From an uncultured virus (IMG/VR IMGVR_UViG_3300021335_000008) (lineage: Duplodnaviria > Heunggongvirae > Uroviricota > Caudoviricetes > Demerecviridae): a stretch of 30,786 bases of DNA. The notes beneath the pieces are model-generated. The model was given only the letters and a program-made list of their open reading frames with translations. It did not search any database and was not told the DNA's origin. A program made the position numbers and the translations under genes. Where the stretch lies: IMG/VR virus record IMGVR_UViG_3300021335_000008; one strand, 5' to 3'. Shown piece after piece: positions 1 through 30,786 of this stretch (position 1 is the stretch's first letter; each line of letters begins with the position of its first letter).

Positions 1-86
1 GGAAAGACTGTCCACTCCTGCAGAGTATCTTGTGCAATTGCTACTGGAGCAACTGCAAGTAGTGTTGTCAATAAAACTTTTTTCAT
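1..86 (-). CDS. 5' part of an exported protein (runs off the window edge)
   Basis: ATG at 86 overlaps the upstream TGA; reads MKKVLLTTLLAVAPVAIAQDTLQEWTVF, a classic Sec signal peptide. Confidence 0.65.
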   Translation of the reverse strand, partial: MKKVLLTTLLAVAPVAIAQDTLQEWTVF

Positions 87-379
87 CTTCTCATCCTTGC
101 GATGTCTTTCATATGTTGTTCATCAATGATTGGTACTGCATTTGATTTGTGCATTACTCCGATGCCTTTAACCAAGGATCCTGTATATCGCTTTGGTTCT
201 GGCCTAGCGGTAGATGCAGTTGTTGAGGTATTACTTCTGTATTCAGGTGTTTCTCGTCGATAAGGTTTTGGAGCGTTTGATTGAACTGCTCTGATAGTTG
301 GTCGAGCGCTTTTAGTACTGCTCTTTTTCTTTCTACGTCCTGAAGTTGTGTGTCTGATAGAACCATAAAACATTCCCAT
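83..379 (-). CDS. basic hypothetical phage protein
   Basis: ORF 83..439 trimmed to the ATG at 379 (MGMFYGS...), just downstream of the promoter at 411-439. Confidence 0.6.
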   Translation of the reverse strand: MGMFYGSIRHTTSGRRKKKSSTKSARPTIRAVQSNAPKPYRRETPEYRSNTSTTASTARPEPKRYTGSLVKGIGVMHKSNAVPIIDEQHMKDIARMRR

Positions 380-410
380 AAAATAAAAATCCCCGATGAT
401 TGAAGTACAT

Positions 411-439
411 ATTATACAGCAAACAGCGGGGATAGTCAA
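411..439 (-). promoter_or_regulatory. sigma70-type phage promoter
   Basis: TTGACT-17-TATAAT on the minus strand with an A/T tract upstream. Confidence 0.8.
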
Positions 440-451
440 GAACTTTTTTTA

Positions 452-1801
452 TCAGAGGTCGTCAATATCTTCATCAGTTTTGTGTGAACTAGCTTCTCGC
501 TCCTTAGGAGTAAGAGCAGTTTCGGGCCCCATCTTTAAAGACTCCCAATCCATTACTGAACTGAAAGACTTCATACTGGCGGCTCTCATCTTCACACAGT
601 TGAAGGTAATGCATTCATCCTCCTGATCCCAGGTCTCAAGAGCATAGGCCGCATCGGCCGCATCAAGAATGCCTTTTGCGAAGCGTGCTTCGCCGGTTGC
701 ATCGGTTTGGTAAGGAGAGAATACAGTGCATTCATACTCCTGTGCCATAGCCTTCAACGCTTTAGATACTTCAATCTGTTCCGTCCAATCGTACTGCCCT
801 CCTCGCGAGGGTAGGTTCGATCTTTTGACTTGGTTGATATAGTCTACAATGATGACACCGGCGTCCATTTTGCTGACTTTTTTATCCAGCTCAGCCCGTA
901 TCTTTGCGAGAGTGAGTCCGGGGTCATATACTACGTCCAGCTGTTGAGTCGGGAGAAGCTCATGCTGGGTAGTAAGAATCCTGTGAAACTCTTGAAAGTC
1001 TCGCTTTTCTCTGTATTCTTTCAACCGATCTTGGCCTTGCTGGAAGCGGCTCGCCCACCAGCCAGCCACTTTCTCCCACTCGGTCACACTTAGATTTTGT
1101 GTCCGAAGTCGAGAATATGGCACTCCAGTAGCGATAGAACAACACCGTTGCAGTATTGATCTACTATCCATCTCTATCGTGAAATAGATAGCTGAACGGC
1201 CAGATTGAAATACGTTGTTTGCAATATTCGCGCAAGTGAGTGACTTACCAGAACCTCGACGACCGCCGACCAACACCAAATCTCGGGGGGAGAACTTGAT
1301 TTCATGGTCGTACTCTGCGTTGAGACCAAGACCAATATACTTACTGATCTCTTCCTCTGGCTCGAACAACTCAATACGCTGCATACTTTCTTGAGGAACT
1401 TCAAGGTCAACCTTGTCCTCAATATCCAGAACAATCTGATGCAACTCCTGTACTGACTCTTCAGCAGACGAAAAGACTACTGAATTATCAATATAATTAT
1501 CAAGGGAGTTGAGGATTTCTTTCTGAGTGTATTCATTCTTTAGGTACTCAAGCAAAGCACCGGCATCAACATCTACATCGACCGCTTCGATAGCGAAGAC
1601 TTTATCCCGAGTAGGCGCATGACGAATACTTAACTTGAGGTCGTCGAACGAAGGGAACTCATGAAAGCTCTCGCAGTGCTTGTCAATTTGACCATAAAGC
1701 GTGTGATACTCTACGGGCAGATACTCTTTACGCAGATAACTCCACGTTTCAAAGTCAGCCGTAGCGATGCACTGCTTTATCAAAGCACTAGAAATATTCA
1801 A
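452..1801 (-). CDS. replicative DNA helicase, DnaB/SF4 family
   Basis: Walker A GRRGSGKS, YFTIEM, IIVDY and FSPYQ motifs; lies next to D5 as in T5. Confidence 0.9.
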   Translation of the reverse strand: MNISSALIKQCIATADFETWSYLRKEYLPVEYHTLYGQIDKHCESFHEFPSFDDLKLSIRHAPTRDKVFAIEAVDVDVDAGALLEYLKNEYTQKEILNSLDNYIDNSVVFSSAEESVQELHQIVLDIEDKVDLEVPQESMQRIELFEPEEEISKYIGLGLNAEYDHEIKFSPRDLVLVGGRRGSGKSLTCANIANNVFQSGRSAIYFTIEMDSRSILQRCCSIATGVPYSRLRTQNLSVTEWEKVAGWWASRFQQGQDRLKEYREKRDFQEFHRILTTQHELLPTQQLDVVYDPGLTLAKIRAELDKKVSKMDAGVIIVDYINQVKRSNLPSRGGQYDWTEQIEVSKALKAMAQEYECTVFSPYQTDATGEARFAKGILDAADAAYALETWDQEDECITFNCVKMRAASMKSFSSVMDWESLKMGPETALTPKEREASSHKTDEDIDDL

Positions 1802-1820
1802 TTAAGTTCCCCCGAACACG

Positions 1821-1844
1821 AAAAAGCTGGGCGCGAGACCCAGC
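1821..1844 (-). terminator. intrinsic terminator after D5
   Basis: GCTGGG-loop-CCCAGC followed by TTTTT on the minus strand. Confidence 0.65.
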
Positions 1845-1863
1845 CGCTTACACAAAAGTGTAA

Positions 1864-2583
1864 TTACTGAGACTTAGCTGCCTTGGCGGCACCATCATAG
1901 TCAGCAGCAGTTAGACCACGGCGAGTCAACATAGTTTTTACGCCGCGAGCTGTCTTGCCAATCGCTTCCGCGATAGCTTCAACAGTCATAGAAGCAACAT
2001 CAACGTCTGCCAAAGGATCTACGTTAGAAGAGCCCTTAGTGTTTTCCTGGCGAGGAATCGCCTGGATGTCGCCTGAACGAAGAAGGCTAAGAGCCTTACC
2101 ACGAACACTGTTTACAGAACGGTCAAGAGCTTCGGCGATTGCTTCAACAAAAGCACCGTCGTTCACCATAGAGATGAAAGTAGCTTCTTCAGCTTCTGTG
2201 TAAGTACGTACACTCTCTACCTTAGGAGCAGGAGCAACGTGACCAGTCAATTCCATAGACAAGATTTTGCCTTGGATAGACTTAGGTGAGAACTCACCGC
2301 CTTCGAAATGCTCAGCAATTTGAGCATATGTGTACTGACCAGAGTTGTCAGTAACGAAAGCGCGGAGAGTAGCTTCTTGAGTCTCGCTGAACGAACGTCC
2401 ACCGGCTGCAGAAGCGAGTTCTACGTCGTAACCCATCTTTCGCAGTTTGCTAGAGATAGAACGAGTAGAGGTTTCAAGCTGGTCTGCTGCTTCTGCAACA
2501 GTTGCTTGAGAGACGGGGCTTTCGCCACCGACAAAGTTTGTAAGCGCTTCAGTGCGCTCATCTGTCCACTTAGGAAGTGCCAT
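1864..2583 (-). CDS. D5: T5 D5-like DNA-binding protein
   Basis: Segments SKLRKMG, GQYTYAQIA, IQGKILSME, RGKALSLLR and RGVKTMLTRRGL..DYDGAAK recalled from T5 D5; synteny. Confidence 0.9.
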   Translation of the reverse strand: MALPKWTDERTEALTNFVGGESPVSQATVAEAADQLETSTRSISSKLRKMGYDVELASAAGGRSFSETQEATLRAFVTDNSGQYTYAQIAEHFEGGEFSPKSIQGKILSMELTGHVAPAPKVESVRTYTEAEEATFISMVNDGAFVEAIAEALDRSVNSVRGKALSLLRSGDIQAIPRQENTKGSSNVDPLADVDVASMTVEAIAEAIGKTARGVKTMLTRRGLTAADYDGAAKAAKSQ

Positions 2584-2584
2584 A

Positions 2585-3343
2585 TTAATTCTCCAAAAAA
2601 GATTTGAGATCGGTAACTATAGTTACGCCAGTATCTCTGGCTTGTCTAGTTTTTGCGGATTCATTTCCGCCCTCGTTAATGAGGTGTGTGACTTGCTTGG
2701 TTAAACTGGATTTTACATCATATCCAGCTGCGTTCAAGGCTGTAGTAGCTTCGGCTTTAGACTTGAAACTCTTCAATCTACCACTAATACATACAATACC
2801 TTTACTCGCAACAGGCAGGGAGGGCGTATCAGAAAAGTACCAACATGAAGGAAGGTGCTCTTGAAAATACGGCAACTCGTTGTCTATCCATTCAAGCAAG
2901 TTAGCTGTAGCCTTTGGGCCTAAACCGGCACGCTCACAAGTGTCTGCGTTAATTTGAGAAATATGATTAATAGTCTCAGACAGCTTCCGTGTTGCCGTGT
3001 TTCCAATCAAGGGTATGCCAAAGGCAGGCAAAAGGCGCTCAAGCGGAGCATCGAACGAATTCAATATCTCCGACATGAGCTTTGTTGTCACTTTTTCAGA
3101 ACCCAACGATGCTAAGATACTCTCCTCCGTAGAGGTGTAAATTTCGGACGGGCACGTCCAACCAAGTCTACGAATAGATGCAGGGCCGAGACCCTTGATC
3201 TTCATAGTCTTGGCAAAATGTTCCACGACCTTATACTGTTGCTCACCACAAGTGGCAGAGCGGCAGTAAAGTAAATCATTCTCCCATACCAAGGTACTGT
3301 CACAAGAAGGACAATTGGTAGGGGGTAAGATTTCGTGAAACAT
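2585..3343 (-). CDS. ligB: NAD-dependent DNA ligase subunit B (Zn finger, HhH, BRCT)
   Basis: PTNCPSC zinc finger, IKGLG and GIPLIG HhH motifs, C-terminal BRCT (CISG...VTHLI). Confidence 0.9.
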   Translation of the reverse strand: MFHEILPPTNCPSCDSTLVWENDLLYCRSATCGEQQYKVVEHFAKTMKIKGLGPASIRRLGWTCPSEIYTSTEESILASLGSEKVTTKLMSEILNSFDAPLERLLPAFGIPLIGNTATRKLSETINHISQINADTCERAGLGPKATANLLEWIDNELPYFQEHLPSCWYFSDTPSLPVASKGIVCISGRLKSFKSKAEATTALNAAGYDVKSSLTKQVTHLINEGGNESAKTRQARDTGVTIVTDLKSFLEN

Positions 3344-3369
3344 GGACTACTCCGAATTAGTGAAAAGAT

Positions 3370-3399
3370 ATTATACGACAGATTTGACCTGAATGTCAA
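3370..3399 (-). promoter_or_regulatory. sigma70-type promoter between ligA and ligB
   Basis: TTGACA-18-TATAAT; the -35 overlaps the ligA stop codon. Confidence 0.7.
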
Positions 3400-4340
3400 G
3401 AACTATTTTTCTCGATGTCCACTCGTCTCACGATTCGTGGAATGATCTCACCGCTACGTATAACTTCAACTTGGCAACCTATTTCTAGGCCAAGAGAGCG
3501 AATGTACTCAATGTTGTGTAGAGTTGCGCGGCTCACTAGCGCATCTCCCACTTCGACTGGGCGTAAGATAGCAACCGGGCTCACAACCCCTGATTTGCCT
3601 ACCTGCCACACAACATCGAGTAATTCTGTAATAACCCCATCCTTCTGCTCTTTAAGAGCGAAAGCCCCTCGGGGGTGATGAGCTGTATATCCCAGTTTGT
3701 AAAAGGCTTCATAGTTATCTACTCTAAACACCTCGCCATCTGTTGGGAAAGCGGATGCATCGAAGTGAGTGATAACCTCAAAGCCATTCCTGGCCAAATG
3801 GTTCATTGCATCAGAAAGACGCTCATACTTAGCTCCTTGAATATCGTATGCGACAAACTTGAGAGTCTGTGCGCGAGAACGAAACTCGTTATGGTCTTTC
3901 AGATTGAGCGACCCCGCTGCAAAGTTGCGAGCATTTGGGATCATATCGGGCGCTACGACCTCACCGGTAATCTGGATTTCTCCTTTGATACCGATGACAT
4001 TTGGCACTAGCTCTTCCATCTTCAACGTGATATCACGACCAATCTGGCCGTCTCCCCTAGTTAAAGCCTGTGCTAGATGGCCGTTGACATATTGCAACGA
4101 CACTGCCGCCCCATCCAGTTTCGGTGTACGCACCATAGGTGACGTACCGGACTCTATGTCATTTAGATTAAAAACCTTCTGTAGAGAGTACATACGATAC
4201 ATATGAGGAATGCCATCAGTTACCTGATAACCGACCTCTTCGTATCTGTACTTTCGTGCCAGTGCATCAAACTCTTCATCCGAAAGAATCGGATTACCGT
4301 TGTAATACATTGCCGAAGCCTTTTCCAAAAAATGATGCAT
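3396..4340 (-). CDS. ligA: NAD-dependent DNA ligase subunit A (adenylation and OB domains)
   Basis: YY..P..SDEEFD, KLDG active site, TRGDG, RNFAAGSL, ATLHN and RSGEIIPRI motifs. Confidence 0.95.
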   Translation of the reverse strand: MHHFLEKASAMYYNGNPILSDEEFDALARKYRYEEVGYQVTDGIPHMYRMYSLQKVFNLNDIESGTSPMVRTPKLDGAAVSLQYVNGHLAQALTRGDGQIGRDITLKMEELVPNVIGIKGEIQITGEVVAPDMIPNARNFAAGSLNLKDHNEFRSRAQTLKFVAYDIQGAKYERLSDAMNHLARNGFEVITHFDASAFPTDGEVFRVDNYEAFYKLGYTAHHPRGAFALKEQKDGVITELLDVVWQVGKSGVVSPVAILRPVEVGDALVSRATLHNIEYIRSLGLEIGCQVEVIRSGEIIPRIVRRVDIEKNSS

Positions 4341-4365
4341 ATAGTTCCCTCACTGAATAAAGTAT

Positions 4366-4394
4366 ATTATACAGAAAGAAGGAACAAAAGTCAA
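4366..4394 (-). promoter_or_regulatory. sigma70-type promoter
   Basis: TTGACT-17-TATAAT. Confidence 0.8.
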
Positions 4395-4397
4395 GAA

Positions 4398-4700
4398 CTA
4401 TTTATCGTATAAGTCCTTGATAAGTTCACCAAAGTGTTCTTCAATGATTTCCTTACTTTCTGCAAGTGATAAGATTTCTACTAGCCCGACGAAAAGATTT
4501 CGTGAGTTATCAAAGTCCAAAGGCATTGATATACCATCCTTAGTTGGCTTCCACTCTTCTTCGAAATCTAAGTAATACTTACGCACACTCAAATACTCGA
4601 TACCTCTAAAGGTTGAGATGGTAAGCCGGACTTGTGTCTCCTTTACCTCATCGTAATGAATAATCTTCTCATATAACTCAGGCGCTTGGTATAGTTCCAT
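4398..4700 (-). CDS. PC4/p15-like ssDNA-binding protein
   Basis: VRLTISTFRG.EYLSVRKYY...WKPTKDGISM PC4 pattern; GGAG SD before the ATG at 4700; T5 synteny. Confidence 0.8.
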   Translation of the reverse strand: MELYQAPELYEKIIHYDEVKETQVRLTISTFRGIEYLSVRKYYLDFEEEWKPTKDGISMPLDFDNSRNLFVGLVEILSLAESKEIIEEHFGELIKDLYDK

Positions 4701-4701
4701 C

Positions 4702-4968
4702 TTAATCTCCGTTCTTGAGAACAGAGGCAAGAGGTACTACACTCGTGACGTTCTGAGGTTTGAGTAGACGAAAGGAGTCGGTGTCCCAACAAAAAAGCAA
4801 AAGAGTCTGTTCAGATTCCTTCGCTCTGTTTTTCTTTTGTTGAATGTAAGGCGTGCTAAAATCCAACGTACACACATTGTATTTCAACTTATTACTGTTT
4901 TCACTACGATAAGTGATTACAGCATCACCGTACTCATCGACGAGCCGTGCTAGTTCTTCTTTTTTCAC
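4702..4968 (-). CDS. conserved T5-like hypothetical protein
   Basis: GTG start with AGGAG SD; YNVCTLDF and FCWDTDSFR segments; position between D3 and the PC4-like gene as in T5. Confidence 0.7.
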   Translation of the reverse strand: MKKEELARLVDEYGDAVITYRSENSNKLKYNVCTLDFSTPYIQQKKNRAKESEQTLLLFCWDTDSFRLLKPQNVTSVVPLASVLKNGD

Positions 4969-5069
4969 AGGTGCTCCTAATGAAGCGGGTTGGCAGAATT
5001 TTCTTCCGTGCCGACTTGCTTAGGATGTGAAGAAGAGGGACTTACACCTACGGACGCCCTCAAAAAGAA

Positions 5070-5426
5070 TTAGCTGTTTACTGCTGCGATAACTCCAGCA
5101 AAGTACATTGCTGCTTTACCTGTCAACTTGCTGACGATTTCTTCATCAACATCTTGACCTGCATCAGTGAGTGCTGCTGTAAGTGCTTCGATAGCGGCTG
5201 CTTTAGATACACGGCCACCGCCTGTGCTACCGCTTGAAGCTGCCTTGGTTGCTGGTGCTTTCTTAACATATACACCTGCTTTAGTCAGAACCATTCGAAC
5301 ACCGTTTGGTGATTCTTCGAACTCGTCTGCAATCTCTGCGACGATCTCCATGCTGTTTTCTGGAGTAGGGTTTTGCGCTTCATATGCAGCAATAACCTCT
5401 GCTTTTTTCTCGTCTGTCCACGCCAT
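5070..5426 (-). CDS. D3: T5 D3-like DNA-binding protein
   Basis: SMEIVAEIA, SPNGVRMVLTKAGVYVKK and KLTGKAA recalled from T5 D3; start at MAWTDE (5426), with an in-frame extension to 5513 possible. Confidence 0.85.
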   Translation of the reverse strand: MAWTDEKKAEVIAAYEAQNPTPENSMEIVAEIADEFEESPNGVRMVLTKAGVYVKKAPATKAASSGSTGGGRVSKAAAIEALTAALTDAGQDVDEEIVSKLTGKAAMYFAGVIAAVNS

Positions 5427-5502
5427 TTTACGTTTCCTTCTGTTAGTTGTTAAGGGTGCTCCTGGACAAGTGCCAGTAGCTTGTATTTGTGCTTGATAAA
5501 AT

Positions 5503-5997
5503 CTATCGCCCATCTCGAGCGTCCCACTTTAGTTTGTCACCATCAGTTTCAAACTTAATCATTCTCATTGGGTCATCCTCAATAAAATGAATACTTTTAA
5601 ATGCAATTTCTAGCATTTGAAAATATACTTGTATTGCTTTGTCTCGAAACTCTTTGTCGCTCCATAAGTGAAAACAATTCCAGTACTCTTTATCAAATCT
5701 ACAAACGCGTACTTGCTGTTGAAGAATAGGATGCATACCTGCAAACTTTTCACATATATCCACACAAGCACGCAATCGTTGACTACCACATATAGGATAC
5801 CAATTAGGCATTACAAGTACAGGAGCTTCGATACCATTTTTTAGTAAGTCTTTTACTAGCTCTTCTTGAACAGGAATATTATGAAAGTTTTCTGCAAAAG
5901 TTTGTTGCTCAATCAACCAGCCTACTGATTTTGTATACCAAGTAGTTGGTGGAAAAGCAATAAGTTCTGCGGTTTCTTTTTTGATTCTATTCGTCAT
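5503..5997 (-). CDS. putative ParB/Srx N-terminal-domain protein
   Basis: ELVKDLLKNGIEAPVLV....PICGSQRLRA resembles ParB boxes I/II. Confidence 0.5.
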   Translation of the reverse strand: MTNRIKKETAELIAFPPTTWYTKSVGWLIEQQTFAENFHNIPVQEELVKDLLKNGIEAPVLVMPNWYPICGSQRLRACVDICEKFAGMHPILQQQVRVCRFDKEYWNCFHLWSDKEFRDKAIQVYFQMLEIAFKSIHFIEDDPMRMIKFETDGDKLKWDARDGR

Positions 5998-6007
5998 TTA
6001 AGATACT

Positions 6008-6036
6008 ATTATAGTTGATATAGCAAAAGAAGTCAA
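6008..6036 (-). promoter_or_regulatory. sigma70-type promoter
   Basis: TTGACT-17-TATAAT. Confidence 0.8.
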
Positions 6037-6045
6037 GAAGTATTT

Positions 6046-6741
6046 TTAGATACGTGATAAGTCAACTCCGTACTTTTCGAGGTGGGATAGCTTCCCAAGA
6101 TCATACGCGAGAGAGTAAGCAGAGTAGCCACCTGTTTCCACGTTAGCCCATTTTTCTGTATCGTCTCTAATCTCTTCCATAACATATATCGCATAGCATT
6201 TACTTCCATACTTGCTTTCATAGTTAACGTCTATGAATCCTTCTCGCTCAGCTTGGTAATCGACGGAGAGTTCGTAGTCGACTCGGGCTGGCTTTTGGTA
6301 GACTGCTGACCAGACGATTTCTCCGGGCGAGAACGAGTCAGCAATGCAAGACTCAGGGAGTACAGCGACTCCGCTTTCTCTCTCAACCTTTGGGACTCCG
6401 ACTCGCTCAATGAGAGATCTAACGAATCCACTCGATCTAAATAATCCTGACGCGATCTCAGAGATGGAGTCTCCGGAAAGGTATCGTTCAACTGCTTCAC
6501 GAATTTCTTCATTTGATGCTCCTCGTCCTCGATTCTGTTTTTTACGTAATTCGCGATACTCGATTTTATCTTGGTAATCATCTATGATTCTCTGTAGGCG
6601 CGTAGTATTGTATGCTATATTCAGCATATCGCACGCAACCTTCTTGGAAATAGGTTGGTTTCCAGTCAACAAATCTATAACTTTCGATATATTGCTTTCG
6701 CTCAGGTTCTCGTGGTCTTTCCGTTTGATCTTGCGTACCAA
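6046..6741 (-). CDS. D2: T5 D2-like protein
   Basis: KKVACDML, YLSGDSISEIA, GEIVW and HLEKYGVD recalled from T5 D2; TTG start with GGAG SD. Confidence 0.85.
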   Translation of the reverse strand: MVRKIKRKDHENLSESNISKVIDLLTGNQPISKKVACDMLNIAYNTTRLQRIIDDYQDKIEYRELRKKQNRGRGASNEEIREAVERYLSGDSISEIASGLFRSSGFVRSLIERVGVPKVERESGVAVLPESCIADSFSPGEIVWSAVYQKPARVDYELSVDYQAEREGFIDVNYESKYGSKCYAIYVMEEIRDDTEKWANVETGGYSAYSLAYDLGKLSHLEKYGVDLSRI

Positions 6742-6791
6742 AGATTTTCTCCCAATTCTCGTAAAATTTTCGTGTGTTTTCTACTCGCGAT

Positions 6792-7094
6792 CTACTGCCC
6801 TTGCTCACGTGGATCATCCCCTATCATCATCCGTAGATACCAAATGGCTTTTTCTACGTCTTGCTTTTTATTCTGCTTGTTCTTGCAGCGCCAGATGTAT
6901 TTGAACGCATTGAGATGGCAATACTCCTCAAACCCTTCGTCTGAAGTGATTTGTCTCATTGCGTCGATGCACTCGACCCCGTCGCGATTATAATGTGCAG
7001 GACTATTCACTGGATCATGTACCAGTGTAGGGCTTCTGTAGCTAATCCCTTTTCCGTCTTTTGCTTCTGTCCAGCCTTCTGATAAATTACTCAA
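6792..7094 (-). CDS. DUF3310 (T7 gp1.7-like) protein
   Basis: [15 protein letters not shown]...NAFKYIWR..K....DVEKAIWYL signature. Confidence 0.85.
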
Positions 7095-8293
7095 AACTGT
7101 TCTGCCTCCGTAGAATCTGCCATAGCCGCCGTACTACTGCCGAGGGCTGTTGTGATTGCGTCAAAGTATCCAACACCTACTTCCTGCTGGTGTCGAGTTG
7201 ATGTGTACCCAAACTGTTCTGCTGCAAACTCTGCTTCCTGTAGCTGAGAGTATGCAAACATTCCGCGATCCTTGTACTGACGTGCAAAGTTAAATACGCC
7301 ATAGTTTGTACTATGAAACCCTGCAAGTGTAATGAACTGAAACTTAAATCCCATCTTTCCGAGTTCGTACTGAAAGTCTTGTAGCTCCTGATCTCCAGGA
7401 ATAGACTTTCTCCAGTTAAAAGAAGGAGAGCAGTTGTATGCTAACATTGCGTCAGGACAAGATCCTTTTACCGCGTCAGCAAACCGTCGAGCCTCTTTGA
7501 GGCAAGGCTTGCTTGTTTCGCACCACACGAGATCTGCGTATTCTGCGTATGCAGCCCCACGTTCACATCCCATTTCAAGTCCGCCTTCGATCTGCCAAAA
7601 TCCGTCAGCAGTACGATCTCCGGACATCCACTTGTAGTCTGCGTGGTCGTAGTCGCTAGAGAGGAGTCTGGCTGACTCGGCATCAGTCCGAGCGACGACC
7701 AGAGTATCAACCCCAGCAACGTCAGCAGCAAGACGAGCGGCGTTAAGATTGCGGATAGCGTCACTAAGAGGTATAAGGACTTTTCCTCCAAGGTGACCGC
7801 ATTTTTTGGCGGACGCAAGCTGGTCTTCAAAATGGACCCCAGCTGCCCCAGCTTCGATGAGGTTTCTAGCCAATTCATAACTGTTTAGTACTCCTCCAAA
7901 TCCTGCTTCTGCGTCTGCAATAATGGGTGCAAACTCAAAGCCAGTACCACTTTCTGCATACTGGATTTGGTCAGCACGGCGGAAAGCGTTATTAATGTTA
8001 CGCACAACATTGGGTACAGAATCCACACTATAAAGAGACTGGTCAGGGTATACCTCATTATTTGAGTTAGCTGCTGCAGCCACTTGCCAGCCTGAACAAT
8101 AAATTGCTTTAAGACCTGCTTTGACGTGCTGTACAGCCTGCTGACCATTGTACGCTCCAAATGTGTGAATGTAAGGGTTTTCTGCAAGAAGCATACGCAT
8201 TTTGTTTGCCATTCTTCTTGCAAGTGTATGTTCAATGTCCATTGAGCCTTGAAGTTTTCTTACATCTTCACGGGTATAATTTCGTTTTTTCAC
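7091..8293 (-). CDS. aceA: isocitrate lyase
   Basis: [21 protein letters not shown], catalytic [29 protein letters not shown] and HQQEVG motifs. Confidence 0.97.
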
Positions 8294-8889
8294 TTTGCTG
8301 TGATCCTCTGTTCGTAGTCAGCAAGAGACTCATCCCACCAAGGGGGAGTTGGTCGATGAGACCAACTGGCGAAAGTAGCCTTGTCAAGATGATAATAGTC
8401 ACGGTAAGACTGTATTGGATCATCGTAGTTTTTGAGTATCTCAGGCATCGCAAGTCCAAACGTGGTGAACCCCACTCGTTCAATATTGATTGGGTCAGGT
8501 AATTTGTTGATGACCTGCCAGAATGACTTGTGTTCTTTGCCGTAGCGATACCGAAATTCCTCTGCGAGTGCATGAGCATAGCACCATGTCCACTCGTAAT
8601 TGTCTAGTGATGATCGAGTCCATATCGTGCAGGGATGATTGTACATCATGCCGAGATAAGGTGTTAAGTTACGCTCTTCTGGTTTCAGAGGCTTCTCAAC
8701 TTTTTTGTACTCATTGAGAACCGCAGCTTCGTCTTTTTCAAGAGCTCTGGGTACGAAACCTAGCAAGCGATCTACCCAAATGGCAGTACACAAAAGCTGT
8801 GCGGCTTCGAGTATCATTTTATTGACGTGCTTGTCTACATGGTACTCGGCACACTTGTCTAGGTTTTTGTCAAGGTAAAATAAATTCAT
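8290..8889 (-). CDS. pyrimidine-dimer DNA glycosylase / DenV-like protein
   Basis: MNLFYLD...[20 protein letters not shown] and YRDYY..K family motifs. Confidence 0.75.
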
Positions 8890-8895
8890 GAAAGT

Positions 8896-8924
8896 ATTAT
8901 ACTCGCTATGAGATTAAATGTCAA
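8896..8924 (-). promoter_or_regulatory. sigma70 promoter, probably giving a leaderless mRNA
   Basis: TTGACA-17-TATAAT, ATG only 6 nt downstream. Confidence 0.8.
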
Positions 8925-9496
8925 GAATTTTCTCGTAGCTTGTTGAGTATAAATGCCGGAGCCGTAAACATATAAGGATCTTTGTCGTGATTATCCTCGC
9001 GGCCTTCTTCGATGAACCAGTCAACAATGTGTCCATTGTCAACAACTGCTGCATATCTCCAAGATCGTCGACCAAACCCCAGATTGTCTTTGTCCACGAT
9101 CATTTGCATTTCTTCTGTAAATTTACCACTACCGTCAGGAATTACTTGTACGTGCTCGAGGTTTTGGTCGTGTGCCCAAGCATTACATACAAACGCATCG
9201 TTTACTGTAATACAGTAGATTGCGTCGATTCCTAACTCAAAAAACTCTGGTGCAAGTTTTTCAAAGTCAGGTAGCTGGTAGGTGGAACAGGTTGGCGTGA
9301 AAGCGCCTGGCAGGGAGAAGATAAGTACTCGCTCTCCTGCAAAAAGATCCCATGTAGTTACGGGCAACCACTCAAAAGTTCCTTCATTGAGAACTCGAGT
9401 GTGAAACGTAGTTGAGGGAATCATGTCTGGTAGTGAACGCCAGTAGCCTTTTTCTTCGTACTGATCGCGTTCGTGTTCTGTGCAATAAATAGCCAT
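8921..9496 (-). CDS. peroxiredoxin (Prx5/redoxin family)
   Basis: PGAFTPTCS peroxidatic motif, VNDAFV, GFGRRSWRY. Confidence 0.95.
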   Translation of the reverse strand: MAIYCTEHERDQYEEKGYWRSLPDMIPSTTFHTRVLNEGTFEWLPVTTWDLFAGERVLIFSLPGAFTPTCSTYQLPDFEKLAPEFFELGIDAIYCITVNDAFVCNAWAHDQNLEHVQVIPDGSGKFTEEMQMIVDKDNLGFGRRSWRYAAVVDNGHIVDWFIEEGREDNHDKDPYMFTAPAFILNKLRENS

Positions 9497-10066
9497 TTAT
9501 GCCTCGCTGTAAGTTAAGTTTAAATTTGCGTGATGTTGTTCATCGCGTCGAACGTACTTAATCATATCAGACAGCTTTGCTTCTGGAAGTAGATCATAGT
9601 AGTCAATCGCGATTTGTGGTGCAGGTACGTCTTGTATACGGCCTGCGTCAATTTCCCCAAGGTAATCGGTGTAGCTTTTTACAGCTTCTTCTTCAAAGTA
9701 ATGTATCATAAGATGTGCAGTTTTAGGTGCAATGAGATACAATACTAAATAGTAGTGCCAGAATATTAATTGTGCCAGTACGATGAGACCCCGCTCCAGC
9801 TTTGTAGGTTGCACTACTTCTATGAAAAACATGAGATGCTTACGTTCGTTTTCAGCTTCTGCAAGCATCTCATGAATTTTACTGCCTTGTCCTTTCTTTA
9901 GCCCGCGAAGGCTTGAAAGGTGTGTGAGCATTCCAGCAACCATCCCAGGCACGCCTGCAACAGTTTCTAGAACTATAGCTCTATGACCATACCGCTTACG
10001 AAAGAACATATCGGCAGTAAACCGAAAGAACTTTGTCATAGATTTTGCTACAATTTTATTAGACAT
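9497..10066 (-). CDS. aox: alternative oxidase (di-iron carboxylate)
   Basis: LETVAGVPGMV, EAENERKHL, EEEAV.SY and RRDE..H iron-binding motifs. Confidence 0.92.
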   Translation of the reverse strand: MSNKIVAKSMTKFFRFTADMFFRKRYGHRAIVLETVAGVPGMVAGMLTHLSSLRGLKKGQGSKIHEMLAEAENERKHLMFFIEVVQPTKLERGLIVLAQLIFWHYYLVLYLIAPKTAHLMIHYFEEEAVKSYTDYLGEIDAGRIQDVPAPQIAIDYYDLLPEAKLSDMIKYVRRDEQHHANLNLTYSEA

Positions 10067-10505
10067 TCTCAAGTCTTGTCATCAGTCGTTCGGCTCGATT
10101 CCCTACTTGTTTGTGCCATAGAGAGTCTCGACCTTGGATAGCAGCTTCTTTCCAATCTCCATGCTCAAGAGCACGGTGCATCATTTTAAATTTACTCAGG
10201 CGTGGTCGTCCTAGATTGAACATCATGTTTACAAGAATTTCTTGAACTTCTCCAGGAAATCCTTCCCAGACATCGGCTTTGTACAGTGCTACACACTCAC
10301 TTACAGCCACATCGAGATCTCGGTCAAAGCACTCTTGTACGCGCTCAACTGAGACGGGTTCTCCGACTTCATATCCGTGCTCTGGATCTGACTCAAGCAC
10401 GAGATGTCCCACTCCGAAGGTTTTGTACCCAAGATGATCCAAATAAATTTCATAGACGACTCCTTCATCAATTTTTAACTGCTCATAGACTGATTCTCTG
10501 TTCAT
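10059..10505 (-). CDS. T4-type lysozyme (GH24) endolysin
   Basis: E-x8-D-x5-T triad (DEGVVYEIYLDHLGYKTFGVGH), NMMFNLG, S.W.KQV..RA.RL. Confidence 0.9.
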   Translation of the reverse strand: MNRESVYEQLKIDEGVVYEIYLDHLGYKTFGVGHLVLESDPEHGYEVGEPVSVERVQECFDRDLDVAVSECVALYKADVWEGFPGEVQEILVNMMFNLGRPRLSKFKMMHRALEHGDWKEAAIQGRDSLWHKQVGNRAERLMTRLENV

Positions 10506-10759
10506 TCTTTATCCTTTGTTGGTTCGTTTGACGCTCTTACGAAACGCCACTCGTCCCGAGCTTTGTCGTACTCATGTATCAGATACGCCCCTCCTAGACC
10601 TAACATCAAAGCACCTTTGTGCTCATCAAAGCTCCAGTTGTATCCTGTTACGACTACTTCTTCTATGTTTTTTCTTACTGGGCGGGGGACTTCCGGTTCT
10701 TCGGAAGCAAGCGCTGACCCCGTTGCGCTTAGTAATAAAAGTACTACTATTTGTTTCAT
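10502..10759 (-). CDS. small exported protein with a TonB-box-like motif
   Basis: Signal peptide ending ALA, then IEEVVVTG; AGGA SD. Confidence 0.7.
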   Translation of the reverse strand: MKQIVVLLLLSATGSALASEEPEVPRPVRKNIEEVVVTGYNWSFDEHKGALMLGLGGAYLIHEYDKARDEWRFVRASNEPTKDKE

Positions 10760-10824
10760 TATTTCCTATGTTGCCCCTTGTGAGGGTCTGCTTTGTGGAG
10801 CAACTTGTGATAAAGGTGTTACTC

Positions 10825-10977
10825 CTAACCTTCGTCATCTACCTCCAATACTCCTTGGTCGATTAGATACTGTACTGTACCCTCGATGCCTTCTCGTCTT
10901 CCAAGATGAAAAGCAGTGCCAGCAGCACCGGCCATACAAACTCCAAACACAACAAGTGCAGTGGTAAAATCAAGCAT
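10825..10977 (-). CDS. small membrane protein (50 aa, absent from the ORF track)
   Basis: GAGGAG SD; MLDFTTALVVFGVCMAGAAG...; first gene after the promoter at 11011-11039. Confidence 0.7.
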   Translation of the reverse strand: MLDFTTALVVFGVCMAGAAGTAFHLGRREGIEGTVQYLIDQGVLEVDDEG

Positions 10978-11010
10978 ACGAATCTCCTCGGTATTTTTGT
11001 AGATGCGTAT

Positions 11011-11039
11011 ATTATACTCAAAAACGGAACGGAAGTCAA
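11011..11039 (-). promoter_or_regulatory. sigma70 promoter (leftward member of a divergent pair)
   Basis: TTGACT-17-TATAAT. Confidence 0.8.
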
Positions 11040-11104
11040 GAAATTTTTTCGGTTATGTCACTTATAACTGCGACTTATATCTTGCTACCAAAGAAAAATA
11101 CTTC

Positions 11105-11133
11105 TTGACTTTCAATGAAAGATCCCCTATAAT
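11105..11133 (+). promoter_or_regulatory. sigma70 promoter (rightward member of a divergent pair)
   Basis: TTGACT-17-TATAAT, ATG 7 nt downstream. Confidence 0.8.
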
Positions 11134-11140
11134 ATACAAC

Positions 11141-11326
11141 ATGAAAGAATATCAGAAGAAACCTTGGACAATGAATGAGCGTAACTTGCTCCGCAATCAT
11201 TATTATCTTAAAAATGAAGAAGAGCTGCTCGAGATGTTTCCAGAACGTACTCTGAATAGTATTCGTAAACAAGTGAGCTACTTACGCAAACGTGGGTGGT
11301 GTTTTATTCGCAAAGGAGCAATTTAA
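11141..11326 (+). CDS. small Myb/SANT-like HTH protein
   Basis: WT..E..LL..HY......L..MFP.RT..SIR.....L pattern. Confidence 0.6.
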   Translation: MKEYQKKPWTMNERNLLRNHYYLKNEEELLEMFPERTLNSIRKQVSYLRKRGWCFIRKGAI

Positions 11327-11562
11327 TGGCAAAGAAGAAAAGAATGGGTAAGTCTAACTACACAAGCCAAGGTCTGCGTCGAAGCAGTACAGGCTGTCGT
11401 ATGCTTACTCCAATGCAACGTCTACGCAACCAGCAAGAAGCATGGTTGAAAGGCAAGCGCGTAATGCTAGTCATTGACGCTGCTGGTAACAAGGCAGAAG
11501 CTCAAGCTGTATGGGGTTTACCTCCCATGCTTCGTAAAAAGGAAAGTAATGCCGAAAGTTAA
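11326..11562 (+). CDS. basic hypothetical protein
   Basis: AGGAG SD; TAATG coupling with the upstream gene. Confidence 0.65.
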   Translation: MAKKKRMGKSNYTSQGLRRSSTGCRMLTPMQRLRNQQEAWLKGKRVMLVIDAAGNKAEAQAVWGLPPMLRKKESNAES

Positions 11563-11740
11563 GGTAAGAAACAATAACGTAGAGAGCGCACTGCGTGTGT
11601 TTAAAAAGAAATGCGCTGACATCGTGTGGGAGTATAGACAGCGTGAGCACTATGTTCCCAAATCAGAACAACGGCGGTTAGCTAAAAAAGCCGCCATCGC
11701 TAGAGGTAAGAGGAAGAAAAATGATACCAAGCAATTTTGA
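11549..11740 (+). CDS. rpsU: ribosomal protein bS21 homologue
   Basis: MPKVKVR.NNVESALRVFKKKC.....EYRQREHY.PKSEQRR.AKKAA.AR matches bS21. Confidence 0.9.
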   Translation: MPKVKVRNNNVESALRVFKKKCADIVWEYRQREHYVPKSEQRRLAKKAAIARGKRKKNDTKQF

Positions 11741-12104
11741 ACTTGCAGGCGATTTCATGGAAGCCTTTGGTCAGGAAGTACAAGTTCACCCGACTTGGCC
11801 TGACTTTAGTACTCGTGAGCTACGCCTTGAGTTGATTCGAGAAGAATATGAAGAACTGGAAGAAGCTATTGAAAATCGTGACCTCGTGGAGGTTGCCGAC
11901 GCTCTTACAGATTTGTTATACGTTATCTATGGGGCTGGTCATGCATTTGGCATTGACCTTGATGAATGTTATCTTGAAGTTCACCGGAGTAATATGAGTA
12001 AGCTCGGTGAAGATGGCAGACCTATCAAAAGAGAAGACGGCAAAGTTATCAAGGGGCCAAACTTTTTTGAACCAAACTTAAAAGATATTCTAGTAGAAGC
12101 CTAA
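11721..12104 (+). CDS. MazG-like / PRA-PH NTP pyrophosphohydrolase
   Basis: LIREEYEEL, EVADALTDLLYV, VHRSNMSK, DGKVIKGPNF motifs. Confidence 0.85.
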   Translation: MIPSNFELAGDFMEAFGQEVQVHPTWPDFSTRELRLELIREEYEELEEAIENRDLVEVADALTDLLYVIYGAGHAFGIDLDECYLEVHRSNMSKLGEDGRPIKREDGKVIKGPNFFEPNLKDILVEA

Positions 12105-12105
12105 T

Positions 12106-12246
12106 ATGGATATAGGTCTACTCGGATTGCTCGCAATCTTTATGTGTCCAATGGTATTTGGTGGAATCACCATGTACTATTCACACGAAGCTATACACAA
12201 ACAAACCGTCGAGAGGTGGAAAAAGCAATGTACTCAGATAAAGTAA
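12106..12246 (+). CDS. small membrane protein (46 aa)
   Basis: MDIGLLGLLAIFMCPMVFGG... fills the gap before iscU. Confidence 0.5.
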   Translation: MDIGLLGLLAIFMCPMVFGGITMYYSHEAIHKQTVERWKKQCTQIK

Positions 12247-12602
12247 TTGATCACTATGAAAATCCTCGCAATGTTGGAAAGATGAATAGAGAGGATAAGG
12301 ATGTTGGTACAGGTATGGTGGGAGCACCTGCCTGTGGTGATGTCATGCAACTCCAGATAAGAGTGGAGGATGGAATCATTGAAGACGCGAAGTTTAAAAC
12401 TTACGGCTGTGGGAGTGCTATTGCTTCTAGTTCTTTACTCACCGAGTGGGTCAAAGGAAAAAGTCTTGAAGAAGCCGGGCGAATCAGTAATACAGACATC
12501 GCACGAGAACTTACACTACCTCCAGTAAAAATACATTGTAGTGTACTGGCAGAAGATGCTATAAAGGCAGCAATTGAAGATTATAATAAAAAGGGAGCAT
12601 GA
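12228..12602 (+). CDS. iscU: Fe-S cluster scaffold IscU
   Basis: YSDKVIDHYENPRNVG, GAPACGD, TYGCGSA and LPPVKIHC motifs. Confidence 0.97.
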   Translation: MYSDKVIDHYENPRNVGKMNREDKDVGTGMVGAPACGDVMQLQIRVEDGIIEDAKFKTYGCGSAIASSSLLTEWVKGKSLEEAGRISNTDIARELTLPPVKIHCSVLAEDAIKAAIEDYNKKGA

Positions 12603-12612
12603 AGCTCCCTTT
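12588..12612. terminator. bidirectional intrinsic terminator between convergent genes
   Basis: AAAAAGGGAGC-ATGAA-GCTCCCTTT. Confidence 0.8.
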
Positions 12613-12615
12613 CGT

Positions 12616-12852
12616 TTATGTGATAAATACAGCTTTTTTGATCTCACATTTATGTGTTTTCTTCCGTGTTTTGAGTATCACGGTTGATCCCTTCTCTGGC
12701 CGCCCTCGTACTTGAATGGCCGTAGGTCTACTTGTAGTCGTGCAGCTTGTAACAAGCGCGTACGTTTTTCCTTGTTTTTCGACTACCACAATCTCCTGAG
12801 AATATACATTAAATGACAGCAACAAGGCCGCCATACCTATTAGATATTTCAT
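12616..12852 (-). CDS. small exported protein
   Basis: Signal peptide MKYLIGMAALLLSFNVYS, two Cys, AGGAG SD. Confidence 0.7.
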   Translation of the reverse strand: MKYLIGMAALLLSFNVYSQEIVVVEKQGKTYALVTSCTTTSRPTAIQVRGRPEKGSTVILKTRKKTHKCEIKKAVFIT

Positions 12853-12860
12853 TGTATTCT

Positions 12861-12897
12861 CCTATCGTCTCACGACGATCTCTATCGCTTCACAGCG
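12861..12897 (-). promoter_or_regulatory. tandem GUGA-tetraloop hairpins in a 5' leader
   Basis: CGCT-GTGA-AGCG-ATAG and ATCGTC-GTGA-GACGAT-AG, abutting the SD. Confidence 0.55.
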
Positions 12898-12930
12898 TAT
12901 GAATTTAAAACAGTACTCGACTGTAATAAT

Positions 12931-12960
12931 ATTGTAACATTTACTACCAATTTTTGTCAA
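12931..12960 (-). promoter_or_regulatory. sigma70 promoter with extended -10
   Basis: TTGACA-18-TACAAT with TG upstream of the -10. Confidence 0.6.
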
Positions 12961-13190
12961 GGATTATTTTCGGGAGGTATTGGTGGTTCATACCAGGATG
13001 GGTAAATTGATAGAGTTGCGTTTTCTCCATCCCACTCGCAAACAACTTCTCGACTTCCTACTTTATATACATAAACACGGTAGGGACTTGTCATAAGCCC
13101 TCCACCGTATTGAAACTCTATATTTGCACCGCCAAAACGATTCCATGACTCATCTATTAAGTCTGCGCAAGTTGCCCATGCTTCACTCAT
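12957..13190 (-). CDS. hypothetical protein
   Basis: ORF track; start moved to MSEAW. Confidence 0.55.
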   Translation of the reverse strand: MSEAWATCADLIDESWNRFGGANIEFQYGGGLMTSPYRVYVYKVGSREVVCEWDGENATLSIYPSWYEPPIPPENNP

Positions 13191-13389
13191 ATCCGCTCCG
13201 ACCCCGCCGCATCTTTTCATTTCTCTGCACTTCTTTTGTGTGCATCATGTCTGAAGCCTTGTACGGCCATACCCAAGGTAATAGTCCGTGTACTATCATT
13301 ACAAATCCTACACTCCAGGCAAACCATAGATGTTCGAAGTATCCTTCCTGTATCCACTCTAAATGTTTTATTCTTAATCTACTGGCCAT
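13183..13389 (-). CDS. small membrane protein (DUF6356-like)
   Basis: HL.....YFEH..FA......IVHG..P...YKAS pattern. Confidence 0.55.
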   Translation of the reverse strand: MASRLRIKHLEWIQEGYFEHLWFAWSVGFVMIVHGLLPWVWPYKASDMMHTKEVQRNEKMRRGRSGYE

Positions 13390-13535
13390 TCTATTATCTC
13401 CCACTCACCTTCGTAGTACATTCCACTTTCCATGACGTACTCATAGGCTGCTTCGTAGCTTTCGAACGGTTGAGTAGCATCTACTTCGCCATTCAACTCG
13501 ATATAGTACACAAAGTCTGTATGTAGTTTATTCAT
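13374..13535 (-). CDS. small acidic hypothetical protein (53 aa)
   Basis: GGAGG SD; MNKLHTDFVYYIELNGE... Confidence 0.6.
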   Translation of the reverse strand: MNKLHTDFVYYIELNGEVDATQPFESYEAAYEYVMESGMYYEGEWEIIEWPVD

Positions 13536-13600
13536 CACCTTCGCCTCCCACTACAAGCCAAAGGCAAACCATTACTGTCGCTATTATAATAAATGCAAAT

Positions 13601-13939
13601 TCAAACACCTGCCCACTCCTTCATAATTGCTACGGTGAGCATAAACCAGCTAACCGTGTTTAACATAATCAGTGCTCGGTCTCTCCAAATCACTGATACC
13701 CAAATCCATAGAACTATACCGATCCAGCCCAAGTAAAGGTCATACATTCGGTACTCTACACCAGCTGCACGCATCATCAACGATGCCATCACAAACATAC
13801 TGGCTACCCACTTTAGATACCACTGAAAATCCTCAGTATACCAATTTCTATCCGGCTTTGAAACGCCCATAGCACGAACCATGGGATTTCCAACGCCTTT
13901 ATTTCCTTCATTTTTCAACTTCACTCTCCAATAATACAC
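13601..13939 (-). CDS. membrane protein with about three TM helices
   Basis: WYLKWVAS...W.WVS..WRDRALIMLN hydrophobic segments; start codon uncertain. Confidence 0.65.
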   Translation of the reverse strand: MYYWRVKLKNEGNKGVGNPMVRAMGVSKPDRNWYTEDFQWYLKWVASMFVMASLMMRAAGVEYRMYDLYLGWIGIVLWIWVSVIWRDRALIMLNTVSWFMLTVAIMKEWAGV

Positions 13940-14039
13940 TTTTTTTCGTGCAAGTCATCCCGTTCTCTAACTTTCAACTATATACCTACGCATAAAAATG
14001 TCTTTTCTTATGCCAAAAAGTGTGGTAAAATATATCATA

Positions 14040-14290
14040 AATTGATAGACAATAAGGTCTATTCGTACTTTCCACCAACCAACAGCGTAGGAAGTATCGT
14101 TGTAGTAATTACTGCGTTTAGAGTTGAAGGCGTTAGCCTTTCCACTCGATACCCAGTATATTACAAATAGCTACTTTCAAGCTGTATTCAATCCCACTTC
14201 TAATTGACTAACAATCATGGTGTCAATTACGACCAACTAAAGTGACCCCGATAATCAAATAACAATAATACGGGTTCACAACATTTAAAC
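14040..14290 (+). ncRNA. candidate structured ncRNA (six consecutive hairpins)
   Basis: ORF-free interval with back-to-back stems; G-U pairs fit the + strand; extended -10 TGgTAAAAT at 14023-14031. Confidence 0.5.
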
Positions 14291-14372
14291 TACTTTACTA
14301 AAAATTCGTCTCACTTTCGTACAATTCTGTCCGCTTCGCGATTGTTAAAACCCCGTAAAAGTACGTACAAAT

Positions 14373-14519
14373 CTAAAGTAATTTTCTTCTAATTCCTTCA
14401 AATATCATGTAAAAGGGATAGATTATCGCCCCTAGAGCTGCAATTCCTGCTAGTACTAAGAACATACCAGCCATACCCCAGACGAGCCACATTGCTATCG
14501 TAGGAAGTATATCAATCAC
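14373..14519 (-). CDS. small membrane protein (48 aa)
   Basis: GTG start overlapping the upstream gene; long hydrophobic stretch followed by RRK. Confidence 0.55.
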   Translation of the reverse strand: MIDILPTIAMWLVWGMAGMFLVLAGIAALGAIIYPFYMIFEGIRRKLL

Positions 14520-14709
14520 GTTGTGACCCCGCTACTGCTTTTCGCCAAGCAATGGTGAATTGCTCTTCCGCTTTACTACTTGCAAAATGTATAGTATTTG
14601 TGTAGGGATCTAATCTACAGGGAACGTCTTCTAATTCACAGATCGCAGCAGCACGTCCAAACAACGGGGTCGATGCAAATTGTGTACTTGGCCCGTAGTA
14701 TTCCATCAC
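14512..14709 (-). CDS. hypothetical protein
   Basis: GGAGG SD; coupled to the upstream gene. Confidence 0.6.
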   Translation of the reverse strand: MMEYYGPSTQFASTPLFGRAAAICELEDVPCRLDPYTNTIHFASSKAEEQFTIAWRKAVAGSQRD

Positions 14710-15050
14710 AGACCTCCTGGGTAGTTCTCAAATTGCTCTAACCCCGCCACTGCTTTTTCCAAGTTTCGTAATGCTGTTTTGGGACTTTTCTCCAAGCCAG
14801 CCAAAGACGCAATTTCAAGTCCAAGACTTTCAGCGATATTATTAACGATTTCCACTTTCGTGATAGGACTTTCACCAGTCTTTGATACATACACTTCTCT
14901 CCTGTATACGCCTTCTCTGCTGAGCTTGCCGATTATTGATTTTGTACTACGTCCTAGCTCTTCTGCTAGTTTATCTACTGTTTCTCTTGTAGGTTCTAAC
15001 ATATACGCTGCGACCATTGCATCGGTCTGCTGTTCAGTATAGTTCGACAT
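14706..15050 (-). CDS. T5 A2-like DNA-binding protein, paralogue 1
   Basis: MSNYT...EPTRETVDKLA...KSIIGKLSREGVY...TK.E.V...LAGLEK; GAGG SD. Confidence 0.7.
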   Translation of the reverse strand: MSNYTEQQTDAMVAAYMLEPTRETVDKLAEELGRSTKSIIGKLSREGVYRREVYVSKTGESPITKVEIVNNIAESLGLEIASLAGLEKSPKTALRNLEKAVAGLEQFENYPGGL

Positions 15051-15222
15051 TCTTGTGCTTCCTCTTTCTGTTGTATTTAGTTTTGTCTTGGTGTACGGAT
15101 GGACGATTGAAATTGTACTTCGCCACGGGGTTGGCAGCGAGTCGCTCACACTGCCCATTACAGTACCATACATCTAGTACTGCATTAAACTCTTTCCCGC
15201 ACTTTCTACACTTCCGTTTCAT
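15034..15222 (-). CDS. small Cys-motif basic protein
   Basis: CRKC...CNGQC; C-terminal H.DKTKYNRKRKHK. Confidence 0.55.
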   Translation of the reverse strand: MKRKCRKCGKEFNAVLDVWYCNGQCERLAANPVAKYNFNRPSVHQDKTKYNRKRKHKNVELY

Positions 15223-15511
15223 CTTCCTCACTCCAAGGGGTAAATATAATATCTCCTGAATCTACATCGACACCAATGCCAGATGAGTAATCTAGGTATC
15301 CTACTTCTACGTTTTCTACTCCGCCTAAAGCGTGCGCGTATCGACGTAAATAGATATTGTACTCTGCTTCAAGTGTAGCAGCTTTTTCTTCTATTTTATC
15401 AACGAGTGCAAACGCTTTGTTTAAATTTTCATACAGCTCATCCAGCTCTGCCTTTCTTTCGTCAAGCTGATTCTGTATGGACTTATCTTCTGGAAATTTC
15501 AATATACTCAT
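15206..15511 (-). CDS. coiled-coil hypothetical protein
   Basis: GGAG SD; follows the promoter at 15536-15564. Confidence 0.65.
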   Translation of the reverse strand: MSILKFPEDKSIQNQLDERKAELDELYENLNKAFALVDKIEEKAATLEAEYNIYLRRYAHALGGVENVEVGYLDYSSGIGVDVDSGDIIFTPWSEEDETEV

Positions 15512-15535
15512 GTACTTTCTCCCATTTGAGTAATA

Positions 15536-15564
15536 ATTATACAGGTTCTGAGAAAAAATGTCAA
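15536..15564 (-). promoter_or_regulatory. sigma70 promoter
   Basis: TTGACA-17-TATAAT. Confidence 0.8.
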
Positions 15565-15589
15565 GATATTTTTTAGGTGAGGTAGGCAT

Positions 15590-15612
15590 AAAAAAGCCCG
15601 TATAAAACGGGC
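15590..15612 (-). terminator. intrinsic terminator
   Basis: GCCCGT-TTTAT-ACGGGC-TTTTTT. Confidence 0.8.
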
Positions 15613-15814
15613 AACGGACTTGCTATGTCGAATAAGTGTGGAAGCCCCAACCATGCTCTACCCACTGTCCGCAACAAGGATCTGTTTTCGAGCCAATCCT
15701 AAAAACGCACGCATACACTCATTACACCGGATAGTATGAACGGCGACGCAGCGTAGTTAGTAAAAGTTAGAGCAAATCGGCTCGTTTTATTACTACTATA
15801 GCCCGCGATTTAAG
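15590..15814 (-). ncRNA. candidate structured ncRNA of about 225 nt
   Basis: Bounded by its own promoter and terminator, no credible ORF, several long G-U-containing stems. Confidence 0.6.
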
Positions 15815-15819
15815 TAGAT

Positions 15820-15849
15820 ATTATACTCGCTGTGAGCATCAAAAGTCAA
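15820..15849 (-). promoter_or_regulatory. sigma70 promoter of the candidate ncRNA
   Basis: TTGACT-18-TATAAT. Confidence 0.75.
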
Positions 15850-16034
15850 GAATTATTTTTCGCAACTTCTGAAATGGTTTCCCAGCGTTTGTGTCCAGTA
15901 TCGTAGGAATTGTACTCTATAACCAACGCATCCGAGTTCATATGTAGAACTGGAGCGGGGTCTAAGCGTGCTCTGCTAAAGTGCAAAGCAATTCGGTTAG
16001 ATACTGTCTTCGGGTCGTCTTGTAGGGCACACAT
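15846..16034 (-). CDS. hypothetical protein
   Basis: Start moved to MCALQ, which has a GGAG/AAGGA SD. Confidence 0.5.
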   Translation of the reverse strand: MCALQDDPKTVSNRIALHFSRARLDPAPVLHMNSDALVIEYNSYDTGHKRWETISEVAKNNS

Positions 16035-16209
16035 AGATATCCTTCTCCTCCCAGGTGATGTCGAATCCTTTTCCATGAATAGGGCGTCGTGCATATATTC
16101 GTCCTCCTTGTGTAGCTTCCATCACTACATCGCATTTACCCCAGCCGGGGTTTTCCCATAAAAATACATCAAGGTGATGCCGTAAACTGTCTACTGATAC
16201 TCTCACCAA
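15997..16209 (-). CDS. hypothetical protein
   Basis: ORF track; coupled to the upstream gene. Confidence 0.55.
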   Translation of the reverse strand: MVRVSVDSLRHHLDVFLWENPGWGKCDVVMEATQGGRIYARRPIHGKGFDITWEEKDIYVCPTRRPEDSI

Positions 16210-16385
16210 ATCAACCCCTCATCTTGCATATCGAATAATATACGTTGTACTTGAAGTTCATCAAATGCCCACTCATATTCTAACTCTTTGCGAATGCCAC
16301 CAACAAACACCATGTTCTGGCCTGTAGCAAGAGTAGAAGTGTGACGGTCAACGACCGCCACCATTTCGTGTCGTGATAACAACAT
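16203..16385 (-). CDS. hypothetical protein
   Basis: TAATG coupling with the A2-like gene. Confidence 0.6.
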   Translation of the reverse strand: MLLSRHEMVAVVDRHTSTLATGQNMVFVGGIRKELEYEWAFDELQVQRILFDMQDEGLIW

Positions 16386-16708
16386 TAGCCCACCAACGCG
16401 TCGATCATGAACTGAAGGTCAACCTTAGTCATTTTGTTGAGCGAAGGTAGCTCGCGACCGATAGCATTTTGTACCTGTGCTACCAGCTCAGCCTTCATTA
16501 CGACAGGCTCGCCACGCTTGGTTACGCGCTCAACTTTCTGGTATACACCGAGTGCAGAGAGCTTAGCAATGACAGAACGCTCAGTCTTGTTGAGGCGTGC
16601 AGCCAGGGCGTTGACAGTCTCACGAGTTGGCTCGAGAGTGTACTCGTCAGTGATGATTGTGATGTCCGCGTCAGAATAGTTCGCGCTTGATTTTGCAGTT
16701 ACGTCCAT
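16385..16708 (-). CDS. T5 A2-like DNA-binding protein, paralogue 2
   Basis: NYS...EPTRETVNALA...RSVIAKLSALGVYQK...KAELV...LPSLNK; GGGAG SD. Confidence 0.7.
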   Translation of the reverse strand: MDVTAKSSANYSDADITIITDEYTLEPTRETVNALAARLNKTERSVIAKLSALGVYQKVERVTKRGEPVVMKAELVAQVQNAIGRELPSLNKMTKVDLQFMIDALVG

Positions 16709-16754
16709 AATATTTTCTCCCAAAAATTTGTTTGTGTTCCGATTCAATATAGTA

Positions 16755-16783
16755 ATTATACTACTGAGGGGCAGGAATGTCAA
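16755..16783 (-). promoter_or_regulatory. sigma70 promoter
   Basis: TTGACA-17-TATAAT. Confidence 0.8.
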
Positions 16784-16794
16784 GAAGTTTTTTA

Positions 16795-17127
16795 TCATTC
16801 GGCCCAAAAGATTTCGTCTTCGTCACCAGCATCTGCCGCCATTTCCATGACAAAGTCTACTTCTGTGTCGCTATCGCAGATAACGAACTCTTCAGAGCGC
16901 AGGTCAAAAGCAACCTGGTACACGTTCTTCGCGTACGGAGCAACTTCGAACCAGAACTCGTCACCGTATACTTCCTCAAACAGCTCATCCAGCTCGTGAT
17001 CTGGATATGTGCCCTCTTCCAACAGCCTTTCACGGGTGTCAGCAATAAAGTTGTGCCACTCCAGTGCATTATACATCTTGCACTTTTGGTCAGCGATGTC
17101 GAAGGTTACAGCAATAATTTTTTCCAT
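16795..17127 (-). CDS. highly acidic hypothetical protein
   Basis: GAGGAG SD; D/E-rich. Confidence 0.7.
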   Translation of the reverse strand: MEKIIAVTFDIADQKCKMYNALEWHNFIADTRERLLEEGTYPDHELDELFEEVYGDEFWFEVAPYAKNVYQVAFDLRSEEFVICDSDTEVDFVMEMAADAGDEDEIFWAE

Positions 17128-17154
17128 AGCAAGGTCTCCTCAGTCAATGTAAAC

Positions 17155-17183
17155 ATTATACTACCACGGGCAACTCAAGTCAA
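17155..17183 (-). promoter_or_regulatory. sigma70 promoter
   Basis: TTGACT-17-TATAAT. Confidence 0.8.
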
Positions 17184-17327
17184 GAACTATTTTCCCGAAT
17201 TAGTCATAAAGCCAACGCACCCGAATTCCGGGGGGCCGGTCACGAACCGTCGATGTCAAGTAAAATTTGCACCAAATAGCAAAAATTATCGTAAATTTAC
17301 TACGGTTTGCCCCCAAGATCTGCCATA

Positions 17328-17356
17328 ATTATACTCGACCCCGCTGAGACTATCAA
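17328..17356 (-). promoter_or_regulatory. sigma70 promoter
   Basis: TTGATA-17-TATAAT. Confidence 0.6.
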
Positions 17357-17390
17357 GTTGATTTTTTGGTACAATTGCCCTAAATTGTAC

Positions 17391-17659
17391 TTGACATCGT
17401 CGGTGTACTACTGTATAATCGGCGCCGCCAACCGAGACCCGGCTTTTTGTGAATTTTTACCAATTGTGCAAATTTCCCTTGACATCGAAGGTTTACTACT
17501 GTATAATTGGCGCGCCGGCGCCAAAAGACCTGTTGGTTTCAAAAAATTTTCGTCCATTGCCGCAAAAAAGACTTGACAATCGTCGCACTACTACTTATAA
17601 TGGCGCGAGGTACCCTAAAGAAAATCGTCGTCGTACTACTACTGGCGCGGCGGCGCCAA
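17391..17659 (+). repeat. array of three consensus sigma70 promoter repeats plus one degenerate copy
   Basis: TTGACA-17-TATAAT at 17391, 17479 and 17573; shared TCG...TACTACT spacer and GGCGC after the -10. Confidence 0.8.
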
Positions 17660-17687
17660 AATCTGGATGTCAACCCAGATTTTGACG

Positions 17688-17703
17688 TGTTCCACGTGGA
17701 ACA
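17688..17703. promoter_or_regulatory. parS-like 16-bp palindrome
   Basis: TGTTCCACGTGGAACA, a perfect palindrome matching the chromosomal parS consensus. Confidence 0.7.
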
Positions 17704-17705
17704 GG

Positions 17706-17822
17706 TTAAGGTTGCAAGGCTTCGAGAAAAATCCAAAGGTTGTTGACCGTATCTCTCTCGAGGCCTTTCCGCATGAGGTCGGGCCGAATTTCAATTATGC
17801 GATCAATAATTTTAGCTTTCAT
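17706..17822 (-). CDS. small hypothetical protein (38 aa)
   Basis: MKAKIIDRIIEIRPDL... starts right after the upstream stop. Confidence 0.5.
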   Translation of the reverse strand: MKAKIIDRIIEIRPDLMRKGLERDTVNNLWIFLEALQP

Positions 17823-17823
17823 A

Positions 17824-18456
17824 TCACGCCCCCAACTCTAAGGGGGCGCGGACGGGTAGCGTCCAACCGGAAGGGCCGCGGAAATTCATTCCGCGCATTT
17901 GCTCCCAGCCGATCGCCATATTCTCGCGGCGTTGGCAGTTGAGGAATTTGCCGTAGAGCGAGCGGATGTTCGCAAAGTAAAATTCCGTTTTGCCAGCGGG
18001 AGCGGTCGAGCCGTTCTTGCGGGCTTGCTCCATGATCCAGTTTAAGGCGTGAATGTCGGTGCCTTGATTGCGACCGTGGAAGTATTGCTCTGCCGCGAGC
18101 GCTTCGTTCACGTTGTGAACCTCCATGCAGTAGAGGCGAGCGACCAGAGTGCCAGCCGGAAGGCCGAGCATCTTCTCCCAAGCTCGGACGCATTCACGAG
18201 TGCGATGCACCGCGCCGATCTGGTAATAATTGCCATTCTTGCGAGCGGCTTTCGCGTAGCCGATTTTCGCGAGGATCACGTCGTCTACCAGAACGCTCGA
18301 GAGTTCGGGGAACAAATCGAGAAGCTGAGACGTTGAGATCTTCCAGAAGTAGAGGTGGCCTTGCACCTCGTTTGAGCCTTCTGCGCGATATTCAGCAGGG
18401 CGGAGACCGTTGCCGGTCATGACTTTCCATTGAAGGGTTGGTAGTTGCATTTTCAT
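17824..18456 (-). CDS. putative GIY-YIG (T5orf172-like) nuclease
   Basis: GHLYF...KIGYA...R...AE..FH...TEFY pattern. Confidence 0.5.
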   Translation of the reverse strand: MKMQLPTLQWKVMTGNGLRPAEYRAEGSNEVQGHLYFWKISTSQLLDLFPELSSVLVDDVILAKIGYAKAARKNGNYYQIGAVHRTRECVRAWEKMLGLPAGTLVARLYCMEVHNVNEALAAEQYFHGRNQGTDIHALNWIMEQARKNGSTAPAGKTEFYFANIRSLYGKFLNCQRRENMAIGWEQMRGMNFRGPSGWTLPVRAPLELGA

Positions 18457-18458
18457 AA

Positions 18459-18935
18459 TTAAGCTCCTAGGCTTTCGTTGATTTCAAGTGAATTGTGGCA
18501 TACAAGGCCGTTGTTTGTCAAGCATTCAATGACATTTTTATTGTCATCAAACATGATTGCAGTCTTGCAGAATCGACGCCAGCTCATGCCGTTGTCAGCG
18601 GCGTAGCGCTTGAGGCCGCGCAGTTTGAATAAATCATCGGGCGTTGTGTCGCCTTCCTTGCGAGAGATGATGGTCTCAGCAAACAGGCCGCGAGAGCCGA
18701 AATAAAAGTAGTCAGCCGGACCCATAACGCGAGCAGTGCAAACAATAATTTTTGCGTTTGGCTTGCGTTGAATCTTGCGCCATTCGTGAGCGAGAGGCAG
18801 AAGCGTATCTCTCTCAATAAATTTGGCGGTTGAATGTTCGCGCCAGTGCGCGAGGTTGATTGAACCATCGGGGCTCGTTAAAGCGCGATGGGATGAATCG
18901 ACGACCGTATGGTCAAGGTCAAAAATAAAGTGCAT
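18459..18935 (-). CDS. dmp: deoxynucleoside-5'-monophosphatase (HAD superfamily), T5 Dmp-like
   Basis: FDLDHTVVDSSHR, DTLLPL, CTARVM..DY.Y and FDD motifs match T5 Dmp. Confidence 0.85.
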   Translation of the reverse strand: MHFIFDLDHTVVDSSHRALTSPDGSINLAHWREHSTAKFIERDTLLPLAHEWRKIQRKPNAKIIVCTARVMGPADYFYFGSRGLFAETIISRKEGDTTPDDLFKLRGLKRYAADNGMSWRRFCKTAIMFDDNKNVIECLTNNGLVCHNSLEINESLGA

Positions 18936-19116
18936 AGATATATCCTCCAATGCCGACAATGTTAAGTAAGATCAGATTATAGCATTTATTAGCCGTGGCT
19001 TGCAATGTTAATAATACCAATCCGAGAATCGCAATCATCTTACCGGCGTCGGTGTCGATGATGAAGGGCGCTAACATCATGCAAAGCGCCCCAGCCCAAG
19101 CGCAGAAGCCGATCAT
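18919..19116 (-). CDS. small multi-TM membrane protein
   Basis: Hydrophobic 65-aa ORF; ATGA coupling. Confidence 0.65.
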   Translation of the reverse strand: MIGFCAWAGALCMMLAPFIIDTDAGKMIAILGLVLLTLQATANKCYNLILLNIVGIGGYIYALYF

Positions 19117-19409
19117 CCGATCGACTCCAGAACGCTTGAAAGTTCCGCTTTGGTGAGGTCACCTTCACGGGTTGGCAAAGCCAGAGCCTTGCGAATAGCG
19201 GAGAGATATTCCGCTTTCGTTGGGGTGTCGTCCTTGACACGCTTGACAGGCGAGAGCTTGACGTATTCAACGCCAATGCTTTGAGCCTTAGAGATGACCG
19301 AACGATAGGTCACATTGCCAAAATCGGCGGCCAATTCCTTGGCCTTGGCTAGGTTAAGAGGGGCCGCGGCAGTGATGCGAGCGACCATTTCAGGGGTATA
19401 GTTAGACAT
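19113..19409 (-). CDS. T5 A2-like protein, paralogue 3
   Basis: MSNYT...KELA...RSVISKA..GV.Y.K...TKAE; AGGAG SD; near dmp. Confidence 0.65.
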   Translation of the reverse strand: MSNYTPEMVARITAAAPLNLAKAKELAADFGNVTYRSVISKAQSIGVEYVKLSPVKRVKDDTPTKAEYLSAIRKALALPTREGDLTKAELSSVLESIG

Positions 19410-19442
19410 AAGTAAATCTCCTATTGGTTAGTTGATGTGAGT

Positions 19443-19471
19443 ATTCTCTCACAGATTTTAGAATTTGTCAA
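19443..19471 (-). promoter_or_regulatory. pre-early promoter
   Basis: TTGACA-17-GAGAAT; leader CATCAACTAA...AGGAG. Confidence 0.55.
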
Positions 19472-19649
19472 TGGTAAAATTCACATTTTTGCGATTTTTT
19501 TCACGTCGCGCTTGACGCTTTGCGCGACGCTGTTGGCGACTGCGAGCACGATGGTTTTCGTAGGTGTCCATTGATTCCGCGACCACGATGCCGCCCACGA
19601 CGCCCGAGATAAAGGTTATTAAAACAAGCATTAAGATAGTAATTTCCAT
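19458..19649 (-). CDS. membrane-anchored basic protein
   Basis: AAGGAG SD; N-terminal TM helix and Arg-rich tail. Confidence 0.65.
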   Translation of the reverse strand: MEITILMLVLITFISGVVGGIVVAESMDTYENHRARSRQQRRAKRQARREKNRKNVNFTIDKF

Positions 19650-19674
19650 ATCAATCTCCTTAGTTGATGCAAGC

Positions 19675-19704
19675 AGTATCGCATGGCAATGGGGTGCCTG
19701 TCAA
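19675..19704 (-). promoter_or_regulatory. pre-early promoter
   Basis: TTGACA-18-GATACT with extended TG; same CATCAACTAA leader. Confidence 0.5.
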
Positions 19705-19836
19705 TACCCTAACGCAAAATATTTTTTGGTAATATGTCACAGCATAGGGGGGTTAAAAGACCTTGACAAACCGCGCTCGCGCGCGCACCCCCACACGTAC
19801 AACTTTGGGTATTTTCATACCTCGGAAAAAGAGCAC

Positions 19837-19865
19837 TTGACAAAGTAGCTCAATTGAAATATACT
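19837..19865 (+). promoter_or_regulatory. promoter for the RBP module
   Basis: TTGACA-17-TATACT. Confidence 0.75.
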
Positions 19866-19887
19866 TCAAACAATCGGAGAAAATTAT

Positions 19888-20088
19888 ATGAGTATTACAC
19901 TTAATTGGACAGCAACTGTAACTCGGCAAACTGCTTTTGAAAATATTGAAGAGCAGTATAAAACTGGCACGTGGTTAAAAGAGGGGGTGGAACAGGGAGT
20001 AGTCGAAGTTCTTCTAGACGAAGAAGGCAGTCAAACTCTTTCTGACGCAGAAATTATAGAAGGATTATCTAAGCCATGGCTGACGTAA
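19888..20088 (+). CDS. hypothetical protein
   Basis: GGAG SD; first gene of the module. Confidence 0.65.
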   Translation: MSITLNWTATVTRQTAFENIEEQYKTGTWLKEGVEQGVVEVLLDEEGSQTLSDAEIIEGLSKPWLT

Positions 20089-21818
20089 AACTCGTAACAA
20101 AATTTGTTGACTTAGGCTCTACGGGCGGGTTTGGCTTTGCTTTATACGGCTTCCGAAATATCGGAGGAAGTTATGGAAGCTTTGGTACATTAAGTGAAAC
20201 CGCCAATGGTTCTTCAAATACAACTACTTCTTACCTGTATAGCACTAGCACAGATATAAAAGAAGTATATTGGGCAGATCAAACAACAGATACTTTATAT
20301 TTTACTTTAGATGGAAATAGATCTAATTCTGCTTTTATCTGGACAAAATTAAAAATTGGATCTACAACTTTCACAAGAAGTTCCGCAACTTATAGTTATA
20401 ATAGCTCCACCAATAGAACTACATGGAGTTGGGCAACCAGCACAAACCCCTTTGGTAGCACCACAAATGGAACGGACGTAGCTATAGAAGTAATTCTAGA
20501 CGCAAACACAGGACACACTTCTAGCACAACTAGTAAAACTATTACTGCGGGAAGTACAAGCGATGAAACATACAGTTTTAGCAATGCAAGTAGCTCTCAG
20601 AAATATAGACTAATTAAGTCTTCCGGGACAATAGCAAGTGGGGGAGCAAATGGAACCGTAATTGATTCTCGAAACGGAAGCGGTACTCTCACAATTGATT
20701 ATTCAAATAATGAGTTGCCTCCTGCAGGAAATAGTGCAACCTACCAACTACAAGTTTCAGGAGGTTATGTTTCTGCTTCGGAAACTGAAACCGGCTTTTG
20801 GATAGATACTACTGGACAAAATAATTCTTTCACTATTACTCGAGAAGCTGCGGCGACACCTACCTACTCTGTAACAGCCCCCGCTTCAATTAATGAAGGT
20901 TCTGCCGGAACAATTAACGTCACTACTGCAAATGTATCGAACGGTACTACGCTTTATTATACGGTAAGTCCTTCAGGAGACTTTGGAACGTCTTCTGGGT
21001 CATTTACTATAAATAGTAATGCGGGGTCGTTTACTGTAACACCTACAGCAGACGCTACTACAGAAGGTGCAGAAACCGCAACCGTTTCAATTAGAACTGG
21101 AAGTGTTTCAGGTACTATTGTAGCAACTGATACGTTTACAATTAATGATACTTCAACTACTCCAGTACCTACGTATTCAATAAATGCACCCGCTTCAATT
21201 AATGAAGGTTCCGCAGGGACAATTAACGTTACTACTACAAATGTATCAAACGGTACTACGCTTTACTGGGATTTAGACCAAACTACGGACTACTCTACAA
21301 CTCAAGGGTCAGTATCAATTAATTCAAATGCAGCGTCTTTTACAGTTACTCCTACTGCTGATTCTACTACAGAAGGTGCGGAGACAGATACTATTCGTTT
21401 ATACTCAGATTCTGGCCGAACCACAGAAGTTGCAAATGACTCTTTTACAATTAATGATACTTCCACAGGAGGTGGCGGGTCATCGGGCGGTGGTGGCGAC
21501 GGTACTGGTACATATGGTCTTGAAGTACATGGCCCAGACGGGTCTACAATAGTTTTTAGTAACAATCTTAGACAAGTTAATGCAGTTCTTCTCGCTACTG
21601 TAACTCTCACTACTCAAACCTCTACAACTTATACAGGAATCGCAGAAGCTACAGATGCCTCAAAAGTAGCAGTTATAGTTTCAAAAGACAGTCCTACACA
21701 TTTAAGTACTGGAGGAATTTCAATCACGCGAAGTACTGCAAACGGTGGAAGTATAACTTTAACAAACGCCTCAACTAGCACGCAAACAATTAAAGTTGGT
21801 ATTTGGAGAATTGCATAA
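20076..21818 (+). CDS. tail fibre / receptor-binding protein with two Calx-beta/Ig-like repeats
   Basis: S/T/G-rich; duplicated SINEG...ADxTTEGAET...TINDTS domain; upstream of a fibre chaperone; at the T5 oad-equivalent locus. Confidence 0.7.
   Translation: MADVKLVTKFVDLGSTGGFGFALYGFRNIGGSYGSFGTLSETANGSSNTTTSYLYSTSTDIKEVYWADQTTDTLYFTLDGNRSNSAFIWTKLKIGSTTFTRSSATYSYNSSTNRTTWSWATSTNPFGSTTNGTDVAIEVILDANTGHTSSTTSKTITAGSTSDETYSFSNASSSQKYRLIKSSGTIASGGANGTVIDSRNGSGTLTIDYSNNELPPAGNSATYQLQVSGGYVSASETETGFWIDTTGQNNSFTITREAAATPTYSVTAPASINEGSAGTINVTTANVSNGTTLYYTVSPSGDFGTSSGSFTINSNAGSFTVTPTADATTEGAETATVSIRTGSVSGTIVATDTFTINDTSTTPVPTYSINAPASINEGSAGTINVTTTNVSNGTTLYWDLDQTTDYSTTQGSVSINSNAASFTVTPTADSTTEGAETDTIRLYSDSGRTTEVANDSFTINDTSTGGGGSSGGGGDGTGTYGLEVHGPDGSTIVFSNNLRQVNAVLLATVTLTTQTSTTYTGIAEATDASKVAVIVSKDSPTHLSTGGISITRSTANGGSITLTNASTSTQTIKVGIWRIA
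20859..21467 (+). repeat. tandem intragenic duplication with 309-bp period
   Basis: CCCGCTTCAATTAATGAAGGTTC..GG.ACAATTAACGT and ACTACAGAAGGTGC blocks occur twice. Confidence 0.85.
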
Positions 21819-22552
21819 TGTCTTATGGTATAGAAATAACTGGTTCAGACGGCTCTACAACTTTTCAAGTTTTAGATTCTGATTTAAATTCAGACAATTA
21901 TCAAGTAGTTGCTACTGGATCCGCGAGTACTATAGATATTTCAAGTTCTGCTTACGGGGGTTCAACAGGACAAGCACGTATTTTTATTAAACCGCAATCA
22001 GGAGGCCCAACAACTGCCGATATTTCTGGTTCCAGTTACAGTTTTTATAGATATAATACAACTGAAGATGGCTCTGGTAATGTAATAGAAGCAACCAGAA
22101 CGGCAATTAGTGTCCCGTACATAATTATTAAAGATATTGCAAACACTCCTGTAAATAGTTCACAAGGCACTTATGGAATTCAAGTATTTAAATCAAATGG
22201 AGACCCAGCATTTGATTCGCGAAGATTTAACACAAATGAAAGCTTTCGCCTTCTAGGAGTAGTAGCAATAGGGACTGTGACAGGAGATCCTTTAGCCTCA
22301 GGAGCAACATTAGCGGGGCCAAGTGCAGATGTACTAGATTACTATTTTGAAGCTTCTTCTTTTTACCATGAAACAGGCTCTACAAGCGGAAATGTGCAAG
22401 GCTTTGAAAGATTAGGTTCTGGGTCGGGTACTGTAATACGTAACGCTGGGTATTTCTGGAACGAAGGAACTGGAGGCGGAGGAAGAAGTGGACAGAACCT
22501 TACTTTTTACTTTTCTAATAGGTACCCAATAGTTTATGGAGAACTACGATAA
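21818..22552 (+). CDS. tail-tip / fibre-associated protein
   Basis: Two YGI.(I/V)...G...F motifs; TAATG coupling. Confidence 0.6.
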   Translation: MSYGIEITGSDGSTTFQVLDSDLNSDNYQVVATGSASTIDISSSAYGGSTGQARIFIKPQSGGPTTADISGSSYSFYRYNTTEDGSGNVIEATRTAISVPYIIIKDIANTPVNSSQGTYGIQVFKSNGDPAFDSRRFNTNESFRLLGVVAIGTVTGDPLASGATLAGPSADVLDYYFEASSFYHETGSTSGNVQGFERLGSGSGTVIRNAGYFWNEGTGGGGRSGQNLTFYFSNRYPIVYGELR

Positions 22553-23046
22553 TGACACATGGATATATACTAGCAGATGCTACAACAGGAAAAATTTTTA
22601 GTATTCGTTACCCTACAGGCAATATGCCTACAAGCGGGGTAACGGATGATGGAGTATATAGAAATATTATACTTACAGATGCTAATTTACCAAATGAAGA
22701 TTGTTTAAATTTTGATTACTTTGTTATGAATTACTACTATCAAGAGTCTACAGGAACTTTTGTCTACACTGGGCTACCAGTAAATGAGCACGCCTCCTGG
22801 GACTTTAGCACTTCAAGCTGGGCTTGGGATGCTTCAAAAGTAACAAAAGAAATTAGACAAAAAAGAAACGCACTTTTAACAACTAGCGACTGGGCGGTTT
22901 TACCTGATGCTCCTTTCACAGATTCAGAGGTTACAGAAATAAAAGCGTATAGACAAACTTTACGAGATTTTCCTTCTACTGTATCTGGTAACCCTGCTAC
23001 AACTGGTGATGTAACCTGGCCAACAAAGCCATCTTGTCTAGGTTAG
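22552..23046 (+). CDS. tail fibre assembly chaperone
   Basis: R.KRN.LL..SDW..LPDAP....AYRQ.LRD.P....WP..P. Confidence 0.85.
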   Translation: MTHGYILADATTGKIFSIRYPTGNMPTSGVTDDGVYRNIILTDANLPNEDCLNFDYFVMNYYYQESTGTFVYTGLPVNEHASWDFSTSSWAWDASKVTKEIRQKRNALLTTSDWAVLPDAPFTDSEVTEIKAYRQTLRDFPSTVSGNPATTGDVTWPTKPSCLG

Positions 23047-23057
23047 AAAAATATACC

Positions 23058-23086
23058 TTGACATTCAACCCCCTCTGACATATAAT
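23058..23086 (+). promoter_or_regulatory. sigma70 promoter for the exported-protein operon
   Basis: TTGACA-17-TATAAT. Confidence 0.8.
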
Positions 23087-23112
23087 TGGAGAATACGAAA
23101 TCGGAAACCCAA

Positions 23113-23292
23113 ATGTTAAAAGTAACTTACAAACATTGGAAAAGTGGAGTCAGACTGGAAGCAATCGGTACTATGCCCAAAGGAGTTAATAATGGGATGA
23201 GTGATCGCATTGTTGTTCTACAACCTGATGGCACTTATAAAGATATTATTAAAACAACCATAATAAGGGTAGAGGAATGCGACCCAGAATAA
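23113..23292 (+). CDS. small hypothetical protein
   Basis: MLKVTYKHW...; first ORF after the promoter. Confidence 0.6.
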   Translation: MLKVTYKHWKSGVRLEAIGTMPKGVNNGMSDRIVVLQPDGTYKDIIKTTIIRVEECDPE

Positions 23293-23825
23293 AATATGTA
23301 TTTGCAGCATTGTTAGTATCAGTTCCAGCATTTGCACAGGAAACTGAAGCACCAGAGCCAATCATTACAGAGTCGACGGTAACAACAAAGCAAGAGACGG
23401 ATTTGAAGTCGCCTCCTGCATCGGCAATAAGTCCTACAATCAACACGAGTAATAGCGACTTATGTACCTTCGGCGTAGCGGGTGCGGTGCAAACTCAGAT
23501 ACTCGGTGTATCAACTGGCACGCAGATTACGGATGATAACTGCGAAATGCTGAAAAACGCGAAAACTTTGTACGACATGGGAATGAAAGTTGCAGCGGTA
23601 TCAGTCATGTGTCAGGACCAACGAGTATTTGATGCAATGATGAATGCTGGAACACCCTGTCCAAAAGATGGGCTGATCGGAGCAGAAGCGAAGGCAGCGT
23701 GGGAAGTAGCAGACGCAGAAGAGCCTCAAGAGCTCAAGGAAAAGATAGAGGAATTTACGAGTGACGAAAAGACTCTCATTGGCTCTGCTGGCGTTCTCGC
23801 TTTGCTCGCCTTACTCCTACTCTGA
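23277..23825 (+). CDS. exported Cys-containing protein with C-terminal hydrophobic anchor
   Basis: Signal peptide (AFA-QE), four Cys, terminal GVLALLALLLL. Confidence 0.75.
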   Translation: MRPRIKYVFAALLVSVPAFAQETEAPEPIITESTVTTKQETDLKSPPASAISPTINTSNSDLCTFGVAGAVQTQILGVSTGTQITDDNCEMLKNAKTLYDMGMKVAAVSVMCQDQRVFDAMMNAGTPCPKDGLIGAEAKAAWEVADAEEPQELKEKIEEFTSDEKTLIGSAGVLALLALLLL

Positions 23826-24633
23826 AGAAGTTTACGGCACGACAAATAACGCTGCTGCTTTTGGTTTAAATTGGGTAATGACCAATATACTTCCGGCCCA
23901 AGCTGGACTGGAAATAAATGGGTTGGTATACCAGTATACAACAGTAAAAGACCCTGAAACAGGAATGATTGTGTACGTACAGAACGAGTACGCAGATGGT
24001 TCAGGATATATTTTTCGAAATGTCGACGATTGGTCAGGACTTCCAGGAAATACAGTTCGTAAGAAATTTGCTTTTCCAAACTTAAATGCAGAACTGTGGG
24101 GTCCGGGATCAATTGAAGTAGAAGGCGAAGGAAGTGTAGAAGATGCCAGCGTGGTCTATTCGTATAGGTACGATACGTGTTTTGATCCTCAAAGCGACCC
24201 GAGTTGCCCCGGATACGAAGAACAAGTTGAAGTACCCGAGATTCCAATTTATGACCCGCTCCAAGACCAATTGGTACAGGACGACATGGAGAGGAAAGCT
24301 CGAGTACAGGAACAGGAAGAAGAGGAAGAAAGGCAGCGACGACGAGAGCAGTGGGCAATCAGCAACGCTCTTGAAGACTTGCTGGCTGATGGAGATAACC
24401 CTGGGCTCGTAGATCCAGTTGCAGAGGCGATGGCATTAGCGCTGACATCTCGCACTCTTCCTACAGATTATTTCTACGGACTAGAAGGACGAGAGTACTT
24501 CGATACCGTAGTTCTTGAAGGTGGGGACATACCCGACAACCCGAGTGCAAGACGCAGTAATCTTGCACAACAACTGCTTCACCAGCAGATGGTAGACTCA
24601 CAATACGAGTCAAGTCAACAGGAGACTAAGTAA
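23761..24633 (+). CDS. exported protein (beta-rich domain plus acidic coiled coil)
   Basis: GAGG SD; signal peptide; CFDPQSDPSCPGY motif. Confidence 0.75.
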   Translation: MTKRLSLALLAFSLCSPYSYSEEVYGTTNNAAAFGLNWVMTNILPAQAGLEINGLVYQYTTVKDPETGMIVYVQNEYADGSGYIFRNVDDWSGLPGNTVRKKFAFPNLNAELWGPGSIEVEGEGSVEDASVVYSYRYDTCFDPQSDPSCPGYEEQVEVPEIPIYDPLQDQLVQDDMERKARVQEQEEEEERQRRREQWAISNALEDLLADGDNPGLVDPVAEAMALALTSRTLPTDYFYGLEGREYFDTVVLEGGDIPDNPSARRSNLAQQLLHQQMVDSQYESSQQETK

Positions 24634-25130
24634 TGTTGAAAGTAGTAGTTCCAATGGCATCAGCCATTTTGGCAACAGAGTTCGTAATGGCTCAAACCGA
24701 AATCGTGGGTAATGTTGATTCAAAGTGTATCATCATTTCAGAAACCCCAGGAGTCTACGGCAACCCGAATCCCTACAAGCTGACAACAACTTCTTCGGAT
24801 GGTGGTGTGCAGCCAATTATTCGATATGACGTACTTGCTGCAGACTATTACAAAGCTGTGATTGAGCATCCAATTGCATTTTCTTCATCTCCTTCACTCG
24901 ACGATACAGTGACATGGACTGGAGATGTAGAAGTATCTGAAACGTCAGATGAAGATATGGCAGGATACGATGATGCTAAAGTTGAGTATGATAACGCGCA
25001 CGAATATGAGATGACTGTAGCTGGGAGTACGTGGTTTAAGATTTCTTCTACCGCTTCTTTCGGTTATAACAAATCATTTCCTGCAGGAACCTACACCGCC
25101 GTTGTGGAGGCAGAGTGTATTCCGCTGTAA
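24633..25130 (+). CDS. pilin-like exported beta-sandwich protein
   Basis: N-terminal IVGNVDSKCII and C-terminal AGTYTAVV..EC resemble chaperone-usher pilin termini. Confidence 0.55.
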   Translation: MLKVVVPMASAILATEFVMAQTEIVGNVDSKCIIISETPGVYGNPNPYKLTTTSSDGGVQPIIRYDVLAADYYKAVIEHPIAFSSSPSLDDTVTWTGDVEVSETSDEDMAGYDDAKVEYDNAHEYEMTVAGSTWFKISSTASFGYNKSFPAGTYTAVVEAECIPL

Positions 25131-25489
25131 CTCGTTTTCTACTCCTGTTGTTTGTAAGTGGGTCAGCAATGGCCCACGAACTTACACCGACATATCCTGA
25201 GTTACGTCCTTCGTATATGAATGATATACTTGAAGCGAAATTGAAAATGTGGAATGCTCGCGTGGATGTAGAATATTATAAGATTGAAGTCACGGACGAA
25301 GACTGGAATGATGTCCCTTTCATAACTACAGAGAAAGTGTTTAGATTAAACTATCTGGGTAGGAGAGACATTAGTGTATTTCTTCCGAGTGACACATCTG
25401 CCAAGTACATATGTACCAAGTCGATGTTAAAAAAAGGAAGTGCTGGAAAAAGCATTATATCATCAAAAGTTTGTTCGAAGATTAAGTGA
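25115..25489 (+). CDS. exported Ig-fold protein resembling a pilus chaperone
   Basis: Signal peptide (AMA-HE), L.MWN....YY.IEV, alternating beta pattern, two Cys. Confidence 0.5.
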   Translation: MYSAVTRFLLLLFVSGSAMAHELTPTYPELRPSYMNDILEAKLKMWNARVDVEYYKIEVTDEDWNDVPFITTEKVFRLNYLGRRDISVFLPSDTSAKYICTKSMLKKGSAGKSIISSKVCSKIK

Positions 25490-25890
25490 GGCCTCGTATG
25501 AGACTCTTTTACATACTATTACTGATACCTTCAGTAGCTTTCGGTCAGTCGGTAAATTTACAGATGCCGGGGTCGCCACAAAGTTACCAGTCGGATCGAT
25601 TTAGGCACGGAGATATGGATTGCTCCAACGCTATCGGTTCATCCACGAACTTGGAGTTTGGAGTTCTTGGACTTATTGACGAACCAGACTATTTGATGCA
25701 GAATTATAGTACGGGCGGCACATCTACAGGTGTGTATGCTCGTATAACAATACCGTTGGACAAACCAAAGGAACGAATAAATTGTAACACATTATATCAA
25801 CTTGCACTAGAAAGAGAAAGATTGGAGGTGCAGAGACTGAAGCAAGAGGTGGCAAACCTTCGAGCACTTCAGTTTGAGAACGATAACTGA
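25486..25890 (+). CDS. exported protein (Cys-flanked beta hairpin plus coiled coil)
   Basis: Signal peptide (AFG-QS), LEFGV...GVYARITIPL, C-terminal heptad helix. Confidence 0.7.
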   Translation: MRPRMRLFYILLLIPSVAFGQSVNLQMPGSPQSYQSDRFRHGDMDCSNAIGSSTNLEFGVLGLIDEPDYLMQNYSTGGTSTGVYARITIPLDKPKERINCNTLYQLALERERLEVQRLKQEVANLRALQFENDN

Positions 25891-26369
25891 TGGCAGAATT
25901 TGAATTTGCTGGAATGACATTTAAGGGCGGAAAGGCTGCAATAGTCTTTACTGCCCTTTCTACGTTAGGGGGAGCGCTTTGGGCAGGCTTTGAGTTCTAC
26001 AAAGACTACATGGATATGCGAGAGATTGTAGCAAATATTGATGTAGGAGCAATTGATGCTCGAAATTCTGTAATTGAAACTCAACTTGAAGAAGCAATTG
26101 CTTATACTCGTGATATTAAAAATGGGTTAAAAGATGATATTACCCGAATTGAACGTGTAACAGATAGTACAAGTGCACGAGTAAAAGATATACAAACTGA
26201 CATTGATGAAAGACTAAGAGATATGTCTAGCCTTACTCGAGAAACAGAAAAAGATGTACGAGATACAATGCGAGACGTAGAAAACCGCATTGAAGCCGAT
26301 ATGGAGAAACTCGAAGATGATTTGGAAGAAAGGTTACAAAAAGCTTTAGACAATCCGTTAGCGGACTAA
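25890..26369 (+). CDS. membrane-anchored long coiled-coil protein
   Basis: One N-terminal TM helix then heptad repeats; TGATG coupling. Confidence 0.75.
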   Translation: MAEFEFAGMTFKGGKAAIVFTALSTLGGALWAGFEFYKDYMDMREIVANIDVGAIDARNSVIETQLEEAIAYTRDIKNGLKDDITRIERVTDSTSARVKDIQTDIDERLRDMSSLTRETEKDVRDTMRDVENRIEADMEKLEDDLEERLQKALDNPLAD

Positions 26370-26386
26370 GGTACCAAAAATAAACC

Positions 26387-26415
26387 TTGACTTTGCAACT
26401 GGCATGGAGTAGAAT
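26387..26415 (+). promoter_or_regulatory. promoter for terS, probably leaderless
   Basis: TTGACT-17-TAGAAT, ATG 6 nt downstream. Confidence 0.7.
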
Positions 26416-26421
26416 TGCAAA

Positions 26422-26886
26422 ATGGGTAAAGAAGTAACAACAATATCGCCAGAAGGTCTTGAAGTAGCCAATTGTTATTTGCAGTATGGTAACATTCGCG
26501 CTGTCTGCGATTTCATGGGAGTACCCGAAAATCAAGTCGTTGAGGTTCTCAACAAGCGTGAAGTAAAGAAATATATTGATACCGTATACTTGGATATGGG
26601 GTATCGAAACAAAAATAATATTGCTACTGTACTCGATGAGATGATTGCAAGCAAGCTGGAAGAAGCACAAGAAACTGGTGTATACTCTTCAAAAGACCTT
26701 GCAGACTTACTACAGATGGCACACAAAATGCGCATGGATGAAATCAAAGCGCAAGCAGATTTACTAAAAGCCGAAACGACTAATATTCGTAATCAAACAA
26801 ACGTTCAGATAAACGATGCAGCTCTTCCATTCGGACAAGGTAATTATGGTAAACTCATGGAGAAGTTGTTAAATGGATCTGAATGA
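26422..26886 (+). CDS. terS: terminase small subunit, T5-like
   Basis: SPEG.EV...YLQ, EVK.Y, G.RN, VLDE.I..KLEE..ETG, AHKM, QTNVQ and NY..L recalled from T5 TerS. Confidence 0.88.
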   Translation: MGKEVTTISPEGLEVANCYLQYGNIRAVCDFMGVPENQVVEVLNKREVKKYIDTVYLDMGYRNKNNIATVLDEMIASKLEEAQETGVYSSKDLADLLQMAHKMRMDEIKAQADLLKAETTNIRNQTNVQINDAALPFGQGNYGKLMEKLLNGSE

Positions 26887-27076
26887 TAGAGTACGAGAGA
26901 TTGAAGTCGAAATGGCTCAACACGAAGCGCAGTGCGAAGAGCGCTGGAAAACTACGTTTAATCGTCTCATGAATATTGAAGACGGGCTAAAGCGTATCGA
27001 AAACCGAATAATGGTAGCAGGAGGCAGTATTATAATTTTCCTCGCAGGAGTAATTGTAACATTACTCATGGGCTAG
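26873..27076 (+). CDS. coiled-coil protein with C-terminal TM (XhlA/holin-like)
   Basis: HEAQCEERW coiled coil followed by a hydrophobic tail. Confidence 0.65.
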   Translation: MDLNDRVREIEVEMAQHEAQCEERWKTTFNRLMNIEDGLKRIENRIMVAGGSIIIFLAGVIVTLLMG

Positions 27077-27079
27077 TGA

Positions 27080-27208
27080 GTGAGACAACCAATTGAATAT
27101 GAATTTCAACCAAAACGACGGAGATTTTTAAAAGACTTTATTTTTGCATGCTCTATAGGATTTAATATAGGGTTAATCATCGGGCTACTAATGTTAGCCT
27201 TTTCCTAG
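27080..27208 (+). CDS. small membrane protein
   Basis: GTG start, 42 aa, C-terminal TM helix. Confidence 0.45.
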   Translation: MRQPIEYEFQPKRRRFLKDFIFACSIGFNIGLIIGLLMLAFS

Positions 27209-27217
27209 GAGATAATT

Positions 27218-27397
27218 ATGGAAATTTTTCAACGAGGAGCCTCCTGGGTTTGGCAGAAAAAACCCGGAGTCGAGCACGTGTGTAACACAAAAGAAGAAGC
27301 TTATGCAGCAGCAGGCATGAAAATGCCCGCTGAAATCCCAGTACCCGAAGTTCGGGAATACGATACCTTAGAGGAGGCTATCGCAGAGGAAGACTAA
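27218..27397 (+). CDS. small acidic hypothetical protein (59 aa)
   Basis: AGGAG SD; TAATG coupling. Confidence 0.65.
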   Translation: MEIFQRGASWVWQKKPGVEHVCNTKEEAYAAAGMKMPAEIPVPEVREYDTLEEAIAEED

Positions 27398-27561
27398 TGC
27401 CAGCAGGTAAAGGTACTTACGGTAAAAAGCGTGGACGCCCAGCAAAGAAGGGCAAGAAGAAAAAGTCTATGGGCGGTTTAACAGCGGCCCAAAAGAAGTT
27501 GCCTCCAGCACTACGAAAGGCCCTTATGAAGAAGAAGCGTGGCGGTAAGAAGAAGAAGTAA
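27397..27561 (+). CDS. very basic small protein (54 aa)
   Basis: MPAGKGTYGKKRGRPAKKGKKKK...GGKKKK. Confidence 0.7.
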   Translation: MPAGKGTYGKKRGRPAKKGKKKKSMGGLTAAQKKLPPALRKALMKKKRGGKKKK

Positions 27562-27727
27562 GCGTAAAAGCGCTAAAAAACGCCCCGTGCCTACAAACAA
27601 AAAGTTGTACGCACGAGTAAAAGCACAAGCAAAGCGTAAATTTAAAGTTTATCCTTCAGCTTATGCAAACGGTTGGCTTGTAAAAACTTACAAAGCACAA
27701 GGCGGTAAATACCGCATGGGAAAGTAA
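27539..27727 (+). CDS. very basic small protein
   Basis: LYARVK..AK.KF.VYPSAYANG.LV..YK..GG.Y. Confidence 0.7.
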   Translation: MAVRRRSKRKSAKKRPVPTNKKLYARVKAQAKRKFKVYPSAYANGWLVKTYKAQGGKYRMGK

Positions 27728-27808
27728 GATGGAATTTATACTTGGTATGGTAGTAGGTGCATTACTACATTGGTCCTGGAAAAAGTGGGGACATAAGCTT
27801 ACACTCTA

Positions 27809-28099
27809 ATGGCTAAGCCAAAAGGTGGACTTACTAAGTGGTTCAAAGAAAAATGGGTAGATATCTCCCGTCCAAAAAAGGGCGGGGGTTATCACGCCTG
27901 CGGTCGAAAGACTTCAAAGAAAGGAAAATATCCAAAATGCGTTCCTGCAGCAAAAGCAGCTCGTATGACAAAAGCTCAGAAAAAATCCGCTATTCGTCGT
28001 AAAAGAGCAGCAGGCAATCCAGGAGGCAAGCCGACTATGGTAAAAACATTTACCAAGCGGAAAGCGAGAATGAGACGTGGCGGCAAGAAGAAAAGGTAG
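27809..28099 (+). CDS. very basic protein
   Basis: GGL.KWF.EKWVD...CGR...YPKC.P. Confidence 0.75.
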   Translation: MAKPKGGLTKWFKEKWVDISRPKKGGGYHACGRKTSKKGKYPKCVPAAKAARMTKAQKKSAIRRKRAAGNPGGKPTMVKTFTKRKARMRRGGKKKR

Positions 28100-28382
28100 A
28101 AAGAAAGATCCTCGTTTAGCACGTGCACGGGTAAAAGGGTATAACAAACCTCGTCGTACTCCAGGCCACCCAAAGAAGTCCCATATTGTCGTAGCAAAGG
28201 TAGGTGACAAAATCAAAACGATTCGATTTGGGCAAAAAGGTGCAAAGACTGCAGGAAAGCCAAAGAAAGGCGAAAGTGCCGCAATGAAAGCAAAGCGTAA
28301 GAGTTTTAAAGCTCGTCACGCAAAGAATATTGCAAAAGGCAAGATGTCAGCAGCGTACTGGGCTGATAAGGTGAAATGGTAA
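28077..28382 (+). CDS. very basic protein
   Basis: K.IRFGQ.G...SF.ARH.......SAAYWA...KW. Confidence 0.75.
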   Translation: MAARRKGRKKDPRLARARVKGYNKPRRTPGHPKKSHIVVAKVGDKIKTIRFGQKGAKTAGKPKKGESAAMKAKRKSFKARHAKNIAKGKMSAAYWADKVKW

Positions 28383-28780
28383 TGTTTGATCGTCAAGTTG
28401 AAGAGCTAAACTCAAGCTGGGCATATAAGTATGATATTGACCAGTACGCAAAGCGAGAACACTGGCAAATCATGAAAGAGCACCCTTACGTAGGTGATTG
28501 TGAAGATTACGCGCTTACGCTACTATATTTAATCAGTGGTAAGTCTATGTGGAAGTTTTGGTTTTATCTTATTACTGGTAAAGCACAAATTCGTAGAGTT
28601 ACTACAAAAAACGGAGGAGGACACGCCGTTCTGCGTTTTGGAAAACACTGGGCAGACAACTGGACTAAGAAGTTTGTCGAGTGGGAGGAAATGGAAAAGC
28701 TAGGGCACAAAAAGTATTACTGGTTCTACCTTCCTCAAGACGTGGCACTTAAACTTGCCATCGCAAAGTGGAAAAAATAG
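28382..28780 (+). CDS. transglutaminase-like cysteine protease (BTLCP/C93-like)
   Basis: GDCEDYA, GHAVL and DN catalytic-triad motifs. Confidence 0.75.
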   Translation: MFDRQVEELNSSWAYKYDIDQYAKREHWQIMKEHPYVGDCEDYALTLLYLISGKSMWKFWFYLITGKAQIRRVTTKNGGGHAVLRFGKHWADNWTKKFVEWEEMEKLGHKKYYWFYLPQDVALKLAIAKWKK

Positions 28781-29106
28781 TGGGAGAAGATATTGAAAAA
28801 GCCGGCTATCATCCAGCAGATGTAAATGGTGATAACAAAGTTGACGACCAAGAAAAAGCGATGTATCTCGAGTTCAAGCGAAAAGAGCTAGAAGACCAAG
28901 ATGCAATGCGAGATGCGCAGCGAAAAATGACATGGTTTGCACTTGCAGGTATGCTACTTTATCCTGCTACAGTAATGACTACAGAGGTCATGGGGCTTCA
29001 TCAAGCTGCAGAAATACTAGGGTCAATGGCTTCAGTATATTTTGTTTCCGTAGCTGGTATTGTAGCTGCATTCTTTGGTGCTCAAGCATGGTCTGGCAAA
29101 AAATAA
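28768..29106 (+). CDS. two-TM holin-like protein with an N-terminal EF-hand-like loop
   Basis: DVNGDNKVDDQE loop; two hydrophobic helices. Confidence 0.55.
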   Translation: MEKIVGEDIEKAGYHPADVNGDNKVDDQEKAMYLEFKRKELEDQDAMRDAQRKMTWFALAGMLLYPATVMTTEVMGLHQAAEILGSMASVYFVSVAGIVAAFFGAQAWSGKK

Positions 29107-29381
29107 CACCATTACTGTTTTTAACAGGATGTGTTGCAATGTCACCAAATCTTGAGATACACGAAGACTTGGTAACAGGGCAGGAGTACTACAGTTTTGA
29201 GCTTGGAGTGTCTTACCCAAAGAAAAAATTTATGACTCCGGAAGAGTGGATAGAGTATCATGAGTCTCCGGATAGCCAAAAGGAAGCACTATATGCTACT
29301 TATAAAGAGCGAGAAGAAATTGAAAAGCGCTGGGAAAACTTTATTGAGAATTGTCTCCTGGCCGGTACGCTGGATTGCTAG
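29088..29381 (+). CDS. putative lipoprotein
   Basis: MVWQKITPLLFLTGC lipobox. Confidence 0.5.
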   Translation: MVWQKITPLLFLTGCVAMSPNLEIHEDLVTGQEYYSFELGVSYPKKKFMTPEEWIEYHESPDSQKEALYATYKEREEIEKRWENFIENCLLAGTLDC

Positions 29382-29562
29382 TTTTTTCTTCAACGAGTGG
29401 GAAGTCACTATTTGGATAGACCCCCAAAAGAAAACAGAGTATCTCTTTAAATGGCTTGATAAATGTGAGCCGAAACACTTGAAAGGACGACTTGTATCTG
29501 GAGAACCTTTTGAGCTACGAACGCAAGAAGCGTTCAATTATCAGATTAAAAAGGTGAAGTAA
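29320..29562 (+). CDS. hypothetical protein
   Basis: ORF track; start uncertain; TAATG coupling downstream. Confidence 0.55.
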   Translation: MKSAGKTLLRIVSWPVRWIASFFFNEWEVTIWIDPQKKTEYLFKWLDKCEPKHLKGRLVSGEPFELRTQEAFNYQIKKVK

Positions 29563-29984
29563 TGCTAGGAATGATTAAAATGCTTCCAATTGTGATACTT
29601 CTTGCAGGAGCAGGATATGCGTATCATACAACTATAGTAAGCCAAAAAGATGCAGTAATTGCAAGGCTAGAAGCAAATGCAGTAACTCTTAAAGAGAATG
29701 CTATGCGACTCGAAACTGCGTTTGAACGAGAGCAGGCAGCACGAGAGCGATCAGAACAAAACTTACAGTCTCAGCTAAAAGCAGTGGGAGATTTGACCGA
29801 AAAGAATAATGCTATGCAGCAAGAAATGGATGGGTACTTGTCTATTTTTAAACGTCATGATATGACTCGTCTTGCAAGAGCAAAACCTGGGTTAATTGAG
29901 CCTAGGATTAACAAAGGAACACAGGCAGTATTTCGTTCCATTGAAGAGGCAAGCAAGGAGGTAGAAAATGCGGATTCTCAGTAG
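29562..29984 (+). CDS. putative i-spanin (Rz-like)
   Basis: N-terminal TM plus coiled coil; overlaps a lipoprotein gene. Confidence 0.65.
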   Translation: MLGMIKMLPIVILLAGAGYAYHTTIVSQKDAVIARLEANAVTLKENAMRLETAFEREQAARERSEQNLQSQLKAVGDLTEKNNAMQQEMDGYLSIFKRHDMTRLARAKPGLIEPRINKGTQAVFRSIEEASKEVENADSQ

Positions 29985-30399
29985 TGTATTACTATTATCA
30001 CTCGGAGGATGCTCGCTACTACAACCGCAACCTCTGCCAGCGCCAGAACCAATTATTAAAACAGTAACAGAGTATAAGACTCTTGAGATATATCAACCTC
30101 CGTTACCAAAAGCAATTGACTTACAAGATGTAGAATTTTTTGTAATTACAGAAAAGAATTTTGAAGAGCAAGTAAAAAAACTTGAAAAAATGCAAAGCGG
30201 TACTTATGTGCTCTTTGGTATTACGCCACAAGACTACGAAAACATGGCGTATAATTTACAAGAGCTGAAAAGATATATTGGTCAGCAAAAAGAAATTATT
30301 ATTTACTATCGTCAAGCTACTCAAGGCGATGAAAACACAGACTCTGAAGATTGGATTGAGCGAAATGAAGAAGTTCTTGACGATCAAAAACAGGACTAA
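29968..30399 (+). CDS. putative o-spanin lipoprotein
   Basis: LGGC lipobox followed by a Pro-rich segment. Confidence 0.65.
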   Translation: MRILSSVLLLSLGGCSLLQPQPLPAPEPIIKTVTEYKTLEIYQPPLPKAIDLQDVEFFVITEKNFEEQVKKLEKMQSGTYVLFGITPQDYENMAYNLQELKRYIGQQKEIIIYYRQATQGDENTDSEDWIERNEEVLDDQKQD

Positions 30400-30402
30400 A
30401 TT

Positions 30403-30786
30403 ATGGCTGTTCAAATTAGTCGAGCAGATGTATCTTGCGGAGAGATACTAGATTTACAATCTGAGACACGCTTCTTAAAGCTGCCTACAGACCCTTACCT
30501 GAGTCTGCTGGGCGTTACACCCTTACCTTCTCAGGTAGCAATTATAAATGCGATTAATAATCCTAAGTACAGATTTGTCTGTGCGGCAGTTTCAAGGCGG
30601 CAAGGCAAAACATATATCGCAAACATAATCGGGCAACTTGTATCGTTAGTTCCCGGTTCTAACATTCTAATCATGTCCCCCAATTACTCGCTGTCTCAGA
30701 TTTCTTTTGACTTACAAAGAAATCTAATTAAGCACTTTGACTTAGAGGTAGCGAAAGATAATGCAAAAGATAAAGTTATTGAGCTG
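30403..30786 (+). CDS. terL: terminase large subunit, 5' part
   Basis: Q.AIINA...P.YRFV.A.VSRRQGKT Walker A and PNYSL, as in T5 TerL; runs off the window. Confidence 0.92.
   Translation, partial: MAVQISRADVSCGEILDLQSETRFLKLPTDPYLSLLGVTPLPSQVAIINAINNPKYRFVCAAVSRRQGKTYIANIIGQLVSLVPGSNILIMSPNYSLSQISFDLQRNLIKHFDLEVAKDNAKDKVIEL

Follow-up and report, generated by a model that had tools for sequence, protein, structure and literature searches.

A predicted pseudoknotted RNA with its own promoter and terminator is conserved in uncultured marine and estuarine T5-like phages

Large lytic coliphages encode orphan stable RNAs, such as RNAs C and D of T4 and the stable non-tRNA RNAs of T5, whose function is unknown. 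Other small structured RNAs of phages include the put RNAs of HK022, which are antiterminator RNAs consisting of two hairpins, and the pRNA of phi29, which constitutes an Rfam family. H-type pseudoknots are the basis of the riboswitch aptamers SAM-II and preQ1-II. Complex pseudoknotted RNAs with constant unpaired nucleotides often prove to be riboswitches, ribozymes or specific protein-binding RNAs. T5-like phages themselves are known both for their strong early promoters and for a counter-defence that relies on RNA, namely on tRNAs.

We analysed a 30,786-nt stretch of DNA from an uncultured virus (IMG/VR record IMGVR_UViG_3300021335_000008; hereafter, the window). An initial annotation had proposed that a structured, stand-alone non-coding RNA is encoded on the minus strand between a promoter and a terminator of its own. 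This general reading is supported, but the fold drawn for it fails on comparison. Promoter P1 lies where it had been placed (15820..15849, minus strand), with a -35 box TTGACT (15849-15844), an 18-nt spacer and a -10 box TATAAT (15825-15820). It matches the sigma-70 consensus at 11 of 12 positions and has an A-rich tract upstream, and the stop codon of an upstream 82-aa gene (16094-15846) overlaps its -35 box. Promoter P1 is nearly invariant across the alignments and is found in 57 of 62 family loci, the remaining 5 being cut by contig ends. The intrinsic terminator was also correctly located (15590..15612, minus strand). It is a GCCCG(U)/(A)CGGGC stem with a 5-7-nt loop and a U6 run; in the window, the GCCCG/CGGGC stem occupies 15612-15596, and TTTTTT follows to 15590. 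The terminator is present in 41 of the 43 variants (L017 is without it, and L090 is cut by a contig end), and its stem varies in a compensatory manner (GCCCAC/GUGGGC, GCCCGA/UCGGGC, GCCUGC/GCAGGC). Taking the start to lie about 7 nt past the -10 box and the U-run to mark the end, both as read from the sequence, we obtain a putative minus-strand transcript of roughly 224 nt (15590..15813), which agrees with the length of about 225 nt expected earlier.

Between promoter P1 and the terminator, there are only 31-34-codon ORFs with GTG or TTG starts, and none of them has a Shine-Dalgarno (SD) sequence, as had been stated. Across the relatives, no ORF of at least 20 codons is positionally conserved, and none has an SD. 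With its own promoter, its own intrinsic terminator and no conserved ORF, the element thus has the features of a stand-alone small-RNA gene. The word "stand-alone" needs one qualification: in L017 (1 of 43 variants), the RNA enters the ribosome-binding site of the downstream gene directly. A conserved C-rich box, CCUACCUCACC (15576..15586, minus strand), lies between the terminator and a second promoter; it looks like an anti-Shine-Dalgarno sequence. This second promoter, P2 (15536..15564, minus strand; TTGACA-17-TATAAT), is a 12/12 match to the consensus and is found in 59 of 62 family loci. It is truly missing in L017; L080 and L090 end before it. Promoter P2 is predicted to drive gene X (15206..15511, minus strand), which has the SD GGGAGAAAG upstream and encodes an acidic, hypervariable protein of 101 aa. 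In 59 of 62 loci, this perfect consensus promoter follows the terminator and precedes gene X, which would therefore be independent of promoter P1.

The relatives form a narrow clade, and a search pattern in which the loop of hairpin P5 was fixed retrieved 54 of them. All 43 distinct relatives lie on uncultured marine or estuarine T5-like phage contigs. Searching 50,697 phage records by blastn and tblastn with the element and both neighbouring genes, we found no match. The CM gave 0 significant hits on 5 whole cultured Demerecviridae genomes (including Tequintavirus DT57C), under a loose prefilter that may miss weak matches. In a search of bacterial genomes, two exact patterns run against 185,579 species genomes detected no copy: one returned 0 hits and the other 3 chance hits (~10 bits by CM). 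Judging from these searches, the RNA appears restricted to a clade of uncultured marine or estuarine T5-like phages.

We also compared the element with known RNA families. Rfam 15 (4227 models) gave 0 matches at the gathering threshold over the whole window, and relaxing E to 10 (15300-16150) or to 5 (10 relatives) brought only sub-threshold, chance-level hits. ARAGORN detected 0 tRNA or tmRNA genes in the whole window. These results agree with the initial annotation, which had not recognised the RNA as a tRNA, tmRNA, 6S RNA, SRP RNA or ribozyme. The 5′ end carries GGGCUAUAG, which resembles the start of a tRNA-Ala, but ARAGORN finds nothing there. The suggestion of a possible new class fits both the missing Rfam match and the strong covariation of five helices described below.

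The four pairings originally drawn do not account for this covariation. The 11-bp stem is complete in the window (11 of 11 pairs, 3 of them G-U) and belongs to the MFE fold, but it is not conserved among the relatives: it shows no compensatory change, and its 5′ arm is absent in 14 of 39 sequences. The GCGGAC/GUCCGU closure makes 6 pairs in the window sequence but is unsupported by comparison, GUCCGU being missing from several sub-families and from L017. The proposed pseudoknot UGCUCUA/UAGAGCA is complementary here but is equally unsupported among the relatives; its 6 inner pairs were checked, and the seventh (U-A) was left out of the test because its base is shared with the 11-bp stem. The 5′ GCGGGC makes 6 pairs with the terminator arm (GCCCGU) in the window, but over the relatives this helix is 60% paired without compensatory change. 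Taken together, the four helices are 67.0% paired in 39 relatives versus 66.4% in column shuffles, and 55 of 500 shuffles reach the observed pairing; by this measure, they appear to be conserved no more than chance would give. The single-sequence folding energy is unremarkable as well (z = -1.22; 23 of 200 shuffles fold at least as well).

Covariation does exist among the homologues, but in other helices than those proposed. The alignments point to a conserved pseudoknotted RNA made of P1/P2, an H-type pseudoknot (S1/S2), P4 and P5. In 18 distinct sequences, 98.5% of the cells are paired versus 38-55% for slid-partner controls; compensatory changes occur at 11 of 23 pairs, and the covariation is reached by 0 of 500 shuffles. 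Over 34 distinct rows, S1, P4 and P5 together are 97.4% paired. The conserved core spans ~165 nt with five helices (six covarying helices if the terminator is counted), and its stems covary whereas its loops and linkers keep a constant sequence. G-U pairs are common, for example in 24 of 34 rows at one P5a pair. Therefore, the fold belongs to the minus-strand transcript, not to the DNA or to the other strand.

The 5′ domain (15747..15807, minus strand) is closed by helix P1, in which CGCGG (15807-15803) pairs with CUGCG (15751-15747). We counted 12 distinct pairs of arms for helix P1, with 57 of 60 cells paired and compensatory pair types at 4 of 5 positions; 0 of 1000 shuffles are as good. 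The P2 arm that it closes (15802-15752) is variable, its length being 17-62 nt in the relatives. Next comes the H-type pseudoknot (15712..15745, minus strand), with S1 formed by CGCCG (15745-15741) and CGGUG (15729-15725), and S2 by CAUAC (15738-15734) and GUAUG (15716-15712). S1 occurs as 5 distinct helices, every one of them fully paired (100%), with compensatory changes. S2 occurs as 14 distinct helices in the 43 variants, paired except for one internal mismatch in 2 types. Counted on insert-free sequences, it is 94.4% paired with compensatory changes; the 14 helices were counted by a script. S2 was counted in these two ways because the CM alignment mis-pairs it with an inserted hairpin in insert-bearing variants. 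In the alignments, a conserved junction, CGUGCGUUUUU (15701..15711, minus strand), connects the pseudoknot to P4. An extra hairpin of 25-30 nt (loop ~ACGAUA) lies just 5′ of this junction in 14 of 33 distinct cores and is absent in the window.

Hairpin P4 (15677..15700, minus strand) pairs AGGAU (15700-15696) with AUCCU (15681-15677) around a conserved 14-nt loop, UGGCUCGAAAACAG (15695-15682). Each of the five pairs forms in every one of the 34 distinct rows (100%), and 3 pairs have compensatory changes. The linker between P4 and P5 contains GGAC (15667..15670, minus strand) in every variant seen. Hairpin P5 (15638..15665, minus strand) consists of P5a (GUGGG/UCCAC), an internal UAG, P5b (AGC/GCU) and a 9-nt loop, AUGGUUGGG (15654-15646). 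P5a is 99.4% and P5b 100% paired, and 4 pairs covary. The consensus of the P5 loop across the variants is AUGG(UU/A/C)GGG, and its apparent invariance is inflated because the retrieval pattern fixed that loop. Scanning IMG/VR without the loop in the pattern, we found AUGGUUGGG in 7 of 9 contigs, and AUGGAGGG and AUGGCGGG in the other two. The 3′ end of the conserved core is marked by the tail ACUUAUU (15631..15637, minus strand), a conserved element whose invariance arises partly by construction because the tail belonged to one search pattern. In one variant, seen in 3 contigs, the P4-GGAC-P5 module is duplicated in tandem.

The size of the RNA, its pseudoknot and its strictly conserved unpaired nucleotides resemble those of small ribozymes, which raises the question of whether it represents a new class of self-cleaving or otherwise catalytic RNA. 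We regard this as very improbable. No known ribozyme model matches, and the helices run in the order S1-5′, S2-5′, S1-3′, S2-3′ with only 4 nt between S2-5′ and S1-3′, so that the P3 hairpin of an HDV-like fold has no room. A repeated or processing context, such as tRNA genes, is also lacking, the window having 0 tRNAs.

We checked several further pairings. A second pseudoknot, GUUUU/AAAAC, involving the P4 loop was rejected, as only 74% of it is paired and 16 of 34 rows break it. Three positions, in the P4 loop and the junction, do switch together, reading G,G,C in 18 rows but A,A,A in 16; this would reflect either a tertiary contact or two lineages of the module. Pairing of pseudoknot loop 3 with the ACUUAUU tail (70.2% paired versus 68.7% in shuffles) was discarded. 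So was a 5′/3′ closing helix, UYAAAU/AUUYGA, in which, by inspection, about half of the variants have A-C mismatches as a result of the U/C change. Pairing of the P5 loop with the C-rich box past the terminator gives a perfect 7 bp solely in L109 and is inconsistent elsewhere. GGUUG(GGG) of the P5 loop may contact YARCY, which long P2 arms carry in their internal loop: the observed changes are all wobble-compatible, but the loop side is constant, and the short-P2 variants are without the site.

The constant P5 loop contains an AUG, and we asked whether this ORF (MVGASTLI) or another micro-ORF could encode a small peptide conserved at the protein level. The loop AUG opens an ORF of 8-9 codons in 19 of 41 variants. 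In addition, weak hits to the Trp operon leader (23-27 bits) span the loop-AUG stretch and the terminator. In the other variants, the same AUG leads into 26-62 out-of-frame codons, so the ORF length ranges from 8 to 62 codons with tails out of frame. A 1-nt deletion shifts the frame in three variants, and loops of 8 nt do so in L109 and L112; an SD is missing. Changes in codons 5-6 are matched by changes on the opposite strand of P5, which places the constraint on the RNA and not on a peptide. The Trp operon leader itself (RF00513) was rejected, as the window and 7 relatives score 23.1-26.6 bits, far under the gathering score of 41 bits. Its alignment rests on GGUUGG and the terminator, the loop-AUG ORF reads MVGA[SP][TV]LI without any Trp codon, and the downstream gene has no Pfam family. 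A conserved peptide is thus hardly credible, and the alignments indicate that the RNA is not coding.

The downstream gene gives a second view of the locus. The structure predicted for protein X, a small acidic coiled-coil protein, is mostly one long helix (pLDDT 80): a 53-residue helix is followed by two short strands and a low-confidence acidic tail. We detected no Pfam or PHROG family for it, and in the Atlas, it matched only unnamed viral clusters with scores of ~0.8. Downstream of the RNA, we found 38 distinct complete X proteins, which are 25-93% identical to that of the window. Wherever downstream sequence exists, the RNA is co-oriented with gene X and lies upstream of it, even where the gene upstream of the RNA differs. 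L078, with an identical RNA, and L077, with an identical core, have X alleles that are only 59% and 34% identical, respectively, which suggests that the RNA was kept while its neighbour was exchanged. Since protein X is predicted to be acidic and helical, it is unlikely to be the RNA-binding partner itself.

This constant linkage to gene X and the arrangement in L017 speak against action in trans and favour a cis role. In L017, terminator and promoter P2 are both absent, and the RNA forms the direct 5′ leader of gene X, with the SD and AUG right after the ACUUAUU tail. We therefore considered a riboswitch or attenuator in which the core senses a ligand or protein, the terminator (in L017, the SD) serves as the expression platform, and transcripts from promoter P1 reach gene X in one state only. 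The immediate, co-oriented position upstream of gene X, recorded with all 38 distinct proteins, agrees with such a leader, and the terminator begins only ~18 nt past the conserved tail. The L017 core ends 8 nt before the SD of gene X, with which CCUCC of the P5 3′ arm could pair. A conserved structured domain with covarying helices is in place, its pseudoknot and constant junctions and loops are aptamer-like, and the tandem 3′ module in L037 recalls tandem aptamers. However, a riboswitch is expected in a 5′-UTR without an intervening promoter, which is true only of L017 (1 of 43 variants); in 59 of 62 loci, a 12/12 consensus promoter separates the terminator from gene X. Inspection revealed no conserved antiterminator, the sole one proposed (5′ GCGGGC with the terminator arm) being the 60%-paired, uncompensated helix described above, and the P5 loop forms at most 4 bp with the terminator arm. 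Gene X is not a metabolic or transport gene, and the Rfam riboswitch models give nothing. On balance, we find a cis-regulatory leader unlikely, though it is the strongest of the alternatives.

A related proposal is a put-like RNA, which as a nascent transcript would bind its own polymerase and let transcription from promoter P1 read through terminators. The element is encoded between a promoter and downstream terminators, in the layout strong promoter, structured RNA, intrinsic terminator and operon, and it is kept upstream of the same operon in the terminator-less L017. RNA-library contig X1 covers 15477-15777 with 1 mismatch, thus spanning RNA and terminator through promoter P2 into gene X; contig X7 covers 15645-15795 with 0 mismatches. 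The span of contig X1 is weak evidence for read-through and could reflect DNA, as the library evidence (four runs) consists of contigs without information on strand, ends or level, the flanking genes are also covered, and DNA carry-over is possible. Against this proposal, promoter P2 already supplies transcription of the operon, and the core, with ~165 nt and five helices, greatly exceeds the pair of hairpins of put in complexity. In the Rfam searches, it showed no sequence or structure similarity to any family. We consider processive antitermination of this kind improbable.

We place at a similarly low level a base-pairing sRNA, in which the G-rich P5 loop or another constant single strand would be the seed that targets mRNAs of the host or the phage, and a chaperone would bind the terminator hairpin and its U-tail. 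The conserved single-stranded loop, the AU-rich stretch and the terminator with its U-run at the 3′ end suit such an RNA. Scanning both window strands for duplexes with both loops, we found no outstanding target besides the antisense of the element itself. Five covarying helices plus a pseudoknot exceed what a seed-bearing sRNA needs, and a fixed seed would be broken by the loop-length change (UU, A or C) that 2 of 9 contigs show.

Tentatively, and with a probability of about 0.4, we prefer to read the element as a stand-alone early RNA that acts in trans by binding to a macromolecular partner. In this reading, an RNA of ~205-225 nt would be made by host RNA polymerase from the near-consensus sigma-70 promoter P1, and transcription would end at the intrinsic terminator; because promoter P1 is near-consensus, this transcription is presumably early and strong. 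The RNA would then fold into a compact scaffold, with helix P1 closing an expendable, variable P2 arm, followed by the S1/S2 pseudoknot, P4 and P5. The scaffold would display three single-stranded elements of conserved sequence, namely the loop of P4 (UGGCUCGAAAACAG), the linker with GGAC and the G-rich loop of P5, AUGG(UU/A/C)GGG. Via these elements, the RNA may act in trans by binding a partner, most likely a protein of the host or the phage, whether as a decoy or as a component of an RNP. The sequences themselves show the promoter and the terminator, the conserved fold, the absence of coding and the confinement to this clade; we infer the transcription and its timing, the transcript ends, the trans action and the nature of the partner.

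For a find made in a single window, the comparative support is unusually clean: 43 variants, six covarying helices including the terminator, and modular variants. The RNA offers a synthesisable target of ~165-220 nt, whose fold can be tested and yields clear predictions for mutants. The conserved cassette of the RNA plus the hypervariable gene X may mark a locus of host-phage conflict. More speculatively, and we hold this doubtful, the RNA could represent a new functional class: either a ligand- or polymerase-sensing cis element that gates early transcription into a hypervariable, arms-race-type gene, or a decoy RNA that neutralises a host protein involved in defence or RNA processing. The decoy, if true, would have a counter-defence role in an early region among small promoter-driven genes, as the tRNA genes of cultured T5-like phages reportedly have.

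A survey of IMG/VR has predicted 10,006 candidate structured RNAs by covariation (PMC10690425; Fremin, Bhatt and Kyrpides 2023). The data source (IMG/VR viral contigs) and the kind of evidence are the same as for the present RNA, and our motif could be among those candidates. In supplement files 3, 5 and 6 of that article, the loop motif (RNA and DNA) and two contig sample numbers are absent, as are six sample numbers in file 4; a prior listing in the alignment archives (files 1 and 2) is possible.

Among the described systems, the put RNAs of HK022 are structured and, like the present RNA, are encoded right after a strong early promoter and ahead of terminators; no similarity was detected, and the architecture of the present RNA is more complex. 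It resembles SAM-II and preQ1-II in that the stems of its H-type pseudoknot covary while nucleotides in loops and junctions stay constant, and in that it precedes a gene, with a terminator (in L017, the SD) coming next. It differs from these aptamers in its larger size (~165-nt core, five helices) and in having no Rfam match at E up to 10. Moreover, a promoter separates it from its gene in 59 of 62 loci, no antiterminator was found, and the gene is predicted to encode a small acidic coiled-coil protein. The pRNA of phi29 is likewise a phage-encoded structured RNA of the ~120-220-nt range that has its own strong early promoter and acts as RNA, as we propose here. Unlike pRNA, the present element gives no Rfam hit, belongs to a T5-like genome and lies among early, not packaging, genes. 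RNAs C and D of T4 and the stable RNAs of T5 are also small phage-encoded non-coding RNAs, made as separate units by host polymerase among early or tRNA genes. This likeness is one of description only; our RNA was not found in 5 cultured Demerecviridae, and the window is without tRNA genes. The novelty lies in the RNA family and its fold, phage genes for non-coding RNAs being familiar as a broad category.

There is good support for the minus-strand element as a new RNA family, pseudoknotted in its fold and narrow in its known range. Numbering the RNA from window position 15816 (window coordinate = 15817 - RNA position), we find that helix P1 pairs CGCGG with CUGCG (10-14 with 66-70) and encloses a variable P2 arm (15-65). 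Next, S1 (CGCCG with CGGUG, 72-76 with 88-92) and S2 (CAUAC with GUAUG, 79-83 with 101-105) are interleaved and thus form an H-type pseudoknot. The 3′ domain consists of a junction, CGUGCGUUUUU (106-116), helix P4 (AGGAU with AUCCU, loop UGGCUCGAAAACAG, 117-140), a linker ending in GGAC (147-150), helices P5a (GUGGG with UCCAC, 152-156 with 175-179) and P5b (AGC with GCU, loop AUGGUUGGG, 160-174), and an ACUUAUU tail (180-186), followed by the terminator (GCCCG with CGGGC, 205-221).

Performing a covariation test on homologues, we obtained support for S1, S2, P4, P5, P1 and the terminator stem, which covaries among relatives. In 18 insert-free sequences, S1, S2, P4, P5a and P5b were 98.5% paired, versus 38-55% when the 3′ partners were slid by 1-3 columns; both-sided changes occurred in 11 of 23 pairs, and 0 of 500 column shuffles matched the observed pairing or covariation score. 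S1, P4 and P5 together were 97.4% paired in 34 distinct rows. For helix P1, read from anchors by script, 12 distinct arm pairs had 57 of 60 cells paired, with several pair types at four of five positions, and none of 1000 shuffles equaled this. Among 43 variants, S2 occurs as 14 distinct helices and S1 as five, all paired except for one internal mismatch in two S2 types. G-U pairs are frequent in several helices, so the structure is a property of the minus-strand transcript. Junction and P4-loop positions were also seen to switch together (A7 columns 102, 103, 114 and 124; window 15710, 15709, 15694 and 15684). Of 31 distinct 3′ domains, 17 read G,U,G,C at these sites and 14 read A,G,A,A. Judged from the alignment, the cause may be the existence of two module lineages or else contact in the tertiary structure, for example through a base triple.

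The supported helices differ from those of the initial annotation, which had the kind of object right and the fold wrong; its observation is thus partly confirmed and its interpretation partly supported. It had proposed an 11-bp stem, a GCGGAC/GUCCGU closure of a second domain, a UGCUCUA/UAGAGCA pseudoknot and a pairing of the 5′ GCGGGC with the terminator arm. Tested on 39 sequences, these four helices were jointly 67.0% paired (66.4% for shuffles), the pseudoknot being scored over six of its seven pairs because the seventh has a base in common with the 11-bp stem. That stem showed 0 compensatory changes; its 5′ arm, situated in the expendable P2 arm, is therefore missing in 14 of the 39 sequences, and its 3′ arm belongs to P4, as 5′ arm and loop. 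Single-sequence folding of the element is ordinary (-67.1 kcal/mol, z = -1.22, 23 of 200 shuffles as good), and the minimum free energy fold includes the 11-bp stem, which accounts for its having been noticed.

The promoter and terminator were correctly placed. Promoter P1 (TTGACT-18-TATAAT, 15849-15820, minus strand) shares part of its -35 box with the stop codon of the 82-aa gene upstream (16094-15846) and is followed by about 224 nt of putatively transcribed sequence, close to the 225 nt proposed. This ends at an intrinsic terminator on the same strand (GCCCG/CGGGC, 15612-15596, with a U-run to 15590), and no ORF with a Shine-Dalgarno (SD) sequence lies between. A second minus-strand promoter, P2 (15564-15536), is a perfect match (TTGACA-17-TATAAT) and precedes gene X, a small acidic coiled-coil gene of 101 aa with a good SD, GGGAGAAAG (ATG at 15511, stop at 15206-15208, minus strand). 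A consensus promoter separates the RNA terminator from X in 59 of 62 loci. Between the U-run and an A-rich tract upstream of P2 we also observed a conserved C-rich box, CCUACCUCACC (15576-15586, minus strand), which looks like an anti-SD sequence.

Read at face value, a unit of promoter, RNA and terminator with an independent consensus promoter after it would make the RNA a stand-alone early transcript. From this layout and the conservation pattern, we give a probability of about 0.4 to such an RNA working in trans by means of its constant unpaired elements, which would most likely bind a protein. The element varies in a modular way. The shortest P2 arm is a mini-hairpin of 17 nt and the longest has 62 nt; in 14 of 33 distinct cores, S2 and the junction are separated by an additional hairpin of 25-30 nt, with a covarying stem and a loop of about ACGAUA. 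One variant, found on three contigs (L037:1195-1404, minus strand, and the identical L041 and L052), has the P4-GGAC-P5 module tandemly doubled; the duplication takes in the junction, P4, the GGAC linker and P5, and the second copy has GGUUUAC instead of GGAC. Domains have also recombined between lineages, as in L004, where one pseudoknot type is combined with another 3′ module. Loops that stay constant on covarying stems, together with an expendable arm, an optional hairpin and a duplicable 3′ module, are as expected of a binding scaffold. That the RNA instead works by base pairing, as an sRNA, is less likely, and that it is a ribozyme is improbable.

Wherever a locus has downstream sequence, gene X lies 3′ of the RNA; the upstream gene, unlike X, differs in some lineages. 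This unbroken linkage favors readings in which the RNA acts in cis, and so does the divergent member L017 (441-659, minus strand), which lacks both a terminator and a second promoter: 8 nt after its core come the SD and AUG of an X homologue with 25% identity. Set against the independent promoter at most loci, a riboswitch-type cis leader is nevertheless unlikely, and a put-like cis antiterminator, which draws on the same two points, somewhat more so. Readings other than those named here take up the remaining weight.

The 38 distinct complete X proteins are 25-93% identical to that of the window and belong to no Pfam or PHROG family; an Atlas search with X returned unnamed viral clusters only. 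The X model (pLDDT 80) comprises one 53-residue helix, a short helix, two short strands and a low-confidence acidic tail. Its near-invariant residues are hydrophobic or acidic, so X does not resemble an RNA-binding protein. Where the RNA is identical to that of the window (L078), X is 59% identical, and where the core is identical (L077), 34%, which locates a recombination joint within the segment from terminator to P2. By these comparisons X is an exchangeable cassette, mosaic among loci, and its divergence beside the same RNA points to diversifying pressure on X.

Checking for coding, we found no ORF of at least 20 codons at a shared position among the variants, and none with an SD. The constant P5 loop includes an AUG, which opens an ORF of 8-9 codons (MVGA[SP][TV]LI) in 19 of 41 variants and of 26-62 codons, in differing frames, in the rest; the extension arises where a U-to-C change removes the UGA. 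A 1-nt deletion shifts the frame in three variants, as do the 8-nt loops in L109 and L112, and codons 5-6 vary together with the opposite P5 strand. The Rfam family Trp_leader was tried and rejected, its weak matches (23-27 bits against a 41-bit threshold) being based on GGUUGG and the terminator. This, with the variable ORF, indicates conservation at the RNA level, and a micro-ORF is the least probable of the named readings, hardly to be expected.

The element had not been recognized as tRNA or tmRNA, and ARAGORN found neither. Rfam 15 at gathering thresholds gave no match in the whole window, and relaxed searches of the region (E up to 10) and of 10 diverse relatives (E up to 5) gave nothing meaningful. 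In our literature searches, we met no account of an RNA like this in T5-like phages. In a 2023 IMG/VR survey, 10,006 structured RNAs were put forward as candidates (PMC10690425); the P5-loop motif, as RNA or DNA, and two contig sample numbers are absent from its supplement files 3, 5 and 6, and six sample numbers from file 4. The RNA may be among the survey's candidates.

DNA and protein searches of an annotated phage collection matched neither the element nor either neighbor. Protein-guided searches of IMG/VR with both neighbors gave six contigs, and a P5-loop pattern scan added a seventh, more divergent one (L017). On metagenome contigs, a P5-loop-type pattern gave 72 loci, of which a covariance model accepts 54 as family members; the other 18 are without both promoters, the model missing 16 and weakly matching two at about 20 bits. 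A second pattern, on the P4 module and independent of the P5 loop, regained the seven IMG/VR contigs and added two, L109 and L112. These have loops AUGGAGGG and AUGGCGGG instead of AUGGUUGGG, giving a consensus of AUGG(UU/A/C)GGG; invariance of the loop at other loci is partly produced by the search pattern. In total there are 43 distinct promoter-to-terminator sequences, with one RNA copy per contig. Scanning 185,579 prokaryotic species (one genome each) with two exact patterns, we found the family absent (0 matches for one, three chance matches of about 10 bits for the other).

Fourteen runs recorded as RNA contain part of the window, and contigs of four were compared with the element. A salt-marsh metatranscriptome contig spans 15477-15777 with one mismatch, and an RNA-library contig from a second study spans 15645-15795 with none. 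These contigs span flanking genes as well and come without strand, ends or level, with DNA carry-over possible, so they are consistent with transcription of the element and no more.

The source phage is a distant T5-like (Demerecviridae-like) virus, with PHROG matches to a split NAD-dependent DNA ligase, a D5-like regulator and a DnaB-like helicase. A series of small minus-strand genes, dense in consensus sigma-70 promoters, occupies about 10.9-19.7 kb (38 promoter-like sites against 22.2 ± 4.4 expected, 12 of them scoring 11-12 of 12). On the plus strand, 17382-17661 holds three tandem consensus sigma-70 promoters (17391-17419, 17479-17507 and 17573-17601), each followed within about 10-60 nt by a GC-rich palindrome, among them TGGCGCGCCGGCGCCAAAA (17508-17526) and TGGCGCGGCGGCGCCAAAA (17643-17661); these sets may serve in regulation or form additional very small transcription units. 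Flanked by genes at 13601-13939 (DUF6552) and 14512-14709 (the next one on the minus strand), about 570 nt at 13940-14511 (minus strand) are without an ORF of at least 60 aa and without an Rfam match. Genes of auxiliary type (peroxiredoxin, MazG-like pyrophosphatase, NifU-like protein and polynucleotide-kinase-like protein) were also seen; these and the ligase occupy 2585-4340, 8921-9496 and 18459-18959 (minus strand) and 11721-12602 (plus strand).

Comparing the window with known phages, we find that the RNA family is absent, by covariance model, from five whole cultured Demerecviridae genomes (Aeromonas AhP_Mru1, Escherichia DT57C, Vibrio 70E37-4, Pylo and JSF10; best match E = 0.47). Among 1,227 matching phage records, none is more than 47% identical to the ligase of the window; its best matches are T5-like phages of Aeromonas, Klebsiella, Salmonella and Vibrio, and its split form resembles the T5 arrangement. 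The 30.8-kb window has 0 tRNA genes, whereas the Aeromonas T5-like phage carries a cluster of more than 20, 15-20 kb from its ligase.

Follow-up and report, generated by a model that had tools for sequence, protein, structure and literature searches.

The plasmid-prophages P1 and N15 are temperate, encode their own ParA and ParB and carry a private centromere that is bound by a ParB-type protein. Five parS sites are present in phage phi29, where they are utilized with the host protein Spo0J to get the phage genome into the spore (PMC2731898). On bacterial chromosomes parS follows the consensus TGTTNCACGTGNAACA, printed with positions 5 and 12 as N in a review of ParB (PMC7022226). In Pseudomonas aeruginosa ParB bound the sites parS2 and parS3 in vivo by ChIP-seq and its spreading exceeded 20 kb; one parS was enough, and a parS with two mismatches was not recognised (PMC5098823). 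The Par system of Vibrio cholerae mobilises parS1 sites and anchors them at the poles (PMC4091711). An engineered lambda-parS recruited CFP-ParB within ten minutes of injection (10.1101/2025.11.03.685801). For coliphage T5, the leftmost 7.9% of the genome is reported to enter first, with dmp, A1 and A2 at the left end of the terminal repeat; the same preprint, by Davison, describes conserved DnaA boxes in the terminal-repeat 'iss' and proposes that binding of host DnaA stops injection (10.1101/866236).

The locus described here lies in the window, a 30.8 kb part of an uncultured phage genome with T5-family gene content. Its features are as follows.

17391-17419, plus strand: promoter P1, a perfect sigma-70 consensus (12/12) with a 17-nt spacer, directed at parS.
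17479-17507, plus strand: promoter P2, a perfect sigma-70 consensus (12/12) with a 17-nt spacer.
17573-17601, plus strand: promoter P3, a perfect sigma-70 consensus (12/12) with a 17-nt spacer.
17620-17661: conserved block of TCG and ACT triplet runs, followed by GGCGC-N4-GCGCC and an A-run.
17654-17687: inverted repeat with arms at 17654-17666 and 17675-17687, each of 13 nt and 92% complementary, with an 8-nt loop.
17688-17703: parS TGTTCCACGTGGAACA, a perfect palindromic chromosomal-type 16-mer, assigned by sequence match.
17706-17822, minus strand: 38-aa ORF without homology support, its stop 2 nt from parS.
17824-18456, minus strand: gene for a 210-aa protein, a variable cassette between dmp and parS.
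18459-18959, minus strand: dmp-like HAD phosphatase (deoxynucleoside-5'-monophosphatase of T5-like phages), phrog_415.
18919-19116 and 19113-19409, minus strand: two small upstream operon genes, conserved in relatives.
19443-19471, minus strand: promoter-like site ahead of the dmp operon, 10/12, TG-extended.

The 16-mer fitted TGTTNCACGTGNAACA exactly and was the sole match in the window, even with up to three mismatches allowed. An earlier note on this DNA had called an exact chromosomal-type parS at this position, and the call was correct: the site is letter-for-letter that of P. aeruginosa parS2 and parS3. It has the 16-mer in common with the chromosomal parS/ParB-CTP systems (P. aeruginosa parS2/parS3, V. 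cholerae parS1), as well as the range of variants that these allow. Chromosomal parS sits by oriC or parAB, whereas this copy lies off oriC and off any parAB operon, on a phage without ParA or ParB. The site would be expected to work like parS but differs from a chromosomal centromere in being on a phage.

The virulent Bacillus phages phi29 and Nf are likewise lytic, are reported to lack partition proteins of their own and carry host-type parS for the host's ParB homologue (PMC2731898). phi29 has five sites, a Gram-positive spore-forming host and spore trapping; here a single site is found at a fixed place past the dmp operon. In contrast to phi29 with its several sites, each of five whole records had one site (≤2 mismatches); Vibrio phage phi 3 has two per terminal repeat. 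The marine T5-like phages (seawater, salt marsh) have no spore to enter. P1 and N15 likewise carry a phage centromere for a ParB-type protein, whereas in the present case neither gene is found and the site has the chromosomal consensus. Engineered lambda-parS is an artificial construct with a supplied ParB; the present site is a natural phage site. The DnaA boxes of the T5 iss are likewise host-protein sites in non-coding pre-early/terminal-repeat DNA, with a proposed holding role (10.1101/866236), but they concern DnaA and lie at the far end of the repeat, whereas parS lies beside dmp.

A literature search of titles and listings returned no paper on parS occurring naturally in T5-like phages. 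The word 'phage' has no occurrence in the ParB review PMC7022226, nor have parS, ParB or Vibrio in 10.1101/866236.

T5-type genes were identified in the window by domain and PHROG searches: a split NAD-dependent DNA ligase, a D5-like regulator, a DnaB-like helicase and the dmp-type HAD phosphatase. Window proteins were 30-47% identical to those of cultured Demerecviridae, and no DNA-level relative was found in the cultured-phage collection. Near-identical DNA was found in metagenome runs of 17 studies covering seawater, marine, salt-marsh, aquatic and biofilm samples. No tRNA genes were found in the window and no Rfam families within 16500-20000. A metabolic cluster unusual in a T5-like phage was present at 7091-12602 (isocitrate lyase, alternative oxidase, peroxiredoxin, MazG-like, NifU/IscU). 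The isocitrate lyase (ICL, 400 aa) was ∼60% identical to bacterial enzymes with matches spread over many phyla, so that no host could be assigned from it. The ICL, the peroxiredoxin and the alternative oxidase (AOX) had no counterpart in G001, a collinear relative of 101 kb rated 100% complete.

The phage appears to be T5-like and lytic-looking, the earlier note having called it lytic: the complete relative G001 has no integrase, ParB_N or ParA-like match. Integrase (PF00589) and ParA-like AAA_31 (PF13614) gave 0 matches in both G001 and Vibrio phage phi 3, and ParB_N (PF02195) was not found above the family cut-off in five records (G001, two partial relatives and two vibriophages). As in phi29, integrase, ParA and ParB are thus missing from G001 and phi 3, the window being only a 30.8 kb part. 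JSF10 gave one weak ParB_N match (E 0.008). Among the 60 window ORFs scanned, ParB_N and ParA-like domains were not found. A 164-aa ORF at 5503-5997 was considered as a ParB-like nuclease and rejected: its PHROG match had E 1e-4, no Pfam match was obtained at E 1, nothing matched it in the phage collection and it had no homologue in parS-bearing G001. The relatives for which hosts are known infect Gram-negative bacteria.

The dmp operon comprises four or five tightly packed minus-strand genes running from 19409 to 17706. The dmp homologue was matched by 893 phage records, all below 60% identity and with 29-33% among the matches listed; the matching phage genes were annotated dmp and located in terminal repeats. 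The two small operon genes were 59% and 64% identical to those of L029 and 69% and 78% identical to those of G001. The 210-aa protein had no Pfam or PHROG match and no relatives in the phage collection or IMG/VR, and was 31% identical over 143 aa to a protein in G001. The earlier placement of parS in non-coding DNA past the end of the dmp operon was confirmed, the site being separated by 2 nt from the stop of the last ORF and by 120 nt from the last supported minus-strand gene (17824-18456). No supported plus-strand gene was found downstream of P1-P3, which point towards the 3' end of the dmp operon. parS thus falls within the untranslated 3' tail of this operon, at the meeting point of two opposed transcription units. 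Beyond parS, reverse-oriented consensus promoters were also present in L123, L124, L125 and L008. Across the window, 7 perfect TTGACA-N17-TATAAT sites were observed against 0.03 expected.

An inverted repeat next to parS had been reported with 10-bp arms; the repeat is real and those arms were too short. It is bounded by an A-run and a T-run and gave fold z scores of -3.3 and -3.6. It is probably a terminator that acts in both directions and separates the convergent promoters from the dmp operon; a simple terminator scan did not call the hairpin at 17654-17687. The conserved block that overlaps it was the best-conserved non-coding element of the clade and was retained where parS was lost (L127 and 10 others). 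Its spacer motif recurs inside promoters P1-P3, and a TTGAC word was found 9-17 nt ahead of it in many relatives. The block may act as an operator, a packaging signal or an end signal.

Chance was estimated from base composition (GC ∼0.43), giving ∼6e-6 exact copies of the 16-mer expected per window and ∼1.5 across the survey of ∼250,000 windows. A lone occurrence therefore proves nothing, and conservation decides. At least 121 IMG/VR stretches contained the exact 16-mer. Among the 121 matches listed, two (L008 and L029) were diverged syntenic relatives of the window. As only 2 of these contigs were related, other phage groups or host fragments must carry the word too; contigs L019 and L076 held two copies each.

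IMG/VR loci were anchored on the dmp protein (n = 14). The exact 16-mer was found 0.9-1.4 kb past dmp in 7 and was absent in 4, and 3 loci ended <800 nt past dmp and were too short to judge. Metagenome dmp loci were retained in 80 cases from 242 confirmed, and an exact member of the consensus family lay downstream of dmp in 24 of the 80. Of these 24 sites, 19 had the same form as in the window, 3 had the T/A form and 2 were hybrids. When only metagenome loci with ≥1500 nt after dmp were counted, just 11/24 had an exact site.

The pooled set of 96 loci (94 loci, L008 and 6 kb of the window; 398.5 kb) contained 39 parS sites with ≤1 mismatch, in 23 flank clusters and all downstream of dmp. None was found upstream of or within dmp. 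By arithmetic, ∼0.1 sites were expected by chance in these 398.5 kb against the 39 observed. The IMG/VR and metagenome loci overlap in origin, so raw counts are non-independent, and independence is more safely judged from the 23 flank clusters. One site each (≤2 mismatches) was found in 5/5 whole records, including the 101-kb complete relative. In 43 loci anchored on the conserved block, parS lay 36-170 nt before the block in 32 and was missing in 11. The expectation in the earlier note that close relatives share the site at the syntenic position thus held for 32/43 and failed for the other 11, and from this loss parS is dispensable. Relatives without parS include some of the closest by dmp identity (65-72%; L248, L249, L251, L254, L255), and L127 has no site although it closely resembles parS-bearing L129 in the adjoining sequence.

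Four lineages (the window; L123/L124; the L125 group; L008) were compared across the site. Their 40-nt flanks were 12-38% identical, which is the random level, and the 16-mer was 16/16; the lineages also differed in how far the site lies from the block, and the hairpin next to it had a completely different sequence in each. As the flanks are unshared, the 16-mer is not part of a common host fragment. Over the 39 sites, position 5 was C in 35 and T in 4, and position 12 was G in 32 and A in 7. Of the 6 mismatches in all, 5 fell on the outermost positions (1 and 16) and 1 fell on the central CG. The core was invariant in 38/39 sites, a figure partly built in by the ≤1-mismatch search, which does not build in where the mismatches fall. 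This profile of variation looks like the tolerance expected of ParB and unlike that of an RNA stem. In relatives parS is followed by a hairpin of different sequence, with z ≤-2 in 16/23 representatives; between L125 and L130 the hairpin showed one compensatory change and one G-U change. The comparisons show purifying selection on a host-type parS at a fixed place in a phage clade without ParB or integrase.

Sites were also located in cultured T5-like phages. Vibrio phage phi 3 (V. cholerae, Demerecviridae), of a second T5-like lineage, has an annotated left terminal repeat at 1-7769, within which two consensus parS sites lie among pre-early genes; both are repeated in the right repeat. One comes immediately behind the stop codon of the gene that precedes dmp and the other lies between A2 and A1. 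One of the two is identical to parS1 as listed among the oligonucleotides for work with V. cholerae ParB1 (10.1101/2024.06.25.600654). In JSF10, which is 96% identical to phi 3, both sites carry the same central C-to-T change (CG to TG). The altered sites are at 88000-88015 and 90148-90163 of KY883654, and the marine relative L278 has the mirror change at the central CG. These changes may reflect selected loss of ParB binding, or mutational bias at CG.

No parS above the control level was found in pVp-1, VPT02 and KIT04 (V. parahaemolyticus), in VCPH (V. harveyi), or in one Aeromonas and one Pectobacterium phage. Both V. parahaemolyticus and V. harveyi are expected to have ParB. parS was absent, as expected, from the single tested phage with an Enterobacterales host. 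Judging from these genomes, the trait recurs among T5-like phages and is not universal.

The 16-mer was searched for in 401 sampled genomes of the class of a Wenzhouxiangella MAG and was found in 146, with 1-4 copies each, against 0 for a reversed-word control.

A 19-bp palindrome of the AATGAGAAT-N-ATTCTCATT type, which we take to resemble a Fur box, was present in 53/96 dmp loci. Utilizing a motif derived from the same loci, 85 hits were obtained against 1-7 in 20 shuffles. Copies were located at 1528-1546 in L008, 5252-5270 in L264, 3861-3879 in L286, 4785-4803 in L320 and 1270-1360 in L274, and also in L251, L254, L255 and L285. The palindrome often lies 6-15 nt from parS, or replaces parS in relatives without it. 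Some copies are found ahead of the dmp operon; no good copy is present in the window. This distribution suggests that host regulators dock in the parS/palindrome region.

By the homology of dmp with that of T5-like phages, the dmp region of the window may be first-entering DNA. Pfam and PHROG searches gave no A1 or A2 matches among the dmp operon genes, and the gene order around dmp differs from that of T5, phi 3 and VCPH. In runs X1 and X2, two of the 24 contig-level runs that contain the window, unitigs over ∼17622-19816 had ∼2x the flanking depth (62 and 57 against 28-40; 9.4 against 3.7-6.9). This contig-derived doubling could mark a short terminal repeat that contains the dmp operon and is edged by parS, or could stem from a further strain present alongside.

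We consider it likely, from its identity to bound chromosomal sites, its positional conservation, its ParB-like pattern of variation and the lack of ParB, ParA-like and integrase matches in G001, that the 16-mer is a selected binding site for the host's chromosomal ParB. That degree of confidence applies to a selected host-ParB binding site and does not extend to positioning or retention of the genome. We infer binding by the host's ParB, its spreading and every downstream use. In the proposed mechanism, parS would be kept by selection in the transcribed, untranslated tail of a pre-early-type dmp operon, before the bidirectional terminator. On entry, host ParB dimers would recognise the palindrome and bind CTP. 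ParB would then close as clamps and spread across the neighbouring DNA, and the phage chromosome would thereby gain a centromere-like ParB complex.

Among the uses of such a complex, positioning or retention is favoured first and transcriptional damping, by ParB, of the very strong promoters and the pre-early operon beside it second. By analogy with phi29 and Spo0J, the infecting genome might be positioned or retained by the partition or pole-anchoring apparatus of the host, a use that we put forward tentatively. ParB loading could be hindered by the transcription of the DNA around parS, at which three consensus promoters point.

A further reading, which we regard as doubtful, is that in T5-like phages whose hosts have ParABS the host ParB-CTP clamp forms part of the entry programme and tethers or holds the leading DNA during the injection pause. 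In that programme the first-transferred parS, together with the Fur-box-like sites, would tether the DNA at the partition or pole apparatus, and parS would play the part proposed for the DnaA boxes in coliphage T5. The hosts of coliphage T5 are not known to have ParB. Loss of the site or mutation at its centre (JSF10, L278, 11/43) would then mark a change of host or strategy.

ParB might instead bind in a regulatory role, silencing the pre-early operon or blocking read-through from the three convergent promoters. Consensus promoters face parS, which in every case lies between dmp and the hairpin, and the closeness of the Fur-box-like palindrome in relatives suggests a regulatory hub. Par proteins of V. 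cholerae are transcription regulators by the title of one paper (PMC4010829), and in P. aeruginosa ParB bound at the intergenic parS3 and parS4 represses adjacent genes (PMC7022226). However, the hairpin/terminator already splits the two transcription units, and relatives without parS retain the promoters and the conserved block. A regulatory role is unlikely, although it is the strongest of the rival accounts.

Under a decoy role, which the earlier note had put forward alongside genome protection and help with two-step injection, replicating phage DNA would titrate ParB off the host origin and disturb segregation or ParB-dependent processes. Replicating phage copies would outnumber the 1-4 chromosomal parS copies, but each genome has a single site, and a phage with dmp probably destroys the host DNA anyway, judging from T5 biology. 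The fixed placement at the end of the pre-early operon would also be unnecessary for titration, and we find this role improbable.

We give equally little credence to the palindrome as the operator of a phage-encoded DNA-binding protein, with a coincidental resemblance to parS. Small HTH or D5-like proteins are encoded nearby (14706-15173 and 16385-16807), and the 164-aa protein has its weak PHROG match to a ParB-like nuclease. Support from the latter did not stand, and no ParB_N match over the cut-off was found in the five records. An operator of this kind also sits poorly with the exact identity to the host consensus, with variants that remain within the ParB consensus family and with the occurrence in phi 3 of the variant used by its own host.

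The 16-mer might also be an RNA or DNA hairpin of the operon's terminator without a protein reader. It would be cotranscribed with the operon, forms a 6-bp stem in every fold prediction and always adjoins the terminator-like hairpin. Compensatory change, seen in the neighbouring hairpin, would be expected of a structural element, whereas the core of the 16-mer was invariant in 38/39 sites, which makes this account very improbable. That the 16-mer arose by chance, or is a neutral remnant of host DNA, is hardly credible: ∼1.5 exact copies are expected over the survey and at least 121 IMG/VR stretches contain the word, but 39 sites share one relative position across 23 flank contexts and none lies elsewhere in the 398.5 kb.

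If host ParB loads at the selected site, a large, widespread marine lytic clade and cultured vibriophages would exploit the chromosome-segregation clamp, and use of host ParB has so far been documented just for phi29 and spore entrapment. The site would give a handle on how T5-type phages manage their first-injected DNA, and on whether 'lytic' marine phages persist and get inherited in slow-growing cells. It would also be a natural version of the laboratory parS/ParB tagging used for following phage DNA. As cultured relatives carry sites, the idea is directly testable.

The DNA next to parS also differed between strains. The 210-aa gene was replaced in related strains, with other genes at its place in L029, L008 and L127. 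In runs X3 and X4, 17676-18456 was almost uncovered, and one joint jumped from 17662 to 18540. In a strain variant 17527-17685 was exchanged for 32 nt, the sequence rejoining that of the window 2 nt before parS.

Follow-up and report, generated by a model that had tools for sequence, protein, structure and literature searches.

The window analysed here (30,786 nucleotides from an uncultured marine T5-like phage, distant from T5) holds three tandem promoters of exact sigma70 consensus that run toward no gene. Their GC-rich discriminator is found on no other promoter of the genome, their path leads into a hairpin abutting a parS site of the host type, and the same arrangement is kept in dozens of related phages, which argues that it is a real control element. 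We tentatively propose that the array acts mainly in cis, by loading RNA polymerase and firing short transcripts head-on at the boundary between parS and an operon with a homologue of the T5 pre-early gene dmp, a reading that we regard as possible rather than probable. No description of such an array was found in the literature searched.

Two leftward gene blocks enclose a gap of 696 bp (17128-17823) that has no genes, and the array sits in it. The features of the gap are as follows.

17155..17183, minus strand: leftward promoter TTGACT-17-TATAAT for gene 16795-17127, with an AT-rich discriminator
17228..17268, minus strand: conserved CCGGGGGGCC motif, and an inverted copy of the promoter unit's -35/TCGNCGG part
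17328..17356, minus strand: leftward promoter TTGATA-17-TATAAT, back to back with P1, its spacer being a conserved CCCCGC-GAGAC box
17391..17419, plus strand: P1, exact consensus promoter, discriminator CGGCGCC
17479..17507, plus strand: P2, exact consensus promoter, discriminator TGGCGCG, running into the GC palindrome 17509-17522
17573..17601, plus strand: P3, exact consensus promoter, upstream A-tract CAAAAAAGAC, discriminator GGCGCGAGG
17620..17657, plus strand: terminal unit, a promoter-less copy AAAATCGTCGTCGTACTACTACT followed by the GC palindrome GGCGCGGCGGCGCC
17654..17687, no strand: hairpin AAAATCTGG / CCAGATTTT with flanking A and T runs (repeat I9), a candidate bidirectional terminator
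17688..17703, no strand: host-type parS TGTTCCACGTGGAACA, an exact fit to the 16-bp palindrome pattern TGTTNCACGTGNAACA, unique in the window

Direct reading and a scan agree on P1, P2 and P3 as exact TTGACA-N17-TATAAT units on the plus strand, each matching the sigma70 hexamers at 12 of 12 positions with a 17-bp spacer, and with -35 start-to-start distances of 88 and then 94 bp, as a preliminary description of this DNA had reported. That description had also named a common TACTACT spacer motif and GGCGC discriminator, a degenerate fourth copy and one unit that enters a hairpin, and it was right in each respect. TACTACT lies within the spacer of all three promoters, and GGCGC begins 1, 1 and 0 nt past the -10 of P1, P2 and P3, respectively. 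The second unit continues into TTGGCGC-GCCG-GCGCCAA, which contains its GC palindrome. The fourth copy (17628-17657) has 70% identity to the first unit (repeat family D1); neither hexamer is present, and the terminal unit retains the spacer motif TCGTCGTCGTACTACTACT. In the window as a whole, 15 sites with at most one mismatch were counted against 0.32 +/- 0.53 expected, a number reached in none of 100 shuffles, which implies that the phage uses consensus host promoters throughout. The array is their densest spot, and three of the seven exact sites of the window fall inside 211 bp on the same strand. Judged by sequence, the array promoters are genuine sigma70 promoters under selection, and we infer that they fire.

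The upstream gene block starts at two leftward near-consensus promoters within the gap (17356-17328 and 17183-17155), which together with the rightward array make the gap a divergent promoter hub whose rightward promoters face the 3' end of convergent genes. The former promoter is kept in relatives as TTGAC[AT]-AGTCTCTGCGGGGACGG-TATAAT (site 93434 in G001, a collinear 101-kb relative). The minus strand of 17228-17268 reads TTGACA-N17-GCCCCC, and hence has no -10; the inverted repeat I2 (23 nt) is 91% complementary to 17382-17404. Three neighbouring genes bear on the setting of the hub.

16385..16807, minus strand: putative DNA-binding protein of 140 aa, A2-like, encoded second in the leftward operon beginning at the hub
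17824..18456, minus strand: 210-aa ORF, convergent with the array, 57% G+C, of no family, in a gene slot that varies among relatives
18459..18959, minus strand: dmp-like deoxynucleoside-5'-monophosphatase (phrog_415, E 2e-13), homologue of a T5 pre-early gene

The upstream block encodes weak relatives of the T5 A2 DNA-binding protein. The 140-aa protein has weak PHROG matches to phrog_323 (E 3.7e-4) and to phrog_1725 (E 3e-3), the latter being the family of T5 A2 (T5 A2 match, E 4e-52), and its homologues, with 50-82% identity, lie upstream of the element in seven of 14 relatives examined. As a side observation, the A2-like family may count up to four paralogues in the window (5070-5513, 14706-15173, 16385-16807 and 19113-19409), three of which flank the hub; one match is strong (phrog_1725, E 4e-30), two are weak to phrog_1725, and 19113-19409 is included for its sequence resemblance and a marginal D5-like match only.

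The downstream block (17824-19649) is convergent with the array and includes the dmp homologue, which bears out the earlier statement that the array aims rightward at parS and head-on against the pre-early operon. T5 dmp matches the collinear place in G001 (E 6e-11), and in tblastn the dmp-like gene has matches of about 30% identity to the dmp annotated in 893 phage records. The operon is compositionally odd, at 44-57% G+C.

No credible plus-strand ORF had been noted for over 2 kb past the array, and the first credible plus-strand gene indeed starts at 19888. Six plus-strand ORFs tested have no credible Pfam match at E<=1, and none of those in between is conserved among the relatives' ORFs of at least 55 aa; neither way revealed a conserved small ORF directly downstream, which the preliminary description had named as evidence against its view. 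A hidden ORF from the ATG at 17667 was rejected because this ATG is not kept in relatives.

Conservation was assessed with two search keys. A pattern of the promoter plus ACTACT found 104 IMG/VR loci (105 sequences including the window), and the whole architecture is common to 20 of these 105 sequences. The shared order is the CCGGGGGGCC motif (in 14 of the 20), one to four tandem GGCGC promoters, ACTACTGGCGC-N4-GCGCC-AAAA, and then TT[CT]CACGTG[GA]AA; a GGCGC-N3-5-GCGCCAAAA hairpin motif is present in 18 of the 20. The second search was keyed on the terminal unit alone, with the stem of the GC palindrome in the key and no promoters, and found 112 loci, about 66 of which are distinct true members in IMG/VR. 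Among 41 non-redundant elements with full flanks, one of which (L150) is probably a chance match, 39 have one or more plus-strand promoter-like sites in the 650 bp upstream, and in 34 there are two or more. These sites occur at stereotyped offsets (-65, -159, -245 and -342), and 40 elements together hold 88 plus-strand and 51 minus-strand promoter-like sites vs 0.34 +/- 0.51 in shuffles.

The unit at offset -65, which we call unit C and which is homologous to P3, has a -35 of the form TTGAC[ATC] in 35 of 61 anchored family sequences, and its promoter is missing in about half of the family. Its -10 variants include TATAAT (8), TATACT (5), TATTCT (4) and others; the 32 promoter-compatible variants all retain A2 and T6, while the spacers diverge freely. 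Retention of these -10 positions and of TTGAC[ATC] amid drifting spacers marks selection for sigma70 recognition. No sequence of the hub is better conserved than the transcribed terminal unit, and the GC palindrome, parS and the terminal motif each occur once in G001. The convergent layout is kept in all relatives examined, the upstream A2-like gene is also conserved, and the gene immediately after the element varies. Neither 16000-20000 nor 17200-17720 has DNA similarity to any cultured phage, and searches with the 140-aa and 210-aa neighbour proteins found none either.

Matches outside the viral set gave no host clue. Eleven were found in bacterial genomes: several lie on 13-102-kb contigs in MAGs of unrelated phyla and were taken, uninspected, as mis-binned phage, and four in actinomycete genomes are likely chance matches in GC-rich DNA. 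Some relatives carry further structures. An extra promoter with its -10 in the loop of a long inverted repeat, TTGACAACCCCGCCTGGG...TATAAT...CCAGGGTTGGGCACGGGG (L073 1578-1640; also L052, L091 and L005), is reminiscent of hairpin or single-strand promoters. Palindromes of the GTCAAGCGTCAAAAAATTGACAC type repeat after the element in others (L008 1740-1840; L070 and L104 beyond parS), and a GTCAAG motif lies 10-20 nt past the GC palindrome in most members.

The discriminators place the array promoters in a separate class. The 6 nt after the -10 are CGGCGC, TGGCGC and GGCGCG in P1, P2 and P3 (5-6 of 6 G+C), whereas the 15 other sites of the window with at most one mismatch have AT-rich discriminators (0-3 of 6 G+C) and have AAAAATAGTTC-like upstream tracts in common. 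In G001, a 6/6 G+C discriminator is present at two of 25 such sites, both of them array promoters. The GC-rich discriminator pointed out earlier is thus array-specific (three of 18 sites in the window, two of 25 in G001). Because it is confined to the array, the array is very likely under regulation other than that of every gene promoter of this phage. The gene promoters are uniform (of the form AAAAATAGTTC-TTGAC[AT]-17/18-TATAAT-AT, e.g., at 439, 3399, 8924, 15564, 16783 and 23058) and alike on the early and structural-gene strands, so that temporal control is invisible in their hexamers.

Two known systems illustrate what a discriminator can do. The available text on T5 promoters gives the discriminator as the main difference between temporal promoter classes, with a phage protein modulating polymerase contacts there (PMC7472727). 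In the available text on rrnB P1, a DksA/ppGpp target, the GC-rich discriminator is one cause of an unstable open complex, and the stringent rrn P1/P2 promoters resemble the array in being tandem, with an A-rich upstream tract and a GC-rich discriminator right after TATAAT (10.1101/188680). In the array, the A-rich upstream tract is present at P3 and in most relatives. The -35 of rrnB P1 is imperfect, whereas the array has perfect hexamers 17 bp apart, which may stabilise open complexes. Moreover, rrnB P1 differs in its 16-bp spacer and in its start 9 nt from the -10 (10.1101/188680, available text). The GC-rich discriminator agrees with special regulation, perhaps of the stringent type; perfect hexamers with a 17-bp spacer may offset it and blunt ppGpp sensitivity.

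The parS site belongs to the conserved setting, although not invariably. The exact 16-mer also occurs in papers on ParB/parS, among them papers on chromosomal parS and on that of P. aeruginosa. In related elements, parS lies at most 400 bp downstream in 31 of 41; it is absent in the other 10, nine of which retain the promoters. In Vibrio phage phi 3, which is cultured, the annotated left terminal repeat contains two parS, beside dmp and A1/A2. Phi 3 resembles the present phage in carrying chromosomal-type parS in a lytic phage with no clear ParB gene, beside the first-expressed genes, and differs in that its parS come without a consensus promoter array. An ORF at 5503-5997 (164 aa) has a weak PHROG match (E 1e-4), over residues 33-81, to a ParB-like partition nuclease and none in Pfam; it could bear on which protein binds parS.

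The array would feed a single short transcript path. Transcripts from P1 and P2 would be without structure (fold z +0.45 and +0.74), and since no terminator follows either promoter, all three would feed one unit of about 80-265 nt. The hairpin at its end has a predicted RNA fold of -14.3 kcal/mol (z -4.96). A terminator scan of the window did not call this hairpin and found no canonical terminator there. The segment between the GC palindrome and parS measures 22-175 nt in relatives, with a fold z below -2 in 14 of 31 and no better than that in 17. The first base of the GC palindrome lies 1-2 nt past the -10 both in unit B and in the L043 group; the start site would then fall inside its 5' arm, giving an RNA that lacks one arm and forms no hairpin, and the GC palindrome is probably a site at the DNA level. 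No tRNA is encoded in the element and there is no Rfam match at E<=1.

Metatranscriptome data provide a hint of array expression, not proof. Four runs (unstranded contigs) cover both flanking operons, and one of the four, X19, covers the array, with contigs over 17261-17472 and, at depth 22, over the version of the element in a relative. Most neighbouring contigs of that run have a depth of 4-7, and DNA carry-over may contribute to the signal. Among DNA runs, X1 and X2 contain 0.94 and 0.86 of the sampled words. RNA cover is absent at 17806-18339 and beyond 19942, which is not evidence of silence, the gene at 17806-18339 being variable among relatives.

In the reading that we tentatively prefer, the array would drive one short non-coding unit that starts at about 17427, 17514 or 17608 and ends at about 17690, at the hairpin abutting parS. 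The hub separates the pre-early-like dmp operon from the next early operon, and RNA polymerase loaded there at a very high rate would fire head-on at this boundary. Such firing would stop polymerases reading out of the dmp operon and would make the array a one-sided barrier to host ParB clamps loaded at parS, so that both dmp readthrough and ParB are kept off the back-to-back leftward promoters. The GC-rich discriminator, perhaps with the GC palindrome as an operator, would make this activity conditional on the host state or on a phage factor.

The barrier part of the proposal comes from a ParB ChIP profile in which a strong dip marks a promoter firing toward parS (PMC7725951, available text). 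As described there, that promoter is similarly close to parS and oriented against ParB diffusion; it is an incidental chromosomal promoter in E. coli carrying F parS, whereas the promoters here are conserved and multiplied. Because nine of the 10 elements without parS keep their promoters, a ParB barrier cannot be the whole function, and the array would act beyond parS. The terminal unit is also more conserved than a mere barrier needs, and this speaks for an RNA product or for DNA bound by a protein.

Strong tandem phage promoters are textbook elements, and they normally drive genes. The T7 promoters A1, A2 and A3 are very strong tandem host-polymerase promoters about 90-130 bp apart in a gene-free stretch of a virulent phage; they feed one transcription path at the leading genome end, which runs into co-directional early genes. 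The array likewise comprises three strong tandem promoters in a gene-free stretch feeding one path. This path would differ in ending at the hairpin and parS after at most about 265 nt, with the genes at 17824-19649 convergent. A lineage of uncultured marine T5-like phages thus keeps perfect or near-perfect host promoters that drive nothing translatable and point at a hijacked host centromere site. If polymerase traffic is the true purpose, the array would be a natural case of promoters serving as a physical device (barrier, gate or cap), and it would link early phage control to host growth state and ParB. The 700-bp fragment also provides a handle on the start of infection in T5-like phages that apparently lack A1.

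Among the alternatives, a small-RNA gene fares best, although we consider it unlikely. The tandem promoters would make an abundant trans-acting non-coding RNA against host RNA or protein early in infection, with UCGUCGUCGUACUACUACU, the GC hairpin and the terminal hairpin as its conserved part. Such a product would fit the transcribed terminal unit, which is better conserved than anything else in the hub and, where unit C has no promoter, would still be fed by the promoters upstream. The A and T runs flanking the terminal hairpin, the X19 contigs from an RNA library and the stable RNAs of unknown function annotated in the T5 record (rnaX) are consistent with it as well. The start inside the 5' arm in unit B and the L043 group, which would prevent formation of the GC hairpin, argues against it, as do the empty Rfam search, the lack of a complementary target in the window and in the 101-kb relative, and the variable length between GC palindrome and parS.

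A device at the genome end or for DNA entry is somewhat harder to sustain, and we rate it as rather improbable. The hub would lie at or near the physical terminus or the first-step-transfer boundary; its promoters would act as in T7 A1-A3, where polymerase pulls the DNA in, or would form, jointly with parS-bound ParB, a protein cap or stop on the leading end, and the device would replace the A1-dependent control of T5. Gene order lends this some weight. In T5, Vibrio phage phi 3, Stitch and Sw2, the left terminus is about 120-285 bp downstream of dmp, and in T5 the right-repeat boundary comes after an operon for small membrane proteins, transcribed divergently from the receptor-binding and terminase genes. 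A similar operon here contains dmp, ends at parS and has as its first gene a 63-aa protein predicted, from reading its sequence, to have a single transmembrane segment. The position of dmp and this synteny make a terminus near parS conceivable, and the parS pair in the terminal repeat of phi 3, the single copy of the element per genome and the failure of T5 and phi 3 A1 queries to find an A1 homologue in G001 (weak negatives) point the same way. On the other hand, the array, unlike T7 A1-A3, faces oncoming genes and a hairpin, and dmp has the opposite orientation to that in T5. Contig ends were rejected as termini because they share no position: of 80 contigs, 22 stop at most 900 bp from the terminal unit, at dispersed points. 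Four of these stop at most 14 bp from the GC palindrome, apparently an assembly effect. G001 is classed as linear with no end repeats; its ends (L106 19496-20000 and L107 1-523) show a direct repeat of about 525 bp with 87% identity.

The preliminary description had brought in the injection-stop signal of T5, and equivalence with it found no support. According to the available text, the T5 injection-stop region (Repeat Region 3) has paired DnaA and DnaA* boxes in the IRD'/IRC' inverted repeats (10.1101/866236). Here, 17100-17850 has two one-mismatch DnaA boxes in 750 bp, with no pairs, against a window background of 1.8 per kb, which is no enrichment, and this hallmark of the T5 signal is therefore missing. 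By these sequence criteria and the lack of DNA similarity to cultured phages, the element does not match the T5 injection-stop signal. What the hub has in common with Repeat Region 3 and with RR1/RR2 is that these regions are conserved, rich in repeats and palindromes, gene-free and associated with pre-early genes (10.1101/866236, available text). RR1/RR2, in the left terminal repeat, also resemble the hub in holding divergent pre-early promoters; in the T5 record these promoters are in the gene-free part of the terminal repeat, and the injection-stop region is further in. The hub nevertheless differs from the T5 repeat regions in sharing no sequence with them and having no paired DnaA boxes, and the first 12-13 kb of T5 and phi 3 contain, by the same scan pattern, one and zero near-consensus promoter-like sites. 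The word 'promoter' is absent from the available part of the Davison text (10.1101/866236). The T5 nick site Pu^GCGC was also considered: GGCGC fits this 5-base rule, which was dropped as uninformative, and the extended form RGCGCRGG (four T5 sites) is absent from the element, its one occurrence in the window lying inside a gene vs 1.9 expected.

We attach little probability to a replication origin, in which the tandem promoters would open or prime the DNA as at the T7 primary origin (phi1.1A/B) or the T4 origins, with the nearby parS mimicking parS sites close to bacterial chromosome origins. In favour are the lack of genes in the single-copy hub, its divergent promoters and its A/T runs, and the cumulative GC-skew minimum of the window falls at 17400-17800. 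Coding-strand skew is near-zero or reversed in the genes just downstream of the array and is negative in four of five dmp-operon genes vs four of the remaining 47 genes tabulated; the shift recurs, more weakly, in relatives, with a median plus-strand skew of -0.013 downstream vs -0.098 upstream. However, the skew minimum of G001 is at 90-92 kb, at the transcription divergence and 2-3 kb from the element, and since this complete relative contradicts it, GC skew was rejected as evidence for an origin. No initiator iterons and no DnaA boxes in excess of background were found, and T5 origins were mapped near the centre of the molecule (10.1101/866236, available text).

It is similarly doubtful that the array is primarily an operator or decoy array, in which TTGACATCGTCGG...ACTACT and GGCGC-N4-GCGCC would be candidate sites for A2-like proteins and the hexamers secondary. 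The terminal unit repeats the motif but not the hexamers, and an inverted copy lies at 17246-17268; the GC palindrome has a fixed place at the start site, and an A2-like gene adjoins the array in nine of 14 relatives, including the distant L008 and the L043 group. Many units, however, keep the hexamers and their exact spacing with an entirely different spacer, and although T5 A2 belongs to phrog_1725, the A2 similarity of the neighbouring protein is weak (PHROG matches at E 4e-4 and 3e-3; BLASTP to phi 3 A2, E 5e-5).

A broader growth-state gate is a speculative extension to which we give slight credence. In an energised host, and only there, the stringent-type promoters would fire, switching off the dmp operon and removing or polarising the host ParB bound at parS; under starvation they would be silent, with ParB holding the genome. 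The array and parS would then mark the leading end or first-transfer boundary and replace the A1-dependent two-step control of T5.

Antisense shut-off, whereby transcripts would continue past the hairpin and parS, with polymerase collision or antisense RNA silencing the dmp operon, is improbable as well: the convergent geometry, the lack of a called canonical terminator and a plus strand relatively G-rich over the dmp operon, as for a frequently non-template strand, agree with it, but the strong hairpin before parS argues for short transcripts rather than long antisense RNA, and the lack of RNA contigs over 17806-18339 in the four runs is uninformative.

The remainder of the window identifies the phage and its gene content. 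Its genes include a split NAD ligase, a D5-like regulator, a DnaB-like helicase, the small and large terminase and several metabolic genes, and among cultured phages those closest to it are T5-like phages of Aeromonas and Klebsiella, with about 46% identity at the protein level. An auxiliary metabolic gene cluster occupies 7091-12602, with the following members.

7091-8293: isocitrate lyase family
8921-9496: peroxiredoxin
9497-10072: alternative oxidase
11474-11740: ribosomal protein S21
11721-12104: MazG-like
12144-12602: NifU/IscU

The NifU gene of G001 is inverted relative to that of the window.

Follow-up and report, generated by a model that had tools for sequence, protein, structure and literature searches.

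In the genome of an uncultured marine phage, six tightly packed genes (A–F) lying behind one perfect promoter encode five proteins with predicted signal peptides and paired cysteines, and a sixth that is a membrane-anchored coiled coil. We put at about even the chance that these proteins form an usher-less, chaperone/subunit-like assembly in the periplasm, which would act late, possibly around lysis, and would not be a true pilus. The stretch of DNA analysed here, referred to as the window, is 30,786 nucleotides long (IMG/VR IMGVR_UViG_3300021335_000008) and is T5-like as judged by phage record and PHROG matches.

A perfect promoter precedes a packed and co-conserved unit

The features of the unit and of its immediate neighbours are as follows.

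22552..23046, + strand: tail-fibre assembly protein, directly upstream of the unit (Pfam Phage_tail_APC at 2.4e-16)
23058..23086, + strand: consensus sigma-70-type promoter (TTGACA-17-TATAAT, read directly)
23113..23292, + strand: s59, small non-exported ORF, first of the unit (ORF reading)
23277..23825, + strand: A, 182 aa (phrog_20531 at 3.6e-16)
23761..24633, + strand: B, 290 aa (AlphaFold2 model, pLDDT 71.4)
24633..25130, + strand: C, 165 aa, candidate pilin-like subunit (signal peptide, Ig-like beta-sandwich)
25115..25489, + strand: D, 124 aa, putative chaperone-like partner of C (complex prediction, invariant residues)
25486..25890, + strand: E, 134 aa (phrog_37374 at 3e-8)
25890..26369, + strand: F, 159 aa (TM segment and coiled coil; weak phrog_739 match at 7e-6)
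26387..26415, + strand: the terminase small subunit's own promoter, 10/12 (promoter scan)
26422..26886, + strand: terminase small subunit, directly downstream of F (phrog_3802 at 1.9e-38)

The promoter ahead of s59 and genes A–F, with its 17-nt spacer, is the only 12/12 site among the 25 promoter-like sites between 19000 and 30786. Since this total is no higher than in shuffled sequences (mean 23.2, i.e., no excess), it is the perfect match alone that stands out; by arithmetic estimate, ~0.004 such sites would be expected in 11.8 kb, counting both strands. Among relatives, a 12/12 or 11/12 promoter was found upstream of A in 19 of the 59 distinct upstream regions. A longer form of s59 would begin with a TTG at 23086, which lies inside the –10 box, so that this start is unusable. 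Only the closest relatives have the s59 ORF, with 7 distinct sequences among 13 loci, and it has no Pfam or PHROG match. Neighbouring genes overlap throughout, by 16 nt (s59/A), 65 nt (A/B), 1 nt (B/C), 16 nt (C/D), 4 nt (D/E) and 1 nt (E/F), and the terminase small subunit that follows has matches in 908 T5-like records.

The order of the six genes is unchanged in 80 of 93 loci, representing 74 of 87 distinct IMG/VR contigs; in the remaining 13 contigs, the block is cut by the contig end. The first-pass annotation of this DNA had described an operon in which one consensus promoter drives six overlapping genes and the small ORF ahead of them, and both the promoter reading and the neighbourhood survey bear this out. 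RNA support for the unit is weak: contigs from four RNA-library runs, compared to positions 22000–27500, gave patchy cover of 23044–26065 and none over 22000–22919. Because these contigs show neither strand nor start, may include DNA carry-over, and leave uncovered what is a variable tail-fibre region, they were not used to place a transcription start.

Five proteins carry predicted export signals and invariant cysteines

Proteins A–E each begin with a basic n-region and a hydrophobic core followed by a small-x-small site (AFA, SYS, VMA, AMA and AFG, respectively). From these features and their conservation across relatives, we infer that the five signal peptides are cleaved. In alignments of 46 sequences the cysteines are invariant: C63, C89, C112 and C128 in A, C140 and C149 in B, C32 and C162 in C, C100 and C120 in D, and C46 and C100 in E. 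The combination of invariant Cys pairs with signal-peptide-like N-termini is as expected for proteins oxidised in the periplasm, and agrees with the initial description of five exported proteins with paired Cys and a sixth that is a TM-anchored coiled coil. The position of the block, with tail-fibre genes on one side and head or terminase genes on the other, would also suit virion or ejection proteins, the hydrophobic N-termini of which would be membrane-insertion segments rather than export signals. However, virions assemble in the reducing cytoplasm, and five canonical n-h-c signal regions with small-x-small sites, together with invariant even numbers of Cys, make this reading highly improbable.

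In protein A, the signal peptide is followed by a Thr/Ser-rich linker, a conserved four-Cys domain (~residues 55–135) and, at the C-terminus, a hydrophobic anchor. Pelagiphages, roseophages and other phages carry homologues, with 257 longer forms; A has no Pfam or PDB match and its conserved domain matches no barrel protein. Protein B has a signal peptide, a jelly-roll-like beta domain (residues 23–138), a Cys140/Cys149 loop and long charged helices. Foldseek matches to its model were generic jelly rolls only (TM ≤0.29), and B has 113 relatives in IMG/VR and no match by tblastn against cultured phage records. Two details went unremarked in the first-pass annotation, namely the hydrophobic C-terminal tail of A and a third Cys in B, which lies within the signal peptide.

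Protein E carries two conserved amphipathic strand-like segments, flanked by Cys46 and Cys100, between its signal peptide and a C-terminal amphipathic helix. It has no lipobox Cys at a cleavage site and is not a lipoprotein. No Pfam or PDB match was found for E, the ESM Atlas gave unnamed viral clusters only, and a Pfam search of 46 E relatives matched no envelope family. Protein F has a conserved N-terminus, one hydrophobic/TM segment near residues 16–35, a coiled coil and a conserved C-terminal LDNPL. Beyond the TM segment, F draws only weak coiled-coil-type matches in Pfam and in a PDB sequence profile search; the coiled coil is predicted to be located in the periplasm. Homologues of F are gp49 of HTVC115P (7e-38) and gp51 of CRP-810 (2.4e-10). 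Two members of the cassette thus have membrane anchors, A through its C-terminal tail and F through its N-terminal segment. For the set as a whole, Pfam gave no match to s59 or A–E and coiled-coil noise alone for F, and profile searches with the six families against PDB sequences yielded nothing below E 0.05 apart from the coiled-coil matches of F.

C has pilin-like ends and is predicted to bind D

Protein C has, besides its signal peptide, a conserved I-x-G-x-V-x-S-K-C segment at the N-terminus and an Ig-like beta-sandwich that is closed by Cys32/Cys162. The top Foldseek matches to its model were CfaB, the PapG pilin domain, FimF and CsuA/B, the structural match being weak. Distant relatives keep h-x-h-x-G-T-h-x-x-x-C at the N-terminus and F-P-x-G-x-Y-x-A...C at the C-terminus, motifs that resemble the ends of FimA, FimF and FimG. 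Sequence comparison gave no such relationship: C and seven distant relatives had no Pfam match at E up to 1, pilin families (Fimbrial, CS1-type, SCPU) included, and hhalign of C with FimA, FimI, FimF and FimG aligned the signal peptides alone, with no homology. Foldseek of C against BFVD returned no match at E up to 0.001. The proposal that C is pilin-like draws on its termini and on the identity of its top, albeit weak, Foldseek matches; by sequence, C matched no pilin family. Judged by its sequence, the N-terminal I-x-G-x-V-x-S-K-C segment could act as a donor strand, and the Cys32–Cys162 bridge may restrict a groove.

Protein D has a signal peptide followed by one small domain (~104 residues when mature) with Cys100/Cys120, and the predicted mature protein starts at the invariant His21. 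None of 46 D family members matched PapD_N or PapD_C in Pfam, hhalign of D with FimC gave a probability of 0.2%, and a search for PapD_N in the genome behind one related locus (L097) did not find it. In the ESM Atlas the nearest family-bearing cluster is PapD_N at 0.84, a value below the 0.9 mark that serves as a lead only.

Complex prediction for C with D gave ipSAE values of 0.76, 0.75 and 0.76 in three runs; the controls gave 0.47, 0.19 and 0.00, and the 0.47 of an unrelated control on C indicates that C has a sticky edge. In calibration, 116 of 157 solved complexes attained the ipSAE mark, as did 2 of 215 mismatched pairs; since the alignments for C–D were our own, these counts apply only roughly here. 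The runs share at least 93% of contacts, with a partner pLDDT of at least 86. The predicted contacts place D residues 114–122 and 21–27 against C residues 155–165 and 30–36, so that the N-terminus and last strand of D lie on the first and last strands of C, with D 116–122 parallel to C 157–164. These models predict that D binds C, and the contact list, as distinct from coordinates, suggests that a strand of D inserts into C. The idea that D is a single Ig-fold chaperone gains from this predicted placement on the terminal strands of C, and loses from the lack of any PapD_N match in the 46 relatives.

In chaperone–subunit complexes, the G1 donor strand runs parallel to the last strand of the subunit. 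Compared to the chaperone–usher pathway (FimC with FimA/F/G; FGL-type Caf1M–Caf1), C is likewise exported and Ig-like, its ends share h-x-G-x-V...C (N-terminal) and G-x-Y-x-A (C-terminal) with type 1 pilins, and the small periplasmic D is predicted to hold it through parallel terminal beta-strands. The differences are that D has one domain of ~104 residues, whereas PapD-family chaperones have two (PapD_N plus PapD_C); that sequence homology of C and D is undetectable and the structural match weak; that the cassette is phage-borne and late, and includes two inner-membrane-anchored and two further exported proteins without counterpart; and that there is no usher. An usher (~800 aa, Pfam Usher) was found neither in A–F, nor in the 580-aa neighbour, which is the longest ORF of the window, nor among the large genes of related loci; the first reading had likewise noted that no usher-sized gene is present. 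The MSCRAMM DEv-IgG domains (SdrD, ClfB, SdrG, FnBPA) are also among the closest known systems.

The similarities could mean that the cassette is a true minimal pilus or appendage, in which D would hand C to an outer-membrane pore made of E and/or A oligomers and a surface polymer would serve adhesion, aggregation or exclusion. Such a reading draws on the pilin-like ends of C, the pilins that head its Foldseek matches and the predicted C–D binding, as well as on features of E, namely its oligomerisation-type helix and the pair of conserved amphipathic strand-like segments that lie between Cys46 and Cys100, to which may be added weak matches to the C4bp oligomerisation domain in 3 of 46 E relatives (best E 0.035). 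Yet none of the results points to a pore formed by A or E in the outer membrane. No usher or known pore family was found, A has an inner-membrane-type C-terminal anchor and a conserved domain that matched no barrel protein in the PDB search, and the cassette is late in T4-like relatives, leaving little time for a surface organelle before lysis. We consider a surface pilus quite unlikely.

Late-type promoters and neighbouring lysis genes

T4-like carriers of the block include the contigs behind loci L073 and L044, whose Gp23 capsid genes match at 4e-147 and 1.2e-151, respectively. In T4-like carriers, a T4 late-promoter motif often lies ahead of the block; overall, 20 of the 59 distinct regions upstream of A have TATAAATA at no more than 320 nt from the gene, the background being 0.1 per kb. 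Candidate lysis genes of the window lie downstream of the cassette.

28768..29106, + strand: 'hol112', two-TM protein, holin-like by topology only
29562..29984, + strand: Rz-like i-spanin (phrog_739 at 5.6e-12)
29968..30399, + strand: o-spanin-like gene with lipobox (phrog_812 at 4.2e-13; LGGC lipobox)

The two-TM protein and the Rz/Rz1-like pair are thus 2.4–3.2 kb downstream of the cassette. In Vibrio phage Thalassa, the genes that come after gp150–152 encode a lipoprotein, a holin and an endolysin, and lysis genes are also near the cassette in L073. The gene directly after F differs by lineage and encodes a two-TM protein, a lipoprotein or else a tail-anchored protein: the two-TM protein, hol112 in the window, lies within 600 nt after F in nine loci (L030, L045, L048, L072, L073, L076, L077, L079 and L092), and the lipoprotein follows F only in L040, L041, L053 and L060, not in the window. 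Adhesion, aggregation or exclusion had been suggested as the function of the cassette; the late-promoter motif in relatives and the nearby lysis genes point instead to a late, lysis-related or periplasmic role. By its gene neighbourhood, the cassette is possibly linked to lysis.

The cassette might itself be the lysis device or its regulator, with F, E and A forming a periplasm-spanning complex that helps to break the outer membrane or to time its breaking, or that senses conditions for lysis delay, and with C and D as accessories. The N-terminal TM segment and coiled coil of F, its phrog_739 match, the lysis genes near the cassette in the window, Thalassa and L073, the proteins encoded directly after F and the late-promoter motif would all fit. 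However, phrog_739 is a promiscuous coiled-coil profile that finds matches in 8 of 14 control genomes, for which reason the match of F is counted as weak. A separate Rz-like gene is present in the window, in Thalassa and in T4-like contigs, the cassette of the window has no lipoprotein partner, and adjacency to lysis genes varies: the phrog_739 match is ~7 kb from the cassette in Thalassa and, as the sole match, >30 kb away in the T4-like contig behind L044. On balance, we regard a dedicated lysis device as rather unlikely.

Compared to two-component spanins of the lambda Rz/Rz1 type, the cassette shares the i-spanin topology of F, conserved periplasmic Cys and the proximity of lysis genes. 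It differs in that A–E have no lipobox Cys at the cleavage site, and so provide no outer-membrane lipoprotein partner; in that it has six members rather than two; and in that a separate Rz/Rz1-like pair is present at 29562–30399. The phage of the window has its own spanin pair and so does not need the cassette for this task, and a role as spanin replacement was rejected given that separate Rz-like genes coexist with the cassette.

Phage-encoded envelope proteins beside tail-fibre genes could also serve superinfection exclusion or receptor masking, by altering or covering receptors so as to block other phages or to spare the loss of progeny on debris. T5 Llp and T4 Imm and Sp, which phages likewise make, act in the envelope of the host, and the cassette would be a larger analogue of these. 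Known exclusion genes act early, however, and late-type promoters fit poorly with such a role; Llp, Imm and Sp are single small proteins tied to one receptor or step, whereas the cassette comprises six proteins that have no similarity to these three and are shared by different phage families. The six proteins are 42–100% identical across phages with differing tail-fibre genes and families, which is a poor fit to receptor-specific masking. We judge exclusion to be unlikely.

A proposed periplasmic assembly

In the usher-less periplasmic assembly that we favour, D would act like the subunit-holding half of a chaperone–usher chaperone and C would be the subunit, the conserved N-terminal segment of which could serve as donor strand. 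Since there is no usher or other pore, the assembled product would stay in the periplasm, where A and F would anchor it to the inner membrane; no surface fibre would be made. Its action would come late in infection, and most likely it would prepare, time or carry out the breakdown of the envelope at lysis.

A wider proposal, which we hold with considerable doubt, is that the cassette is a late periplasmic machine common to aquatic phages of at least three morphotypes, in which the one-domain D would pass C on to a polymer or lattice. A and F would tie this structure to the inner membrane, E and B would connect it to the outer layers, and it would control the manner and timing of envelope failure. 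If true, holins, endolysins and spanins would be joined by another functional class of lysis-stage proteins, and this would be the first chaperone/subunit assembly to work without an outer-membrane pore. If C and D use strand complementation, the chaperone/subunit principle would be possible without an usher.

The cassette is widespread, phage-only and modular

The cassette is widespread and is confined to phages: a genome contig search gave four matches, all in MAG contigs, and the nearest ESM Atlas clusters are 80–100% viral. The D family has 2485 clusters at 90% identity in public metagenomes, which makes the cassette one of the more common unexplained blocks of genes in ocean and freshwater phages. 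In literature searches, at the level of listings, no description of the cassette was found, and a passage search in PMC12014285 gave nothing relevant to it.

The block is made of two sub-modules, A+F and C+D+E, each of which stands alone in cultured phages. Whole-record searches placed A+F in pelagiphage HTVC115P and roseophage CRP-810. For gp53 of the latter, labelled 'OmpA family', Pfam shows no domain. By blastn of the region against cultured phages, the sole match was a 173-bp stretch of A in HTVC115P. The C+D+E trio is carried by cultured Vibrio T5-like phages, where it adjoins a holin and an endolysin. The whole block crosses T4-like and T5-like phages, with its halves in pelagiphages, roseophages and Vibrio phages, so that its function would matter for the way in which abundant marine phages deal with the envelope of their hosts. 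The presence of C-D-E in cultured Vibrio T5-like phages, and of A+F in cultured pelagiphage and roseophage isolates, opens the question to direct genetics.

The first-pass annotation had named no counterpart of the cassette in T5. This holds in so far as no E. coli phage is among the 185 phage records that match E, and needs amending for the trio in the Vibrio T5-like phages: the 185 records comprise 180 from Vibrio, 3 from Erwinia and 2 from Klebsiella phages, and the homologue of E in Thalassa is gp152.

Organisation and conservation of the cassette

The six tightly packed genes for exported or membrane proteins (A–F) are preceded by a sigma-70-type promoter and a small ORF, s59:

23058–23086 (+), sigma-70-type promoter TTGACA-17-TATAAT, perfect match (12/12)
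23113–23292 (+), s59, first ORF after the promoter
23277–23825 (+), A, ORF
23761–24633 (+), B, ORF
24633–25130 (+), C, ORF
25115–25489 (+), D, ORF
25486–25890 (+), E, ORF
25890–26369 (+), F, ORF

Neighbouring ORFs from s59 to F overlap by 1 to 65 nt each. The promoter is the sole 12/12 site among 25 promoter-like sites between 19000 and 30786, a total in no excess over shuffles. A tail-fibre assembly gene lies upstream of the cassette and the terminase small subunit downstream, and the same promoter type is found at the tail-fibre gene (11/12 site) and at the terminase small subunit (10/12 site). The cassette sits amid late-type genes, and we infer late timing in the window phage. RNA-library contigs from four runs in four studies match parts of 23044–26065 with a likeness of at least 90%, which does not establish transcription, strand or start.

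The N-termini of A–E each have a basic n-region, a hydrophobic core and a small-x-small site, a pattern with which signal-peptide cleavage would be expected. F has a single hydrophobic segment near its N-terminus, then coiled-coil-like sequence, and A has a hydrophobic tail at its C-terminus as well. In 46-sequence alignments, A has four invariant Cys, and B, C, D and E have two apiece. For the cassette as a whole, a role in exclusion or receptor masking is improbable, and a place in the virion extremely so.

The 113 relatives of B in IMG/VR gave 80 loci that were kept, and C added 13 more. The operon of exported proteins proposed in the first-pass annotation proved real and conserved as a unit: in addition to the signal regions, the order A-B-C-D-E-F is kept in 80 of the 93 loci (74 of 87 distinct contigs), and in the remaining 13 the contig end falls exactly where genes are missing. 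Identity among relatives of B goes down to 42%; the D family comprises 2485 clusters at 90% identity, and the C family, taken at 50% identity, has 109 representatives, of which many are fragments. Because a search of 185,579 species genomes returned four matching contigs only, all MAG contigs, the family looks phage-specific. A T4-type Gp23 capsid gene is present on the contigs behind two of the loci, L073 (152 kb, 4e-147) and L044 (116 kb, 1.2e-151); the cassette is therefore common to T4-like and T5-like phages. The type of candidate promoter varies by lineage: among 59 distinct regions upstream of A, 19 hold a sigma-70 site of 12/12 or 11/12, and 20 have the T4 late motif TATAAATA no more than 320 nt away (background 0.1 per kb). 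Full-text and passage searches found no description of the cassette.

C and D as predicted partners

None of the six proteins has a Pfam match or a PDB sequence match. C is modelled as a confident beta-sandwich (residues 32 to 164, pLDDT 89.8) whose top Foldseek matches are the chaperone-usher pilins CfaB, PapG pilin domain and FimF, followed later by CS17, FimG and CsuA/B (E 9e-4 and above, TM about 0.42). hhalign of C against FimA, FimI, FimF and FimG aligned the signal peptides alone. The pilin-like ends previously ascribed to C were confirmed: the mature N-terminus, I-x-G-x-V-x-S-K-C, is nearly invariant, and the C-terminus reads P-A-G-x-Y-x-A-x-V-x-A-E-C. Each of the two is similar to the corresponding end of FimF, FimG and FimA, and very distant relatives of C retain both. 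The model of B is moderate (pLDDT 71.4); it combines a jelly-roll-like domain with a Cys loop and long helices, and gave no clear structural match.

Complex prediction of mature C with mature D, from our own alignments, scored 0.76, 0.75 and 0.76 (ipSAE) in three runs, against 0.47, 0.19 and 0.00 for controls. Of 157 solved complexes, 116 attain the score mark, as do 2 of 215 mismatched pairs, figures that are only roughly valid with own alignments. At least 93% of contacts are common to the runs, with partner pLDDT of at least 86, and the contacts place C 30–36 and 155–165 against D 21–27, 46–52, 98 and 114–122. By the contact list, as distinct from coordinates, D 116–122 is parallel in direction to C 157–164 and also contacts C 33–34. 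Chaperone-subunit complexes show geometry of this kind, with a strand beside and parallel to the subunit's last strand, and the predicted C-D contacts share it. The edge of C is sticky, since one control scored 0.47; the prediction supports, and does not prove, C-D binding. The chaperone role proposed earlier for D is partly supported by its predicted binding to C. A PapD match was found in 0 of 46 D family members, and hhalign gave 0.2% probability against FimC. In the ESM Atlas, PapD_N is the nearest family-bearing cluster (0.84), a lead only. C and D are most likely a chaperone/subunit-like pair.

Two sub-modules in cultured phages

Profile matches split the cassette into two sub-modules, A+F and C+D+E, each with cultured carriers; B is absent from cultured phage records. 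Of the 185 phage records with a match to E, 180 are from Vibrio phages. One of these, Thalassa, has matches to the profiles of C in gp150 (6e-7), of D in gp151 (4e-9) and of E in gp152 (2e-13). Next after gp152 come a lipobox protein, a small ORF, an annotated holin and an annotated endolysin; A, B and F have no match in this record. A-like and F-like genes occur in pelagiphage HTVC115P (gp54, 4e-51; gp49, 7e-38) and roseophage CRP-810 (gp53, 3e-21; gp51, 2.4e-10). Neither phage has B, D or E, and no match to the C profile was found among the searched genes neighbouring these A-like and F-like genes. In the CRP-810 locus (L103, 3911–4666 and 5297–5719), gp53 is annotated 'OmpA family protein', yet is A-like and has no Pfam domain, and gp51 is annotated 'lysozyme', yet is F-like, with a TM segment and coiled coil; neither label is likely to be right.

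Downstream neighbourhood and the link to lysis

F is followed in the window by the terminase small subunit, a group of small membrane proteins and very basic proteins, a BTLCP-like peptidase, a two-TM protein, a lipobox ORF, Rz-like and Rz1-like genes, and an apparent large-terminase start:

28376–28780 (+), BTLCP-like transglutaminase-like cysteine peptidase, 134 aa, Pfam 26.2 bits against a cut-off of 27
28768–29106 (+), two-TM protein, by topology
29088–29381 (+), possible lipoprotein, 97 aa, L-T-G-C lipobox, internal ATG of the 28932 ORF
29562–30399 (+), Rz-like and Rz1-like genes, downstream of the lipobox ORF

About 3.5 kb separate the terminase small subunit (26422) from the apparent large-subunit start (30403), a stretch occupied by lysis-type genes and by genes for small membrane proteins and very basic proteins. 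The two terminase genes of Vibrio T5-like phages are directly adjacent. Homologues of the two-TM protein directly follow F in nine divergent loci; in other lineages this position holds a lipoprotein or one of two kinds of small protein, tail-anchored or OMP-like. In the locus L073 an Rz-like gene lies 2.9 kb after F. The only phrog_739 match on the L044 contig is over 30 kb away from the cassette, that in Thalassa is about 7 kb away, and 8 of 14 control genomes give a match to this profile as well; the link to lysis is therefore suggestive, not firm. The cassette is rather unlikely to be, in itself, a lysis device or a lysis regulator.

We consider it about an even chance that the cassette forms an usher-less periplasmic assembly, in which C and D would pair up as chaperone/subunit-like partners and A and F would provide the anchors, and which would act late, plausibly around lysis. 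This reading is taken because nothing tested shows a pore and the searched genes contain no usher, as the first-pass annotation had noted. The same observations stand against a genuine surface fibre that uses a novel pore, which is very unlikely.

Several neighbouring genes have features of their own. The BTLCP-like protein, encoded beside the two-TM and spanin-like genes, has no signal peptide. The two-TM protein has no Pfam match, and its N-terminal D-x-N-x-D-x-x-V-x-x-x-E stretch resembles an EF-hand calcium loop. The putative lipoprotein gene starts before the two-TM gene ends. The very basic small proteins (27397–28382, +) match phrog_23735, phrog_7595 and, weakly, DUF5872; a phrog_7595 member also adjoins the F-like gene in CRP-810 (gp50), and another lies downstream of the L073 cassette. 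In some lineages, F is followed by a signal-peptide protein of ~120 aa (L004, 4424–4786; L059, 9179–9538; L071, 8669–9028) that has no Pfam match and ends in S-W-[RK]-[VA]-A-F. This ending resembles the C-terminal signal of outer-membrane beta-barrels.

The carrier phage and other genes

The window is assigned to a T5-like phage because it encodes a split NAD-dependent ligase, a D5-like regulator, a DnaB-like helicase and a terminase small subunit with matches in 908 T5-like phage records (identity about 40%). ARAGORN found no tRNA genes in 1–30786, and long ORFs are few at 13–16 kb. A 400-aa isocitrate lyase family protein (7091–8293, −; Pfam ICL 1.7e-90, plus PEP_mutase) looks, by sequence, like the product of an auxiliary metabolic gene of this T5-like phage. 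Further host-type metabolic genes encode a peroxiredoxin-like protein (8921–9496, −), a MazG-like pyrophosphohydrolase (11721–12104, +) and a NifU-like Fe-S assembly protein (12144–12602, +).
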